Notes: generated by a model from the sequence alone, not told the origin. 64,000 nt of DNA from Spirochaetota bacterium (GCA_963663865.1 OY760686.1:736001-800000); one strand, 5' to 3'. Counted from the first letter of the stretch, positions 1 through 64,000 are shown. Numbers and translations are program-made.

Positions 1-1197
1 TATGTATGTCCACGCAGAATCCCAGAAGTGATAGGTGAAGCTGTAGCCGGTGTTTGATAAGGACCCGAAGTCAACAATATCCCGGTATTCAATAGCGGCA
101 GCGACCACGGTGAGTCCATAGTCGAGCACCTTTGATATCGGAGTAACAGAAAGTATTTCAGTACTGTCGTAAACATCAGGCGGACCAATGTAGACGAAGT
201 CGGCGTGGATTGAACAGTCTGAGTTGACAGTAAAGTAGACTGTGCTGTCCATCGAAGAAACACATCCCGAAAATGCCGAAAGGGCATAATAGGTCTCAGG
301 GACGGCGTCAGCCTGGATCACTGTTCCCTCGGGTATGCTGTCTCCGCTCCTGACCGCGGCCATGGTCACCGTGTTCGTGAGCGAAATGGAACCACCGCTG
401 CCTGACGTTGACGTTACAGTATAGCGTGGGGTCTCGTTAAATACAGCGCCGATAGTCATGTCATCGGTTATCGTTATGTTTAGAGGGTCAGAGGTCCCGG
501 AAATATCGCCGGTCCATTCAGAGAATGCGTAACCGTAATTGGGCGACGCGTAAATGGTAACGCTGTCATTCAGAACATAAGGCCCCTGGGGATACATGTA
601 TATATTTCCGGATGGATTTTCCTCGGCATTTATATACAGCGCTTCTGAAAATACAGCGCTAACAGTCTTGTTGGAGTTCATGGTTATGTTCATGGATGTG
701 TATCTTCCGCTCAGGTCGCCGATCCATGAATCAAGAATGTAATCCGGGTCGGCTATTGCGGTAACAGTGACGATTTCTCCGTCAAGGTACTCTGCCTTGT
801 GTGGACTGAGCTCAATCCTGCCGAAGTCCGGCTCGGTTACAGTCAGAGTGTAAGCCGTCGATGTCACCGGGCGGAATATGGCTCCAATATACTTGTCGGA
901 ATCAAGCTCTAAAACCAGAGGAGATGTGCCTCCTACCGAATCGCCTATCCAGCTGCTGAAAACATATCCGTCTGCGGGGGTGGCTGATAGAACAAGCTGT
1001 GTTCCGGGCCGGTACATGCGGTTGCCGGATTCGGGACTTACTTCAACAGCTCCATTAACGCTATCCTCAAGATACAGCGTGTACTTTCCGGTTATCTCCG
1101 GAAGCGTTGAACCTGAATCGGAAACAGCGTCTTTACACGATACCGCGAACGAACACGCAAGGGCTATCAAGGCAGCAGTAAACATTTTCTTTGACAT
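1..1197 (-). CDS. Lipoprotein with tandem InlB B-repeat-like (Flg_new-type) domains; runs off the window at its 3' end
   Basis: Not in the ORF track. Manual translation from ATG at 1197: MSKKMFTAALIALACSFAVSC (lipobox), then repeated units such as TLYLE...LSATPADGYVFSSWIGD, TVTAIADPDYILDSWIGD and TIYASPNYGYAFSEWTGD. Frame stays open to base 1. Confidence 0.8.
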   Translation of the reverse strand, partial: MSKKMFTAALIALACSFAVSCKDAVSDSGSTLPEITGKYTLYLEDSVNGAVEVSPESGNRMYRPGTQLVLSATPADGYVFSSWIGDSVGGTSPLVLELDSDKYIGAIFRPVTSTAYTLTVTEPDFGRIELSPHKAEYLDGEIVTVTAIADPDYILDSWIGDLSGRYTSMNITMNSNKTVSAVFSEALYINAEENPSGNIYMYPQGPYVLNDSVTIYASPNYGYAFSEWTGDISGTSDPLNITITDDMTIGAVFNETPRYTVTSTSGSGGSISLTNTVTMAAVRSGDSIPEGTVIQADAVPETYYALSAFSGCVSSMDSTVYFTVNSDCSIHADFVYIGPPDVYDSTEILSVTPISKVLDYGLTVVAAAIEYRDIVDFGSLSNTGYSFTYHFWDSAWTYI

Positions 1198-1406
1198 GAA
1201 ATCATCCTGTCATTATGGGATGTAGCTATTATACAAAAAATCGGCACAATCGTCATTATGATTATAAAATAATTCATTTTTAGTCAGCTTCTGCTGTTAG
1301 CAGATTTTTTTGCGGGGGGATGATGACCGTTACAATCAGGATAAATGCGTTGACATGTGAACTCTCTGCGGTTTCTGAACTTATCAAGAAACGAGGTACT
1401 GGACTC

Positions 1407-2282
1407 ATGACGATTACTATAGGCACAACAGAAAATAACCTGCTTCTCAAAAGGGCGAAATACGCCGCCTCACAGCTTGAGGATAGCAGGGTTGAAGTAA
1501 TAGAATCACCTTCGGATATCGGGCATAATGATCTTCAACCGCTTTCTGAAGTCAATTTCCTGAGGAAACAGCTGCACGGAGGTGCCTTCGATGTGGCAGC
1601 CGTCCCTGTGAATATGCTTCCTGTTGATGAACTGCCGGGCCTCGTCATCGGGGCGGTTCTGAAGCGGGAGGACCCCGCGGATATGCTTGTTATCAGAAAG
1701 GACAGACTGGCCATTGACGGGCCGTTTCGTCTGCTTGATGGCGCAGCTGTCTGTACGTGCTCACGGAGGTGCGCTGCCCAGCTGAGGTTCAACCGCCCCG
1801 ATGTCGAGGCCGTTATTGCTGAAGCTGGTATTGCCGAAAGGTTTGAGCGGCTGCGTGCGGGAGAGTATGACGCGCTTATGCTGCCTGTGTCAGATGCCTC
1901 TATCTTTGAGATCGACTACAGCGGTCTTGAGCAGGTCCGCCTGGACCCGTTCATGTTTCCGCCGTCGCCGGGGCAGGGAGCGGTTGCTCTTCTGGTGAAG
2001 TACTTCGACCGGGCGCTGCTGAGGAGGCTGCTGCCGGCAATCAACGCGGAAGCCACCGCACAGGTTTCAGCGGAAAGGGCATTTCTGCAGGAGTTGGGCG
2101 CCGGCTGCGCCGCCGAAGCGGGAGCTTATGCGGTTTTGAACTCAGAGGGATTAACGATAACCGGAATGCTGACGCTCCCGGACGGAAGCACGGCGCTTCA
2201 TGAATCGGTAACAGGCTCACATCCTTCAGATACGGGACGCGGGCTGGCAGTCATGATGAAGCAGAGAGCGGACTTTCTGTAA
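1407..2282 (+). CDS. hemC: Hydroxymethylbilane synthase (HemC)-like protein with degenerate active site
   Basis: Retains KREDP, PSPGQGA, AER and LGAGC (cofactor Cys). Canonical GTR, GKGLF, AVHSxKD and RGN are replaced by GTT, nothing, AAVPVNM and EAG. ATG 1407 follows GAGG. Confidence 0.75.
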   Translation: MTITIGTTENNLLLKRAKYAASQLEDSRVEVIESPSDIGHNDLQPLSEVNFLRKQLHGGAFDVAAVPVNMLPVDELPGLVIGAVLKREDPADMLVIRKDRLAIDGPFRLLDGAAVCTCSRRCAAQLRFNRPDVEAVIAEAGIAERFERLRAGEYDALMLPVSDASIFEIDYSGLEQVRLDPFMFPPSPGQGAVALLVKYFDRALLRRLLPAINAEATAQVSAERAFLQELGAGCAAEAGAYAVLNSEGLTITGMLTLPDGSTALHESVTGSHPSDTGRGLAVMMKQRADFL

Positions 2283-2321
2283 CAAGCTGCTTGAGCGCAT
2301 TCTGTGAAATACTGAACGGAC

Positions 2322-3473
2322 TTATTTGCCGCTTCTTCGCCTGCGCAGTTCCCTTGGTGTTGTTTTGAACTCTGCCCTGAAGGCCCTGTTGAATGTGCTG
2401 ATGTTGTCGAAGCCGACCTCAAGAGCTATATGGGTTATTGTGCTGTCTGTTTCATCCAGCAGTTTTTTTGCTTCGGTAATCCGCAGGCGGTTGATGTACT
2501 CGTTGAGCTTATAGCCCGTGTGATGCTTGAAATATCTTCCGAAGTTGTCGGCGTTCAGACCGATATGCGACGCGAGCCCCTCCCGTGATATGTTGCGGGA
2601 GTAGTTTTCTTTGATGTACTCAATGGCCAGATTGATTTTTGTTTCTGTTGCTGTTGATATCTGTACAGAGTTACGGATGTTTCTGTCGCGTGATTTCAAA
2701 AGGATCCAGTTGAGCGTGATTAGCATCAGGACAAAAAGCAGAGAGTCTGCAGCGGCGGTGATGTAGAATCTGAATTTTGCTGCTAAGGTTTCATAGTCAG
2801 ACAAAACCAGATTTACGTAACCTGTGAGCCTTCCTTCGTACCTGATTTCCCGCGTTACCTTGCCGGCTTCTTTTACCGGCATAATGTAATCTCTGGTTTT
2901 TTTTGCTACAGGAGTTCCTTTTTCGGTTGTGATCTCAATGCTGCTTATGGATCTGTCGTTGAAAAATACCGATATGTTGTTTCTGATCTCATCGATATTA
3001 AAAAGCCAGAGGGCCATGGAGTTCTCAGAGGCGATTGAGTCAGCCAGCGAGACAGCCTTCTCCAGAAGAATCGTGTCAGGCACTGTGATTTCGAAATCAA
3101 ATCCGACTGTATGAAGGGCGCCTATTCTGGAGCTGACGGCTATATGTGGAGTGTTTTCTGAAAAGTCTCCCTGCTGGAAGACCGTGTTGCCCGCAATATC
3201 CGAGATCCTTATTGATAATATCTCCCCATTGTGGATATATGGGTGAGAGGCTTCTTTGAAAAAATCGGGTGAGGAGTGGTTCAGCTCAATATTTGCGCTC
3301 AGAGATATTGTAAGGTTTCTTAATACCCTTTGTGCGTCCTTTCTCAGCGGTTCCGAGGCTGACTGGATATCCCTGTAGCTTCTGTAAATAATCAACCCTG
3401 AAGGCAGGCTGTAAAGCAGCGTGAAAAGCAATAATACGTAAATCCTTTTTGCTTTAAATGATACTGTCATCAT
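2322..3473 (-). CDS. Membrane-anchored AraC-family regulator with extracytoplasmic sensor region
   Basis: N-terminal TM, about 200-aa soluble region, second TM, then AraC HTH (YINRLRITEAKKLL...IALEVGFDNISTFNRAF). Confidence 0.9.
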   Translation of the reverse strand: MMTVSFKAKRIYVLLLFTLLYSLPSGLIIYRSYRDIQSASEPLRKDAQRVLRNLTISLSANIELNHSSPDFFKEASHPYIHNGEILSIRISDIAGNTVFQQGDFSENTPHIAVSSRIGALHTVGFDFEITVPDTILLEKAVSLADSIASENSMALWLFNIDEIRNNISVFFNDRSISSIEITTEKGTPVAKKTRDYIMPVKEAGKVTREIRYEGRLTGYVNLVLSDYETLAAKFRFYITAAADSLLFVLMLITLNWILLKSRDRNIRNSVQISTATETKINLAIEYIKENYSRNISREGLASHIGLNADNFGRYFKHHTGYKLNEYINRLRITEAKKLLDETDSTITHIALEVGFDNISTFNRAFRAEFKTTPRELRRRRSGK

Positions 3474-4663
3474 TCCCTGTTCCGATAATTGTTGAGATCA
3501 GCGCCTTTTTTTTGCCCTGTTTGTGAAATAAAGGTTCTGGAATCAAAGCTGTATGATTTCATTTCAGGATTATGCGTCCTAGTCATAAAAGGTATAATTC
3601 TTCTCAGGTTTTCAGTGTCGTGAACCGCTGTGGCATCTTTATCATCCTGAGTCAGCACAGACATTTTTGTCCGAAATGATACTCCCTCAGAGCTGAAATC
3701 TTTTCCATTAAGAAAGTCGTAAAGCAGTATGATTGCCCTTGCTCCATCGTAGCAGTGACCGCCGGCGGTGGCGTGTATCTCTCCGTTTTGCATCGAATGT
3801 ATCGCCCATGGGGACCAGTCAATACCTCCGATTATCAACTTGCCGATGCCCTTGTCAGTTTTTTTAAGAGCTTCAACAACTCCCTTTGCTATTGAATCTG
3901 AGGAACACCAGACGATGTCGGCATCAGGATATCTGTCATTAAATATCAGGGCCGCCTTTTCCGAGGCGGTTGCCGGGTTGTAATGACGCACTGGAAATAT
4001 CTGCTGAATGATAGAGTTGCCGTCTTCCATGACGGCCTTTTTCAGGCCTTCGATTCGAGTCAGTGATGCTGGATCGTACAGGCTGGCAGAAAGACCGACT
4101 ATTTTGAGTTTGCCTTTCTTCTCTTTTCTGGCCTGTCTGATAAGTTCCGATGCCAGCAAGTAGCCGCTGGAGCTGTCGTCGGGTATAACCTGTCCAATAT
4201 AGTATGGTGTTTCGCCCGGTTTTCCAATGCCGTCCATTGTATTGTGAAAGCTTATCAGCGGGATATTATTGTTCAGTACATGTCTGATAAGAAATCTGCT
4301 CATCCTGCTCAATGTTTGAGCTTTTAGACCAAAAGGGAGTATGAGAATTCCATCGGGTCTGCTTGTTTTGATTTTGTCTTCTATCTCTCTTGTGGTTTCA
4401 GGATCGTCAAAATTGTACACAATCTCATCAAGCCGGATATCAAGGGCGGATGCGGCTGTTTTGGTGTAGTCTATGAGTTTGTAAGTAAAGAACGGCCCCA
4501 GGGGGTTCATCCTTGACAGACTGCTGACCATCAGCAGTACCCTGAAGCGACCGTTCCCGGTATTAGCATGGTCCTTTTCTCCTTCCGGGGCTTTTTTACA
4601 GGCAGCAGCCAGAAAAACAGAAACGGATAATAAAGCGGCTACTATTCTACGGCTATTTCTCAT
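3470..4663 (-). CDS. Sugar-type periplasmic binding lipoprotein (Peripla_BP_4-like)
   Basis: Lipobox FLAAC; motifs YIGQVIPDD, IVWCSSD, GGIDW, ATAGGH. Overlaps the AraC start by 4 nt. Confidence 0.85.
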   Translation of the reverse strand: MRNSRRIVAALLSVSVFLAAACKKAPEGEKDHANTGNGRFRVLLMVSSLSRMNPLGPFFTYKLIDYTKTAASALDIRLDEIVYNFDDPETTREIEDKIKTSRPDGILILPFGLKAQTLSRMSRFLIRHVLNNNIPLISFHNTMDGIGKPGETPYYIGQVIPDDSSSGYLLASELIRQARKEKKGKLKIVGLSASLYDPASLTRIEGLKKAVMEDGNSIIQQIFPVRHYNPATASEKAALIFNDRYPDADIVWCSSDSIAKGVVEALKKTDKGIGKLIIGGIDWSPWAIHSMQNGEIHATAGGHCYDGARAIILLYDFLNGKDFSSEGVSFRTKMSVLTQDDKDATAVHDTENLRRIIPFMTRTHNPEMKSYSFDSRTFISQTGQKKGADLNNYRNRE

Positions 4664-5176
4664 ATTCCCATACTTCTAAAACACCCTGTCAACGATGTCA
4701 ATTCACATTCCCCTCTTCGATATTTTAGAAAACTCGGCGGGACGGCTTTAAAGCACAGAACAGCCCCCCGTCAATGCCGGGAGATGCGGCAACCCTGGAA
4801 AACTCAAGAGGTTAGAGTTTTTCACGAGAGATTGTCTTGAACATGGATTCGCCAGTCCTGATGAGCACAGGATAATAGCAGTTGAGAATCTCATGTCAAA
4901 CAATAATATTCTTATCTCGTTATTGAGAACGGTAAATATCTTGCGCAAGAATTTCATTATAATGGAAAACTTGCCTGCAATACTATCATTTGTAAACAGC
5001 TCAAAGCTCCGTATATAAAGGGCTCAATCAGAGGTACAGAAGCCTCTGATCATTCGGATTAGAGGCCGTGTTTTGGAGGAATTCACTCGGATGAGAGGTT
5101 GACTCAAATCGCTCTTTCCGTTTGATTCCCGAAATACTCTCTCAGTTCAGAATAACATTCAAACAAATTTAGGAGG

Positions 5177-7309
5177 ATGGATTTTATGAGAAAAATTCCA
5201 TTAACGCTGTTTGTTGCCCTTTTCTCAGCATTTAGCTTTTTTGCCTGTGGAGATGAGGTAACGAAGAACTATTACCAGTCATCGGATGATGTTGACGATA
5301 CAGCGGATTATGACCCTTACGTGTCACCTGTTTACGAGGAAAGCAACCCGCCGGCCATTCAGAACCGTGTGCACACGCCAATAACAGACGACGGGCTTAC
5401 GTTTAACGATGCCAGCGGCGACGGTGAACTGCAGCCATATGAGGACTGGAGGCTTTCACCGGCTGATCGTGCCGCGGACCTTGTAGCGAGGCTCGATTTG
5501 CCCATGAAGCTGGGAATGCTGAGTTCTCCGGGGCACTCGGCGGTTACTGCCGACGGAAGTCTCTCGGAGACTGATGCCGACTACATATCGATCACGCAGG
5601 ATAATCTCAGATACGGCCTGATACGGATGAGCGGAAAGGTTACGAATGTCGCGAAGTATCATTCAAATATTCAGCAGCTGTGTCAAAGCCTTCCCTGGGG
5701 AATCCCATACATTGTGAGCGCTGACCAGTCACATGGTGGAGCTTATTATTATACTCAGGGAACATATTTTTCCCTCTGGCCGACGCATCTTGCTTTTTCG
5801 GCTATGAACGATCCTGAGACTACACGGAAATACGCTGAGATAATCAGAGAGGAGTACAGAGCTGTCGGTATCAATATGTCGCTCTATCCTACACTTGACG
5901 TGGCTACAGAGCCGAGGTGGGGAAGGGTCAGGGAGTCCTTCGGCTCAAGCTTTGACCTGACAGCCATTCACGGCGTGGAGTTCATAAAGGGGCTTCAGGG
6001 CGGTGACCGACTTGTTCCAGGAGGCGTTATCACCTGCGTTAAGCACTTCGTGGGATACGGAGCAAGCCAGGACGGCTATGATGGACACTATTTCATGGGG
6101 AACCGGGCCGTATTTCCCGGCGATAACTTTGATGCGCATAAAATACCATTTGAGGCGGCTTTCAGAAAGGCAAACGCTGCGGCGTGTATGCCGTGCTACC
6201 CTATACTTGAAGGGCAGACCGATGAAGAGGTCTCAGCAGGTTTCAGCAGGGAGCTGCTGACCGATGTCGCGAGAGGAGAGCTCGGTTTTACCGGTTTCTT
6301 CACCGCGGATTGGGGAATATACAATAGTGAGTCTGGTTTCGGAACAGAGGGAATGAGCGTTACTCAGAGAGTTGCCAAGTCAATGAATGCCGGGATGGAC
6401 CAGCTTGGAAACGCCGTCTTTGCCTCTAATGTAATGGAGGCCCTTGCGCTGGGCGATTTGACAGAGGAGAGGATAAACCTTTCGGTGGAACGTATATTCA
6501 AAGCCATGTTCGCGGCCGGGCTTTTCGAAGACCCGTATCCGGTTACACCCGAGTCGGACACTGTATTCATCGCCAGAAGCTCCGAGCACTGGACGACTGC
6601 CCTTGATGTAATGCGAAAATCCTTCGTCCTGCTTGAGAACGGTACTTATGACTCTCCGGTTCTCCCGGCTCAGACTGGTCAGAAGATTTACTTTAAAGGG
6701 ATTGTCCAGGACGGAACAAGTGCGAACATTATCGATCAGGTTGAGGATATGCTTGGAGCGACGCTTGTTACGAATGTTGAAGAAGCCGATGTGGCAATAA
6801 TTAGGATAACCGGGCCTTCATATTCATGGTATCCTGGCCGTGACGGAAATCAGTACTATTATCCTTCAAGCGGGTCGTTGAAGTTCTTCGACGAAGAGGC
6901 TGACAGTGATTACGGTGTGAGCGGTGTATCGTTTACTGACAGGGACGGTACGGTTTATCCCAACGCTGAGGTTTCATCGAACTACGACAGCACTATCGGC
7001 CGGGTTTACGCGGCAAGAGACGCCATAGAGGCGGCTGGAAGCTCGACTAAGCTGGTTGTTGTCCTGACATTCAGCAAGGCCTGGATTGTTGAAGAGATAC
7101 TTCCAGAGGCTGATGCTATAATAGGAGACTTCGGCTCATCTGACGAAGCGCTTCTTGATGTATGCTTCAAGGCAAACGGCGCTGAATTTACCGCCGGGCT
7201 TCCTTTTGCTATATCAAGGTCCAATAAGGCCATTGAAATCCAGTACGAAGATCTCTCAGACGATGATAATGATCCACGCTATAAAAGGGGATACGGCCTG
7301 ACTTACTGA
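5177..7309 (+). CDS. Glycoside hydrolase family 3 (beta-glucosidase-like) lipoprotein
   Basis: Lipobox FFAC; PRWGRVRESFG, CVKHFVGYG, FFTADWG (nucleophile Asp), C-terminal YKRGYGLTY. AGGAGG RBS. Confidence 0.92.
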   Translation: MDFMRKIPLTLFVALFSAFSFFACGDEVTKNYYQSSDDVDDTADYDPYVSPVYEESNPPAIQNRVHTPITDDGLTFNDASGDGELQPYEDWRLSPADRAADLVARLDLPMKLGMLSSPGHSAVTADGSLSETDADYISITQDNLRYGLIRMSGKVTNVAKYHSNIQQLCQSLPWGIPYIVSADQSHGGAYYYTQGTYFSLWPTHLAFSAMNDPETTRKYAEIIREEYRAVGINMSLYPTLDVATEPRWGRVRESFGSSFDLTAIHGVEFIKGLQGGDRLVPGGVITCVKHFVGYGASQDGYDGHYFMGNRAVFPGDNFDAHKIPFEAAFRKANAAACMPCYPILEGQTDEEVSAGFSRELLTDVARGELGFTGFFTADWGIYNSESGFGTEGMSVTQRVAKSMNAGMDQLGNAVFASNVMEALALGDLTEERINLSVERIFKAMFAAGLFEDPYPVTPESDTVFIARSSEHWTTALDVMRKSFVLLENGTYDSPVLPAQTGQKIYFKGIVQDGTSANIIDQVEDMLGATLVTNVEEADVAIIRITGPSYSWYPGRDGNQYYYPSSGSLKFFDEEADSDYGVSGVSFTDRDGTVYPNAEVSSNYDSTIGRVYAARDAIEAAGSSTKLVVVLTFSKAWIVEEILPEADAIIGDFGSSDEALLDVCFKANGAEFTAGLPFAISRSNKAIEIQYEDLSDDDNDPRYKRGYGLTY

Positions 7310-7354
7310 CAATTTCTCTTTTTCTTAATATAATGCAGGTGTTGAATTGTGTAA

Positions 7355-7384
7355 GGCGGCTGTCCCGACAGGGCGGCCGCTTTC
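7355..7384 (+). terminator. Probable intrinsic terminator after the GH3 gene
   Basis: GC-rich stem GCGGCTGTCC...GGGCGGCCGC followed by a short T run. Confidence 0.5.
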
Positions 7385-7739
7385 GCGAATTGCTGCTTTT
7401 CCACGGGGCATGTTCGCCGGCATTAATATATTTTGTTTCGTTCTAAAACAACTTATCACCTGAGTTTATGTAGCTGACAATGACAGCTCAGTGATTCCTT
7501 GTGTTCATATCCCCCCATATAATAAAGCTAATAAAAATCATATAAGCAGGTGACGGACTAGAACCCGTAAATTCAGGGCTGGTGCGATGGCATGAATTGT
7601 GTACAAAATATTAATACGGCTGACGATTTAAGATTTGACTGGATTTATATCGTTTGTAAAAATTAGTATATAGATACATTAATATATACTCATTGCCGCT
7701 GATATCCTGCCGGTGCCGGGCAATGAAGCGGAGCAGACT

Positions 7740-9650
7740 ATGAAGCTGATGAATTTCAAGTGGAAGAACAGGTCTATTCGTGTAAGTCTGTTCTTTCTTT
7801 TCATTGTCTTTGGTATCATGATCGGAGCGGCATTTTTTCTAATTATTGCGAATAATACTATCGGGAATTTGAAAGCGCAGGTCAGGCAGGCGGTTGTTCT
7901 TGAGACAGACCTTGTCACTACTAAGGTAAACGACTATTTCAGCAAAATCAGGCAGAGCATTGAATACCTGTCCGGAAACCGGCTCCTTTACAGAGAAAGG
8001 CTGAGCGAAGGGGACGTAAAACTAATTACCGGCAGGCTTGAAGCTGTTCGCTCCGCCTACGGTTTTATGTTTGTCTATTACGGGAGGAAGGACCGTCCTC
8101 AGGCGATAAACTACCCGTCGCCTAAGGGATACGATGCCCGAAAGCGGGACTGGTTCACCGGGGCGGAAAAGAAAGGGCATCTTCATGTCAGCGAGCCTTA
8201 TAGCGATGCTGCGACGGGAGAGCAGGTCTCTACTGTATCGCTGCCGCTCTATAACGATGGGCGCATTGTCGGAGTTCTCGCAGTGGACGTGTCGCTGAAG
8301 GACATTGTTGACATTGTATTTGAAGAAAGCGGTCTGTTCAGTTCGACTGTTAATATGATTCTGTCGGATGAGGGCAGGGTCCTGATAACGGGTAACGGCA
8401 GGTATAAGGACAGAGCCTTTGATTTTCCGGCACTCAGAAAAGCCCAGGATGCATCTTCTATCATCTTTTCAGCGAAAGACAGAATTGGAGCTGTAAGAAA
8501 AAGCGCTGAAACATCGTTTTATATCGTTTCATCTGTGAACCGTATGGAGATATATCGGCCCGCAATAATTGCGCTAATGCAGATTACAGCGGCGATAGTC
8601 GTTATCCTCGGACTGTTTATTTACATTATGAACAGAATTCTTGCAAGGCTTGTTGTGTCCCCCATCATAGAGATATCGAAGGACATGGGTAAAATCAAGT
8701 CACTGGATTTTGACGGGAAGCTTAATCTTGACTGCCGCTGTCTGGAGATTTCAGTAATAAACGAATCGCTCGACAATATGAAGAAGGGACTCAAGTCGTT
8801 CGGCAAATATGTCCCGACAGACCTCGTCGATCAGCTGATGCAGCAGTCTTCGGAGGCCGTTCTGGGTGCAGAGAGGAAGATGCTTACCCTGTTTTTTACC
8901 GATATTGCGGATTTCACTTCAATATCCGAAAAACTTGGGCCTGAAAATCTTTCTGACAGAATGAGCGCTTATCTGGGCAACATGACGAATATACTCCAGA
9001 TGTGCAACGGTACGGTGGATAAATATGTCGGCGACGCGATAATGTGCTTCTGGGGCGCTCCAATGGAGGAAAGCCAGCACGCCTATCTTGCCTGCAGGGC
9101 GGCCCTTGAATGTCAGTCCTTTCTCGCGCAGTTCAACGGAAGTGCAACAGACATCCCGTTCATTACCAGAATCGGCATCAATACCGGCGAGGCCATCGTG
9201 GGCAATTTCGGTTTTGAAAGGCGGATGTCATACACGGCCCTGGGCGATACTGTGAATTGCGCATCGCGAATTGAAGGGTTGAACAAGTATTACGGAACTT
9301 CCATCCTGGTCAGTGAGTCAACAAAGTCCCTGACGGAGGAATTCTTTGTATTCAGAACGCTTGACAGGGTGGTTGTCAAAGGAAAGTCGACCGGGGTTAA
9401 GATATATGAACTGGTTGGATATAAAGGCGGTCTTTCTCCGCAGCATCAGGCCTTTATTGACGGATTCAATGAGGCGATGGAAGCTTACTATAACCGTGAC
9501 TGGGAGGGCTGCTATAGAATTCTTTCTGGAATACGGGGACGGGAATCGTCCGACAGACCGCTTGAGATAATGCTTAAACGGGCAGCCGGACTCATTAAAA
9601 ATCCGCCATCCAAAAACTTTGTGGGAACTGTCTACATGCGCGGCAAGTAG
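7740..9650 (+). CDS. Class III adenylate cyclase with dCache and HAMP-like domains
   Basis: TM, YDARKRDWF...SEPYSD (dCache), TM; catalytic FFTDIADFT, VDKYVGDAIM, YTALGDTVNCASRIEG. Confidence 0.92.
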   Translation: MKLMNFKWKNRSIRVSLFFLFIVFGIMIGAAFFLIIANNTIGNLKAQVRQAVVLETDLVTTKVNDYFSKIRQSIEYLSGNRLLYRERLSEGDVKLITGRLEAVRSAYGFMFVYYGRKDRPQAINYPSPKGYDARKRDWFTGAEKKGHLHVSEPYSDAATGEQVSTVSLPLYNDGRIVGVLAVDVSLKDIVDIVFEESGLFSSTVNMILSDEGRVLITGNGRYKDRAFDFPALRKAQDASSIIFSAKDRIGAVRKSAETSFYIVSSVNRMEIYRPAIIALMQITAAIVVILGLFIYIMNRILARLVVSPIIEISKDMGKIKSLDFDGKLNLDCRCLEISVINESLDNMKKGLKSFGKYVPTDLVDQLMQQSSEAVLGAERKMLTLFFTDIADFTSISEKLGPENLSDRMSAYLGNMTNILQMCNGTVDKYVGDAIMCFWGAPMEESQHAYLACRAALECQSFLAQFNGSATDIPFITRIGINTGEAIVGNFGFERRMSYTALGDTVNCASRIEGLNKYYGTSILVSESTKSLTEEFFVFRTLDRVVVKGKSTGVKIYELVGYKGGLSPQHQAFIDGFNEAMEAYYNRDWEGCYRILSGIRGRESSDRPLEIMLKRAAGLIKNPPSKNFVGTVYMRGK

Positions 9651-9661
9651 GCAGTACTCGT

Positions 9662-10483
9662 CTATTTGAATTCGTTAAAGTAAACAGAAAGGATCAGAAA
9701 TATCTCATCCTCGCCTATTTCGTAACCCTTTTCTTTCAGGGCTTTGGCCAGCTGTTCCTTTTTAAGCGACGGGTCGCTTTTCTTTAACGAGATTACTTCA
9801 TCAATCGCCTTTTTGTCGATCGGGTAAACGCCCCAGAGAAAGCCTTCGTTGTGGAGTGTCATGACCGCGTAGCGTAGCTTTTCATTTTCGTGTTTCAGCC
9901 TGGCATAGGAACTTTCAAGCTCATCAAGTTTGCGCAAAAAGTATTCGGGATCGCGTTTTCGCATATAGTCACGTGGATGGTTATAAGCATCTTTAAGTTT
10001 TCCAGTGAGCTCATTTTCATCAATGAATACTCCGTTTACTCTGACAAAAATACCGTCCTTCATGATGCGGAAGTTGTACTCCAGAGAGTCGCTTTGCTGG
10101 AAGAGCATCCCTGCCGGCATATAATCTGAAGTCGGCTCTGTTATGCCCTCGAATGACTCGGGGATGAGTATCACATCAATGATATTTCCCGAGACCCTGA
10201 AGTTGAGTGTCGAGGCCTTGATTGACTTAAAGGCGTATAGCTTTTCAAACAATATGGATACGGACCTGGCTGTTTCTTCAGTGACTTCACCTTTGTAGCG
10301 GAGAGTCAATGTTCTTCCCTTCTCGTCGGTCAGTTTTGCGATGGTTTCCTGAGCCAACTCATCGAAACTCTTGCTTTCATCCGAAGCGCCCGCGGGTTTC
10401 AGGTTGAATCGGGCCCAGTCAAACGCGAAGGCTGAAAGCGGAGCGCTTAAAATCAGTGTGAATATTATTATTCTTGAGAACAT
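9662..10483 (-). CDS. Hypothetical exported protein with C-terminal coiled coil
   Basis: 273-aa ORF with signal peptide (APLSAFA); start lies 1 nt from the upstream gene's stop. Confidence 0.8.
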   Translation of the reverse strand: MFSRIIIFTLILSAPLSAFAFDWARFNLKPAGASDESKSFDELAQETIAKLTDEKGRTLTLRYKGEVTEETARSVSILFEKLYAFKSIKASTLNFRVSGNIIDVILIPESFEGITEPTSDYMPAGMLFQQSDSLEYNFRIMKDGIFVRVNGVFIDENELTGKLKDAYNHPRDYMRKRDPEYFLRKLDELESSYARLKHENEKLRYAVMTLHNEGFLWGVYPIDKKAIDEVISLKKSDPSLKKEQLAKALKEKGYEIGEDEIFLILSVYFNEFK

Positions 10484-10484
10484 G

Positions 10485-11717
10485 CTATTCTCCCGTTTGG
10501 TTTCTGCTCTTCATCTTGTGAAGAAGTATTTTATCCATGGGCTGAATCGATTTGCCCGGATTTATATTTACTGTTTTTGCTTTAAGGCCCTTTCCGTCAT
10601 GGAACAGCTTTATTGTTGCGATTATTTCATCGTCGTTTCTGAAAACAGAAGCCGTATCGCCTGAGGCGGCCCTGTATATGGGATTCACAAATAGTGAAAT
10701 TGACGATGTGCTTCTGGCGTCTATAATATAACCGTTTTCTGGCTTGATTCGGGTGAAGCTGTCCAGAGCGTAGTTGTAGCTGTTGAGCGACGCACTTTTG
10801 TATTTAATGGCATTAAGCATCTTCTGACGCAATGTCTCATATTTGTTAAGGATGATGCTGTCGATCTCATCAAGCTTTCTTATGCCGGCCCCTGCTGAAT
10901 TGATGTAGGGTATCTCTCTTATTCGGGAAACAAGTCGGGCCCTGTTTTCCGTAAGGCGTTTGAGCTCCTGATATTCTCTCTGACTGATAAGGCCTTCCGC
11001 GAGCATTGTCCTGTCGAAGGTCTCAGGTTGACCGCTGAACTTAGTATCGGAGCTGAAGCGTTCACGGAGTATCGATGTCAGGGCCGGGTTGCTGAACCAG
11101 GGATTGTATTTGAGTATTGTTTCATTTATTCTCTGTTCATAGTACTTCTTCTGTGAAGACATCTGCAGCTCGTGGAGCTTTTTGTAGTTGTTGACTATTG
11201 CCTCGGCCTTGCGGATGTTCTCACGGAGTCTCAGATCGTAGCTGTCAACATCAGACTGGTATTTTGACACCTCGGCTTTCTTCGCAGATATCAGCGGATT
11301 GTATTTATTCATAACTGCCTGCTTTTTCGAGGCGTTTCCCGCTGAAGCCAGGGCCCTTTCCATGGCTGTGTTGAGCTCTTTGAGCTCCTCTCTGGCCCTG
11401 GCAAGCTTCTTCTCATTCTGCTTCGCTTTGCTCAGAAGCTCCTGAAGGTTGAGGTCCGTAATTGAGGCGAACTCCAGGTCATTGGCTTGATATCCTTTTT
11501 CAACATGCCTTGTGACAAGCAGGGTGACACCTGATAGTATTATCAGGAATCCGCAAACCAAAAGGTAGAGTTTGTAGTTTCGGTTTTTTGACGTTTTCCC
11601 GAACTCTCTTTCAAGGGAGTATCCGGTTTTGCTTTCAACGTCGGAAAACTCTTCCGGAAGAAAGTGGGACTTCACTGCCGGAAGCTGTTTCTTGCTTATT
11701 TTGTCTTCATTTCCCAT
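10485..11717 (-). CDS. Hypothetical single-TM coiled-coil protein
   Basis: 410-aa ORF with one TM near aa 50-68 and a long heptad-rich region; overlaps the cyclase stop. Confidence 0.8.
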   Translation of the reverse strand: MGNEDKISKKQLPAVKSHFLPEEFSDVESKTGYSLEREFGKTSKNRNYKLYLLVCGFLIILSGVTLLVTRHVEKGYQANDLEFASITDLNLQELLSKAKQNEKKLARAREELKELNTAMERALASAGNASKKQAVMNKYNPLISAKKAEVSKYQSDVDSYDLRLRENIRKAEAIVNNYKKLHELQMSSQKKYYEQRINETILKYNPWFSNPALTSILRERFSSDTKFSGQPETFDRTMLAEGLISQREYQELKRLTENRARLVSRIREIPYINSAGAGIRKLDEIDSIILNKYETLRQKMLNAIKYKSASLNSYNYALDSFTRIKPENGYIIDARSTSSISLFVNPIYRAASGDTASVFRNDDEIIATIKLFHDGKGLKAKTVNINPGKSIQPMDKILLHKMKSRNQTGE

Positions 11718-13405
11718 ATGCCTTTCCAGTTCTTAGGAGCGACTCCGTCTTTTATTCTTGAAATGAACTCCGCAGCGGGAGGAAGAGAGCATTTTCTAAA
11801 GAGACTTACAGCCGCTTTCCATTCTCCTGCGTAGTACTTTTCGAGTGCATCGCTGTATATCTCGATGTCGTTCAGCTTGTCATTTTTCAGGTATCTGGGT
11901 ATCATCGGCCAGTATATCCTGCGGCCCTTTGTTTTGCCCTTTACCTGGACCATGTCCAGCTCAAGGAATGTTATGCCGTGATCGGGTACATTCTTCTCAA
12001 TATCGTCTTTAATGAATTCCGAACAGATGATTGGGACATTATAAACGCGAGTAAGGCCTTCGAGCCTTGAAGCGGAGTTTACATTGTCGCCGATTACTGT
12101 ATTGGTCATTCGCTCATGTGAGCCGATGTTTCCGTAGAACACATTCCCGCCGTCAATACCGACTCCAATCTTGAGAAGCACGGCCTTGTATATTCTGTTT
12201 TCAGCTGCGGTCAGCCTGCCCCTGGTCGCTTCAATATCAGCTTTCTTCTCGGTCATCTCCTTGCGGAGCGACGCCGCGACCTGCTGCAGACGGTAAGCGG
12301 TCAATATGGCAGCCATTGACTTGTTCTCTGTTCCCTCTTCTTCGATGGCCCCGAAAACCGCGAGAAGCGCGTCTCCGATAATTGAACCTATGATTCCGTC
12401 ATGTTTCATTATCTCGTTGATGGCATTGTTGTAATGAAGGTTGAGGAGCTTTATGATGTCAGAACCGAGCGTTTCGGTTATGTACGTAAAGCTCTTTATG
12501 TCTGTAAACAATATGGAAAGTTCTTTCTCAGAGCCTTCGAGCCGGATCTGCATTTCCTTGTAGGCCTTTATGGCGATATCCTTGTTAACAAACTTTCTAA
12601 ATATTGTCAGCAGCGTGTTGATGGTATTTGACAGTGAGTTGAATGCCATTCCGAGATAGGTGATCTCGTCGTTTGGAGCTCCATCCAGCTTGACAATACC
12701 TAACTGCTGTGACTTTACCATCTCCATGATCTGCGATGATATTATCGTAATGTATCTGAGAATTCTTCTGAGGGCGAATATCCCGATAATCGCGCTGAGA
12801 ATGCTTATAATGAAGATTATTATGCTTACATCGCGGAATATCCTTCGGGAGTTGCTGTAAAAATCGTTGTACTCTTCCGCGAGAACAATGAACACGCCCC
12901 ACTTGTCGCTGTACTTGTAGAAGCCGAAATACTCCTCTGAATTAATATCAAAGGTCACCGGGCCTTCGCTGGTACCGCTCTCGTTTTTAGCGACAAGACC
13001 TTTCAGGGTTTCCCTGTCAGTAAAGTTTTCGAGTCGTCCTCCGCCCGATGCCTGAAAGAGAAGGTCTCCGTCATTCTTAACACCGAGTAGGACTGATCTC
13101 TTGCCGGGGAGCTCCATGGCCCCCATCTTTTCAATGGCCGCGACGGATTCCTCAAGGTTTTCACTGAACTGATATATTTCATACTGGTTGTTGCAGTAGT
13201 TGTAGATGTCCTTCAGATCTTTGGAGAGCATCTTGCGGGTCTGTGTAATGAGCTCTTTCCTGTTGAGGATGAGGTTGATATAATTTGAAGATAGGTTAGA
13301 GACCAGAATAAAAAGAAGGAAAACAACGACGATCTTCAGGGATATTCTGACCACCCGGGTTTTCCCGACTTTCTGGCCGATAAACGAATCCAGGATTTTT
13401 CCCAT
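11696..13405 (-). CDS. Membrane class III nucleotide cyclase (Cache-like, HAMP-like, cyclase domain)
   Basis: ILFTDIKSFT, IIGSIIGDALL, IGVGIDGG, NTVIGDNVNSASRLEGL; two TM helices. ATG 13405 (MGKILD) preferred as start. Confidence 0.9.
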   Translation of the reverse strand: MGKILDSFIGQKVGKTRVVRISLKIVVVFLLFILVSNLSSNYINLILNRKELITQTRKMLSKDLKDIYNYCNNQYEIYQFSENLEESVAAIEKMGAMELPGKRSVLLGVKNDGDLLFQASGGGRLENFTDRETLKGLVAKNESGTSEGPVTFDINSEEYFGFYKYSDKWGVFIVLAEEYNDFYSNSRRIFRDVSIIIFIISILSAIIGIFALRRILRYITIISSQIMEMVKSQQLGIVKLDGAPNDEITYLGMAFNSLSNTINTLLTIFRKFVNKDIAIKAYKEMQIRLEGSEKELSILFTDIKSFTYITETLGSDIIKLLNLHYNNAINEIMKHDGIIGSIIGDALLAVFGAIEEEGTENKSMAAILTAYRLQQVAASLRKEMTEKKADIEATRGRLTAAENRIYKAVLLKIGVGIDGGNVFYGNIGSHERMTNTVIGDNVNSASRLEGLTRVYNVPIICSEFIKDDIEKNVPDHGITFLELDMVQVKGKTKGRRIYWPMIPRYLKNDKLNDIEIYSDALEKYYAGEWKAAVSLFRKCSLPPAAEFISRIKDGVAPKNWKGIWEMKTK

Positions 13406-13722
13406 GAAAGAGTCCTGCCTGTTATAATAGTTTATCCTTATCAAAAAAAACAGTAATCCGTTACTGTCAAACAATATTTAGAAAAATTTGTAGCAAATAA
13501 TGCCCGCTTTGTGCCTATAAAGAGGTGTAATGTCAATTTCAAAATAGTATATTAAAAATCCCCGCCGGTTTCAGCGGGGATAGATTCCTGTTAAATCATT
13601 TATATGCCTTTCTTGAGTGGTTTCAATTGACTGTCATTGGATCATATAAATTAATCAATGGACATTTAAATATTTATTAATCATATTATCGCTATACTTA
13701 TGATGGAGGATGTTTTCAGCAA

Positions 13723-14748
13723 ATGCCTGAGGGTGTAAAGAGTGCGTTGATGGTGCATTTCCGGAAGATCGCCCGGACGTTAATAGCCGTGTTTTCCGTT
13801 CTCCTCTTGTCTCCTGTATCCCTTTATAATTATTTGTTGTTTCACACCATTGCTGAGTTTTTCAGTATAATAATCGCTTTTGCTATATTTATTTTCAGCT
13901 TGAATACGAGGAGTTTTGCTGACAACAGATATCTTCTGTTTCTGGGTATTGGATTTTTCTTTGTCGGTATTATTGATTTTGCTCATACATTATTCTATCA
14001 GGGGATGAATATTGTTCCTGGTTACGGCCCCAATATCCCCACTCAACTCTGGATAGGAGCAAGGTTTTTTGAAGCAATATCGTTTGTCCTGGCGCCTGTT
14101 TTCTTTACGCGAAAATTAAGATATCGGTCAGTTCTATCATTGTATCTGCTCGGAGCGTTAATACTTTTCAGCTCAATCTTTGTATGGCCTGTTTTCCCTG
14201 ATTGTTACATTGATGGAATCGGTTTGACATCCTTTAAAATTGCCGCTGAATATGCCATTGTTGTGATGCTTGCTGTCGCCTGGATTTTTTTGTATGCAAG
14301 GCGCAGGCAGTTAGAAAGGTATGTTTATTTATTGATATCCATTTCACTGGTATTGACAGTAATCAGTGAAATATGTTTTACCCTGTATGTGAGTACTTAC
14401 GGGATATCAAATACCGCAGGTCATCTGCTGAAGATTCTGTCTTATTATCTTATTTATAGAGCTGTAATTGTTTCAACACTGCACTTCCCTTATGAAAATC
14501 TGTTTTCGAGGCTAATGGCAAGTGAAAAAACAAAAGCCAGATATATTGAAAAACTTGAAAAAGCTCTGGACGAGATTAATACCTTGCGGGGAATTATCCC
14601 TATCTGCAGTTATTGCAAAAAAATCCGCAACGACAGGGGGGCCTGGGAGATTATGGAATCCTATATAAGCAGTCATTCTGAGGCCCAATTCAGCCATGGT
14701 GTTTGTCCAGAATGCTATGAAAAACTGAAGAAAGATTTAAAGAAATAG
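13723..14748 (+). CDS. MASE3-domain membrane sensor with C-terminal Cys-rich domain
   Basis: NYLLFHTIAEFFSI, IDFAHTLFYQGM, NIPTQLWIGARF (MASE3); tail IPICSYCKKIR...FSHGVCPECY. Confidence 0.85.
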   Translation: MPEGVKSALMVHFRKIARTLIAVFSVLLLSPVSLYNYLLFHTIAEFFSIIIAFAIFIFSLNTRSFADNRYLLFLGIGFFFVGIIDFAHTLFYQGMNIVPGYGPNIPTQLWIGARFFEAISFVLAPVFFTRKLRYRSVLSLYLLGALILFSSIFVWPVFPDCYIDGIGLTSFKIAAEYAIVVMLAVAWIFLYARRRQLERYVYLLISISLVLTVISEICFTLYVSTYGISNTAGHLLKILSYYLIYRAVIVSTLHFPYENLFSRLMASEKTKARYIEKLEKALDEINTLRGIIPICSYCKKIRNDRGAWEIMESYISSHSEAQFSHGVCPECYEKLKKDLKK

Positions 14749-14811
14749 AATACCTGTAAAGGCCGCAATCAAATTGCTAAACATGGTATAAAAGAGGGAT
14801 AATGGGGCCAC

Positions 14812-15927
14812 ATGGATATCAGGCTTGATTTTTTTTCGATATTTGGATTGATAACAATTATACAGGGTTTATTTCTCTTTTTACTGATGTTTTTCAGGGC
14901 GGACAGGCGAGAAAAAAGAAATTTTTTCCTGGCGCTTTTTGTCCTCACGTTTACGTATGCCAATACAAACTTTGTCAGGGATTATTCCGGGCTGAAGTTC
15001 TATGCGCCTCATCTGATTTTTACCGAGATTCCCGTTTCATTTCTTATTGGCCCGTTCTTATACTTTCATGCCAGAAGGTTAACAGGCAGGCAAAACCGGA
15101 TCGGCTTGCAAATGATTCCCCACTTTCTCCTTCCGCTAATTGCGGTTCTTGTTTATTTTCCCTTTTACTTTCAAAGTGGTGACGATAAGCTTTACTATAT
15201 TACGACGCTCCCTCATATCATTGATTACAGGCTGGACGTCATAGTGATAGCGCATCACATTCAAATGTTCTTCTACTTTATTATCAGCAGAAGGATTATC
15301 GGCGAAAGCACATGCAGGAAAGATACTGAGCGTCAGCAGAATCTGACGCCTGATCTCCAGAGGCTGGTAGAATTTACAACCCTTCTTCTTGTAGTCTATG
15401 CTGTACGTTCAGCTATGCTTGCAACGGTCATTATCCAGAAATTTATGCCGTATAACTTTATTGTTATACTGTTTACATCGGCTTCCATAATCTTCTATAT
15501 GAGTTACAGGCTGTTTATGGAGCCGGTTATCACGCGATACAGAGGGAGCGGAACCACTACCAGGCTTTATTTTTCTGATGAGGACGCCGCGATATTCATA
15601 AACGCGCTTGAGCGATTCATGGCGGAAAAGAGACCCTTTCTTGATCCGGATGTCACAATTGATGAGCTTGCCGCTGCAGTTGGGCTTAAGAGACATCAGT
15701 TCTCAGAGCTGCTGAACAGGTATGTAAAGAAAAGCTTTAACGACTATATCAATTCTTACAGAGTAAGAGAGGCTGAAAGGCTGCTTGCTGAATCAGGAAG
15801 AGAAGCTAACATCCTTTCAATAGCCATGCACAGCGGATTCAACACAAAGCAGACATTCAACTCCGCATTTAAAAAGTTTACTGGACTGACTCCGTCTGCG
15901 TACAGAAGAGAGGGCCCTGTAGGTTAG
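14812..15927 (+). CDS. Polytopic membrane AraC-family transcriptional regulator
   Basis: Several N-terminal TM helices; PFLDPDVTI...SFNDYINSYRV...SGFNTKQTFNSAFKKFTGLTPSAYR. Confidence 0.9.
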   Translation: MDIRLDFFSIFGLITIIQGLFLFLLMFFRADRREKRNFFLALFVLTFTYANTNFVRDYSGLKFYAPHLIFTEIPVSFLIGPFLYFHARRLTGRQNRIGLQMIPHFLLPLIAVLVYFPFYFQSGDDKLYYITTLPHIIDYRLDVIVIAHHIQMFFYFIISRRIIGESTCRKDTERQQNLTPDLQRLVEFTTLLLVVYAVRSAMLATVIIQKFMPYNFIVILFTSASIIFYMSYRLFMEPVITRYRGSGTTTRLYFSDEDAAIFINALERFMAEKRPFLDPDVTIDELAAAVGLKRHQFSELLNRYVKKSFNDYINSYRVREAERLLAESGREANILSIAMHSGFNTKQTFNSAFKKFTGLTPSAYRREGPVG

Positions 15928-16160
15928 GAGGTTAATTAGCCTGGCGTACTCTGGAATAAAGTTGGAGCTGTTAATGGATTTTTCGGGTCCAACCCGTCCA
16001 TATGGTTGCGGACGGGCCTGGTTCTTGTTACAAATAATACTTGCTTCAACAGAGCTATATATAAGATTTGTTTTAGATTGGATTCTGCCGCTGATTAGTG
16101 CAAATGCATTTTTCAGGGCTTCTCCATGTTTACAGACGGTTACTGTAATAGTATTTACAC

Positions 16161-17852
16161 ATGAAAAAGAAAATAAAAATCCAGGCAGTAGTCCTGGGGA
16201 TTATCATCGTTTCTGTTCTGATTACAGGAGTCAGGCTCTCAAGTAAAACCGGGCTTGTTGTTTCAGAAAAAAACGGTGAATTATCCCCGGAACCGGTTAA
16301 GATTTTCCGGACTTCAGATAAAAAACTCAGCATAGAGGATATCCTCGAACGGTGTAAAAAGGGGGTAATCCGCTTTGCGGATGCTGATAAAGATAATTAC
16401 GGTTTTACCACTGACGTGTTCTGGATACATGTCAGTCTTGACGCTGGAGTTGAGGAGAGCGGAGTCAGCTTCCTTGAACTTCAGTACCCGCTTGTTGACT
16501 CTGTTGAGCTGTTTACGGTCAGAAAGGGAAAGGTCGTTGATTCACAGTACATCGGCGATAGCATCCCTTACAGCAAACGACATTATCCCCATAAAACACC
16601 TATTTTCAGAATTATGAAGGAATTTTCCGCTCCGGCGGATCTCTATATGAAACTTGAGACCCGTGGTACAATGCGGTTCCCTCTCAAGCTCTGGTCCGTT
16701 AAAGAGTTCGTAACTGAAAAGAACCGTTACAACATGTTATACGGCGCCTATTACGGGATTCTTCTTATGCTGGCTTTTTTTATCACAGTAATATCGCTGA
16801 ATCATCATTTGAAGAGCTATCTGTTTTTCGCGGTGTTTATTATTTCGGCAGGTGTGTTTTCCGGTCTTCAGGAAGGCATAATATTTGAATACCTGATGCC
16901 TGATTCAACTACGTGGAAGTTTTCTTTATACATAGCTTCCGGAACCGCAGGGTTGATGGCGATATCTGCTTTTGTATATAACTTTCTGAATTTAAAAAAA
17001 GCAAGCAGCTGTTTCAGGTGGGCTTTCGCGGCAATTATAACAGCTGGCGTTGTGATTAATACCGCGGCTCTGATTATTGATATTTCGACTGCTTTGAAGC
17101 TTTTTGCCGGGTATGGTATTGTATGCCTTGTTCCCAACCTGATGGCGGGAATTAGCGCTACAATAAAAAGAGAAAGACCGGGAAGGTACTTTTTAGCCGC
17201 AATGATAATCTTTCTACTCGCTATAACAGTTTTTGCGTTAAGGGGGTTCGGAGTTTTGCCGGTTAACGTGGTAACCCTTTACTCCAAGGAAATAGGCATT
17301 ATTCTAATGGTGATGACTCTTACATTCGGGGTCGCCGATATCTTTAACAAATACAGAATTCAGAGTATTACAGACAGTCTTACAGGCATTATAAATCTGA
17401 GACGTTTTTATGAAATTGCCGCCAACGAAATCGAACGGAGCAGAAGAAGCAGCGTTCCTCTTTCTGTTGCCATGATTGATATCGATTCTTTTAAGGTGAT
17501 TAATGATACACACGGTCATTCGGCGGGTGACTACATACTGCTTGCTTTCACAAAAAAGATAACCGAGTTGCTCAGGGGGATAGATACTGTCGGGCGGCTT
17601 GGAGGGGAAGAGTTCGCTGTCCTGCTCCCCGAGACTGACATCGGCGGCGCTGAAATAACGGCCTGCAGAATATGCAGGGCAGTTGAAGAGATGAAGACCG
17701 CCTATGGGAAGAAGGAGCTGACTTTTACCGTCAGCATAGGGATCGCGGAATTCCTTGAAGGGCGGGACACCATCGATTCGCTGATCAAAAGGGCCGATGC
17801 CGCGCTGTACCGGGCGAAGGGTGCGGGCAAGAACCAGGTTTGCAGAGGGTAG
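16161..17852 (+). CDS. Diguanylate cyclase with 7TM-DISM extracellular and membrane domains
   Basis: NYGFTTDVFWI...LELQYPLVDSVELF (DISMED2-like), 7 TM region, TDSLTG, MIDIDSFK, RGID I-site and RLGGEEF. Confidence 0.92.
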   Translation: MKKKIKIQAVVLGIIIVSVLITGVRLSSKTGLVVSEKNGELSPEPVKIFRTSDKKLSIEDILERCKKGVIRFADADKDNYGFTTDVFWIHVSLDAGVEESGVSFLELQYPLVDSVELFTVRKGKVVDSQYIGDSIPYSKRHYPHKTPIFRIMKEFSAPADLYMKLETRGTMRFPLKLWSVKEFVTEKNRYNMLYGAYYGILLMLAFFITVISLNHHLKSYLFFAVFIISAGVFSGLQEGIIFEYLMPDSTTWKFSLYIASGTAGLMAISAFVYNFLNLKKASSCFRWAFAAIITAGVVINTAALIIDISTALKLFAGYGIVCLVPNLMAGISATIKRERPGRYFLAAMIIFLLAITVFALRGFGVLPVNVVTLYSKEIGIILMVMTLTFGVADIFNKYRIQSITDSLTGIINLRRFYEIAANEIERSRRSSVPLSVAMIDIDSFKVINDTHGHSAGDYILLAFTKKITELLRGIDTVGRLGGEEFAVLLPETDIGGAEITACRICRAVEEMKTAYGKKELTFTVSIGIAEFLEGRDTIDSLIKRADAALYRAKGAGKNQVCRG

Positions 17853-18043
17853 AGGGTTCTGTATTTTTCAAAATACTTTCACTGCTTCTCAATACATTTA
17901 AAATCCCACTCAAAAATATTGACTTTCACCTGGTTCTAATGTAGAATTATCTGATGCGGGTTGGGCAAGGATATGTTTGTTTTTTAATGCGGAACAATGT
18001 ACCGGTAATCCGGTTTTTTATAAAGCGGGAGGACCCCTCGGTA

Positions 18044-18415
18044 ATGAACCTCAGTTATCCAGTAATGCTGAAGCTTGAAGGTAAAATCGCAGTGGTTATT
18101 GGCGGGGGCCGGGCCGGCTGCAGAAAAGCGGCGGAGTTACTTGAGTCCGGCGCCGCGGTAAGGGCCATATCCTCAGAATTTATCCATTCATTCGAAGACC
18201 TGGCCGGGCGTCATGGCAAGAGCCTTGTAATGGTAAGGCGCCCTTATAAGGATGGTGACCTCAAGGGTGCCTGCATCGTTTATGCGGCAACTTCAGACAG
18301 CGGTGTTAACAGAGCTGTATATGACGAGGGAGAAAGGGAGGGAATACTTGTAAATTCGGTTGACGATCCGGAGAACAGTAATTTCTACCCGATGAAAACA
18401 CAGCGAAAGAAGTAG
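18044..18415 (+). pseudogene. C-terminally truncated precorrin-2 dehydrogenase/ferrochelatase (SirC / CysG N-terminal-like)
   Basis: YPVMLKLEGK, VVIGGG, AATSD...N, VNSVDDPENSNF, then stop. The usual P..RRG...AISTGG.SP region is absent; about 123 aa. Confidence 0.7.
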
Positions 18416-18418
18416 GTT

Positions 18419-19534
18419 CTACGCTCTGAAAGAGGCGGGTGTTTTCTTGTAAATCGCCTTGAAAACCCGGTTGAAGGTCCCCGGGCTGTTGAAGCCGCAC
18501 CTCAAGGCAATTTCAAGAATGTTCAGGTCGCTGGTTTTTATCATTTCAAGAGCTTTTGCTGCCCTGAGGCGATTAATATAATTGGTCAGCTTGACTCCCG
18601 TGTACAGATGAAAGTAACGTCCTATCGCGTCCCTGTTTAACCCTGCTATCCCCGTCAGCCTGTCTGCAGGCATCTCTTCCGTAAAATTGGAGTTGATATA
18701 TTCCTCAACAAGCCTGATTTTTTCGAGAATGTTGTCCGGGATATGCTGTGATGATGCTTTTGCTGGTATTAATCTTTTTAATACAAGGTATAAAAGCAGA
18801 TTAAGCAAAACAAGAGCTGTAGTGGAAGCTGAAACTATAAAAGGGACGAAGAACGAATTTTCTTCCAAAGCTCCGGCTTCCCTGAGCGCCAGATGAATGG
18901 AAGCTATCTTTTGGCCGTCCTTTGCTATATCGTGCCGGGCTTGAGCTGAAGAAGCCGCAGGATGCTGTCCTTTTACGAAGAGTGTTTTTCCGCGCGAGTC
19001 AGATAATACAAGATAGGAGAGCTGGTAGTATTCAAAAAATGCATCAAGTAGAGAGGACATCGCAGAAGTGTTGTAGTTCCAGACATGAGGGGAAACAACA
19101 GCTGCAATTATATCCGCAGAAACCTCCGCCTGCTGCAGTTCAGGATAATTCCCTGCTTTGACAATAACTGAGCCTTCTATGAATCCGGATGCGAAGGAGC
19201 TCTTGACTTTTGCTGATTTGTTTCCAGCGTAACGTGACTTGTGATTAAAGTTAATCAGACCTGAAGTGTCTTCAATGCTTACTTCTTCAATGTGCGAGTG
19301 GGCGTCAATAATTCCCTTGAGGCTCAAGGATTCACCTGCTGACGGCCCTGCGGCAATAGCTGCCTTTATGATGCCCGAAAATCTTTCTGCCCGGGCTGCC
19401 AGGCTGTCTTGAAGTATGAAGCTGCTGTTCTTAAGCAGTAATACGGTCGTGAGTATAATCAACACACTAATGGAAGTGTGAAACAGAATAATCCTGTGAT
19501 TATTCCTGAAATGACATATTGTCCGAAATCTCAT
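18419..19534 (-). CDS. Membrane-anchored AraC-family regulator (paralogue of 2322..3473)
   Basis: TM, soluble region, TM, then YINRLRAAKALEMI...IALRCGFNSPGTFNRVFK. Confidence 0.9.
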   Translation of the reverse strand: MRFRTICHFRNNHRIILFHTSISVLIILTTVLLLKNSSFILQDSLAARAERFSGIIKAAIAAGPSAGESLSLKGIIDAHSHIEEVSIEDTSGLINFNHKSRYAGNKSAKVKSSFASGFIEGSVIVKAGNYPELQQAEVSADIIAAVVSPHVWNYNTSAMSSLLDAFFEYYQLSYLVLSDSRGKTLFVKGQHPAASSAQARHDIAKDGQKIASIHLALREAGALEENSFFVPFIVSASTTALVLLNLLLYLVLKRLIPAKASSQHIPDNILEKIRLVEEYINSNFTEEMPADRLTGIAGLNRDAIGRYFHLYTGVKLTNYINRLRAAKALEMIKTSDLNILEIALRCGFNSPGTFNRVFKAIYKKTPASFRA

Positions 19535-19551
19535 AGAGCCTTATCCCTGGA

Positions 19552-20676
19552 CTATTTTATCAGCTCAGAGGCGGTGAAGTTGTAGACTGATAAACCTTTA
19601 TTGTAGTGCTTTGAAAAAGACCTGAACTTCTCGGACGATGTGCTGCCGGCTTTAGCCTGCTCAAGAAGGCGAAGCGCTTTGCTTTTGTCCAGCACTGACA
19701 TCTCGGTGATGTAGGTCGGCCTGTCAGGCTTTATGCCGTTGAGATAATCAACGATAAGAACAGCGGCCCAGGCTCCGTTGGCAAGCTGTCCGCCGGCGCT
19801 CGCGGTCATTTGGCCCATGCTTATAGACTGAACAGCATCTTCAATCCAGTCGAAACCTCCGGTTATAATGCTGGAATGGCCCATTTTTTGAGCGGCATCA
19901 AGTACACCAAGCGCGGCCGTATCGCTGTCGCACCATACTATTGAGGCTTCCGGAAATCTCGCCTTTTTCAGGTACCTGAACTTTGCCGCGGAGTTCTCAA
20001 AAGTATAGTCTGATGTCACAACCTGGTCAAGTTTTATGTTCGGATAGAGGTTCAGTGCCTGTCTGAGTCCTTTCAGCCGCTTTGACGCGAATTCGAAGTC
20101 CTCCGGGCCTGAAAAAGCGAGGATGTGCAGCTCGCCGCGATTGCCTGGTTCGAGGGCCTTTTCGATAAGGGCTTTCGCGAGGCTGAATCCTCCCTTTTGT
20201 TCGTCTGAGTAGACTTCAGCTATCCATAGGCGGTGTTTTTCAAGAGGGGTCCCGCAGTTTTCCGGAGCACGTCCATTAATAGTGACGCAGGGAATATTGC
20301 GGCTGCCGCTGATGCTCAGAAGTTCAGAGGTGAAAGGCATAAACGGAATCATCAGAATCCCATCCGGTTTGGACTGTTCCAGAAAATCCCTGAAAATTTT
20401 TATCGCTTCAGATTTTCCGAAAGGCAGTGAACAGACCAGCATTTCTGATTCAAGCCCTCTGACAGCTTTTGCTGTTATGTCGAGAAAACGCTTAAAATAA
20501 ACAGACTGGTCTCTCCGGTCTGTGACAAGGCCCCTAATGTCCACATAGGCAATTTTTAATTTTGTGGGAGTTGATATCAGCTTCTGCTCAGTCAGGTATA
20601 TTTTAACCCTGAAAGATATGAGCAGAGTCAGAAGCAGTACTACCAGAGCTGCTCCGGCAGCGTATATTTTTCTCAT
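19552..20676 (-). CDS. Sugar-type periplasmic binding protein (paralogue of 3470..4663)
   Basis: N-terminal TM/signal; WIAEVYSDE, IVWCDSD, GGFDW, ASAGGQ. Confidence 0.85.
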   Translation of the reverse strand: MRKIYAAGAALVVLLLTLLISFRVKIYLTEQKLISTPTKLKIAYVDIRGLVTDRRDQSVYFKRFLDITAKAVRGLESEMLVCSLPFGKSEAIKIFRDFLEQSKPDGILMIPFMPFTSELLSISGSRNIPCVTINGRAPENCGTPLEKHRLWIAEVYSDEQKGGFSLAKALIEKALEPGNRGELHILAFSGPEDFEFASKRLKGLRQALNLYPNIKLDQVVTSDYTFENSAAKFRYLKKARFPEASIVWCDSDTAALGVLDAAQKMGHSSIITGGFDWIEDAVQSISMGQMTASAGGQLANGAWAAVLIVDYLNGIKPDRPTYITEMSVLDKSKALRLLEQAKAGSTSSEKFRSFSKHYNKGLSVYNFTASELIK

Positions 20677-21087
20677 TGCTTGTCTCCTCAGATTATAAGA
20701 ACCAAATGCTTATCGGCGGATTCTTCATGAAGGTTCATTAATGCACTTCCCGAAATATATATCAATAAAAATTCGTTAATGTGCTATCCGCTGAGGCTTC
20801 TCAATTAATAGCCCGTGAATGAAGCTCTTTCGGTTTGGGAAATGGACTATTTGCTATATCTGATATCACAAATAAAGAAAGAGGCGATAGATTTGAAAAG
20901 GAAAACGGGGAGACTCTGTCTGCTGATAAAGCTATATAAATAATATTAAGCAACAACTTCTCTGTTCTGGTATAAACCTGCGTATTCTGGCAAAGGATTA
21001 ACATGTCCGGAATCTGCTCTATAAATTGCCGGCAGGACCATCAGCCAGGAAGGTGTTGCATGAAAACTGGATTATTTGGAGGATCGT

Positions 21088-22740
21088 ATGTTTTATCAGA
21101 AAAGCCGATGGCTTGTTGTACCACTGTCAGCCGCAATGCTTTTTTTCGCTGCCTGTTCTGACGATGACAGCTCGGACAAAGAGGTTGATCCTGGGCAGAA
21201 CCAGGAAGAAGACTTCAAGCTTGCATCTCAGATAGAGGTTGATGGAGGACTTGTCTCGGGCATGGCCCAGGGCACAGTTACTTCTTTCAAAGGAATTCCA
21301 TATGCTGCCCCTCCGGCAGGGGACCTGCGTTGGAAGGCCCCTCAGTCGGTTGTAGCATGGGACGGAGTGAAGGAGTGTGATGAGTTTGGTCCAAGCGCGA
21401 TTCAGACGGATCAGTCATCGGATGATACATGGACAACAGAGTTTATCATCGATACAAGTCTTGGATATTCTGAAGGGGAATGTCTGACTTTAAATGTCTG
21501 GACCGACAATGTCAGCTCTGACGGAGAAAGGCCGGTAATATTTTATATTCACGGGGGCGGATACACAGCCGGCGGTTCATCCTGTGAGGTTTACAGCGGT
21601 CAGGAAATAGCAAAAAAAGGGGCCGTGTATGTAAGCATTAACTATCGAGTCGCTGCTAATGGATTCCTTGCCCATCCGCTTCTGTCAGCTGAATCAGAAG
21701 AAAACGTGTCAGGTAACTACGGAATCCTTGATATGGTCGCGGCCCTGAAATGGGTAAAGAATAACATATCCAGGTTCGGCGGAGATCCGGAGAATGTGAC
21801 AATTGTAGGACAGTCTGCCGGAGCAGGTTCGGTGAGCTGTCTTATTATTTCTCCGAAGGCTGCCGGGCTGTTCCACCGGGCGGTGGTACTTAGCTACAAT
21901 TACATTAACTCGGCTATGCCGACGCTGGAAAGCCTTGAGACTCAGTCTGAAGCGGCTGCCGACCTTGCCGGTAAAACGCTTGAAGAGATGAGAGCGATGA
22001 CAACGGATGAACTGAAAGCGCTTCTATCCAACCCATTTATGTCGCAGGTGTCCTGTCAGCCATGTGTTGACGGTGTTGTGATTCCTAAAAACACCCTTGA
22101 AACATATAAGGAAGGGACCCAGAATGATGTTCCAATTATGACGGGGATGGCCGCTGAAGATATTATATTTTTTGGAGCATTCCCATCATGGTTTCAGCCC
22201 GATCCGACGGCAATGACGATTGCGGAATACACCGAGAAGATAACTAATGTTTATGGGGATCTGGCTGATGAGTGTCTTTCCGCCTACCCGGCTTCAGATG
22301 ACGATGAGGCGCTTGCGTCATACGTAGCTCTTTCAAGGGAAAACTTCCTTGCGGATCAGTACTTTTTGGCAAAGGCAAGAGCATTGAAAGGAAACAGCTC
22401 AACATATCTGTATTACTACACACATGTAATGCCGGGTGAAAACTCTGATACTATCGGAGCCTTCCATACATCGGATGTTCCATACTTTCTGAACTATTTC
22501 TCCGGTGAGAGGTCTGATTATTGGACACAGGCGGATTATGATATGGGAGAGGCTATGTCCTCTTATCTTGTAAATTTCGCTAAAAACGGCGATCCGAACG
22601 GGAGTGGTCTTACCGAATGGGGCGCATTTGACGGCGGTATGGATTTCTTTGAGTTAGGTGATACCATTTCACCGTTATCGTTCAGTGAAGCAAAGGCGGC
22701 GTTCTGGAATACCTACGGTAGTGAAAAACTGGGGCTTTAA
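21088..22740 (+). CDS. Type-B carboxylesterase lipoprotein
   Basis: Lipobox FFAAC; FKGIPYAAPP.G.LRW, CLTLNVW, IHGGG, GQSAG nucleophile, FHTSD His. GGAGG RBS before ATG 21088. Confidence 0.93.
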   Translation: MFYQKSRWLVVPLSAAMLFFAACSDDDSSDKEVDPGQNQEEDFKLASQIEVDGGLVSGMAQGTVTSFKGIPYAAPPAGDLRWKAPQSVVAWDGVKECDEFGPSAIQTDQSSDDTWTTEFIIDTSLGYSEGECLTLNVWTDNVSSDGERPVIFYIHGGGYTAGGSSCEVYSGQEIAKKGAVYVSINYRVAANGFLAHPLLSAESEENVSGNYGILDMVAALKWVKNNISRFGGDPENVTIVGQSAGAGSVSCLIISPKAAGLFHRAVVLSYNYINSAMPTLESLETQSEAAADLAGKTLEEMRAMTTDELKALLSNPFMSQVSCQPCVDGVVIPKNTLETYKEGTQNDVPIMTGMAAEDIIFFGAFPSWFQPDPTAMTIAEYTEKITNVYGDLADECLSAYPASDDDEALASYVALSRENFLADQYFLAKARALKGNSSTYLYYYTHVMPGENSDTIGAFHTSDVPYFLNYFSGERSDYWTQADYDMGEAMSSYLVNFAKNGDPNGSGLTEWGAFDGGMDFFELGDTISPLSFSEAKAAFWNTYGSEKLGL

Positions 22741-22911
22741 GGCGGGTTTTCGTTTTTTTCAGTGAATGTACGGGGCAAGCTTCTATTTGGCTGCACAGCG
22801 CAAGACGCTTTTCTCATGCCAGGGAGCCTGCCGTTCTTTTAATTCTGCCATTGTGTTCCAGTGAGCCGATGGTACATCCACGTCCTGAGAATTAGTCACT
22901 GTGAAATAATC

Positions 22912-22960
22912 CGGATAGCGGGTAGAGCCGCCCAATTTGGGCGGCTCTACCCGCTATCCG
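22912..22960. repeat. GTAG-type REP-like palindrome with extended arms
   Basis: CGGATAGCGGGTAGAGCCGCCCAA-T-TTGGGCGGCTCTACCCGCTATCCG with perfect 24-bp arms. The same core occurs at 34835, 35398 and 43192. Confidence 0.85.
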
Positions 22961-23301
22961 ATAAGCCTGCTAAGGGTACCGTGCTCCCTTGATTTCATGT
23001 TAAGATATCTTTTGCACTGTTCAAGGCGACTGTAGCCCAGCATCGTTCCAAGAATGAAATCCTCTTCAGGAGTAAACTCGGAGAGTTTCTTGTCCCCGAA
23101 GTTCTTGATTACCTCTACACATTCTCTGGCGCCGAAAAAGATATTAATGCCGGGTCCGTCAAGAAACCTCACTATAAAATCTATGTTGTTTTTATCCAGC
23201 TTTCTGACTGCTTCGTCATGAAAGCTCTTGTCGAGTGTGTGCAGGACAAGGTTTCGAAGCCCTTTCTTGTATTCATATATGTGATGTACCAGAACTTTCA
23301 T
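22954..23301 (-). CDS. DUF2023 family protein
   Basis: HHIYEYKKGLRNLVL...TPEEDFILGTMLGY...QC.RY; downstream of flavodoxin, as is typical for this family. Confidence 0.85.
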   Translation of the reverse strand: MKVLVHHIYEYKKGLRNLVLHTLDKSFHDEAVRKLDKNNIDFIVRFLDGPGINIFFGARECVEVIKNFGDKKLSEFTPEEDFILGTMLGYSRLEQCKRYLNMKSREHGTLSRLIG

Positions 23302-23312
23302 AGTGTTAATCC

Positions 23313-23813
23313 TTAAAGGTCTTCTCTGATTGACTCAAGCCAGGCCCTGATTCTGTCGGCAGTCCTGTCGCTTTCATTATCCTCGTCAAGGGCAAGGCCG
23401 ACAAATTTACCGTCTTTGACGGCTTTGGAGTCGCTGTAGGAGTAGCCCTCATCGGACCAGCTGCCTATAACATTCGCTGATGTCCCGCTCAGCGTTTCAT
23501 AAATAGTCCCCATCGCGTCAACAAAAGTCTCCGGATAAGATGATGCGTCCCCAAGGCCGAATAAGGCGACAGTTTTATTCTTCAGGTTGAGCTTTGAAAG
23601 CTCAGGAAGGAAAGAGTCCCAGTCATCCTGAATGTCTCCGTATCCCCAGGTAGATGTACCGAGAATGAAGTTGTCATATTCACCCCATATTCCGGGATCA
23701 GCCTTGCTTATGTCGAAGAGAGAAGCGTCAGGTCCCAGAGTATTAGCGATTTCTCTGGCGGCATTTTCTGTATTTCCAGTAGTTGAACCGTAAACTACAG
23801 CTGTTCTTTTCAT
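23313..23813 (-). CDS. fldA: Long-chain flavodoxin
   Basis: YGSTTGNTE, GTSTWGYG, FGLGD, FVGLALDEDN. ATG 23813 follows GAGGTG. Confidence 0.93.
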   Translation of the reverse strand: MKRTAVVYGSTTGNTENAAREIANTLGPDASLFDISKADPGIWGEYDNFILGTSTWGYGDIQDDWDSFLPELSKLNLKNKTVALFGLGDASSYPETFVDAMGTIYETLSGTSANVIGSWSDEGYSYSDSKAVKDGKFVGLALDEDNESDRTADRIRAWLESIREDL

Positions 23814-23923
23814 AGTGTAACACCTCGAAATTATATATTGACTGAAAGTTCCTGTTGAAAATATGCTCCGCCGCACATGGCGGCAGAGTAAATAATCAGG
23901 AGAAGCAACAGTCGACAAGAACA

Positions 23924-23951
23924 AAGTTAGCTAAGTCTAAATAATAGTCAA
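23924..23951 (-). promoter_or_regulatory. Sigma70-like promoter of flavodoxin overlapped by a TTAG-N6-CTAA operator
   Basis: Minus strand TTGACT-16 bp-TAACTT; palindrome TTAGCTAAGTCTAA at 23927-23940. Confidence 0.6.
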
Positions 23952-24012
23952 GGATATTCTCCTCTTTTTCAGGATAAAATAAAAAATATGACAGAAAGTG
24001 TTGTGACAGACT

Positions 24013-25146
24013 TCACAAAAGGCTGTCGGCAAGCTTTTCAATGGAAAAGTTATAGGACTTTTGGTCCTTATTGGCATGCACGGAAAGGGTTTTGAAGTCT
24101 ATTCTCGGCCAGTTTTTGCGGTCGAGGATCCTCCTGTACTTGTTCAGGTTTTCCCTGTCAATTACAGCCATTCTTGTCTTGAACTCGGTGCTGTGCGGGA
24201 GAAAGTCTTTCCCGTGCAGAAAGTCATATAACAGGACAGCGGCCGCGGCCCCGTCGGTGAAATGCCCACCCGCTGTCGCGGTCATTGAGCCCTCGCTGAC
24301 TGCCGAAACAGCCTCTGAAATCGCGTCAACCCCGCCTGTTATAATGTTTTCACCGGGGACAAGCCCCATTTGTCTGGCTGCTGACACAACACCGAGAGCG
24401 GCCATGTCGCTGTCGCACCATACGACTGATATCTGTCCGGGAGACGGCTTAAACTCATCACTGAAAATACTCCGTGACCTGTCAAAGCGTGAGAAATTAT
24501 AGCTGAGGCTTATATGTTTCAAGTCGGGATACTTCTTTAGGGCCCTGTTGAACCCCGAGGTTCTGGAAGTTGAGTAGATTCTGAGACTCGTGCCCGGGAA
24601 AGAATAGATTACCGGGAGGCTGCTTTTCGTTAATGCCTCCTGTATTAATCGATCGGCGAGGCGACGGCCGGCATCAGCTTCATCGGGAATTACCTGCCCA
24701 ATCCAGTATCGGTACTTGAGGCGTGGCTTCCCGGCGAATTGCGAGAGCGGCCCGTTGATGTTTATTGCCGGTATGCGAAGAGCTTCAACGGCGTCGAGAA
24801 GCATAGTGGTACCCGGATATGAGGGAACAAAGATTACAGCGTCAGGCCTGTTTTCAATCAGGAATTCGACAAGTGATTCGTTTATCGCGGCCGTGTCAGG
24901 CACTATAGAATGGCTGATGAAGTTCATTCCGAGGGACTGAACAGCTACCCTGGTGAAATCCCTCAGGTCTTTGAAGAAAACCGACGGATCGCGGGCGATT
25001 TCATAGAAACCGCTGAACTCAATATAGGCAACTGTCGGTTTTTTTTTGTCACCCGGGCGGCTGAAGAACGGAGATAAAAAATAGAGTAAAGACAGAACGA
25101 GCAGAAGAGACAGAAGGATAGCGTATAACAGGCTCTTTTTCTTCAT
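24013..25146 (-). CDS. Sugar-type periplasmic binding protein, third paralogue, stand-alone
   Basis: N-terminal TM; WIGQVIPDE, VVWCDSD, GGVD, ATAGGHF, LLYDFLHGKDF. Confidence 0.85.
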   Translation of the reverse strand: MKKKSLLYAILLSLLLVLSLLYFLSPFFSRPGDKKKPTVAYIEFSGFYEIARDPSVFFKDLRDFTRVAVQSLGMNFISHSIVPDTAAINESLVEFLIENRPDAVIFVPSYPGTTMLLDAVEALRIPAININGPLSQFAGKPRLKYRYWIGQVIPDEADAGRRLADRLIQEALTKSSLPVIYSFPGTSLRIYSTSRTSGFNRALKKYPDLKHISLSYNFSRFDRSRSIFSDEFKPSPGQISVVWCDSDMAALGVVSAARQMGLVPGENIITGGVDAISEAVSAVSEGSMTATAGGHFTDGAAAAVLLYDFLHGKDFLPHSTEFKTRMAVIDRENLNKYRRILDRKNWPRIDFKTLSVHANKDQKSYNFSIEKLADSLL

Positions 25147-25272
25147 AGCTCTTATTGTATATCAGAGAGATAAGAAAGATTCAAGAAAAAAACTGCGGCC
25201 TGGATCTGTACCTGCGGGATAACCCGATGCAGCCCGGCTGCAGTCAATTAGACGTCGGGCCGCGGGGCTGTC

Positions 25273-25965
25273 TTACAGGGCCAGGAGATAGCCTGCACCG
25301 ACACCGACGAAAATGTTTCCCTTAAGTCCTTCCGAATCATATTCGTCTTGCAAAGCACTTGGAGGGTTGTTAGCCACTCTGGGGAAGAAAGTATATTCTG
25401 CAGAAGCAGAAATAAACAGATTGTCATACATTCTAATATTTCCTCTTATCCCTGCCACCAGGAGACAGGTAAAATTATGCTCTGAAGATGTTTCATGCTG
25501 ATAGTATTCCATTTCTAGAGAGGAATAATTGTCAAATATCCCGGCAGAGATAAATGTTGTCATAACAATTCTATCTGTGAACACAATATTTGTTCCAACG
25601 TTTGCCCGGCAGTATAATGCCTGTGAATCATATTTCGTGTATGCGGAGGAAGGAGGATCATACTCATAAGAATAATCATATTCAATCTTGTTATGCTCAA
25701 AAAATCCGATTGTAAAGCTGTAATGCAGAAAATCGAAATATGAATTGCTTACAGTGAGATTGCATCCTGTCGAATTGTCCTTTGCCAGATCCAGGAACTG
25801 GTATGTGAAGTTAAATGCGATTCCTTTTGAGGGCTTAACATAATCTGCCGATGATTGCCGTGTTGAGTCTTCTGAAGCATCCTGGCTCCCCTGCGCGGCA
25901 AGCTGAAGCGACAATGAAGCGAACAATACGAGGACCGAAAACGTGAACAATGCTGTTTTTTTCAT
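25273..25965 (-). CDS. Hypothetical exported protein, possibly an outer-membrane beta-barrel
   Basis: Signal peptide; alternating hydrophobic and aromatic strands; C-terminal IFVGVGAGY. Confidence 0.65.
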   Translation of the reverse strand: MKKTALFTFSVLVLFASLSLQLAAQGSQDASEDSTRQSSADYVKPSKGIAFNFTYQFLDLAKDNSTGCNLTVSNSYFDFLHYSFTIGFFEHNKIEYDYSYEYDPPSSAYTKYDSQALYCRANVGTNIVFTDRIVMTTFISAGIFDNYSSLEMEYYQHETSSEHNFTCLLVAGIRGNIRMYDNLFISASAEYTFFPRVANNPPSALQDEYDSEGLKGNIFVGVGAGYLLAL

Positions 25966-26329
25966 AAATAAAATCCCTTGCCTTTAAATAAGTTCTGATC
26001 TGTGTCGTTTGATAATCAGTGTGGCTGAACTCTGCTCAGGCCTAACGGAGAGAATCAACACTTATTATCGATTCAGTAAAAAATAAAGTCAAACAAAAAA
26101 ATGCTCTGTAATGGCGGGACGAGTGTCGAAAGCGGTATGATGCGGGGCGAATCTCACTGAAGGATTTTCAGTTTACGCGGATTAACCGTTAATGGACAAG
26201 ATATTTGATTAAGGCTGGCCCAACCTGTTTCCGCTGTTTCTTGACTCACGCGGAAGAAACGCATGTTATCTTAGAAAAAATTTGTTAAAAAAAATGTTAA
26301 TCATACACTTAACAATTATGGAGGTCACA

Positions 26330-27481
26330 ATGAAAAGCATATATATCAAATTGGCTGCTGTGTGCCTGACGATGGCAATGTTCTCATGCGAAAGTGATGA
26401 CAGCAAAGTTGAAGACAGCCCGGGAAATGAGAGCAGACCGCCTCTGGAGGGGGTTTTTATGACAGCCAATCCCACACAAAATGTTTTTGCTCCAACATCT
26501 CCCAGGTACTGGATAAATGGTGAAATAAACAGCCTCGAACTGCCCGATCCCTGTAACGTGGCAACCAGCATAGCTGTCAGCAATGAAGACGTCTATGTGG
26601 GCGGTTATTGTCAAATGTCTATAAACAACTTTAATAGATATGTAGCAGCATACTGGAAAAACGGGATACGTACTACCCTTCAAGATCAGAGTCATGAATC
26701 ATGGATATATTGCACGGCTGCCGATGAAGATGGGAACATATACTTTGGAGGCAGGCTCGGCGAGAACACGGCTTATTGGAAAAACGGAGAAACCGAGGTT
26801 GAGTGGTCTACGCCGGGCAAAGTGCTTGATGCGGCAGCCTTAGGAAACAGGGTGTTTTTTGGCGGTTACAGGGAGATGAATGATGTCAATGTTGCTACTC
26901 TCTGGGAGGCAGGAAATGGCAGGGCAATCAGCCTGCTGAGTAATCCCTACGGTCAGCAGCACGGGGCAAGCGTATATGCCGTTGCGGTTGATTCTCAGGG
27001 CAATATTTACGCGGGAGGTTACTGTTCAGACGAGTCAAATAATACTTTTGCTGGCTACTGGAAGAACGGGGTGTGGGTAGCATTGATAAATTCAGACGAT
27101 GAAGGCGCAGGAGTGAATTCTGCAGTTTTAGATATCTTCATTTCTGGTGATGATATCTACATGTCCGGTTCGTTGCGTAATAATACCACAGATGAACAGA
27201 CTATACCGGAACCAGGGTACTGGAAGAACGAAGAATGGAATTCCCTTGATAACAGCATGTATCCGGGAGCGGAAGTGTCTCCGGCAGGAATTGGTGTTAA
27301 GGACGGTGACGTCTATGTTCTCGGTGAGGTATGCATAATGAATGATTCCTATGAACCTGGACAGAGCCCTTACAGTCAGTTTTACTGCGGTTACTGGCTC
27401 AACGGCGAGTGGTTTGACCTGGACGGCTGGGACAAGACCGCGTACCCTGGCTCGTACGCGGGCGGAATGTGCGTTAAGTAA
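26330..27481 (+). CDS. Lipoprotein with about 7 YWKNG-type repeats (probable beta-propeller)
   Basis: Lipobox MFSC; repeated DVYVGGY / NIYAGGY and YWING, YWKNG, YWKNE, YWLNG motifs. GGAGG RBS. Confidence 0.8.
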   Translation: MKSIYIKLAAVCLTMAMFSCESDDSKVEDSPGNESRPPLEGVFMTANPTQNVFAPTSPRYWINGEINSLELPDPCNVATSIAVSNEDVYVGGYCQMSINNFNRYVAAYWKNGIRTTLQDQSHESWIYCTAADEDGNIYFGGRLGENTAYWKNGETEVEWSTPGKVLDAAALGNRVFFGGYREMNDVNVATLWEAGNGRAISLLSNPYGQQHGASVYAVAVDSQGNIYAGGYCSDESNNTFAGYWKNGVWVALINSDDEGAGVNSAVLDIFISGDDIYMSGSLRNNTTDEQTIPEPGYWKNEEWNSLDNSMYPGAEVSPAGIGVKDGDVYVLGEVCIMNDSYEPGQSPYSQFYCGYWLNGEWFDLDGWDKTAYPGSYAGGMCVK

Positions 27482-27629
27482 AAGCCAGCCGAAGCATACC
27501 CTCAGGGTCGAAGCAGCTTCGGCCCTGATGTTTTCTCAAAGCAATGTGTAAGAAACAGCCCGGGCAAAGTGTTTGGCAGGGCATGGCGCGGGCCGTGAGG
27601 CCTGTTGCCATATTGTGTACATCCTCCCC

Positions 27630-30095
27630 TTACTTAACAACAACGTTTACAAGCTTGCCCGGTACGGCGATTACCTTAACGACACTTTTGCCGGCAGTAA
27701 GCTCTGCCACCTTCTCGTTCGACATGGCCATCTTCTCCATCTCATCCTTCGATATGGAGGAAGGTGCCTGGACCTTCGCGCGGATCTTGCCGTTGACCTG
27801 GAAGACGAGCTCAACCTCGTCCCTTGCTGTCAGCTCCTCGATGTATGAAGGCCACTTGACCGAAGAGAGCCCGCCGCTGCGGCCGGTCATTTCCCACAGC
27901 TCCTCAGCGGCATGCGGAATGAACGGATAGAGCATCGGAATGAACAGGGAGAAGACCTCTCCGAGAAGGGCGCGTCCTTCCGGTTTCTCAAACTCGGTCT
28001 CCGGGGTCTGATACAGCGCGTTGGTGAGCTCCATCATTCTCGCGATAGCCGTGTTATACTGCATTCTTTCCTCAATATCGCCGGTTACAATCTTAAGCGA
28101 GCGGTGAAGCTCAATGCGAAGATCACGGAGTGTGCCGTTCAGCTCTCCGGACACTTCAGAAGAGAAATCAGCCACATCCGCGAATTTATTAACAAATCTC
28201 CAGATGCGGTTAATGAACCTGTACGCGCCTTCAACGCCCCTGTCCGACCAGTCAAGGTCCTTCTGCGGCGGTGCGGCGAACAGCATGAATAGCCTCGCGG
28301 TATCGGCGCCGTATCTGGCGATAATCTCGTCGGGATCAACGACATTGCCTTTGGACTTGCTCATCTTGGCGCCGTCCTTGATTACCATGCCCTGAGTCAG
28401 CAGTCTTTTGAATGGCTCGCTCGACTTCAGAAGGCCCAGGTCGTGAAGCACCATTGAGAAAAATCTCGCGTAGAGCAGGTGAAGAACCGCGTGCTCTATG
28501 CCGCCAATGTACTGGTCAACGGGCATCCAGTAGGCGGCCTCGTCTTTGTCGAACGGAGCGTTAGCACAGCCCGGCGATGTATAGCGCGCGTAGTACCACG
28601 AAGAGTCGACAAAGGTGTCCATCGTATCAGTCTCACGTCTTGCGGCAGCTCCGCATTTCGGACAGGTTGCGTGCAGGAACGAGTCCATCCGCCCTAAAGG
28701 AGACCTTGAGTCGCCGTGAAAGTCAACTTCGGTAGGCAGTACTACCGGAAGCTCGCTTTCGGGAACGGGGACAGCCCCGCAGCTTTCGCAGTAGATTATC
28801 GGAATCGGACAGCCCCAGTAGCGCTGCCTTGAGATGCCCCAGTCGCGCAGGCGGTAGTTGACCTGCCTCTTGCCGAAGCCTTCGGACTCGGCAAAGTCGG
28901 ATATTTTGTCCTTTGCCTCTTCGTTTCCGAGGCCCGAAAAGCCGGCCGAGTTGACGCAGATTCCCGGTTCAGAGTAGGCGTCCTCCATTGTGTTGACGTC
29001 AATCGGCGAGCCGGGATTGTCTATAACGAGTTTGACGGGAATGCCGTATTTCTTCGCGAAGGCGAAGTCGCGCGAGTCGTGCGCGGGTACGCTCATAATA
29101 GCGCCGGTCCCGTAGCCCATAAGTACGAAGTTGCCCGCGTAAAGGGGGACCTTTTCTCCGGTGAAGGGGTTGATCACCTTAATGCCCGAATCGCTCCCCT
29201 CCTTTTCTCTGGATTCATCGGTCCTTTCGCTTGAACTCTGCTTTCCTATCCTTTCAATGAAGTCCCTGACCGCCGGGTCCTGTACGTTTTTAAAGACAGG
29301 ATGTTCGGGCGCGGCAACCATAAAGGTTACACCGTAGACCGTGTCGGGCCTTGTCGTGTAAACCGGAAAGGGCGAGCCGTTCTCAAGCCTGAACTCAATC
29401 TCAAGACCGGTTGACCGGCCGATCCAGTTCTTCTGCATGGTGATGACCTGCTCAGGCCAGCTGCCCTCAAGCTCCGAGTGCCCGTCAAGAAGCCTTTCGG
29501 CGTAGTCGGTAATTTTGAAGAACCACTGCTCAAGCTCCTTCTGGACGACCTCGGAGTCGCAGCGCCAGCAGACGCCGTTTTCAGCCTGTTCGTTGGCAAG
29601 TACAGTCTGACACTCGGGGCACCAGTTGACCGAAGAGCGTTTTTTATAGACCAGTCCTCTTTCCAGCATCTTCAGGAATATCCACTGGTTCCAGCGGTAG
29701 TATTCGGGTTTATAGGTCGCTACCTCCCTGTCCCAGTCATATGAAATACCGAGCCGCTTGAGCTGTACTTTCATGTGCTCAATGTTTTCAGCCGTCCACT
29801 TCGCGGGCGGAATATTGTTCTTAATGGCCGCGTTCTCAGCAGGCATCCCGAAAGAGTCCCATCCAATGGGGTGAAACACGTTTTTGCCCTTCATCCTCAT
29901 AAAGCGTGCGATAATATCGCCGATGGTGTAGTTCCTCACATGCCCCATGTGGAGCTTGCCCGACGGATAGGGGAACATCTCAAGCACATAGTACTTCTCC
30001 CTGCTGTCCGGCGAGCACTTGAAGGCAAGGGTCTCATCCCATGTCTTCTGCCATCTGGTCTCAATTTCATTAAAGCTGTAATCCCTTTCTTTCAT
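27630..30095 (-). CDS. leuS: Leucine--tRNA ligase
   Basis: MFPYPSGKLHMGH (HIGH), YTTRPDT editing domain, SRQRYWG, KMSKS. Start at MKERDY, ATG 30095, after GAGG. Confidence 0.97.
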   Translation of the reverse strand: MKERDYSFNEIETRWQKTWDETLAFKCSPDSREKYYVLEMFPYPSGKLHMGHVRNYTIGDIIARFMRMKGKNVFHPIGWDSFGMPAENAAIKNNIPPAKWTAENIEHMKVQLKRLGISYDWDREVATYKPEYYRWNQWIFLKMLERGLVYKKRSSVNWCPECQTVLANEQAENGVCWRCDSEVVQKELEQWFFKITDYAERLLDGHSELEGSWPEQVITMQKNWIGRSTGLEIEFRLENGSPFPVYTTRPDTVYGVTFMVAAPEHPVFKNVQDPAVRDFIERIGKQSSSERTDESREKEGSDSGIKVINPFTGEKVPLYAGNFVLMGYGTGAIMSVPAHDSRDFAFAKKYGIPVKLVIDNPGSPIDVNTMEDAYSEPGICVNSAGFSGLGNEEAKDKISDFAESEGFGKRQVNYRLRDWGISRQRYWGCPIPIIYCESCGAVPVPESELPVVLPTEVDFHGDSRSPLGRMDSFLHATCPKCGAAARRETDTMDTFVDSSWYYARYTSPGCANAPFDKDEAAYWMPVDQYIGGIEHAVLHLLYARFFSMVLHDLGLLKSSEPFKRLLTQGMVIKDGAKMSKSKGNVVDPDEIIARYGADTARLFMLFAAPPQKDLDWSDRGVEGAYRFINRIWRFVNKFADVADFSSEVSGELNGTLRDLRIELHRSLKIVTGDIEERMQYNTAIARMMELTNALYQTPETEFEKPEGRALLGEVFSLFIPMLYPFIPHAAEELWEMTGRSGGLSSVKWPSYIEELTARDEVELVFQVNGKIRAKVQAPSSISKDEMEKMAMSNEKVAELTAGKSVVKVIAVPGKLVNVVVK

Positions 30096-30156
30096 TGTAT
30101 CCTCATAATTAAGTAAGCCGCGGGAGGGCTGTGATAGTCGGAACGAAGGCGGAGCT

Positions 30157-30654
30157 TCAGCGGCCGGAAAACCTGTCTGACTCAGATCTGAAAATGTCAA
30201 GAATCGTCTCGGGCGATGACGCCGAAATAATCTTTTCTTTGGCCCTTTCATTTTTCAGAATAGCCATGATATTGGAAAGGAGCCTCAGGTAGTCCTTGTG
30301 CTGGTCCTGACCCGCAACGACAAGAATAATCAGGTGAACGGGGTTGCCGTCGAGCGAATCAAAGTCGATGCCTCTGGGCGAAATCCCGACCGCGAAGGCC
30401 ATCTCCCTGATGCAGTCGATCTTCGCGTGCGGAATGGCAATGCCAAGCCCGATCCCGGTGCTCATAATCTCTTCGCGCTCGCGCAGGGCAGCAATCAGGC
30501 TTTCGGTGCTTTCGCACACATCAGAGCACTCAAAGACGCCGGCAAGCTCCTCAATGGCCCGGTACTTGTTGTCCGCCTCAAGGGTTTTAATGTAAACAGA
30601 TTTTGTATAGTCGATAACCGGAGACATCCGCAACCTCTTAAAAAATATTACCAT
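30157..30654 (-). CDS. PTS EIIA (fructose/nitrogen-type) domain protein
   Basis: REREEIMSTGIGLGIAIPHAK, GIDFDSLDGNPVHLI; the true start may be about 30627. Confidence 0.9.
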   Translation of the reverse strand: MVIFFKRLRMSPVIDYTKSVYIKTLEADNKYRAIEELAGVFECSDVCESTESLIAALREREEIMSTGIGLGIAIPHAKIDCIREMAFAVGISPRGIDFDSLDGNPVHLIILVVAGQDQHKDYLRLLSNIMAILKNERAKEKIISASSPETILDIFRSESDRFSGR

Positions 30655-30721
30655 TACTCATTCAAACTTTTAACAGAAGATGTCAATTATAATTCCTCTG
30701 CGGAAAAAAGTCATCAATTTT

Positions 30722-30795
30722 TGGGCGTGTCCCGCCTGTCGGCGGGCCGGGCTTTCCCTTCAGGCCTGCGGCCTTCCGGTCAATCCCTCACGCGG
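30722..30795. repeat. GC-rich multi-hairpin intergenic element (REP-like), single copy in this window
   Basis: Outer GCGTG...CACGC, inner CCCGCC-TGTC-GGCGGG and AGGCC-TGC-GGCCT stems. Confidence 0.4.
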
Positions 30796-30927
30796 TCGCC
30801 CTGAAAGACGCAAAATGAGCAGACGGCCAAAAAGCGCTTGCGGGTAAATGCCGGCATGCTAATATGCCGAATCTGATATGCAATTTTGCGGAAAATGCGC
30901 TGCCGCTTCCCGCAGAAGGAGGAGCAA

Positions 30928-31386
30928 TTGAAAAAGTCAATACCTGGAATGGTCATGAAATCGGCGGTACTGGCTATAGCGATTTTCATGTCATCCTGCG
31001 AGTTAAATGAGTCCTGGTACACCGACCTTGCTCCCGGAGACGCTAAAACTGTTGAGATTGCGGCAATGGGACAGCATGTATACAGGGTCCATTTCCCGAT
31101 AGCAGCAGATTATACCATAGCCATATCACAGCTTACGAGCAACTTTGGCCTGTCGATGTACCATTATGACGCGTCAGCTCAGAAGATTGACGAGCTTGTC
31201 GACGAGTTTCTTGTAGTGGACGATTTTAGTGATTCTACCGGAGAATCCATCCTGGCGCGTATTGAGCAGCCGGCGTATTATTTCATCATCGTAAATGAAC
31301 TTGATAATGTTCCCGGTTCATACAGGATCACCTTCGATTACAATGACGTTAAAGACGGCGGCGGTGTTCAGCTGCTCAAACTTTAA
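30928..31386 (+). CDS. Hypothetical lipoprotein
   Basis: GGAGGAG RBS before TTG 30928; lipobox FMSSC; beta-rich body. Confidence 0.7.
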   Translation: MKKSIPGMVMKSAVLAIAIFMSSCELNESWYTDLAPGDAKTVEIAAMGQHVYRVHFPIAADYTIAISQLTSNFGLSMYHYDASAQKIDELVDEFLVVDDFSDSTGESILARIEQPAYYFIIVNELDNVPGSYRITFDYNDVKDGGGVQLLKL

Positions 31387-31548
31387 TAGAAAAAGTCCGG
31401 TAAAGGTCAGCAATCAGGATTTCTTGAGCTTACTGATAAATGAAAATTTATTGACTAATATCGCGATAAGGCTAATATCAGCATAGGGGTGTCAGTGGCG
31501 CGAAGTTGCCGCAGGGGCATTATCCAGAACATATAACAGAGGCTTCAT

Positions 31549-32124
31549 ATGAAAGTAGTGCATGTGCTAAAACGCATAGAAATGCTCGATCAGGACATCC
31601 GTGATCTTAAAAAACTGGAAAAGTCAATTGCTCGTGACAAGTCGTTCTCAACTCCGATATACATGTCTATTGAGAAGCAGATCAACCTTCTTCTCGGCGA
31701 GAGAATAAAGCTGCTCGAACTAACAATCGCCAATCCTCCAGAAACCCTTGTTGAAGCGATAGAGGGTAAACCGGAAGAGGAGGTACCAGCCCCTCCGGCA
31801 AGAAAAAAGTCCAGGTCTAAAGCGCGGGCAAAGGCCAGGCCCAAAAAGGAAGAACTTCCGGCGAAACCCGCGAGGCGTATTGAAGATGACGATGATGATG
31901 ACGACATGATCCCCATGCTAACGCAGGACATGATTGACGAGAAGATCAGCGGGATGAAGGCCGACGAGGACAGGCCTCCGCGCGACGTCAAGCCTGACGA
32001 TTACAGAAATGACGACAGCATCAAGATTCTCGATATCGCTCTTGAAAAGGGAACGCTGAACCGAAAGGAAATCGATAAAGAGAAAAAGGTCAGATTTTTC
32101 AGAGAGAACTTCCCGGTTGACTGA
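31549..32124 (+). CDS. Hypothetical cytoplasmic protein (coiled coil with basic and acidic linkers)
   Basis: 191-aa ORF with GAGG RBS and a downstream terminator. Confidence 0.75.
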   Translation: MKVVHVLKRIEMLDQDIRDLKKLEKSIARDKSFSTPIYMSIEKQINLLLGERIKLLELTIANPPETLVEAIEGKPEEEVPAPPARKKSRSKARAKARPKKEELPAKPARRIEDDDDDDDMIPMLTQDMIDEKISGMKADEDRPPRDVKPDDYRNDDSIKILDIALEKGTLNRKEIDKEKKVRFFRENFPVD

Positions 32125-32155
32125 CAGTAAAGAGAATGCTTTTGTTTTTTTAGAG

Positions 32156-32182
32156 GGCCTGCTTGAAAAAGCGGGCTTTTTT
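32156..32182 (+). terminator. Intrinsic terminator
   Basis: GGCCTGCT-TGAAAA-AGCGGGCT stem followed by a T run. Confidence 0.65.
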
Positions 32183-32189
32183 GTGTGTT

Positions 32190-33010
32190 GTGCGCGGGCT
32201 TTTCTCTTAGCAGGGAGCCTGCTTGTCATTTTTCACGCTGAGAGCGTGGCACTTCTTTTGCCGCTTTTTGACCGGCCAAAAAGCGGCGGGAAAAAGCCGT
32301 TCCTCAGGCGCCGGAAGGGCTTGGCTGTAGCTGTTACCAAACTATTGCAGCGCCGTTATCATCATCCTGATGAAACGGCGCCCGGGCGATTTTCATCCAT
32401 GAAAATCTCACTTGTTGGGTTGTTGAAGCAGTGTGCCTATAGTTTCTTAATTCCGCTATAATGTTCCTGCCGACGCATCGTAGTCAGACGCGGAAAAGGA
32501 TGAATTGCCGCTGGCTTTTATATAGCTGCGCTGCGTGACACGCTTTTTTGTTGGCAGGGAGCCTGCCTGGCTTTCTCACACTGGGAGTGTGAGGCCTTTT
32601 TCTTCGTCACTTTCGTCCGGGTTTTTTGCCGCAGGCTTTAACTTGCTCAGCTGTGCGACTTGCTTTTCTCTTGTCAGAGACAGGGAGCCTGTGGACCATT
32701 TTCACGCTGAGAGCGTGGTACATCGTTGGCTTGTAACGGTATCGACCGTTTTCCGAAAATATATTTTGTGCGGAGCGCACGGGCATTTCTTCCGCCACTT
32801 TTTTGTTGCGCCACAAAAAAGTGGCCAAAAAAAGGCGTTCCTCAATCGCCGTAAGGGCTGGCTTTTGCAGTTAGCAAACTATTTCAGCGCCGTTATCATC
32901 ATCCTGATGAAACGGCACCCGGGAGATTTTCCTCCATGAAAATCTCACTTGTTGAGCTGTTGAGGCAGTGTGCGTGTAGTCTCTTAAATCCCCCATTATG
33001 TTCCAGCCGA
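32190..33010. repeat. Composite multi-hairpin repeat cluster 1 (two full units plus partial modules)
   Basis: 70-bp core CAGCGCCGTTATCATCATCCTGATGAAACGGC...GAAAATCTCACTTGTTG at 32348 and 32885; CACRCTGRGAGYGTG hairpins at 32234, 32577, 32703. Confidence 0.9.
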
Positions 33011-33171
33011 ATTCTCGCAGCTCCCGTGTGGCTGACGGTGATGAAGAGGTGCGCCTCGCGCGCAAAAGAAAGTACGCTCCCTACAAAGAGTGCATTTAAA
33101 GATAATAAATCGAAGGAAGCCAGAGAAAAAAGTGAGAAGATGCTGAAACGGAATCTACGGGAGCCTGTTAT

Positions 33172-34044
33172 TTACAATATATTGTAAATATGCTTAATCA
33201 TTCCGGATTGCCATTTTTTTTTAGATTTAATATACATATACCTATGACACTTCGAACTTGCCAAAAGAGATTTCAGGTTAAGGTTGCAGTCATAATTATA
33301 AAGAAAATGTGTTAAAAGCTCATTTAACAACATCCGTTTTTTTAAATATGTAAATGGGGAATGTAAAAATGTGAAAATTTTTGCTGAATCAATAAATCTG
33401 GCAACATCCATATATGGAGATCCAAAGTAAAAGATTTCCTTGAAATCAATAATCCAAATGCGATTTGTATTGTCTATTAAAACATTCATGGGTTTGAAAT
33501 CAGCATGAATGTAACAGAAATCATCTTTAGGCAAAGATTCATACAGACTTGTAATTTCATTATTTTCGTATGTTTCAGCTTCTTTTAGCCTATTGCTGTC
33601 AAATCGGCAAAAAGATTTCTTGAAGCTCATCTCCCTGGGGAATAGGTTGTGGTATTCTTTTAAAACCATGCCCGATCTGGAAAAAATATCAATCAGTTTT
33701 GTGAAATCCTTTAGAATATTGTCATGGAGAATACTTTGTATGTTTTTTGATCCTTCTACATACTTCATAACATAGAAGTTCTCTTTTTTGTTACTGAAAA
33801 AGGGCTCTGGGATATTAAAATTTAAATAATTACGTTTGTTTAGCCAGGATTTATAAACCATAGAATGATTCATGAAATCTTTGTGCATATTTTCTCCATG
33901 TTTTCCAAGTTTGAGCACATAAGATTGGTGTTCGCTCCTGATTTCATATACTCGTGAACAGTCGGTAGTTGACATTAGTTTATAAGAATGGATGTTTTCT
34001 CCAATCTGTTTTTCTATTCCTCTTATGATTCTTTTTATAGCCAT
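33172..34044 (-). CDS. Aminoglycoside phosphotransferase/choline kinase-like small-molecule kinase, AT-rich
   Basis: YVLK, YVMKYVEG, IHADFKPMNVL (HxDxxxxN), IIDF; visibly lower GC than the flanks. Confidence 0.8.
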   Translation of the reverse strand: MAIKRIIRGIEKQIGENIHSYKLMSTTDCSRVYEIRSEHQSYVLKLGKHGENMHKDFMNHSMVYKSWLNKRNYLNFNIPEPFFSNKKENFYVMKYVEGSKNIQSILHDNILKDFTKLIDIFSRSGMVLKEYHNLFPREMSFKKSFCRFDSNRLKEAETYENNEITSLYESLPKDDFCYIHADFKPMNVLIDNTNRIWIIDFKEIFYFGSPYMDVARFIDSAKIFTFLHSPFTYLKKRMLLNELLTHFLYNYDCNLNLKSLLASSKCHRYMYIKSKKKWQSGMIKHIYNIL

Positions 34045-34339
34045 AGTAATTCTAAATCCGGTTTAACTGAAAATATGATTCCTGCCTGCTCTGCGAATGA
34101 GCTGAGGCAGTACAAAGAACTCAAAAAATTGTAAAGACGGCTATCACTGACAAAGCTGTATAAATAACCAATTAACTAAAAGGATAAAAAAGTCAATAGA
34201 ATAGTCAAAATAATTATCATTTAAATTAATGGGAACGAATATAATCTTTCAATACTATGTTTCAGAATTGAGTTTCTTCTTAACAATTTGGACCTGGTAG
34301 TCTTGATTTTAGAGTAGGGGGGTGGTGTCTGCCTTGAAT

Positions 34340-35000
34340 TTTTCATGCCGAGAGTGAGGCTTCTCTTTTGCCGTTTTTGACCAGCGTCTGTTGCCGCAGG
34401 CTTATATTCAGCTGCGCTGCGCGAGATGCTGTTCTTTTGGCAGGGAGCCTGCCTGGCTTTTTCACACTGGGAGTGTGAGGCCTTTTTTTAGTCACTTTCT
34501 TTTTTAGAGCCAAAAAGGGGTGTTGCCCTAGGCTTTAACTCGCTCAGTTCCGCGACTCGCTTCTCTTCTGGCAGAGAGCCTGTCTGTTATTTTTCACACT
34601 GAGAGTGTGAGACCTTTTTCTTCGTCACTTTCGTCCGGGCGAAAGTGACCAAAGCCCGTTCCTCAGGCGCCGGAAGGGCTTGGCATTTGTAGTAACTCGA
34701 CTATTTCAGCGCCGTTATCATCATCCTGATGAAACGGCGCCCGGGAGATTTTCCTCCATGAAAATCTCACTTGTTGAGCTGCTGAGGAAGGGTGCGTCCA
34801 GTTTTTTAATTCCGCCATTGTATTTCGGCACCCGGTAGAGCCGCCCAAATTGGGCGGCTCTACCTCACCGTGACACGCAGCACCCCGCGGATGACAAGAT
34901 GAGGAGGGAAGCCGAAGGCCGGAATATTGACTTCAGTACAAATCGCACTGGTTGAGCTGTTGAGGCAGTGTGCATGCATAGTCTTTCCATCTCCATTATG
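34340..35000. repeat. Composite multi-hairpin repeat cluster 2, including a GTAG palindrome
   Basis: Hairpins at 34463 and 34595, core at 34707-34776, GTAG palindrome at 34835-34863, partial tail near 34941-35000. Confidence 0.9.
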
Positions 35001-35147
35001 TTTTGATCTTCTGTTTCGATATCGGGCTTTTTATGTAATAACGTTCAGCATCAGAGAAAATGAAAAAAATTGCATTAGAATAAAAAATAATTCACGGCCG
35101 AAGAATATGGAACGTGTAACTAATAGATATCAAAGGGTAACGATACA

Positions 35148-35224
35148 ACTGGAACACAAACGGTATTGAAACGGTGTACGACTGGAGCAGTAACGGAGAT
35201 ATAACGGAGTAGTAACGGAGCTGT
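35148..35224 (+). repeat. Seven degenerate 11-bp direct repeats (AACGG/ACTGG cores)
   Basis: Cores at 35148, 35159, 35170, 35181, 35192, 35203 and 35214. Confidence 0.75.
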
Positions 35225-35388
35225 AGATGTTAACATGAGGCTGTGAGGGAGCAAAAATGCCCGGGACGTTTTTTTGCATTGTCAGCTGTTGTTGTGAGAA
35301 ACCGGGGGATTTTTCCAACAAGCGGGTGAAGATATCTATGCATTATGGCATATTACGTAATAATATTGATCTAACCGTCATTATGTTC

Positions 35389-35435
35389 CGGCACCCGGTA
35401 GAGCCGCCCAATTTGGGCAGCTCTACCGGGTGCCG
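35389..35435. repeat. GTAG-type REP-like palindrome
   Basis: CGGCACCCGGTAGAGCCGCCCAA-T-TTGGGCAGCTCTACCGGGTGCCG; 23-bp arms with one mismatch. Confidence 0.85.
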
Positions 35436-35542
35436 TATTGTGCAGGTATATCTACGCAGGGAACGGTCGAGACTGTTCCGCATCATCCACCAAGACTACA
35501 TCGAGTCATCCATGGTATAAAAAGAAAAGCAGCGAGAAAAGC

Positions 35543-35571
35543 TTGACATTAAGAATTGTACTGGTTATGAA
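35543..35571 (+). promoter_or_regulatory. Putative sigma70 promoter of rhs
   Basis: TTGACA-17 bp-TATGAA, followed by a GAGGAG RBS and ATG 35602. Confidence 0.5.
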
Positions 35572-35601
35572 TTTCTCACATACCATTTGAGGAGCCGGCA
35601 G

Positions 35602-38600
35602 ATGAATATTATTCAAGCCCTTTCAAGCCCTTTCAAGCCCTTTCAAGCCCTTTCAAGCCCTTTCAAGCCCTTTCTGATTATTCTTATGTTATCATTTTTC
35701 ATTATCTGTGCAGATAATATTTACGCGAACCACGCGGTCAATCCCGACGGGTCTTTCGCCTATAGCATTCCAATTGAGGTCCCGCCCGGAACGAATGGAA
35801 TAGCCCCTTCGCTTTCTCTTACATATAACTCAAACGCCGGCAACGGAATCTGCGGTGTCGGGTGGCAGCTTTCCGGACTGCCGTACATTACGCGCGACAG
35901 TACCTATCCTGTAAACTATGACGGGTTTGACCATTACACAGGGCCTGCCGGACGGCTGGTAAATATCGGCGGCAGCGTCTATCATTACGAGGATGAGAAC
36001 TTCTGCAGGGTGGAGGCACATGGTTCTTATGGCGACGGCCCTGAGTACTGGGTAGAGACAAAGCCTGACGGGACGAAGTATTATTACGGATATAACAGCG
36101 GGGAATGCGACTTCGGTTCCAGCTATCGTTCAAAGATATCAATGGTAAAAGGCAACGGATCTATAACTTCTAATACAAGGGTCTGGGCCCTGTCAAAGGT
36201 TCAGGATATTAACGGAAATTATTACAGCATCAAATATACCCAGTCAAATGGCCAGTTTTACCCTGAGGAAATTATTTATACCGGAAATGTCGTAACAGAT
36301 TACGATGCCCGCCGGTCAGTTGAGTTCGATTACGAATCAAGGACAGACGATATTGCTGATTATTCATCCTCATCAAGAGTCGAGACATATAACAGATTGA
36401 AAAGCATAACGGTAAAGCTTGACGGAGATGAGGTCAGGAAATACACTCTTTATTACTCAAGCACTTCATCCTATGGAGGGCTTAGAAGCCGTATTGCCAA
36501 TGTTGCCGACAGCGGTCTGCCTGCGGGAGAAAATTTTTACAGCTTCAGCTGGACAAACTCGCCTGTATCTTACAACTCTTATTATGGAAATCTGAACTAC
36601 GATACTGAGAATATTGGTAATTCCTATTTTGGCGATTATGATGGTGACGGCAAGCTCGATTACATGATAAAAAACGGCGCCTCCCTGAAGGTTTTCAAAT
36701 TTAACGGATCAGGCTGGGTTGATATCGGACAGTACTCGGGTGTCGGTTATGTTTATAATATGATGGTGGATGTGAACGGCGATAATAGATCAGATCAGAT
36801 AATGCCAACTATGGATTTCTCTCAGGCAGATTACAATTTTCATTTCTATCATACAATCAGGTATGCCGGTTCCGGGACACTGGAGAATGTCACTTTCGGC
36901 AATGACGCTTATACGGCAAGTGCTGTTACGGTTGATGCCAGAGTGCGCTACGTTGATGTCAACGGGGACGGGAAATGTGATATAGTGTATAGAGACGCGA
37001 ATAATAACCACAAATTCCTGTATCGGACTGAACCCGGTCAGGGGAATTATCCTCAATCCGGGGGGAACTGGAGGCTGGGGACAAGCGTGCAATTCCCGAG
37101 CGGGAGCACGGATTCCGGATCTGATTATCCCTGTTTCACATACACTGACGCTACAGGTGATGGGAAAGCTGATATTGTATTTATAAAATACGATCCAGTA
37201 TCGGGGACAGTTAAAGCAAGGGTTTGTGTAAACAAGGGCTCAGGATGGCAAGAGAGCTTTACAGCTTATTCATTTCCATCGAGTTATTCTACGATATCTG
37301 ACAGATATACTGTTACAGACATGAACGGAGATGGACTGACGGATATTGTTTACAGAAATGATAACAATCAGCATTATATTTATTCAAGCACAGGGACTTC
37401 ATTCAGGCAGAGCGCGTACACGGATATTTTGGGAACTGAATCGGATTCAGCTTATTATAACTACTATGATATGAATGGCGACGGTTGGACGGACATTGTT
37501 GCCATGAATTCCTCTGGGAATTTTACAATAGCTCTGGCAAAGTCTGTCATAGGCAAAAACTGGACCACTGTAAGCAAATCTCTGGGGAACGGAGATAAGG
37601 AAAGGTACCGGTTTGGAGATTTCAACGGAGACGGCCGGGTTGATATTTTATATATCAACAAATCATCAGATCAATTAGTGCTCGGGACTTCATTTTGTAA
37701 GGCAATAGAGAAGATTTCTACAGCGACTCCGCCGAATCAGACATTAACGAGTGTTGTTTATGAGCTTCCGACAACCATGACAGATAATATTGATGATTGG
37801 GTTGCTGACAGTGCTTTATATTTGTCGGGAGGGAGCGGTAAATTTATGCCGGATAATACCCCGAGGAGCCTGGTGTCATCACTAACAGTTCATGACGGTG
37901 TTTCATATTATGACGCGGATGAATACTGTTTGTGGTACGAGCCTGATATAAGCGTGTGTTATGAGCCGGATTATAGAAAAATAAGTTCAACAGTTTACTC
38001 ATATCACAACGGACTGATAAAGAAGGGATTGCCATATGAGAGGAAGAGTGTCGGATTTGAAAGAGTTGCGTCCAGAATGGGGGATGGAACCTATGCAAGG
38101 AATGATTATATTCAGACAGGGCTTTCGTTTCCCGGAAGAATGGCATACCATTATGAGTTTAGCTCCGAAAGACAGACAATTAGTCGAAAGTATTATACGT
38201 ATCTGGAGGAGACGCCGTATTCCGGAGTGAAGTGGATTAAGACGGATTCTGAACTCAGTCATGACTATGAATCAGGAGTAGCTGTTTCAAATATTCTGAG
38301 AGAATATGGCTACGACGAAGGCGATAGTGGTTGTTATGGTAACGTAACTTCAATAGCGATGAGTGTCAACGGTAATGATGGACTATATACGGAGATATCT
38401 TACAGTCCGAATCAATCGGACTGGATAATTAACCGGGTAATATCGGTAAAGAAATGGGAGAACAGCAGCTGCGCCAATCTTATTTCATGGTCGAGCTTTG
38501 GTTACGATAATTACGGATGGGGAGGAAATATCAAGACGAAGGCAGATTACCTGAAGGAAGGTACGAGCTGGAGGGCTATTGAAAGAAATTTTGGATATGA

Positions 38601-41600
38601 TGATTACGGAAATATAACATCGCTTTCTTTCCCAAATGGGACAGGAGGAAATTCCAGCGTCATAACGAACACATATGACGAGGACTATCATACCTTTCCT
38701 GTTGAAGAAATATCATCTAATGACAGCGGCACAGAGCTCAAAACAATTACTACCTATGATTATGCTACTGGAAATAAAACATCAGTTACGGATGCCAATG
38801 GCAATACTACTGTTTATGAATATGACGATTATGGAAGAATTGTTGCTGAGAAGGCCCCTGGCGATGACTGGACAAAACAGTATTTATACTCCAAAGAATA
38901 CTTCCCGGCGCCTTACAGCGTTGTTGAGAGCCGCTTTAAAGACGATTCGTCTCTCGGTTATTCGTGGAAGCGTGAATACTATGACGGGCTTAAGCGCGTT
39001 GTAAAGACCGAGTCGAAGGGGTACAATGGACATGCGCTTGTTCAGGAGTTTAGCTATGATCTGCTCGGAAGGCTTGAGTCAAAGACAAACCAGTACCTGA
39101 GCGGATGCGATACTCCTCAGAAAACGGAATATGAATATGACAGCGCCGGAAGGCCGCAGAAGGCGGAAGCTCCGGATTCAACGGTCAAGAGAACGGAGTA
39201 CAGCTACGCGGGAAACCTCAAGGTGCTCAGGGAGATAGATGCTGACGGCAATGCCAGTTTGAGCAAGTATGACGCGCAGGGGAGGCTCAGGTACCAGGTT
39301 GATCCGTCGGGCGGAACGATAACATATAACTACGATGCCCTCGGCAGGCTGATATCGACTGTTGACGCGGGCGGGAATGTAACCTCAATTGCCTACGATA
39401 CTCTCGGAAGGAAGACGTCGATTACTGATCCGAACACGGGGACTACCTCGTTTACCTACTATGACAGCGGCGATGTGAAGACCCAGACGAACGCGCGAGG
39501 TGTAACGCTTACCTATACCTACGACTCGCTTAACAGGATAACATCTGAGAGCTCTTCAGACGGGACTGTCAGGGCCGAGTATGTCTATGACAGCGGGACT
39601 ACGAACAACCTCAAGGGCAGGCTTTACGGTGTAGATGACAATTCGGGGAGCACGGTGTTTTCATACGACGCGAGGGGTAATGTCACTCACACCCTGCGTT
39701 CAATAGACTCAGACGGAGACGGGGTTGAGGACCGCGAATTCGCGGCGTCATTTGCCTACGATTCGCAGAAGAGGCTTGTTGAAACGGCCTATCCTGACGC
39801 GAATCATCTTGTTGTGAAGAGGGTGTACGGGGAGGCCGGAAACCTCCACGCGGTGACAGACGAGTCGGGCAACGCCTTTGTGCAGTACAGAAGGTCTGGG
39901 TCGACAGCGACTGCCATGAACGGCCATTCCATAAGCAGGATGACCGGAAACGGTGTTGAGACAGTAGTTGATTTTAATCCCGCCAACATGAGACCCGTCA
40001 CTCTTGAGACAAAGAGGGGGAATGATGTTCTTGAGCAGATGAGCTATACGTTCAGACCAGGGGGCAATATTCTTTCAATAACCGACGGATGTACCTCTGA
40101 CGGTAATGACAGCGAGAGCTTTACCTACGATTCGGTTGGAAGGCTGGCACAGGCGGTATCGGCTTCATCGATGTATGGAACAAGGGACTATGTATACGAC
40201 GCTCAGGGAAATATACAGCTGCATGTCGTAGACAACTCGGTAGCTTTCGGCTACACCTATGGCAGCTCAGCGCATCCTCACGCGGTTTCTTCTACAACAG
40301 CTTTGCCATACAACATGCCGGTGGGCTCATACAGCTATGACTCAACCGGCAACATGACTTACAGAAACGGCAAGACGCTTGTCTACGACGCGAAGAACCG
40401 TCTCATAGAGGTGAGAAACGGGGCTAATGTAGTGGAAAGCTACGTCTACGACTTTACCGGTGCGAGAATAATCAAGAAGCTCGCTGACGGTTCGGCGGTG
40501 TTCTCCATAAACGGGATGCATGACCTGAAGACAACGCCCGGGTTCCCCGATCAGTACGTGAATTACATAACAGGGGCTGAGGGCGACCTTGCCGCGCAGA
40601 TTGAGGGAGTCAACACGGCAGCCGGCGCGAGCGTCTACCCTGTTGTGAAGAACATGTACAACTGGAAGAGCCCGGCGGGACTGATGCTAACGATAAACGC
40701 CTACGCGAGCGCGTGGCTGAACAACCCGGCGAACTACAGAAGGCTGGGATACGCGCTCTTCGTCCTGCTTTTGGCGGCGTGTTCATTTGTGCTGTTCTAC
40801 AGCGTGAGAAGGTATAAAGCAGCAAGGAGCGCTAATCCTGGTTACATGCTGCCATGGCCATGGCTGAGGCACAGCGTACCCGGAATACTGCTCTTCTTCG
40901 TGTTTACATCTTTCGGGCTCACCGGCTGCTTCGACGGGTCGGTAGACAATACGACAAGAAGCAATGTGAAGTACATGCACCCCAACCATGTAGGTTCAGT
41001 GGCAATGGTAACCGACCACGAAGGAACGGTGGTGGCGCGGTACAAGTACGAGCCGTACGGGAAAGTACTGGTTCAGTCAACAGGCACCGGAATTTCAGAC
41101 TACAAGTACACATCACAAAAGTCGGACGCTACAGGCCTCTACTACTACAACGCGAGGTACTATGACCCGGAAATCGGCAGGTTCATAACGGCTGATACCG
41201 AGATACCTGATGTTAAGAACACTCAAGCTTTCAATAGGTACATGTACGTTGTCGGAAATCCGGTGAATTATGCTGATCCGAGTGGACACTGGGGATTCGG
41301 CTGGCTGAAAAATATAGCCAGTAGTGCGTGGAATGGGATTAAAACAGCAGGGAAAGTGATGTATGATTATGTAATAAAGCCTGTGTATGATAATGCCTTA
41401 GCTCCTGTGGGGCATTTCTTCCGGGCTGGCTGGGATGGTGCAATGGATACGGTATTTTCCGGAGATTGGTGGGAAGGGATAGGGAAAAATATTTATAATG
41501 TTTTAACTGACAAAAACTTTTATTATACAGCAGCTTTGGTAGCACTTGTTGTTGGATGTAGTTGTTTTGCTGGATTATCCATCGGCTTGTATATAGGTTT

Positions 41601-41934
41601 TAATCTTAGCTTATCTGTTGGTGTGTCATTGGTTGTAAGTGGCATAGCTGGAATGCTCGCAGGAGCTGTCATCGGCGCAATGATTGGTTATGTAGGAAAT
41701 CAAATGATATGCTATTTTGATGAAGATTATAGAGATTCAAAATACTTTATGGGTACTGAAAAATATATTCTAATAGGTGCTCTTGCTGGTGGTGCAAGTG
41801 CTTTGGGAGGGAATGTTGTGGCGCAAATTGTGAAAGGATATTATTTTTCGGTAAAAGCCTTCTTTAGTGTTCTTGCTATTGGGTTTAGTAAGTTAAATCA
41901 ATTTGGACAATTCCTTGGAGGATTGGCTATATAA
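35602..41934 (+). CDS. Large Rhs/YD-repeat polymorphic toxin (SpvB/TcB-like N-terminus, FG-GAP repeats, YD repeats, Rhs core, hydrophobic C-terminal domain)
   Basis: GSFAYSIPIEVPPG..G..PSLSLTYNS...GVGW; seven DxNGDGxxD-type repeats; YDALGR repeats; GLYYYNARYYDPEIGRF and NPVNYADPSGH core end; AT-rich 3' tip. Confidence 0.93.
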   Translation: MNIIQALSSPFKPFQALSSPFKPFLIILMLSFFIICADNIYANHAVNPDGSFAYSIPIEVPPGTNGIAPSLSLTYNSNAGNGICGVGWQLSGLPYITRDSTYPVNYDGFDHYTGPAGRLVNIGGSVYHYEDENFCRVEAHGSYGDGPEYWVETKPDGTKYYYGYNSGECDFGSSYRSKISMVKGNGSITSNTRVWALSKVQDINGNYYSIKYTQSNGQFYPEEIIYTGNVVTDYDARRSVEFDYESRTDDIADYSSSSRVETYNRLKSITVKLDGDEVRKYTLYYSSTSSYGGLRSRIANVADSGLPAGENFYSFSWTNSPVSYNSYYGNLNYDTENIGNSYFGDYDGDGKLDYMIKNGASLKVFKFNGSGWVDIGQYSGVGYVYNMMVDVNGDNRSDQIMPTMDFSQADYNFHFYHTIRYAGSGTLENVTFGNDAYTASAVTVDARVRYVDVNGDGKCDIVYRDANNNHKFLYRTEPGQGNYPQSGGNWRLGTSVQFPSGSTDSGSDYPCFTYTDATGDGKADIVFIKYDPVSGTVKARVCVNKGSGWQESFTAYSFPSSYSTISDRYTVTDMNGDGLTDIVYRNDNNQHYIYSSTGTSFRQSAYTDILGTESDSAYYNYYDMNGDGWTDIVAMNSSGNFTIALAKSVIGKNWTTVSKSLGNGDKERYRFGDFNGDGRVDILYINKSSDQLVLGTSFCKAIEKISTATPPNQTLTSVVYELPTTMTDNIDDWVADSALYLSGGSGKFMPDNTPRSLVSSLTVHDGVSYYDADEYCLWYEPDISVCYEPDYRKISSTVYSYHNGLIKKGLPYERKSVGFERVASRMGDGTYARNDYIQTGLSFPGRMAYHYEFSSERQTISRKYYTYLEETPYSGVKWIKTDSELSHDYESGVAVSNILREYGYDEGDSGCYGNVTSIAMSVNGNDGLYTEISYSPNQSDWIINRVISVKKWENSSCANLISWSSFGYDNYGWGGNIKTKADYLKEGTSWRAIERNFGYDDYGNITSLSFPNGTGGNSSVITNTYDEDYHTFPVEEISSNDSGTELKTITTYDYATGNKTSVTDANGNTTVYEYDDYGRIVAEKAPGDDWTKQYLYSKEYFPAPYSVVESRFKDDSSLGYSWKREYYDGLKRVVKTESKGYNGHALVQEFSYDLLGRLESKTNQYLSGCDTPQKTEYEYDSAGRPQKAEAPDSTVKRTEYSYAGNLKVLREIDADGNASLSKYDAQGRLRYQVDPSGGTITYNYDALGRLISTVDAGGNVTSIAYDTLGRKTSITDPNTGTTSFTYYDSGDVKTQTNARGVTLTYTYDSLNRITSESSSDGTVRAEYVYDSGTTNNLKGRLYGVDDNSGSTVFSYDARGNVTHTLRSIDSDGDGVEDREFAASFAYDSQKRLVETAYPDANHLVVKRVYGEAGNLHAVTDESGNAFVQYRRSGSTATAMNGHSISRMTGNGVETVVDFNPANMRPVTLETKRGNDVLEQMSYTFRPGGNILSITDGCTSDGNDSESFTYDSVGRLAQAVSASSMYGTRDYVYDAQGNIQLHVVDNSVAFGYTYGSSAHPHAVSSTTALPYNMPVGSYSYDSTGNMTYRNGKTLVYDAKNRLIEVRNGANVVESYVYDFTGARIIKKLADGSAVFSINGMHDLKTTPGFPDQYVNYITGAEGDLAAQIEGVNTAAGASVYPVVKNMYNWKSPAGLMLTINAYASAWLNNPANYRRLGYALFVLLLAACSFVLFYSVRRYKAARSANPGYMLPWPWLRHSVPGILLFFVFTSFGLTGCFDGSVDNTTRSNVKYMHPNHVGSVAMVTDHEGTVVARYKYEPYGKVLVQSTGTGISDYKYTSQKSDATGLYYYNARYYDPEIGRFITADTEIPDVKNTQAFNRYMYVVGNPVNYADPSGHWGFGWLKNIASSAWNGIKTAGKVMYDYVIKPVYDNALAPVGHFFRAGWDGAMDTVFSGDWWEGIGKNIYNVLTDKNFYYTAALVALVVGCSCFAGLSIGLYIGFNLSLSVGVSLVVSGIAGMLAGAVIGAMIGYVGNQMICYFDEDYRDSKYFMGTEKYILIGALAGGASALGGNVVAQIVKGYYFSVKAFFSVLAIGFSKLNQFGQFLGGLAI
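35612..35664 (+). repeat. 10-bp tandem repeat (TTCAAGCCCT) x5.3 at the start of the rhs CDS
   Basis: Five perfect copies plus TTC, beginning 10 nt after the first base of the ATG. Confidence 0.95.
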
Positions 41935-41935
41935 C

Positions 41936-42649
41936 ATGAAGAAGTCTATGATGAAATTTGTACAAATAGTAATGTTAGTTGCTGTTTCCACTGAAGGATT
42001 TTGTTTTGAGACTTTATCAATGGATTGGCCAAAACGTATTCTGAACCGGCATCAGTATTTTCAAGTATATTATGACCATGGTGTAAGTATGAAGATTACT
42101 GTACCTAAAGGAAAGTCTATAAATGCTTTTAATGTCGAAAGTGGAGAGACTGAGACACTAATTCTAAAAGCTGATAGAGATTTCTTGGATTTTCAAAATA
42201 GAGGTTCTTCAATAGGAATTAAACATTTATTTGGTTATGGCTTGGCTGGCACAGCCTGGAGGGGAAGTGATTTTTTATCAATAGGGATTATTACGGATGC
42301 AAAATTTATATATACAAAAGCATCTAATATCACTCAAATAGGATTTGGTTTTAATACTCAACTTTTTTGGTTGTTCAACTTTTATATTGGTTTTGGTTAC
42401 GCCTATTTTACATCATCTATACCTGATGTCGTAGGATATGAAATTACTTCGGATGGTCAAGAACCATTTGCGGTAATAAGGGAGAGACGTATTTCTGGAA
42501 AATATATATTCACAGGATTGCAACTGAAAATACCTATAAATTTAAAATTTCATGCATTTATGAGTATTAATTTTGATTCATATTCAAATACGAAAACATC
42601 AAATCTTGAAAGGATGTCGGTGCAGTGTGGATTTGGTGTAAAACTGTAA
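41936..42649 (+). CDS. Putative cognate immunity protein (exported, AT-rich)
   Basis: ATG 1 nt after the rhs stop, upstream GGAGG, signal-peptide-like N-terminus, same low GC as the rhs tip. Confidence 0.7.
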   Translation: MKKSMMKFVQIVMLVAVSTEGFCFETLSMDWPKRILNRHQYFQVYYDHGVSMKITVPKGKSINAFNVESGETETLILKADRDFLDFQNRGSSIGIKHLFGYGLAGTAWRGSDFLSIGIITDAKFIYTKASNITQIGFGFNTQLFWLFNFYIGFGYAYFTSSIPDVVGYEITSDGQEPFAVIRERRISGKYIFTGLQLKIPINLKFHAFMSINFDSYSNTKTSNLERMSVQCGFGVKL

Positions 42650-42686
42650 TACCTTCTCCGCAATTTATGAATAAGACTTGAGAGAA

Positions 42687-42779
42687 ATGTCAGGCTGCTT
42701 TGACGGGTCGGTAGACAACACGACCAGAAACAATGTCAAGTACATGCACCCGAACCATGTCGGTTCAATTGCAATGGTG
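42687..42779 (+). pseudogene. Remnant of an orphan Rhs core cassette
   Basis: 42693-42779 matches rhs 40924-41010 at 77/87 nt (GCFDGSVDNTTRxNVKYMHPNHVGSxAMV), then breaks into the repeat cluster. Confidence 0.85.
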
Positions 42780-42780
42780 A

Positions 42781-43220
42781 GTGTAGTCTTTTTTCACGCT
42801 GAGAGCGTGGCCCCTTTTTTGTGCGGAGCGCACGGGCATTTCTTTCGCCGCTGCACTGCGCGACACGCTTTTTTGGCAGGGAGCCTGTCGTCCTTTTTCA
42901 CACTGGGAGTGTGAGACCTTTTTCTTCGTCACTTTCGTCCGGGCGAAAGGGGTCGACGGCTATTTCGACCTCCTGTCGGCCGTCGACACTTAAGCGTCCT
43001 GCTTTTCGGCCAATATCTTTTAGGCGCCGGAAAGGCTTGGCTTTTGCAATTACTCGACCATTGCAGCGCCGTTATCATCATCCTGATGAAACGGCACCCG
43101 GGAGATTTTCCTCCATGAAAATCTCACTTGTTGAGCTGTTGAGGAAGGGTGCGTCCAGTTTTTTAATTCCGCCATTAGTTTCCTGCACCCTGTAGAGCCG
43201 CCCAAATTGGGCGGCTCTAC
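42781..43220. repeat. Composite multi-hairpin repeat cluster 3 ending in a GTAG palindrome
   Basis: Hairpins at 42795 and 42899, core at 43064-43133, palindrome at 43192-43220. Confidence 0.9.
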
Positions 43221-45940
43221 CGCGTATTCCCAACCCGTCCCAGCATAAGCTCAATCTTGTATTTCTCAAGGAAATAGCGGGTTGTGCCGGAGTTCTGCTT
43301 CGTAACAGGACCGCTGAATCTAAGTCCTGTCAGTACGGCTGAGCTTCCTGCCGGGATTCCCCTCTGTGCAGAGGCGGGCCCTATCTGGTTAAGGGGGACA
43401 GGCCCGGTTGAGCCGAAGGCGCTCGAAATATCGTAAAGCGGCTCTTTGGTGCCAAAGCCTGCAACCTCAGCAGAGAGATAGCTCCCGCCCGCGAACTTGA
43501 GCAGGTGCTGTTCTCTCACGGAAGAAGTCTCGTTCGAAAAGGAAATATCCCCCTGCTTGCTTATTGACATTTTATGGAAGTCATATTCACGGGACGGGAC
43601 AGAGCCGGCGGAATCGGCATAAACCGAATCAATGGTGTTTTTGCAGAACTCGAACAGGCATGCGAGATATCTGTCCTTTTGATCAAGGGGCTTAATGAAG
43701 GTGAAGAGATTCCCGCAGTCATCAGTAAGATAGATGAACACGTATGACGATATTTCTTCATATACTACAGAGACACAGCCTGGTTTGTGCCTTGCCATAA
43801 TCTGGGAGAGTACATTAAGCCTTGTGTCGTTCGGAAAAAAGATGTTCTCCGGGTGTCGGAAAGGGCTGAGCGAAATCTCCGCGAGGGCCTTGAGCGGGTT
43901 GTCGAAAACAGAAAAGCGGAGTGCTCCGGCCCTTTTTGAAACGGAGATGTACTTGCCCTCAAGCTTAGCTGTAAAACGGGGCTGTTTGGTGGCGCCGGCT
44001 TCAACAGCGCAGCTGTATGCGTCCTTGTAAATCCTGATAATGTCCTTGTACAGCTTTTTGAAGGGTTCAGGAGTAACTATGGAACAGTAATCGTCAAAAG
44101 GCCTCTTCTGTACGAGCCCGTCGTTGAGTATTATCTTGAGAATATCCACAAGGGTTTCTGATGAAGAGTATCTTTTAATAAAAGACTGCCCCCAGCTTGT
44201 ACGGTAGATGTGGTATATGCAACGGATTGAATCGGCATTCTCAATATTAAAATTTATGATCACCATGTTCATTATATTGAACGCGGGATTCAGATAAAAG
44301 GCGTTGGTAATGGGGATGTCCTTCTCGTTGAAAAGTGAGGATATACTGTTCATAAGCTCAGTAATCAGGTTCTGGTTGATTCTGCTGTAACCTGACTGAA
44401 TCTGCATTCTCGTAAACACGGGGCTGTAAAGCTTGTTCATGGCGGCCCATGCCGCGAGTTTAACGAGGTCATTTTCCGTTTTCAGTGTTGTGGGAACGAA
44501 ACGGGCACCCTCACTTGTGTCGCGCTTATACAGCCTCCACTCCGAGTTGTCAACCGAACCTGTAGCGGGCTCAATGTATAGTATAGACTCGTTTGGGGTT
44601 TCCTTGAATGTAACATACTGGTCTATTTCGCCTTCATTCGCGGAGAAGTGGCTCTTTATCTTTCTGCTGATGAGCGTAAAGTCTGAAGATGATATTTTCT
44701 GTGAAAGATTGAGCGCTGGAAGTTCCATTGAAATCTTCTGATATGAAAGCAGCATGAAAGTCTTAACCTGGTTCCAGAAGGTGATAATCTTCCTGTAGTC
44801 CCAGTTGTCGAAGTTGTCGTTGTCCTTTATCATGCTTTCAGTCCAGCCCCACTGCTTCACGTAATCGAACATGATACCCACCCTGTAGGGCAGGTTTTTG
44901 CTGTCCTTGAGGCCCGAATATTTGGAAAGCTGAGGATTGATCTTGAAATACAGGTTCTGCCTTAGTATGTTGAGCAGCTGCTTGTCCTGAAGGCTTTTGT
45001 TGTAATAGTCGTAAACCTCTTCAAACAGAATGATGTATGAGTCAATGGTTCTGTCGTCGAATATACCCTTGTGTACCGCGGTTTTGAGCTTGTGGCAGAG
45101 AAGGTGGGTCATGCCTGAATCGAACAGATACTTTTCAAGAATGCCTATTTTCAGGATGGACTTGAACGGGTTTCCCAGCGCCTTGATGAGCTGAAAAAGA
45201 GCAGCACCCAGAAAATCCTCTTTTGTGATCGAATAGAGATTGCCGAGGTCAACGAATTTTGTTTCGCGAAGTTCCTGCGGGAGCTGCTCGAACAGTTTCA
45301 GATAGTCATCGTCATTAATCCTGGGCACAACCCACCAGAAGGGCGTTTTCCCGGCGATAATTACCGAGCTCCTGTAGAACTCATCCTTGAGAGTTGCTCC
45401 TATGGTGGAACCGAAAGCCTCATCGTCATCTTCAGCATAGATGTTTCGGTGGATGTTGTCTATGTCGTTTATGAACAGGTGGACCTCTATGTTTATCTCC
45501 TTCATGGCCCAGTTCTGAATCGCAGTAACCTTTGCCTCAAACGCTGCAAGTTCTTCTGGGCTGTAGTTCTTCCGGTCAATGCAGACCCAGTAGTCGAAGT
45601 CGGAATCGCGCGTGTAGGCAATTGTAGCAACGCTTCCAAGGAGGGCCAGCATCTGAACAATCGGTGCCGGATTCTCCAGATTGAGTCCCGGTCTGTGAAA
45701 ACGGGACTCAATGTATTTGACTGTGTCCTTGTCCGGGGTATAGCCGTATATCCCCAGGGGAGAGGGGCCTTCGACGTAACCTGGTATCTTCTTGTCATTT
45801 ACGCAGAGAAGAAAAGGTATGGAATTTACAATTCTTCTAATGTTGTTATTGGGGATAAGGCTCTGAAACTTTTCATACTTTGTTTTGTTGAATATGAGAA
45901 AGTTTTTGTGGTTCTTTTCGATTTTTTCAGTGAATGTCAT
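43217..45940 (-). CDS. cyaA: Class I adenylate cyclase-like protein
   Basis: LLGSVATIAYTRDSDFDYWV (GS..SDxD), KDEFYRSSVIIAGKTPFWW, ALFQLIKALGNPFKSILK parallel enterobacterial CyaA motifs. ATG 45940 preferred as start. Confidence 0.8.
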   Translation of the reverse strand: MTFTEKIEKNHKNFLIFNKTKYEKFQSLIPNNNIRRIVNSIPFLLCVNDKKIPGYVEGPSPLGIYGYTPDKDTVKYIESRFHRPGLNLENPAPIVQMLALLGSVATIAYTRDSDFDYWVCIDRKNYSPEELAAFEAKVTAIQNWAMKEINIEVHLFINDIDNIHRNIYAEDDDEAFGSTIGATLKDEFYRSSVIIAGKTPFWWVVPRINDDDYLKLFEQLPQELRETKFVDLGNLYSITKEDFLGAALFQLIKALGNPFKSILKIGILEKYLFDSGMTHLLCHKLKTAVHKGIFDDRTIDSYIILFEEVYDYYNKSLQDKQLLNILRQNLYFKINPQLSKYSGLKDSKNLPYRVGIMFDYVKQWGWTESMIKDNDNFDNWDYRKIITFWNQVKTFMLLSYQKISMELPALNLSQKISSSDFTLISRKIKSHFSANEGEIDQYVTFKETPNESILYIEPATGSVDNSEWRLYKRDTSEGARFVPTTLKTENDLVKLAAWAAMNKLYSPVFTRMQIQSGYSRINQNLITELMNSISSLFNEKDIPITNAFYLNPAFNIMNMVIINFNIENADSIRCIYHIYRTSWGQSFIKRYSSSETLVDILKIILNDGLVQKRPFDDYCSIVTPEPFKKLYKDIIRIYKDAYSCAVEAGATKQPRFTAKLEGKYISVSKRAGALRFSVFDNPLKALAEISLSPFRHPENIFFPNDTRLNVLSQIMARHKPGCVSVVYEEISSYVFIYLTDDCGNLFTFIKPLDQKDRYLACLFEFCKNTIDSVYADSAGSVPSREYDFHKMSISKQGDISFSNETSSVREQHLLKFAGGSYLSAEVAGFGTKEPLYDISSAFGSTGPVPLNQIGPASAQRGIPAGSSAVLTGLRFSGPVTKQNSGTTRYFLEKYKIELMLGRVGNTR

Positions 45941-46332
45941 TTTATCCGGACCATCGACACACGATTGTATTGACAACAAAAGCTTGGAATTGTTGATTGA
46001 AACAGGCTTCTGTGCTTCATATTAGCGGGAGTGCGTATCGAATCAAGCAAAAAAAACGCCTGAATGAAAACAGTATCCGGATACATATTCACTTCAGCAG
46101 CTCGCAATCTCAGGCGGTTAAACCAATATAGCTTACGGAAAAGCCGAATATCATGGTATTTTAACCGAATTTGCCCCAATGGCCGGGTTTCAATACGCGC
46201 TGCTATTTGTTATTTTGTAGCTGCCCGACGGGCGTTTTTCGGCCGCATCGGGAGTTTTATTTGCGTGATTTTAAGCGTTTTTTAAGATTGCAAATTTGAC
46301 CTGATTCTGATAGCTTTATTACGAGAGGACAA

Positions 46333-48777
46333 ATGGATATAGATGAAATTATGATCGAAGGGAAAGATCTTCAGTTTGACGCGGAGCTTTTGGAGAATGA
46401 GCTTGTCTCAATCGATCAGACGCTTCCCGGCAGGCTTTATATAATTCCGATACGATACCGTCCGATATTTCCGGGCATAGTCACACCGCTTATCATATCT
46501 CAGGGCAGGTTCACGGACGCCATTGACAGGGTAATTGACGAGTCCCGGACAGTTGGCCTTGTTCTCATTCGGGATGATGACAAGGACGAGGTCGGCACAT
46601 CTGACCTCTTCAGTTACGGTACGGCCGTAAAGGTGCTGAAAAAAGTCAACCTCCCGGACGGTGGTGCCAATGTGTTGATAAACAGCGTTAAAAGGTTCCG
46701 CATAACCGACGTTGTCGAAAAAAACAAGTATCTGCTCGCTGACATTGAGTATGTTGATGACAGGCCGGGAAGTGTAAAGGGCATCGAGATAAAGGCCCTC
46801 ACAAGGGAAATACTTTCAAAGCTTAAAAAACTCTCCGATAACAATCCGCTTTTTACCGAAGAGATGAAGCTGACAATGCTCAATGTGGATGAGCCGGGAA
46901 AGATAGCTGATTTTGTAACTTCAATACTCAACCTGGAAAAAGGCGAATATCAGGAAATCCTTGAAACACTGAATATTCGCAGGCGGCTTGAAAAGGTTCT
47001 CCGACTCCTGCAGAAGGAGATGGAGGTGCTTAATGTTCAGAAGAAGATTCAGGGACAGATAAATGAAAGGATTGACCGCCAGCAAAAGGATTTCTTTCTC
47101 AGGGAGCAGCTGAAAGCTATCAAACAGGAGCTGGGTATAGACGACGAGCAGGGCGGAGAAACAGCCATGCTTAAAAAGAAGGCGGAAGAGCTCGAGCTTA
47201 AAGGCGAGGTTAGCGCCAGGGTCTTAGATGAGATCGACAAGCTTGCCCTTATGGACACTTCGTCTTCCGAGTACACTGTAACCCGAAACTACCTCGACAC
47301 GGTTCTCGCTCTGCCGTGGAACATAAAGACAGAAGAGCGGCTTGATATTGAACTCGCTGAGAGAATTCTTAACCGCGAGCACTACGGCCTTGATGATGTA
47401 AAAAAGCGTATCCTGGAGTTTCTTGCCGTAAGGAAGCTCAGGCCTGACGCTGGAGGCTCAATAATATGCCTTGTCGGCCCTCCTGGTGTGGGCAAGACCT
47501 CGCTCGGAAAATCAATCGCGAAGGCCATGAACAGAAAGTTTTTCCGGCTTTCCCTGGGCGGAATGAGGGATGAAGCTGAAATCAAGGGGCACAGAAGGAC
47601 CTATATCGGAGCGATGCCGGGCAAGATTATTCAGGGCCTGAAAATTGCAAAATCCAGAAACCCTGTCTTCATGCTTGATGAGATTGACAAGCTTGGCCAG
47701 AGCTACCAGGGCGATCCGGCTTCGGCGCTATTAGAGGTTCTTGACGCTGAACAGAACTCCGAGTTCAGGGACTATTACGTTGATGTCCCGTTCGATCTTT
47801 CAGATGTGCTGTTTATCACAACGGCCAACACCCTCGATTCAATACCTGCCGTGCTTACGGACAGAATGGAGGTGATCAGGCTTTCGGGATATATCGCTGC
47901 CGAAAAACACCAGATCGGAAGAAAGTACCTGCTGCCGAAACAGCTTCGGGCGCACGGTCTTTACAAGAAAGACCTCTCGCTTGACAAAGACGGCTTCCTT
48001 TACATAATTAACGGATGGGCCCGCGAGGCCGGTGTGCGGACGCTCGAGAGGCAGATTGAGAAGCTTTGCCGAAAGACAGCCTCTATTGTCGCCAGGGGCG
48101 GGAAACCTCCGGCGGGTATCGTCAAGCCGGAAAAAATCCGGGAATACCTCGGGCCCGAACAGTACCTTGACGAGGAGACAGTGAAGACGGCAAGGCCGGG
48201 AGTCGCTGTCGGCCTTGCGTGGACATCGCTCGGCGGCGCGACAATTACTATTGAATCGCTTGTCGTTCCAGGCAGGAAGGATTCAGGTCTGAAAATCACC
48301 GGCCAGCTCGGCGGAGTCATGACCGAGTCAGTCAACATTGCCTACAGTCATATAAGACATCTGCTTGAAGGCGATGAGAAGGCTTCCGCTATTCTCAATG
48401 AGAACACGATCCACCTTCATGTTCCGGCGGGAGCCACCCCGAAGGATGGACCTTCAGCGGGCATAACGATGGCGGTGTCCATATACTCCCTTCTGACTGG
48501 AAGGCCGCTGAAAAGCTCAATTGCAATGACCGGAGAGCTCAGTCTTACCGGATCAGTTCTGCCGGTCGGCGGCGTAAAAGAGAAGGTTATTGCGGCGAGG
48601 CGGGCCGGCATTAAGGAGATAATTCTGCCGGCGGAAAACCGCCGCGACATGGAGGAGATTCCCGCCTATATTCAGAAGGGGCTTACCTTCCGCTTTGTAA
48701 GCGTTCTTGATGAGGTAATCGGGGCTGTTTTTAAGCCGCTGAAAAGGGGATCGGCCAAAAAGGCCGTGAAGCTATAG
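46333..48777 (+). CDS. lon: ATP-dependent Lon protease
   Basis: GPPGVGKT, DEAEIKGHRRTYIGAMPG, MLDEIDK, PKDGPSAG. Confidence 0.97.
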   Translation: MDIDEIMIEGKDLQFDAELLENELVSIDQTLPGRLYIIPIRYRPIFPGIVTPLIISQGRFTDAIDRVIDESRTVGLVLIRDDDKDEVGTSDLFSYGTAVKVLKKVNLPDGGANVLINSVKRFRITDVVEKNKYLLADIEYVDDRPGSVKGIEIKALTREILSKLKKLSDNNPLFTEEMKLTMLNVDEPGKIADFVTSILNLEKGEYQEILETLNIRRRLEKVLRLLQKEMEVLNVQKKIQGQINERIDRQQKDFFLREQLKAIKQELGIDDEQGGETAMLKKKAEELELKGEVSARVLDEIDKLALMDTSSSEYTVTRNYLDTVLALPWNIKTEERLDIELAERILNREHYGLDDVKKRILEFLAVRKLRPDAGGSIICLVGPPGVGKTSLGKSIAKAMNRKFFRLSLGGMRDEAEIKGHRRTYIGAMPGKIIQGLKIAKSRNPVFMLDEIDKLGQSYQGDPASALLEVLDAEQNSEFRDYYVDVPFDLSDVLFITTANTLDSIPAVLTDRMEVIRLSGYIAAEKHQIGRKYLLPKQLRAHGLYKKDLSLDKDGFLYIINGWAREAGVRTLERQIEKLCRKTASIVARGGKPPAGIVKPEKIREYLGPEQYLDEETVKTARPGVAVGLAWTSLGGATITIESLVVPGRKDSGLKITGQLGGVMTESVNIAYSHIRHLLEGDEKASAILNENTIHLHVPAGATPKDGPSAGITMAVSIYSLLTGRPLKSSIAMTGELSLTGSVLPVGGVKEKVIAARRAGIKEIILPAENRRDMEEIPAYIQKGLTFRFVSVLDEVIGAVFKPLKRGSAKKAVKL

Positions 48778-48809
48778 AAGCTGCTCATACCTGAACAGGA
48801 GGAACACAG

Positions 48810-49496
48810 ATGAGTGTCAGAAATCTTATGGAGGATGTTGTCGCGGGTGTGGCGGATGCTGTCCTCAGGAATCAGAAGGACCTGCAGAATACTGCCGTCA
48901 ACAGGGACGATATAGTCGCCTTTGTCCTCAACCGCATTCAGCCCCGTTATACGACAAGCGAGAGGGGCGTGCTGCACGGCACGCTGCAGGTGAAGTTTGA
49001 TCCTCAGCAGTATACAGATATTCTGTTCAGCGTCCATGAGGCGATAGCGGTAATCAAGCAGAGAAGGGCGAGCGAACTTGAGGAGAGCGGAGTTGAACGT
49101 TCAGCAGAGGATTTGGCCTATTCAGTATCGCATATCGTGGGCGAGGTCCTTGAAGAGACAACGCTTGCCATGGTCCCTGACGTTGAGGTCACGCTTCTTG
49201 CCGGAGGAGCAAAGGCCCGCATGATCGACAGCGGATGGAAGAACCCCTACACGACAAACAGGGCGACAAAGGGATATTATCACTTCTGGCCTGAGTACTC
49301 GGCGGTCAACATGGCAGGAAAAAAGAAGGCAGAGTTCACCCTCCTTTTCAGGCATCCGCTTTTCGAAGAGGCAAGGGCCGATATTTCAGTGAATATATAC
49401 GGCAGCCGGGACGTAAAAAAATCCCATACGGTTCCAATGGTTCTCATGAGAGCGGAGAAGGGAGTCGACCTTGGATTTTTGTTTTCTGAAAAGTGA
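48810..49496 (+). CDS. ComFB-family protein with C-terminal beta domain
   Basis: RNLMED...DIVAFVLNRIQPRYTTSERG. Confidence 0.8.
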   Translation: MSVRNLMEDVVAGVADAVLRNQKDLQNTAVNRDDIVAFVLNRIQPRYTTSERGVLHGTLQVKFDPQQYTDILFSVHEAIAVIKQRRASELEESGVERSAEDLAYSVSHIVGEVLEETTLAMVPDVEVTLLAGGAKARMIDSGWKNPYTTNRATKGYYHFWPEYSAVNMAGKKKAEFTLLFRHPLFEEARADISVNIYGSRDVKKSHTVPMVLMRAEKGVDLGFLFSEK

Positions 49497-49517
49497 GGGG
49501 AGGATGGAGCTCCATTC

Positions 49518-50882
49518 TCAATCCCTTACATTTCCCCTCGCGTACGAAAAGTAGATACCGCACAGGCACAGAGCCGCGGAAACCGAGAATGCGGTTCTGA
49601 CGGCGGACAGCATCGCCGGGATATTGTCCGCCGAGATTTTACTCTGGCCCAGAAACAGGGCAAAGATAAGGGTCGCGAATCCCATACTCATCATCTGACC
49701 AACAAGCCTCATCGTTCCCATTGTTGCCGAAGCAGTGCCCAGATGCCTTCCATGAACCGAGCTCATGATAGCATTCGTATTGGGTGACGCGAACAGTCCG
49801 AAACCTATTCCCTGAACGACAAGGCAGGATGCTATAAACAGAATGGATGTGGATTGGCTGATGAAGGCCATCGGGATAAGCCCCGCGGCCGAAACAGCCA
49901 TCCCGGCTGATGAGAGATATTTCGGCTCTATTCTATCGGACAGCCTGCCTGTCACCGGTGAAATGAAAGACATGATAAGGGGCTGTGATATGAGAATTAT
50001 GCCTGAAAATGACGCTGAATAGCCTTTCACAAACTGAAGATAGAGGCTTAAGAGAAATGTGACCGAAAAGGTAGCGCTGTAGTTTATAAGGGCAGCGAAG
50101 TTTGACATGGCAAAGGCAGTATTATTGCTGAAAAGCTTGATGTCAAGTACCGGATTATCTGATCTTTTCTCAAAGTAGATAAAGACCGCAAGAAGCGCCG
50201 CTCCCGCGAGCGTAAGGAATGCTCCCACCCTTCCCGGAAGCCTTGAAAAACCGTAAATGATGAGAGGCAGCGATACGGCGTAAAGCAATGACCCGGTAAA
50301 GTCAAAGCGCCCCCGTGAATCGCTTTGTGATTCGTGTTTAACTGTGAAGAAGACATGGGCAGCCAGCACGGCGCTTGCGGCTGAAAGAACCAGGAATATT
50401 GATCGCCATCCGAGGTGCTGGGCCAGAAGGCCGCCGGCAAAAGGGCCGGCCGACAGGCCCAGATACACGGCCGCGGCCGTTATTCCCAGTGAACGGCCGC
50501 GTTCCGACTTCGGGAATACGGAGGCAACCATTGCGACCCCGGTGGAAAAAATCATCGCGCTTCCGAGTCCGTGAATTGCCCTTGAAGCCAGCATGACCGC
50601 GGGCGACCAGGCGACAGCCGCAAGCAGTGATGAAACTGAAAAGATCATTATCCCCCAGATGAAAACTTTTCGGCGTCCTATTGAGTCGGCGGCTTTTCCG
50701 AGAGGGACGAGGAAAACCGCCGTCGAGAGCAGGTAAGCTGTTGATACCCATGTCATGGATACCGCTCCGAGATTCAGCGACTGGCCAATCGCGGGAAGGG
50801 CTATATTGACCGACGATCCCATAAATGGAGTCAAAAAGCTCGATATGGATGCTGCTATGAGAATGCTGTTTTTTTCTTTCAT
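49518..50882 (-). CDS. MFS transporter (DHA2-like, about 14 TM)
   Basis: SSVNIALPAI, GKAADSIGRRK, ERGRSLG, GWRSIF. Confidence 0.92.
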   Translation of the reverse strand: MKEKNSILIAASISSFLTPFMGSSVNIALPAIGQSLNLGAVSMTWVSTAYLLSTAVFLVPLGKAADSIGRRKVFIWGIMIFSVSSLLAAVAWSPAVMLASRAIHGLGSAMIFSTGVAMVASVFPKSERGRSLGITAAAVYLGLSAGPFAGGLLAQHLGWRSIFLVLSAASAVLAAHVFFTVKHESQSDSRGRFDFTGSLLYAVSLPLIIYGFSRLPGRVGAFLTLAGAALLAVFIYFEKRSDNPVLDIKLFSNNTAFAMSNFAALINYSATFSVTFLLSLYLQFVKGYSASFSGIILISQPLIMSFISPVTGRLSDRIEPKYLSSAGMAVSAAGLIPMAFISQSTSILFIASCLVVQGIGFGLFASPNTNAIMSSVHGRHLGTASATMGTMRLVGQMMSMGFATLIFALFLGQSKISADNIPAMLSAVRTAFSVSAALCLCGIYFSYARGNVRD

Positions 50883-51038
50883 GGTTATTTGCCTTTGGCG
50901 TCATTCTCCTGTCCGGAATTCTGCCGGCAAGTTCTTTTCTGGATGCTGACAACCCTGTTCTTTGTGAAGTGCTTGACATCGAAATATGTTCTGTTAGGCT
51001 ATTGAAGCCTCTACCACATTCATAACAGGTGACATCCC

Positions 51039-53567
51039 ATGAATAATACCTCATTAAATAGTCTTTACGACTTTTACAAATCACGGTGCGAGCTTTTCCA
51101 CTCTGAAATCCTGTTTGATAACACAATTACCTATGGAGAAGCATGGAATTTAGCCTCAGCCAGGGCAGCTTACCTGCGCAAGCAGGGAGTAAAGAAAGGC
51201 GATGTGATTGCCCTTCTGGCGGCAAACAATCCTGAATGGTGCATAACCTACATGTCGATTACCATGATGGGGGCTATTGTGCTCCCTCTTGATCCCAATC
51301 TTCCGGCCAAAAGCTACCCCGACATGCTGAAAGCTGTTAAGTGCAAAGCTGCCTTCGTATCTGACGGGTACAAAAAGGTTTTGAAACAGGTAAAGCTGTA
51401 TCCTGTAAGCTTCAGCAAAGCGGTTGATTACAGGCTGCATTTTACTCCACCGAGACTGTCGCGGGACGATGTCGCGTCGTATGTATTTACTTCGGGGACA
51501 ACCGGAAAGTCGAAGATTGTGATGCTGTCTCACGCGAACGTTTTTACTACCGCAATTGGTATGGCCGAGTACGAAAACTTTAAGCCCGGGGATATCAACC
51601 TGTGTATTCTGCCCCTTTTTCACGTGTATGCTCTTTGTGCCAACTTTACCGGTCCCTTTGCCTGCGGAGGCGCATTCGTCTTTCAGCCTTCGCTCAAGGG
51701 GCCTGATATAATAAAAAGCCTTGCCGACAATCCGATAACCGTTTTCCCGGCAGCACCGGCTCTCTGGGAGCTATTCATGGACAGCATTGTTCAGAAGGTA
51801 AAGGCTGAGTCTTCTCTCAAGTTCGCGGTTTTCAGCTTTTTCCTGAATAACGCCCATGTGCTGAGGTCCATAGGGCTCGGGTTTATTGTTAACAAGATAT
51901 TCCATCCGATTCATGCCATGTTCGGTCTGTCGCACCGCTTCTTTATAAGCGGAGGGGCGCCGCTTAAGTCTAAGTATGTCAAATATTACAGGAATATGGG
52001 CTTCACCCTTGTTGAGGGATACGGCCTGACAGAAACAACCGGGCCGATAGCGATCCCGCATTATCGCGCGAATGTACCCGGCTCTGTCGGCCGGCCGGCT
52101 GTAAATAACTACGTTAAACTTAAAAATCCGAACGAGGAAGGCATCGGGGAGATATGGCTTAAGGGTGACAGCGTAATGTTGGGTTATTACAAGAATCCTA
52201 AAGCCAACAGGGAGGCCTTCGATGAGGAACGCTATTTTAACACAGGCGACCTTGGCCGGCTTGACAGGGATGGGAATATCTTCATTACCGGAAGGGTTAA
52301 AAACGTTATTGTTCTGTCGTCCGGGAAAAACGTCTATCCTGAGGAACTTGAGTCTTACTATAAACAGTCAGACAAGATAGCGGAAATAGCCGTTTTCGGC
52401 ATTGAGGACAGGGGGGGCGAGGTTCCGTATGCCGTTGTTGTTCCAAGGCGAAAGGATCCAAATGCTTTCAATACAATCAAAGAGGAGTTCCGAAAACTCA
52501 ATCAGGGGCTTCCTGACTATAAAATGGTCAACAGCTTCGCGATTTCACTTGATACTCTGCCGGTGAATACAACAAGAAAGCTTCTATACAATGAGATAAA
52601 GAAAAACCTTGAGGCCGGAGCGTACCAGGCTGATGAGTCTGAGAATGCCGTTCCCCGCGCGGTGCTTGCAGCGAAGTCTCCCGTCGAGGAAGCAGTAATC
52701 AACACACTTCGCAAGAGGCTTAAGGCAGGTGAGCTTTACGCGGCTCAGACTTTCAGAGACTTTAAAATTGACTCTCTCGGGCTTGTTGACCTGAGCGTTT
52801 ATCTTGAAGAGGCCCTTTCTGTCAGCATCGACCTGGGCAGGCTAAAGTCCGCGGAAACGCTTCAGGATGTCGTAAACTATATCGCGGGGCTTGGGAAAAC
52901 GGGCGGCAAGTCAATGGACAGCTACATATTCAACAGCCCGATTAAGGTAAAGTTCAAAAGATATTTCAATCCGATGCATCATGTAATGATAGGACTGCTG
53001 AAGTTTATATCCACGCGTCTCTGGAAGGTGAAGGTTGAAAATTCTGAGGCTCTAAAATGCGAAAATTGTATAATAATAGCAAACCATGAGTCCTATCTCG
53101 ATATGGTATGGCTTTCCTTCGCTTTCCCAAGGTCTTCCAGACGCAATATCTTTATAACGGGCAAGAAAAAGATGAAGCTTCTTAACTTCCTTCTGCCGAC
53201 TCTTCCTGTCATCTGGATAGACGAGGACAATACCATGGATGTTCTGAAGTTTAGCGCCGATGTGCTGCGTTCCGGAAAAAGCCTTCTGATTTTTCCGGAG
53301 GGCACGCGGACTCCTGACGGCGACATCCAGCCCTTTAAAACAGGGGCTGCTTATCTGGCAAAGAATCTCGGCGTTACAGTTATTCCGGTTACGGTAAACG
53401 GAGCCTACGAGATATGGCCGAGAGACAAAAAGCTTCCGAGATTTCATGGAGGCCTTACGGGCTCTCTGACAGTCGGCGAGCCGATTGATCCTTCCAGGTA
53501 CAGGAGCGTTGACGCCCTGAACAGGGCCATGCAGAAGGCTGTTTCCCGCGGTTTGGACAGAAAATAG
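51039..53567 (+). CDS. Long-chain acyl-CoA/ACP synthetase fused to acyl carrier and PlsC-type acyltransferase domains
   Basis: FTSGTTG, EGYGLTE, TGDLG; IDSLG (phosphopantetheine Ser); NHESYLD and FPEGTR. Confidence 0.92.
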   Translation: MNNTSLNSLYDFYKSRCELFHSEILFDNTITYGEAWNLASARAAYLRKQGVKKGDVIALLAANNPEWCITYMSITMMGAIVLPLDPNLPAKSYPDMLKAVKCKAAFVSDGYKKVLKQVKLYPVSFSKAVDYRLHFTPPRLSRDDVASYVFTSGTTGKSKIVMLSHANVFTTAIGMAEYENFKPGDINLCILPLFHVYALCANFTGPFACGGAFVFQPSLKGPDIIKSLADNPITVFPAAPALWELFMDSIVQKVKAESSLKFAVFSFFLNNAHVLRSIGLGFIVNKIFHPIHAMFGLSHRFFISGGAPLKSKYVKYYRNMGFTLVEGYGLTETTGPIAIPHYRANVPGSVGRPAVNNYVKLKNPNEEGIGEIWLKGDSVMLGYYKNPKANREAFDEERYFNTGDLGRLDRDGNIFITGRVKNVIVLSSGKNVYPEELESYYKQSDKIAEIAVFGIEDRGGEVPYAVVVPRRKDPNAFNTIKEEFRKLNQGLPDYKMVNSFAISLDTLPVNTTRKLLYNEIKKNLEAGAYQADESENAVPRAVLAAKSPVEEAVINTLRKRLKAGELYAAQTFRDFKIDSLGLVDLSVYLEEALSVSIDLGRLKSAETLQDVVNYIAGLGKTGGKSMDSYIFNSPIKVKFKRYFNPMHHVMIGLLKFISTRLWKVKVENSEALKCENCIIIANHESYLDMVWLSFAFPRSSRRNIFITGKKKMKLLNFLLPTLPVIWIDEDNTMDVLKFSADVLRSGKSLLIFPEGTRTPDGDIQPFKTGAAYLAKNLGVTVIPVTVNGAYEIWPRDKKLPRFHGGLTGSLTVGEPIDPSRYRSVDALNRAMQKAVSRGLDRK

Positions 53568-53578
53568 AGAATAACGAG

Positions 53579-53610
53579 GCGCTTTCGGCTGAGCTGAAAG
53601 CGCTTTTTTT
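53579..53610 (+). terminator. Intrinsic terminator
   Basis: GCGCTTTCGG...CTGAAAGCGC stem followed by T7. Confidence 0.8.
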
Positions 53611-53706
53611 ATCTCCGCGAGTCTGTCTTTCGGCTTAATGCCGCATCCCTTACATGTCTGCTTGTGCAGTATCCTTCCTCCAGCTATGTAAAAAAATAAA
53701 AAAATG

Positions 53707-53739
53707 TTGACATGTAAGCATAAAGTTAGTTATTGCTAA
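53707..53739 (+). promoter_or_regulatory. Promoter of the hmuY-TonB operon with a TTAG-N6-CTAA operator
   Basis: TTGACA at 53707; TTAGTTATTGCTAA at 53726-53739 covers the expected -10 position. Confidence 0.6.
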
Positions 53740-53829
53740 TTATGATGTAGGCGCATAACATCATTCGAGCTTTATAATATATATTTTTATCAGGATGCCT
53801 GATATATAATGAATGAAAGAGGTTATTAA

Positions 53830-54576
53830 ATGTACAAAAATAAAAAAAACGCGGGCAAGTGTTTTTTGTGCACTTTCGTCTTTGCTTTATTGTCTTTGAC
53901 CGGCTGTTTTTCTGACAATGATGAAAGTGGAGACAGTTCAGCTCCCGATGTTGTTCAAGCGGAGCTGCCTTTTATTGTATGCGCAAACCGAAATCCGGGC
54001 GGGGTGGGTGTCGATTTAGACAGCGGTGAAGCTTATAATATCGATGATAATCCTGATTTTGACTGGGATTTCCGGATTAAAGCTTTCAAGGGAGTTCAGG
54101 GGACTGACGGTGAGCCTGCTCTTGCGGGGGCGCCTTTCATTAAGCTGAAGGGGACAGCGGTAATGGCTGCTGTATGGCAGGGAGCCGGCGAAGCAGAGTA
54201 TAGCTCCATTTTACTTGCCGATGTGACAGGGCTCGAGCTCTCGCCCGACGGTTATGAGGAGATTGATCTTTCTGCTGTTGACGTCGTTCAGGAGGGAGAG
54301 TTTACGCAGGCTCAGCTTGAGAGCGGAAACTGCGCGGTTGGGAATTACTACTATGCCTGGTCAGGAAAAAACGGCCTGAAACAGGAGTACGCGAAATGCG
54401 CTGTTGGCGAAAGCTGGAAGTCAACCTCGTCTAACACCGATCATACCGATGATATCATCTATATTATTAAAAGTGACAGTGGTTCGTTTTTTAAGGTCAA
54501 GGTGCCTAACTTCGGCCCTAAAAGCGATCTCGGAGAGAGCGGCTATTGCGAACTGGTCTGGGAAAAACTACAATAG
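53830..54576 (+). CDS. HmuY-like lipoprotein
   Basis: Lipobox LTGC; GVDLDSG, DWDF, IYIIKSDSGSFFKVKV; directly upstream of a TonB-dependent receptor. Confidence 0.65.
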   Translation: MYKNKKNAGKCFLCTFVFALLSLTGCFSDNDESGDSSAPDVVQAELPFIVCANRNPGGVGVDLDSGEAYNIDDNPDFDWDFRIKAFKGVQGTDGEPALAGAPFIKLKGTAVMAAVWQGAGEAEYSSILLADVTGLELSPDGYEEIDLSAVDVVQEGEFTQAQLESGNCAVGNYYYAWSGKNGLKQEYAKCAVGESWKSTSSNTDHTDDIIYIIKSDSGSFFKVKVPNFGPKSDLGESGYCELVWEKLQ

Positions 54577-54776
54577 AATAAGCTGCGGTTGAAGAGTAGG
54601 CGCTTCATTGGCCGCCTGATCTTCAACCGAGGTCAGCCTCGTTGGATTGGGTTGTGCTGAAAAGCTCGGATGCAAATATGATAAACGCTTCGGAGCGGGT
54701 ACTTTCATGAACAGACTTATTGTGATTACCTTCATATATCCGCGGGGCGAATTGGATAACAAAACAGGAATTAGTA

Positions 54777-56939
54777 ATGAGATTAACAAAAGCTGTATAT
54801 CTTTTGGTCTTTGCAGTTTTCGGCTATCGGGGTTACGCTGCTGAGCTGGGAAAAACAAATGAGCCTCAGAAGGTAGACTTTGTTGTTAAGCAATCAGAAA
54901 TCAAGACTGATGCCAGCAAAGGGCTCGAAAAAGATAAAGCTGAGACAATTATAATCAGCGCCGATAGAATTGGGAAAAGCAGCGGTGATATGTCGCTTTC
55001 TTCAGCGGTCGTAAGCTCTGAAGACATTGATGAGAAAATGTATACGAGCATGTCTGATCTTCTTGAGAGCACTCCAGGCTTTTCAAGGGTTTATGATTAT
55101 CACTCTCCTTTTATTTTACGGGGCTCAAGCGGAACAAAAATGCTTATTTTGCGAACCAACAATCCTGTGTTCAGCTCATTTCCGGGTGGATTTATGGGGC
55201 AGAGTGTAAATATTTATGAGCTTGAGCGTGTTGAGGTCATAAGGGGGCCCGGTTCTGTTATCTATGGGTCCGGAGCGACCTGCGGTATTATCAATATTAT
55301 TGATAGGGATGTCTTTAAGTCCAAGGAGTACGGATTTGAGGGGGGAGCTTCGTATGGCAGCAACGGCAGTTCGCGAATGATAACCGGAAGCGGTTACGTT
55401 AACAACGGAAGCTTTGCCATGAGAGCCACTGGACGATACCGCAAATCGGATAACTATGAATACGGTGGTGGTGAAGAGGCACTAAACAGCTTTCATGAGG
55501 ACAGGGATATGTCGCTAAACGCCGGATACAGGTTTAATGATAATCATAAAATTTACCTCAGAGGGGCTGCTCACTACGGGGGGCCCTGGGGCAAGGCGTA
55601 TGGTTTTAACAATAAGGAACAGATGATGGCAAGGAATGAGGACGATGCCCTCGTGGACTTTTCAGGAAGGTATGAGGGAGATGAAGTCGGTTTTTTTGAT
55701 AAAATACTCATGTCCGGGTATTACAGCAGGGAGACCCGCGAGTATCACAATATGAAGATGAATTCCACGCTGTCTAAAATCAACTTTGAGGATGTTACTG
55801 ATTATAAAAACATATACTATGGTGGGAGTGTTCTTGGCGCTGTTTCAGCCGGAGCGAACTACATCAGCTTCGGTGTGGACAGCTACTCAGTCCGACTATG
55901 GAACCCGGTTAAAACAATCGATCACTACAATTATACCGAACCTCAGGTAATCTATGAGGAGGAAGGGGCTCAGGGTGCCGGAACGTCATCGGCGGGGGCT
56001 TTTGCCCAGAATGTCATATCAATAACTGAAAGTCTTTCCTTTTCGGGGGGTATCAGGGGCGACTATTCTGTTATCTCGGAGGGCGATAACTATACCGGCG
56101 ACAGCGAACTCAGTGAATCAAGAAATGCTCTCAGCGCCAATGCCGGATTCGTCTTTAGGGCGGCCGACAATCATAGCCTGACGTTGAATCTGGGAAGAGC
56201 CTTTCGTATGCCTGACGCTGTGGACATGTTTAGTGAACAGGTAACCTGTCAGGGCACGATTTCACCCAATCCGGATCTTAAGCCTGAATACAGCTGGAAC
56301 ATAGATGCCGGTTATAACGGTAAGATTGGAGGACTCTCATGGGAGTTGTCTCTTTTCTCTAACCAGTACACTGACCTGATCGTAAAGACAGAGGATCCGG
56401 ATAATCCCGATGGGCAGGTTATGGGTAACGAGGATATCGCCAGAATTATGGGGGGCGAGTTTGTGCTTGGATACATCAGAAACGATGTGATTGCAAAAGG
56501 CCTTAGCGTAAAACCCGGAATGTCCGCGTCGTACTGCGTTGGCGGCTCGTTCGGCAGTACCGGCGGGCAATGGGATTTTACACGGCTGGGGGACCCGCTT
56601 GAGGGGGTTCCGCCCGCAAGAATTAAACCCTATATCCGGTTCATGTATCAGGGAATAGAGGACTGCGGATATTTCCTTGAGTTGGAATTTGATTATTCAC
56701 TGAAAAAGACAAGGCTTTCAGAGGAAAAGAGTGAAGCTTCGTGGAGCAATGAGGATGTTTCTGCTTATTCCCTGTTCAATATAACAGCGGGAATGAGTTT
56801 ATGCGAATATGCCGGACTTGAGGAGATCAAGCTCAACATCGCGGTTTCGAACCTGTTTGACTCCACATATTACAGCTTTGGTTCGCACGTACCCGGCAAG
56901 GGCCGTGACGTGAAGGTATTTACGAGTTTTTCGTTCTGA
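54777..56939 (+). CDS. TonB-dependent outer-membrane receptor (heme/metal chelate)
   Basis: ERVEVIRGPGSVIYGSGA plug motif, FRMPD, NPDLKPE, NLFD, C-terminal Phe. Confidence 0.93.
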   Translation: MRLTKAVYLLVFAVFGYRGYAAELGKTNEPQKVDFVVKQSEIKTDASKGLEKDKAETIIISADRIGKSSGDMSLSSAVVSSEDIDEKMYTSMSDLLESTPGFSRVYDYHSPFILRGSSGTKMLILRTNNPVFSSFPGGFMGQSVNIYELERVEVIRGPGSVIYGSGATCGIINIIDRDVFKSKEYGFEGGASYGSNGSSRMITGSGYVNNGSFAMRATGRYRKSDNYEYGGGEEALNSFHEDRDMSLNAGYRFNDNHKIYLRGAAHYGGPWGKAYGFNNKEQMMARNEDDALVDFSGRYEGDEVGFFDKILMSGYYSRETREYHNMKMNSTLSKINFEDVTDYKNIYYGGSVLGAVSAGANYISFGVDSYSVRLWNPVKTIDHYNYTEPQVIYEEEGAQGAGTSSAGAFAQNVISITESLSFSGGIRGDYSVISEGDNYTGDSELSESRNALSANAGFVFRAADNHSLTLNLGRAFRMPDAVDMFSEQVTCQGTISPNPDLKPEYSWNIDAGYNGKIGGLSWELSLFSNQYTDLIVKTEDPDNPDGQVMGNEDIARIMGGEFVLGYIRNDVIAKGLSVKPGMSASYCVGGSFGSTGGQWDFTRLGDPLEGVPPARIKPYIRFMYQGIEDCGYFLELEFDYSLKKTRLSEEKSEASWSNEDVSAYSLFNITAGMSLCEYAGLEEIKLNIAVSNLFDSTYYSFGSHVPGKGRDVKVFTSFSF

Positions 56940-57146
56940 ACAGCTTTATATGCCCGGCGTCGTTTTTTCGGTCTGTGGATGAACTCCTGTTGAGTAACAC
57001 GGTTTTATATTTTGTAGAGTATTTATATCCAGTTAGTCATAGCGATAATACTGTAATTGACAGCAGAGCTTTCACCAAAATGAGGCCTAAAAGCCTGGCG
57101 TAATATTGGATTTAGAATAATATGAATAATAAAAGGAGATAGTAAG

Positions 57147-57860
57147 ATGCAAAAAAGAATGATTGCCATCGCGGCATTAGTCTTGTTGGTTATTCCCGGA
57201 TGCGGTGAGAAGAAAAGCACTGAAACGGTGCTGGCAGGAATCAAGGGGGGGCTGCTGGATGCAAAACAGATCAGCGGGGCGACTGAAATCAGGTCAAATA
57301 TCCTCAAGGTTATTAAAACCAGAGGGGGCAGTGTAGAAGAGCTTGATTTTGCCGGAGCCGTTGTTGAGCAGGCAGGGACACCGGGTGAGAAGGTTTGCCT
57401 CTGTCAGGCGATTGGTTTCAGGGTAGCGCAGCTTGCGGCGCAGGCATGGGATGACGGTATATTCAGAAGCTATGAGATTGAAAAAATACGTACCGGGTGG
57501 AATTCAGACGGGCCTTATGAAATGTTTTCGGACAGGGAATTTCACGGTGAAAAAGGAAACCTGCTTATTCCCGGAGAAAAGATACAGATTTCAGACAGAA
57601 ATGGCGGGAAGCCCACTCCCGGAAAATCACTCGGGGTGAATGACCTCTGGTATGAGATAACCTTTTCGGGAGGATTGAAAATGTTCTTCAACGCGGTTGA
57701 TGGGGATAAGGCGATTTTTACACCCGATTACATGGAACTCCGAAGCGAATACCAGAATGGCAATCTTGATATCGCAGGCAGGCTGAAGGCTGAAAGAAAG
57801 GTAGTAGAATCAAATGTATCTGCGCTGCCATTTTCGGGAATTGCGGTTAAAGTTAAATAG
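57147..57860 (+). CDS. Lipoprotein with a possible FmdE-like metal-binding motif
   Basis: Lipobox IPGC; VCLCQAIGFRVAQLA resembles the FmdE C....GxR helix. Confidence 0.55.
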   Translation: MQKRMIAIAALVLLVIPGCGEKKSTETVLAGIKGGLLDAKQISGATEIRSNILKVIKTRGGSVEELDFAGAVVEQAGTPGEKVCLCQAIGFRVAQLAAQAWDDGIFRSYEIEKIRTGWNSDGPYEMFSDREFHGEKGNLLIPGEKIQISDRNGGKPTPGKSLGVNDLWYEITFSGGLKMFFNAVDGDKAIFTPDYMELRSEYQNGNLDIAGRLKAERKVVESNVSALPFSGIAVKVK

Positions 57861-58051
57861 AGTTCAGAACAATCAGTATATAGCTTCAGTGGGGGCCCCG
57901 GTTGCCCCCACAATTAAGGGTGCAAAATGATTGTGTATATGAAAAAGATTAAGCCTCCGATTTCTGTGTTTTTTCAGCCTCTTTCAGGGCTCTGTGTGCA
58001 GCCCTTTTCATTTGGGCTTCCGTTGACAAGAAGTACTTTCATTTGAGCACC

Positions 58052-58462
58052 TCAGAACTTTCCTTCAAAGTAATCTTCAAGAATCTTCCTGTGATCAAAA
58101 GCCATCTCTGCTGGAATGCTGTCTTCTTTTATTAGCAGTATGTCCTTAGCGTCGTCGGCGGCCACTGGAGTCCCGGTCGCGTCAGCGATGAAAACTGTGC
58201 TTATGGTATGCTGTCTCGGGTCGCGTGACGGTTCGGAATAGGTGTGCATCTGCCGCACAAGAGTCACGTTTAACGATGTCTCTTCCATGGCTTCCCTGAC
58301 TGCGGCGGTTTCAAGCGACTCCCCGTAGTCCACAAAGCCTCCCGGAAGCGCCCACCCCGGCGGAGGATTTTTTCTTGAGATCAGGACTACATGTTCATTA
58401 TTACCTTCATCGACGAGCCTGATTATTATATCAACGGTTGGTACCGGATTTTTGTATTTCAT
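58052..58462 (-). CDS. Nudix hydrolase (ADP-ribose pyrophosphatase-like)
   Basis: [32 protein letters not shown]. Confidence 0.93.
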
Positions 58463-59622
58463 TTCCTGTTTTCCTCAAGGTATTTAATGAGTACTATCTG
58501 GTTTCCCTTATCATTAAATGAGACGTGGTCAAATGTATTTTTTATTATCTGAAGCCCCATTCCGTGATAATTCCTCGCGGCGTATTCACCGAAAGCTCCG
58601 GGAGGCGAGTCCATGAAATATTTCCAGTCGAACCCCTCACCTTCATCAGTAATTGTATATGTGACTTTGTCATCCTTAAGTGAATAATAGACCAGCACCT
58701 TTTTTGATTCGGCATTTTCAGCATGTGAGTGATTAAGGGCGTTTTCCCAGTAGTTTCCTTCTTTTTTCTTCAGCTCGGCTTTCTTCTCAAAGTCAATCCC
58801 CAGATTGCCGTGTTCAACAGCGTTCGTAATAGCCTCCTGGAGAGCGCTTCTGATTTGAAGCACCCTGTTGGTTGGCAGTTTGCCGATGAGATTCCTCGTC
58901 AGCCTGCTGCTGAGAAGCGTTATCCCCGGAAAAACCGAATCGACAATATAGGTAGCGTCTTCGCGGTTCAGCCATTCTCTGGATATAAAGTCGTCGTCGA
59001 GGATTTTGGCCGTCAGAAGAATATGCGAAGTTGTTCCGTTTTTCAGCCGCGGGATGAGGGATGCGTGAATATTCAGCTTTTCTCCAGATACGAGGTCTGT
59101 CTTCAGCTGGCAGATAAATTCGGTTCGCTTGCCTTCAAAAGACTCTCTGAGTTTATCAAGAATAAGGCCGTCAACATCGCCCTCCTCAGCAATAGTCTTA
59201 ATAAAATCTCTTACAGGTTTTCCGACAAAGCTGTTGATGTCGGCGAAAAGGATGGGAGAAAGCGAGCTGTTTCCCCTTAGAATTGCACCGTAGCTGTCGA
59301 GCAGCAGAAACAGCTTGCCGGAGGCTTTTTCAAGGAATTCAGTGTATTCTATTTCCTGTTTCATCGCGGACTTGAGACGTTTGAGCCGCAAATGCAGAAA
59401 GAGAGGGATGTTAATTATTATAAGAGCGCAAAGAGGCAGCACGGTCAGCCCGGGCCAGGAAGCAGTAAAGCCGCCCTGTCTGAGACAGCAGAGAAACAGA
59501 GATGTGTAGAAAACTATAGACACCGCGGTGAAAATAAGCAGTATCTTCTGGCAGTGTTCCAGATTGTCTGTGATTTTGATTGTAAGTTTCTTCAGCTCTG
59601 CTGTCATGTTTGCTCTTTCCAT
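58459..59622 (-). CDS. Membrane protein with PAS-like and RsbW-type HATPase domains
   Basis: Two TM helices, PAS-like region, [28 protein letters not shown]. Confidence 0.8.
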
Positions 59623-59718
59623 GAATGCCGCCTGGGCGGATTATTTCGTTATTATGCGGCACTCGTCTTTAAAAAGCAACTAAAAAAATTTAAATATACA
59701 TATGATGCCGGGGGGAAG

Positions 59719-61410
59719 TCAGGAAACCCGGTTTAACACGGCCACCAGTTCTGATGTGGTGAAGGGCTTCATAACAAGTTCTCTGATTCCGGAGTCCTTA
59801 ATTGTTTCCCGGGTAAGGTTCTCATTGAAACCTGTGCATAGTATTACGGGGATATCAGGGCGGAGTGACATAATCTTAGCGGCCAGATCGAGACCGTCCA
59901 TCTCGGGCATGGTCATATCAGTAATCACAATGTCGAAAGCGCTGATGTTACTTGTGAATGAATTCAGAGCTTCAGTGCTCGAAGTGAAAAACTCAACATC
60001 ATATCCAAGAATTTTAAGAAGCTGAGCGCTTGTCCTGGCGATCATTTCCTCGTCGTCGACAAGCATTATCCTTTTTGCGGTCATCCCAGGAAAACTCTCC
60101 ACCACTGGTTTTGCCGCCTCCCGGTCCGAGGCTAAAGGCAGATATATCTTAAAGGTCGTTCCTCTTTCCGGTTCGCTGTAGACATTTATTGAGCCCCCGT
60201 GTTTTTTTACGATGCCGTGGATTATTGAAAGCCCGAGACCGGTGCCCTTGCCGCGGGGTTTTGTTGTGAAAAAAGGCTCAAACATCCTCTCCTGAACATC
60301 CCTGCTGATTCCGGAACCGTCATCAGTCACATCAATCACGAAATGCCAGCCTTCGCTGAGTCCAGGGTGGGTTTTCAGGAAGTGAAGGTCGGCATAGATG
60401 TTAGCGCAGGAAATGTAGATATGACCCTTTCCTTCCGGCATGGAGTGATATGAGTTTGTGCAGAGATTAAGCATAACCTGACTTATCTGAGTCGTATCCG
60501 CAAGAACAGTTCCTGAGTCGGCTTTTATATCAGTGACAATATCAACAGACGCCGGTATTGCTGACCTGACCAGTTTTACCGTATCAAGAAAATGGGGGAT
60601 AATATCGACCGGTTCGAGGTTATCCGCGCTGCTGTGACTGATGCTTAGAAGCTGAGTTACAATATCCCTTGCCCTGAAAGAAGCCCCCAATATTTGTTTC
60701 AGGCTGTCCCCGATTTCTGGATCAAGGTCATTGCTTTTAAGGCTTAACTCTGTAAGCGAGATTATCGCAGCCAGAATATTGTTAAAGTCATGGGCAATGC
60801 CCCCCGCGAGAGCGCCTATTGCTTCCATTTTCTGGGCATGATTCATTCTGCTTCTAAACTCTTCCTTCTCCGCTTCGGCAATTCTGGATTCGGTGATGTC
60901 TCGGAAGATGCCAAGAATGTATTCTCTGCCGTCGATCTCAATTTGCGATCCGCTTGCTTCTGTAAAAACCGGGTCAAGATTATCACGCTCAATCATGATC
61001 TCAAGGTTTTCGAAGCTTTTACCGTTGAGGCTGGAAATAAGCTTTTCAATGCTATGAGCCAGCTCCGGCGCTGTCTCCTGTTTGGCAGTGTTCTCAATGC
61101 CCTTTTTTGAGTCTAATCCGAGTATTTTAAGCATTGCGGGATTGCAGAGCTTTACATCCATCCTGCGGGGCTCAACAAGCAGAATGCCGTCGCTGGCATG
61201 ACGGTGTATCGCTCGGTATACATTTGCTGTTTCTTCCTCCGCTCGTTTCGCTCTGTCCAGCTCGGCAGTTGTAATCCGGAGTTTTGATATTTCACTCATA
61301 AGCTGAGGATAGTAGTTTTTACGTATTGAGTTTTCACCGAGGCCGATAATTTTTTCCCTGAGGCTGCCATTTTCCTCAGACTCAGCGGGCTTATCAAAGT
61401 GATTCTTCAT
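59719..61410 (-). CDS. Hybrid sensor histidine kinase (PAS-HisKA-HATPase-REC), ErcS-like
   Basis: N-terminal IIGLGENSIRKNYYPQL; AGGIAHDFNN; FEPFFTTK..GTGLGL; LVDDE...TDMTMP receiver. Confidence 0.92.
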   Translation of the reverse strand: MKNHFDKPAESEENGSLREKIIGLGENSIRKNYYPQLMSEISKLRITTAELDRAKRAEEETANVYRAIHRHASDGILLVEPRRMDVKLCNPAMLKILGLDSKKGIENTAKQETAPELAHSIEKLISSLNGKSFENLEIMIERDNLDPVFTEASGSQIEIDGREYILGIFRDITESRIAEAEKEEFRSRMNHAQKMEAIGALAGGIAHDFNNILAAIISLTELSLKSNDLDPEIGDSLKQILGASFRARDIVTQLLSISHSSADNLEPVDIIPHFLDTVKLVRSAIPASVDIVTDIKADSGTVLADTTQISQVMLNLCTNSYHSMPEGKGHIYISCANIYADLHFLKTHPGLSEGWHFVIDVTDDGSGISRDVQERMFEPFFTTKPRGKGTGLGLSIIHGIVKKHGGSINVYSEPERGTTFKIYLPLASDREAAKPVVESFPGMTAKRIMLVDDEEMIARTSAQLLKILGYDVEFFTSSTEALNSFTSNISAFDIVITDMTMPEMDGLDLAAKIMSLRPDIPVILCTGFNENLTRETIKDSGIRELVMKPFTTSELVAVLNRVS

Positions 61411-62557
61411 ACAGTCTTTCGATGTCCTTTCGAGACGCCGCTCTGGGATTGGTAACGGCGCAGGTATCCTGGGCCGCGTAATCGGCGAGAGACGGGATGT
61501 CTTCTGGTTTCACTCCAAGGTCGTTGAGCCTTGAGTAAATTCCGGAATTCTTTCTGAAGATTGACAGGCCTTCAGCCAGGGCTTCTTTTCTTTCTTCTTT
61601 CTTGAGCTTAAGTAAGGCGAGCCCCATGGCCTCTCCCAGTTGAGTATATTTTTCACTCTCTGAATCGAAGTTGAAGTTTACCACGTTTTCAAGAAGCAGA
61701 GCGTTGCATTCCCCGTGTGGAGAACCGTAAAATCCGCCGAGGCTGTGCGCCATTGCGTGAACGAGGCCGAGGCTGGCATTTGAGAAGGCGAGCCCCGCAA
61801 GAAGCGAGCCCAGCATCATCTTTTCCCGCGAGGCCATGTCATGTGGGTTCTCGACAGCCCTGCGGAGGTTTCGGCTTATCAGCTTTACTGCCTCAAGAGC
61901 GTTGAGGTCTGTTACGGGCGAGCTCGCGTTTGAAACGTATGACTCGAATGCATGAACCAGCGCGTCCATTCCAGTCTCTGCAGTAAGCTTGCTGTCCATG
62001 GTTGAGGTCGCTGACGGATCAATTAGAGAAACATCTGGTACAACACTTTTTGAAATAATAGCGAATTTGATTCTGCGTTCAGTGTCGCCAATGATTGCGA
62101 ACTGTGAAATATCTGCCGCTGTCCCGGCGGTCGTCGGAACGCAAATAAGCGGCGGACCCGGCAGTGGTACCATGTCAACTCCGGAGTAATCCGCGATTAA
62201 CCCGCCGTTTGCGGTAATAATGGCTATGCCCTTTGCGCAGTCCATGGGGCTGCCTCCGCCAACAGCAACGATAATATCACAGCTTTCGGACAGGCAGTAT
62301 TCCGCGCCTTTCATGACCTCATGATCCTTTGGATTTGGGGTTACATCGCTGAAAACGGTGCATGTTACTCCCGTGTCACCAAGGACTTTTTTGACGGAAT
62401 CTGTCCAGCCTGCTTCAATGACGCCCTCATCCGAGACGATGAGGGCCCTGCTGCCTCCCAGATTGGAGGCATATTGTCCGGCCAGGTCAATTGCTCCGGC
62501 CCCGAATAAAAATTCCGGAGCTACAAATTTTCTTAGAGGCATTGAAATTTCTGTCAC
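61394..62557 (-). CDS. ercA: Iron-containing alcohol dehydrogenase-like regulatory protein (ErcA-like)
   Basis: LRKFVAPE, GGGSPMDCAK, PTTAGT, DALVHAFE, LVHAMAH, HGECN; overlaps the kinase start. Confidence 0.8.
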   Translation of the reverse strand: MTEISMPLRKFVAPEFLFGAGAIDLAGQYASNLGGSRALIVSDEGVIEAGWTDSVKKVLGDTGVTCTVFSDVTPNPKDHEVMKGAEYCLSESCDIIVAVGGGSPMDCAKGIAIITANGGLIADYSGVDMVPLPGPPLICVPTTAGTAADISQFAIIGDTERRIKFAIISKSVVPDVSLIDPSATSTMDSKLTAETGMDALVHAFESYVSNASSPVTDLNALEAVKLISRNLRRAVENPHDMASREKMMLGSLLAGLAFSNASLGLVHAMAHSLGGFYGSPHGECNALLLENVVNFNFDSESEKYTQLGEAMGLALLKLKKEERKEALAEGLSIFRKNSGIYSRLNDLGVKPEDIPSLADYAAQDTCAVTNPRAASRKDIERLYEESL

Positions 62558-62847
62558 TTTATCCTTCCGAATCAGTGATTATTTGCCGCTTCCAGACAGC
62601 GTAACTTTTAAAAGCCAGCTCGCAGAAAATGGCCTGTGCCGAATTTCTGCAAATTATCATCTGATTGTATATCATTTATGAAAAACAATCAACAGCAAAA
62701 GGCAGAGTGCAGGAAAAAATGAATTAATATGCCAAATAATATTGACACTATTTGCCCTCCGGCGACGATATGCTCGTGCGTGCTCTATTTCAGTTGCAGC
62801 AGTGCGCATACAGGATTTTGCAGGAAATAACAATGGAGTAATATTAA

Positions 62848-63354
62848 ATGAAAACAGTAGAACGAACCAGAAAATTCGAGACGCTGATTGAAATACTGGA
62901 CCGTAACGGGAACAATCCGGCAAGGCTTATCCCGATACTTCAGGAAACTCAGGAAGTGTACAGGTATCTCCCTGAAGAGGTAATGGCCTTTGTAGCGACT
63001 TCACTCGGAATACCGCCGGCAAAGGTTTATGGAGTGGCGACTTTTTACTCGCACTTCTCTCTGACACCCAAAGGGAAGTACGTGATCAGGATATGTGACG
63101 GAACGGCCTGTCATGTAAAACGCTCGACCGCTATCCTCAATACTCTCAGGAACAAGCTGAAGCTGTCTTCCGCGAAGGAAACAACGGATGATATGCTTTT
63201 TACGATTGAGATGGTTTCATGCCTTGGGGCATGCGGCCTTGCTCCGGTTGTTGTAATCAACGAAGACGTCTATGGACAGGTTACACCGGACAAGATTAGC
63301 AAGATCGTTGATGAAATAATAGCGAAGGAGAAAGGTGAAGATGTCAAACACTGA
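62848..63354 (+). CDS. nuoE: NuoE/HydC-like [2Fe-2S] subunit
   Basis: LIPILQETQ, VATFYSHF, CDGTAC, CLGACGLAP. Confidence 0.88.
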   Translation: MKTVERTRKFETLIEILDRNGNNPARLIPILQETQEVYRYLPEEVMAFVATSLGIPPAKVYGVATFYSHFSLTPKGKYVIRICDGTACHVKRSTAILNTLRNKLKLSSAKETTDDMLFTIEMVSCLGACGLAPVVVINEDVYGQVTPDKISKIVDEIIAKEKGEDVKH

Positions 63355-64000
63355 TATATTGGATCTCAAGAAGACCAGGGCTGATTTTGAATCACGCCTT
63401 AAACAAAAGGATAAAAGGGTCATTATCTGTGCCGGAACCGCCTGTGTGGCGAACGGCGCATTGAAGGTCAGACAGGCCTTTCTTGACGCTGCTGCGGCAA
63501 GAGGAATAAAAATCGACGTTGAGCTGAGAAGCGATGACGATAAGGGAGGCGTTTACCTGTCAAAGAGCGGCTGCCAGGGATTCTGCCAGATGGGCCCCCT
63601 CGTAACAATAGAGCCGGATAACATCCTCTATACAAGGGTAAAGCCGGAGGATGTCGAGGACGTCATTGATAAGACCCTTGTTAACCACGAGCTCGTCGAC
63701 AGGCTGCTCTATGTTAACCCGGCCACTGGCGAGAAGTGCAAAAACACGGATGAGATAGAGTTTTACAAAAAGCAGCACAGGTTTGTGCTTAAGAATTGCG
63801 GTGTAGTCGATCCGGATGATATTACTGAGTATATCTCAAGAGATGGCTACTCAGCGCTGAAAAAAGCGACTGAGATGACTGACGAGGCAATCTGCCAGGA
63901 AATCCTGAAATCCGGACTTAGAGGACGAGGCGGCGGAGGCTTTCCGACCGGAAAAAAATGGGACTTTACCCGGGTTGAGAAGAATGACAAGAAGTATGTA
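63341..64000 (+). CDS. nuoF: NuoF/HydB-like NADH-binding subunit, partial
   Basis: Not in the ORF track. Manual translation from ATG 63341: ICAGTACVANGA, SGCQGFCQMGP, SGLRGRGGGGFPTGKKW. Open to the window end. Confidence 0.88.
   Translation, partial: MSNTDILDLKKTRADFESRLKQKDKRVIICAGTACVANGALKVRQAFLDAAAARGIKIDVELRSDDDKGGVYLSKSGCQGFCQMGPLVTIEPDNILYTRVKPEDVEDVIDKTLVNHELVDRLLYVNPATGEKCKNTDEIEFYKKQHRFVLKNCGVVDPDDITEYISRDGYSALKKATEMTDEAICQEILKSGLRGRGGGGFPTGKKWDFTRVEKNDKKYV

Follow-up and report, generated by a model that had tools for sequence, protein, structure and literature searches.

The window analysed here, a 64,000-nucleotide stretch of the chromosome of a Spirochaetota bacterium, holds four composite units built of short hairpins and several fragments of such units, set among genes that include an APH-like phosphotransferase gene and an Rhs-like gene. 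The features are listed below by window position.

22770..22960, + strand: composite fragment of module a, h1, block T2, module X1 and palindrome h6 (repeat families D5, D8 and D9; module map, genome island 758770-758960), directly 3' of the stop codon of a carboxylesterase gene
32152..32181, + strand: the upstream gene's own terminator-like hairpin and T run (terminator scan, sequence); the first element starts 3 nt past it
32184..32470, + strand: unit 1, type I, with degenerate h1, h2 (CACGCT-GAG-AGCGTG, 32234-32248), long hairpin h3a (32260-32287), L hairpin, h4 (32350-32381), h5, T1 and T2 (repeat families, module map; covariance-model match 32290-32429, 166.9 bits)
32505..33007, + strand: unit 2, with module a, h1, two h2 (32577-32591 and 32703-32717), h2c, long hairpin h3b (32794-32825) and a type I core (repeat families, module map; covariance-model match 32828-32966, 151.8 bits)
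33172..34044, - strand: APH-like phosphotransferase gene (Pfam PF01636, E 2.9e-9), 30.7% GC, between two element clusters
34300..34870, + strand: unit 3, with decayed head, two h1+h2 pairs (h1 34439-34453 with h2 34463-34477; h1 34570-34584 with h2 34595-34609), h3c (34624-34649), L, h4 (34709-34740), h5 (34745-34768), T1, T2 and palindrome h6 (34834-34864) (repeat families, module map, terminator scan, folding; covariance-model match 34649-34788, 160.5 bits)
34919..35002, + strand: lone 3' core piece with decayed h5 region, T1 and T2 (family D2, 74% identity; nhmmer match, genome 770918-771002)
35375..35431, + strand: lone T2-like block and palindrome h6, 5' of the Rhs-like gene (family D5; blastn)
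42693..42778, + strand: orphan copy of the end of the Rhs core, 90% identical to 40924-41009 (family D10; sequence)
42786..43225, + strand: unit 4, with h2 (42795-42809), h2c, module a, h1, a second h2 (42899-42913), h3c, h3e, type I core, T2 and h6 (43187-43225) (repeat families, module map; covariance-model match 43006-43145, 141.2 bits)

We read the AT-rich phosphotransferase gene as an acquired cassette. The stretch at 35375..35431 is repeated at 100% identity upstream of a second Rhs-like locus (blastn; genome 1178054-1178110). The orphan Rhs-core end passes straight into unit 4, where a toxin tip would normally come, and the same junction of Rhs-core end and element is also present at two other loci. 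At its other side, unit 4 adjoins the stop codon of a convergent adenylate cyclase gene.

The initial annotation had described a unit of roughly 250-300 bp with four core copies, fragments near 22790-22833 and 34941-35000, and seven small hairpins of the forms CACGCT-GAG-AGCGTG and CACACT-GRG-AGTGTG, all of which we recovered. The cores belong to a 200-nt repeat family (D1; 32306, 32843, 34665 and 43022) with 71-93% identity, the fragments lie at 22775-22840 and 34919-35002 (families D9, D8 and D2), and CACRCT-GRG-AGYGTG occurs seven times, always on the + strand, where shuffles expect none. The four window core copies share one 28-nt hairpin, GCCGTTATCATCATCCTGATGAAACGGC, without any difference, again against a shuffled expectation of zero. 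The TCC-loop hairpin (h4) had been called invariant, which holds within the window and fails genome-wide, where three copies carry compensated changes and others uncompensated ones. In each reading frame, at least 14 of 21 copies contain stop codons, 3-base periodicity is absent, and ORFs overlapping elements gave no Pfam match; the elements are non-coding. A search of the window against Rfam returned no family at the gathering score, relaxed filters gave best matches at chance level (E 0.37-4), five other element loci matched only a group II intron, and the plasmid and phage searches with the element returned no match. Judged by these comparisons, the element appears to be undescribed.

Across the genome the family amounts to about 17.7 kb, made up of 36 composite elements that fall into 19 islands, and it follows a module grammar. 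According to the module map, an element is 250-900 nt long and consists of independent stem-loops in a set sequence, drawn from at least 20 module types, all in direct order on one strand. The head consists of one to three copies of a terminator-like pair, GGCAGG-GAG-CCTGCC (h1) and CACRCT-GRG-AGYGTG (h2), with a T run after each member. Next comes one of five interchangeable long hairpins, h3a-e; consistent with the interchangeability proposed for the hairpins at 32260, 32794 and 34624, alignment places all three directly 5' of the core. The core is of two alternative types that share the end block T2, type I being L, h4, h5, T1 and T2 and type II being X1, X2 ... T2, and the tail may contain X3/X4, palindrome h6 and X6. 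Copies keep common end blocks while their interiors differ and hold varying numbers of internal modules, an anatomy like that of mobile elements; the map confirms the earlier suggestion that modules are shuffled between clusters. A T run lies 5' of h1 in most copies, hairpins are plentiful and the element ends are themselves mosaic. Some copies are truncated or split, and a group II intron sits inside one core copy.

We evaluated selection on the fold in 21 full core copies from this genome, which provide 33 pairs and 689 pair cells. Standard pairs form in 95.2% of the cells, and both-sided changes occur at 7 of the 33 pairs, a count equalled in none of 500 shuffles; sliding the structure by 1-3 columns left one to four such pairs. 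When diverged homologues from other genera were added, 25 of the 33 pairs covaried (again 0/500 shuffles as high). Nucleotide diversity among copies is lower in stems than in linkers (pi 0.12 against 0.26; by stem and linker, 0.08-0.11 against 0.27-0.33). Because covariation is significant within the genome and much stronger with the other genera, and because stems are less diverse than linkers, we conclude that the stems and loops are under selection, as the initial annotation had supposed from covarying stems in a chain of hairpins. Homologues in four other genera retain the fold, and loop motifs are kept across genera on entirely different stems. Compensated double changes are present in single copies, and uncompensated single stem changes also occur. 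G-T pairs outnumber A-C pairs (30 versus 6 in the core, 41 versus 19 in the other hairpins), an excess that is confounded by the leading strand's G/T-rich mutational skew, which could produce it. One 451-nt unit folds far more stably than its shuffles as DNA (z -7.5), as + strand RNA (-5.7) and as - strand RNA (-6.7). The + strand folds better in 17 of the 21 own copies and in three of eight copies from relatives, which show no strand preference; folding energy does not single out one strand.

The family is polar relative to replication, a new finding that goes beyond the initial annotation. Cumulative GC skew has its minimum at about 340 kb and its maximum at about 1930 kb, and dnaA lies at 350148-350633. 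With respect to these replichores, all 34 nhmmer matches and all 30 covariance-model matches to the core are oriented with the replication fork, and the core sense strand has the G-rich leading-strand sequence, i.e., that of the lagging-strand template. The same direction is found for 29/29 copies of h1, 46/48 copies of h2 and 34/36 whole elements; the two exceptions are type II elements, neither of which lies within a locally inverted segment. Tested against the gene background (1439 of 2403 crude genes, or 60%, on the leading strand), the elements have a binomial probability of 3e-6 and the core-bearing islands, co-oriented in 16 of 16 cases, one of 2.8e-4. Co-orientation with replication is seen for 25 of 42 tRNA genes, and the genes that neighbour an element share its strand at the background rate (24/36 upstream, 21/36 downstream). 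Because genes, tRNA genes and neighbours all show such values, transcription does not explain the polarity. Low-copy homologues in sister genera, compared with local GC skew, gave two with, two against and one undecided; in the present genome, 20-kb skew windows identified the replichore correctly in 154 of 157 cases. Our reading is that polarity accompanies the expansion of the family in this genome.

The elements are associated with AT-rich accessory gene cassettes. Mean GC content is 37.7% for the 39 ORFs situated between two elements that are under 6 kb from each other, compared with 46.2% for the genes of the genome, and the islands also hold IS256, IS110, IS66 and IS3 transposase genes, toxin-antitoxin pairs, Rhs fragments and a type I restriction system. 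Filled-versus-empty sites, a target sequence and target-site duplications were sought among the elements and none was found. No inverted repeat links the ends of the three elements examined, in which only the local hairpins are inverted, and the listed element flanks carry no duplications; the element was accordingly rejected as a MITE.

Several known systems resemble the element in part. REPs begin with GTAG, as does palindrome h6. In Neisseria, intergenic mosaic elements are arrays of short modules near variable genes, and mosaic and Correia elements have short inverted repeats that flank repeat segments, or terminal inverted repeats; the element is likewise a mosaic of short modules near variable genes but lacks terminal inverted repeats. 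PMC3049150 refers to the Correia element. As described in the passages of PMC3049150 and PMC2828477 used here, the BOX repeats of S. pneumoniae and S. suis are composite and intergenic, with fixed end modules that enclose internal modules varying in number, and one internal module can be found between different ends. Each module forms its own stem-loop, a transposase has not been assigned with certainty, and copies cluster and insert into one another, all of which parallels the element; SPRITE, with a U-rich tract after its hairpin, resembles h1 and h2. Being intergenic, non-coding and variable in module number and choice, the element is a BOX/BIME-type mosaic, which is a kind and not a homology family. 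It differs from BOX in having at least 20 module types, lengths of up to 250-900 nt and a host of unrelated lineage, and no sequence relationship was detected in searches that covered Rfam, plasmids and phages. The BOX passages used here describe no comparable replication polarity.

Such polarity is a feature of REP/BIME repeats with their RAYT and of IS200/IS605-derived elements, whose hairpins are recognised in single-stranded DNA and whose activity on the lagging-strand template results in orientation bias, according to PMC6006769, PMC5027513 and PMC3971601; BIMEs are also mosaic. The element shares this tie to the lagging-strand template (30/30 cores, 34/36 elements). Unlike these systems, it resides in a genome without a Y1 transposase and is ten times the length of a REP; and unlike a REPIN, it has no inverted doublet and its modules are all in direct order. 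IS200/IS605-derived elements carry subterminal hairpins at both ends with defined cleavage or guide sequences and insert 3' of a fixed short target; in the element, with its many hairpins and mosaic ends, no such sequences or target could be identified. Integron attC sites, including clusters that lack an integrase, likewise conserve structure rather than sequence, fold as single-stranded DNA in one replication orientation, and stand on the 3' side of small accessory cassettes that include toxin-antitoxin pairs (PMC5371416). The element differs in its several separate hairpins, its copies over 19 islands and a genome without an integron integrase. An attC/CALIN assignment was rejected, as the element is not a single imperfect hairpin of 55-141 nt, and motifs resembling the R''/R' boxes (RYYYAAC ... 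GTTRRRY) are found in only part of the copies and are absent in other genera.

We searched for a mobilising enzyme in the closed genome, which is 98% complete. Y1 HUH/RAYT proteins (PF01797) gave no matches at E <= 0.01, while controls were detected in six genomes, and no TnpB was found in the genome. The search for IS91 Y2 proteins gave no matches, with its positive controls likewise silent. The best match to the integron integrase model (TIGR02249) is split in two, with model positions 180-215 missing, and reaches 204 bits, below the cut-off of 265; this recombinase is found family-wide irrespective of the element and is about 30 kb from the nearest one. Of 60 sampled relatives, 56 carry Y1 genes, and whether a genome has them is therefore uninformative about the element. 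The proposal that a HUH/RAYT partner might be flanked by the same hairpins was not borne out in the closed genome or among the six Y1 genes inspected in relatives, none of which is flanked by the core. The earlier statement that the window lacks a transposase did hold, with none among its 40 ORFs of at least 120 aa scanned against Pfam.

The strict replication polarity favours a reading in which the element folds as single-stranded DNA over one in which it is a structured RNA. Our leading explanation, to which we give somewhat less than an even chance, is a non-autonomous mosaic repeat, similar in kind to BOX and BIME, that would spread or persist via single-stranded DNA on the lagging-strand template. 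Such an element would act as DNA and not as a gene. Its hairpins would fold when their strand is single-stranded, as on the lagging-strand template at the fork, where copying, insertion or recombination of the element would occur by the logic of IS200/IS605-derived elements and REPs, through a postulated enzyme. In this genome the family would have expanded from an ancestral structured element of low copy number that sister genera retain, and its members now bracket AT-rich acquired cassettes, probably as a recombination and insertion hot spot. We infer the single-stranded stage, the mobility and the hot-spot role from these patterns, and the replication-polar hairpin chains that bracket foreign-looking genes suggest a new kind of single-strand-folding genome element.

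A possible, if doubtful, alternative is a transcribed structured RNA module like pneumococcal BOX/SPRITE, expressed as a 3' UTR or a small RNA, in which h1 and h2 would be stacked intrinsic terminators, insulators or exonuclease-protecting stabilisers and a protein or mRNAs would contact the core hairpins at their conserved loops, which are UCC-rich and anti-Shine-Dalgarno-like. Hairpins with T runs, mostly h1, h2 and h2c, form 14 terminator-like sites where 3.8 +/- 1.9 are expected, all 14 on the + strand, although as predicted terminators their stems are short (5-9 pairs). Several elements begin 10-60 nt 3' of a co-oriented stop codon, loops are kept across genera while stems are replaced, the + strand folds better in most own copies and has G-U pairs in excess, and BOX elements are themselves modular, RNA-folding and expressed (PMC3049150). 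Yet this explanation leaves the polarity of the 30 cores unaccounted for when genes and tRNA genes are only weakly co-oriented; a dedicated 3' UTR or terminator role predicts that nearly 100% of upstream genes are co-oriented, whereas 24/36 is background, and the upstream gene in the window already ends in a terminator of its own ahead of the element. Furthermore, no conserved promoter was found (9 promoter-like sites versus 7.4 +/- 2.1 expected), and the relatives show no strand preference in folding energy. The polarity could instead arise in inert or decaying repeats if copies inverted within one replichore, which would cause asymmetric inversions by homologous recombination, were purged as harmful. 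Other repeated genes are indeed uniformly oriented (IS110-like 7/7 with the fork, IS256 3/3 against), the genome architecture is strongly polar (counts of GGGNAGGG are 261 on the leading and 51 on the lagging strand), and truncated copies and uncompensated stem changes exist. We consider this explanation unlikely, since likeness of about 72-93% over 200 nt makes a poor recombination substrate, stem diversity is low, neutral decay does not predict the compensated double changes, and the fold is retained in four other genera.

Very unlikely, in our judgement, is an integron-like cassette boundary in which the element is an attC-like single-strand site for a postulated recombinase that captures and shuffles small gene cassettes at many chromosomal loci. 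The layout of one or more genes followed by an element recurs with toxin-antitoxin and small accessory genes, the cassettes are AT-rich, copies are alike in sequence within the species and share only structure and short motifs between genera, TTTCAAC ... GTTGAAG-type inverse motifs surround h4 and h5 in 9 of 21 copies, and the single orientation relative to replication is comparable to that of integron arrays (PMC5371416). Set against this are the sub-cut-off, family-wide and distant recombinase, several separate hairpins over 250-900 nt in place of one imperfect hairpin of 55-141 nt, R-box-like motifs that other genera do not keep, and loci that are scattered and not one array. A version independent of the integrase, in which multi-hairpin sites on the lagging-strand template serve as recombination sites for a novel recombinase or a replication-fork process, seems to us quite unlikely; if it were true, such sites would let the chromosome take up, keep and reshuffle small AT-rich accessory cassettes, namely toxin-antitoxin pairs, defence genes and Rhs tips, at about 17-19 loci. 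It is extremely unlikely that the - strand encodes small RNAs of the CsrB/RsmZ kind that titrate CsrA. The - strand loops of h4, h5, X1, X3, X4 and h3e read CAGGAUG, CAUGGAUG or CAGGAGG, with GGA in the loops, and a CAGGAUG repeat is typical of CsrB; csrA and fliW are in the genome, and two cores give weak PrrB_RsmZ matches on their - strand (15.7 and 15.6 bits, E ~1.7). These scores are far under the gathering score of 44, however, such RNAs would all be head-on to replication, h1 and h2 have no GGA on the - strand, and the T runs 3' of hairpins are on the + strand.

The hairpin repeats of the window belong to a genuine and undescribed family, although mosaic intergenic hairpin repeats as a general kind are known. 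A 200-nt core is present at 32306, 32843, 34665 and 43022, with 71-93% identity, which agrees with the four copies that the initial annotation had described. The 28-nt hairpin h4, which had been called invariant, is the same in 4/4 of these copies, and the small hairpin h2 (CACRCT-GRG-AGYGTG) was counted seven times, as claimed, with 7/7 on the + strand; the expected number in shuffles was 0 for each. The additional fragments were located at 22775-22840 and 34919-35002, and a single site directly 5' of the core is indeed taken by three different long hairpins. In a genome-wide BLASTN search, the repeats of the window matched 41 merged loci (17,750 bp in total) within the closed host genome of 3,156,400 bp and 45.9% GC, in which a core profile gave 34 matches, 21 of them almost full length.

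Mapping 21 modules, defined by hand, onto the islands yielded a grammar for the element. An optional head, composed of the GGGACGGT hairpin, h2c and module a, is followed by one to three pairs of h1 (GGCAGG-GAG-CCTGCC) and h2, then by one of five long hairpins (h3a-e), and then by a core of either type I (L, h4, h5, T1, T2) or type II (X1, X2 ... T2), with optional tails that comprise X3/X4 or h3e, the palindrome h6 and X6. The genome contains 36 such elements in 19 islands. Coding potential was ruled out, as each reading frame is interrupted by stop codons in 14 or more of the 21 copies; furthermore, the elements lack three-base periodicity, and the ORFs that overlap them match no Pfam family. 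No terminal inverted repeats of the element were found. Searches of Rfam families, plasmids and phages returned no match to the element, consistent with the proposal of an undescribed family, and no tRNA or tmRNA was found in window positions 20000-46000. BIME, BOX and the Neisseria elements are examples of mosaic intergenic repeats, a class recognized for decades; to our knowledge, the spread and role of most of them are unclear.

The structure of the fold is under selection, as the initial annotation had proposed from stem covariation. Across 21 full cores, 95.2% of cells in a 33-pair structure form standard pairs, and 7 of the 33 pairs vary on both sides, compared with 1-4 in slid controls and with 0/500 shuffles as high. 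The h5 stem occurs in four compensated versions, and h4 shows three independent compensated double changes, each in a single copy. Diversity among copies is 0.08 for h4 and 0.11 for the h5 stem; it is 0.27 for the spacer and 0.33 for T2. One 451-nt unit gave a better fold than any of its shuffles, whether treated as DNA or as RNA, and folding energy showed no clear preference for either strand. The excess of G-T over A-C (30 vs 6 and 41 vs 19) favors the + strand and is confounded by the G/T-rich mutation bias of the leading strand itself. One copy shows a long-range helix that joins the spacer to T1/T2; it was rejected because it is absent from the other copies in an alignment judged by eye.

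The fold is also conserved beyond the genus. A covariance model of the core, run on 60 genomes sampled from the same family, detected full-length, strongly diverged homologues in four of them (three in G008, two each in G012 and G014, and one in G004), and it also matches one metagenome contig. The L, h4 and h5 stems of the homologues are wholly different sequences, and two loops are retained, CCUCAGnCGCCGG in L and CAUCCAUG in h5; directly upstream of the core there is once more a variable hairpin. In a joint alignment of 30 sequences, which was fitted to the covariance model and hence is biased toward it, 25/33 pairs vary at both positions and pairing holds in 94.5% of cells, with 0/500 shuffles as high. 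In 40 other genomes, blastn gave a single match of 45 nt; detection of the homologues required the covariance model. The exact h4 pattern had 0 matches in genome contigs and 0 in metagenome contigs; a looser two-loop pattern returned 91 metagenome and 2 viral stretches, of which only 1/93 (L225) carries a covariance-model match, and the other 92 are chance. Genes neighboring the homologues are accessory or defense-like (ParE toxin, DUF4143 ATPases, DUF1016, WYL, DUF559, NOV_C and RadC). No neighbor is common to the homologues in relatives, which indicates that the element is neither the leader of one gene nor part of a conserved transposon.

Within the source genome, the elements are associated with foreign-looking cassettes. 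Where two elements are separated by less than 6 kb, the ORFs in between (39 in all) have a mean GC content of 37.7%, against 46.2% for genes of the genome. The islands contain toxin-antitoxin pairs (ParE, RelB and Gp49/HTH), Rhs fragments, transposase genes of IS256, IS110-like, IS66 and IS3 types, a type I restriction system and an ORF6N gene; a truncated element at genome position 556.7 kb is followed 343 nt downstream by an IS110-like gene. In a comparison of the window with contigs from four DNA runs, short-read contigs were interrupted at the repeats. One of these runs, approximately 2% diverged, leaves the AT-rich cassette at 33281-34376 without coverage and gives no clean bridging contig, with joints that possibly derive from paralogous copies.

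Features beside the elements, solitary h6 copies, and palindromes of a sister genus
Window 33172-34044: APH-like gene, 30.7% GC, the window example of a bracketed cassette
Window 42693-42778, genome 1188.8 kb and genome 1193.4 kb: junctions between an orphan Rhs-core end and an element, near-identical each time
Extracted stretch L116, 6739-8262 (genome about 1038035-1040001), - strand: sole group II intron of the genome
Genome 653976-654012, 654996-655036, 679833-679867 and 2858731-2858773: solitary copies of h6
Extracted stretch L161, 1282-1366 and 1874-1939: palindrome clusters beside a Y1 gene in G008, unrelated in sequence to the element

At three loci, the ends of orphan Rhs-core copies pass directly into an element in place of a toxin tip. 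In window 35603-35681, a 2115-aa ORF resembling Rhs/SpvB/FG-GAP/TcdB proteins has its probable start codon, the ATG at 35603 downstream of a GAGGAG, and its codons 4-26 consist of about seven tandem copies of the 10-nt unit TTCAAGCCCT. Since a 10-nt unit does not preserve the reading frame, expansion or contraction of the array by one unit would cause a frameshift, and from its sequence the array looks like a slipped-strand on/off switch. The group II intron (RT/maturase with 374 bits to TIGR04416; domain V-VI match to RF00029) sits within the h5 region of a core copy, between model positions 103 and 108, and its strand is opposite to that of the element. Solitary copies of h6, a perfect palindrome (GTAGAGCCGCCCAA(A/T)TTGGGCGGCTCTAC), are found in intergenic sites apart from other modules, in one case between convergent genes, and may behave like a REP sequence or a two-way terminator.

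The property that distinguishes this family, which is both unusual and testable, is a near-perfect polarity relative to replication in the absence of a cognate single-strand transposase. Cumulative GC skew reaches its minimum at ~340 kb and its maximum at ~1930 kb, with dnaA at 350148-350633. Core matches are on the + strand from 554 kb to 1739 kb and on the - strand elsewhere, which holds for 34/34 matches by nhmmer and 30/30 by the covariance model. Co-orientation with replication extends to h1 (29/29), h2 (46/48) and whole elements (34/36). The sense strand thus always has the G-rich sequence of the leading strand and forms the lagging-strand template. Against a background in which 60% of 2403 crude genes are on the leading strand, the probability of this arrangement is 3e-6 for elements and 2.8e-4 for the 16 core-bearing islands; tRNA genes are co-oriented in only 25/42 cases. 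Transcription does not explain the polarity: genes beside elements share the element's strand at the background rate (24/36 upstream, 21/36 downstream). Both anti-oriented elements are type II, and neither sits within a locally inverted segment, which rules out local inversion. Relative to local GC skew, the low-copy homologues in sister genera are mixed (2 with, 2 against, 1 undecided); on these small numbers, the polarity seems to belong with the expansion in this genome and not with the fold itself.

A KOPS-like polar motif is also present: leading-strand vs lagging-strand occurrences are 261 vs 51 for GGGNAGGG and 117 vs 15 for GGGCAGGG. The skew of GGCCGGTG is stronger still (143 vs 19). 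KOPS was ruled out as the source of element polarity, as the full GGGCAGGG octamer is found in only 2 elements.

No transposase was detected among the 40 scanned window ORFs of at least 120 aa, as the initial annotation had stated. Its suggestion of a HUH/RAYT transposase flanked by the same hairpins did not hold: the genome contains no Y1 gene (HUH transposase of IS200/IS605/RAYT type) and no TnpB, and no core flanks the Y1 genes inspected in four relatives. Y1 genes occur in 56/60 sampled genomes of the family (1-14 each), which makes their absence from this genome notable and also means that no link can be drawn between Y1 and the element. An IS91 search gave no matches, and likewise none from positive controls. 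An Xer-like recombinase, the single integrase-like relative, was rejected as a partner because it is family-wide irrespective of the element and not near any element. In the sister genus G008, a 150-aa Y1 gene on contig 13 has clusters of another GC-rich palindrome on either side, an arrangement that, as judged from sequence, looks like a classical REP-RAYT.

We tentatively favor an action of the element at the DNA level, in which the hairpin chain would fold on the lagging-strand template. The family may have spread or rearranged there in a single orientation through an enzyme that may since have been lost, and present-day elements, on either side of acquired cassettes, could serve as hot spots for recombination and insertion. 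IS200/IS605-type elements are reported to spread in one orientation on the lagging-strand template (PMC5027513, PMC6006769). For the present element, the single-stranded DNA stage, mobility and the hot-spot role are inferences, and its anatomy, the selection on its structure, its polarity and its link with cassettes are demonstrated. The main rival, a transcribed RNA module similar to BOX or SPRITE repeats, is somewhat less likely: terminator-like hairpin and T-run sites number 14 vs 3.8 expected, with 14/14 on the + strand, many elements begin directly after a co-oriented stop codon, and the conserved loops are UCC-rich, yet an RNA module leaves the polarity unexplained.

Inert repeats whose polarity arises from selection against inversions would be in keeping with the diverged IS110-like genes, 7/7 of which are co-oriented with replication, and the IS256 copies, 3/3 of which are anti-oriented, but conserved stems with compensated changes fit this poorly and make it improbable. 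An integron-like site, the boldest of the readings, is more doubtful still, in a genome where no integron integrase was found, and a CsrA sponge encoded by the - strand is a remote reading. Compared with the 60% for genes and tRNA genes, the near-perfect polarity of a family with no candidate single-strand transposase offers an unusually clean handle, and sister genera keep the fold in a low-copy, non-polar element. Together these features make the mode of spread separable from the purpose of the fold and a single-strand mechanism at the replication fork directly testable. If elements truly mark the entry sites of foreign cassettes, they would represent a new gene-capture route outside integrons.

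A class I (enterobacterial-type) adenylate cyclase gene (43217-45979, - strand) terminates exactly at the last hairpin of the element at 42786..43225 (+), and two class III cyclase genes, together with several pairs of AraC-type regulators and periplasmic-binding proteins, are found elsewhere in the window, including at 7713-13474.
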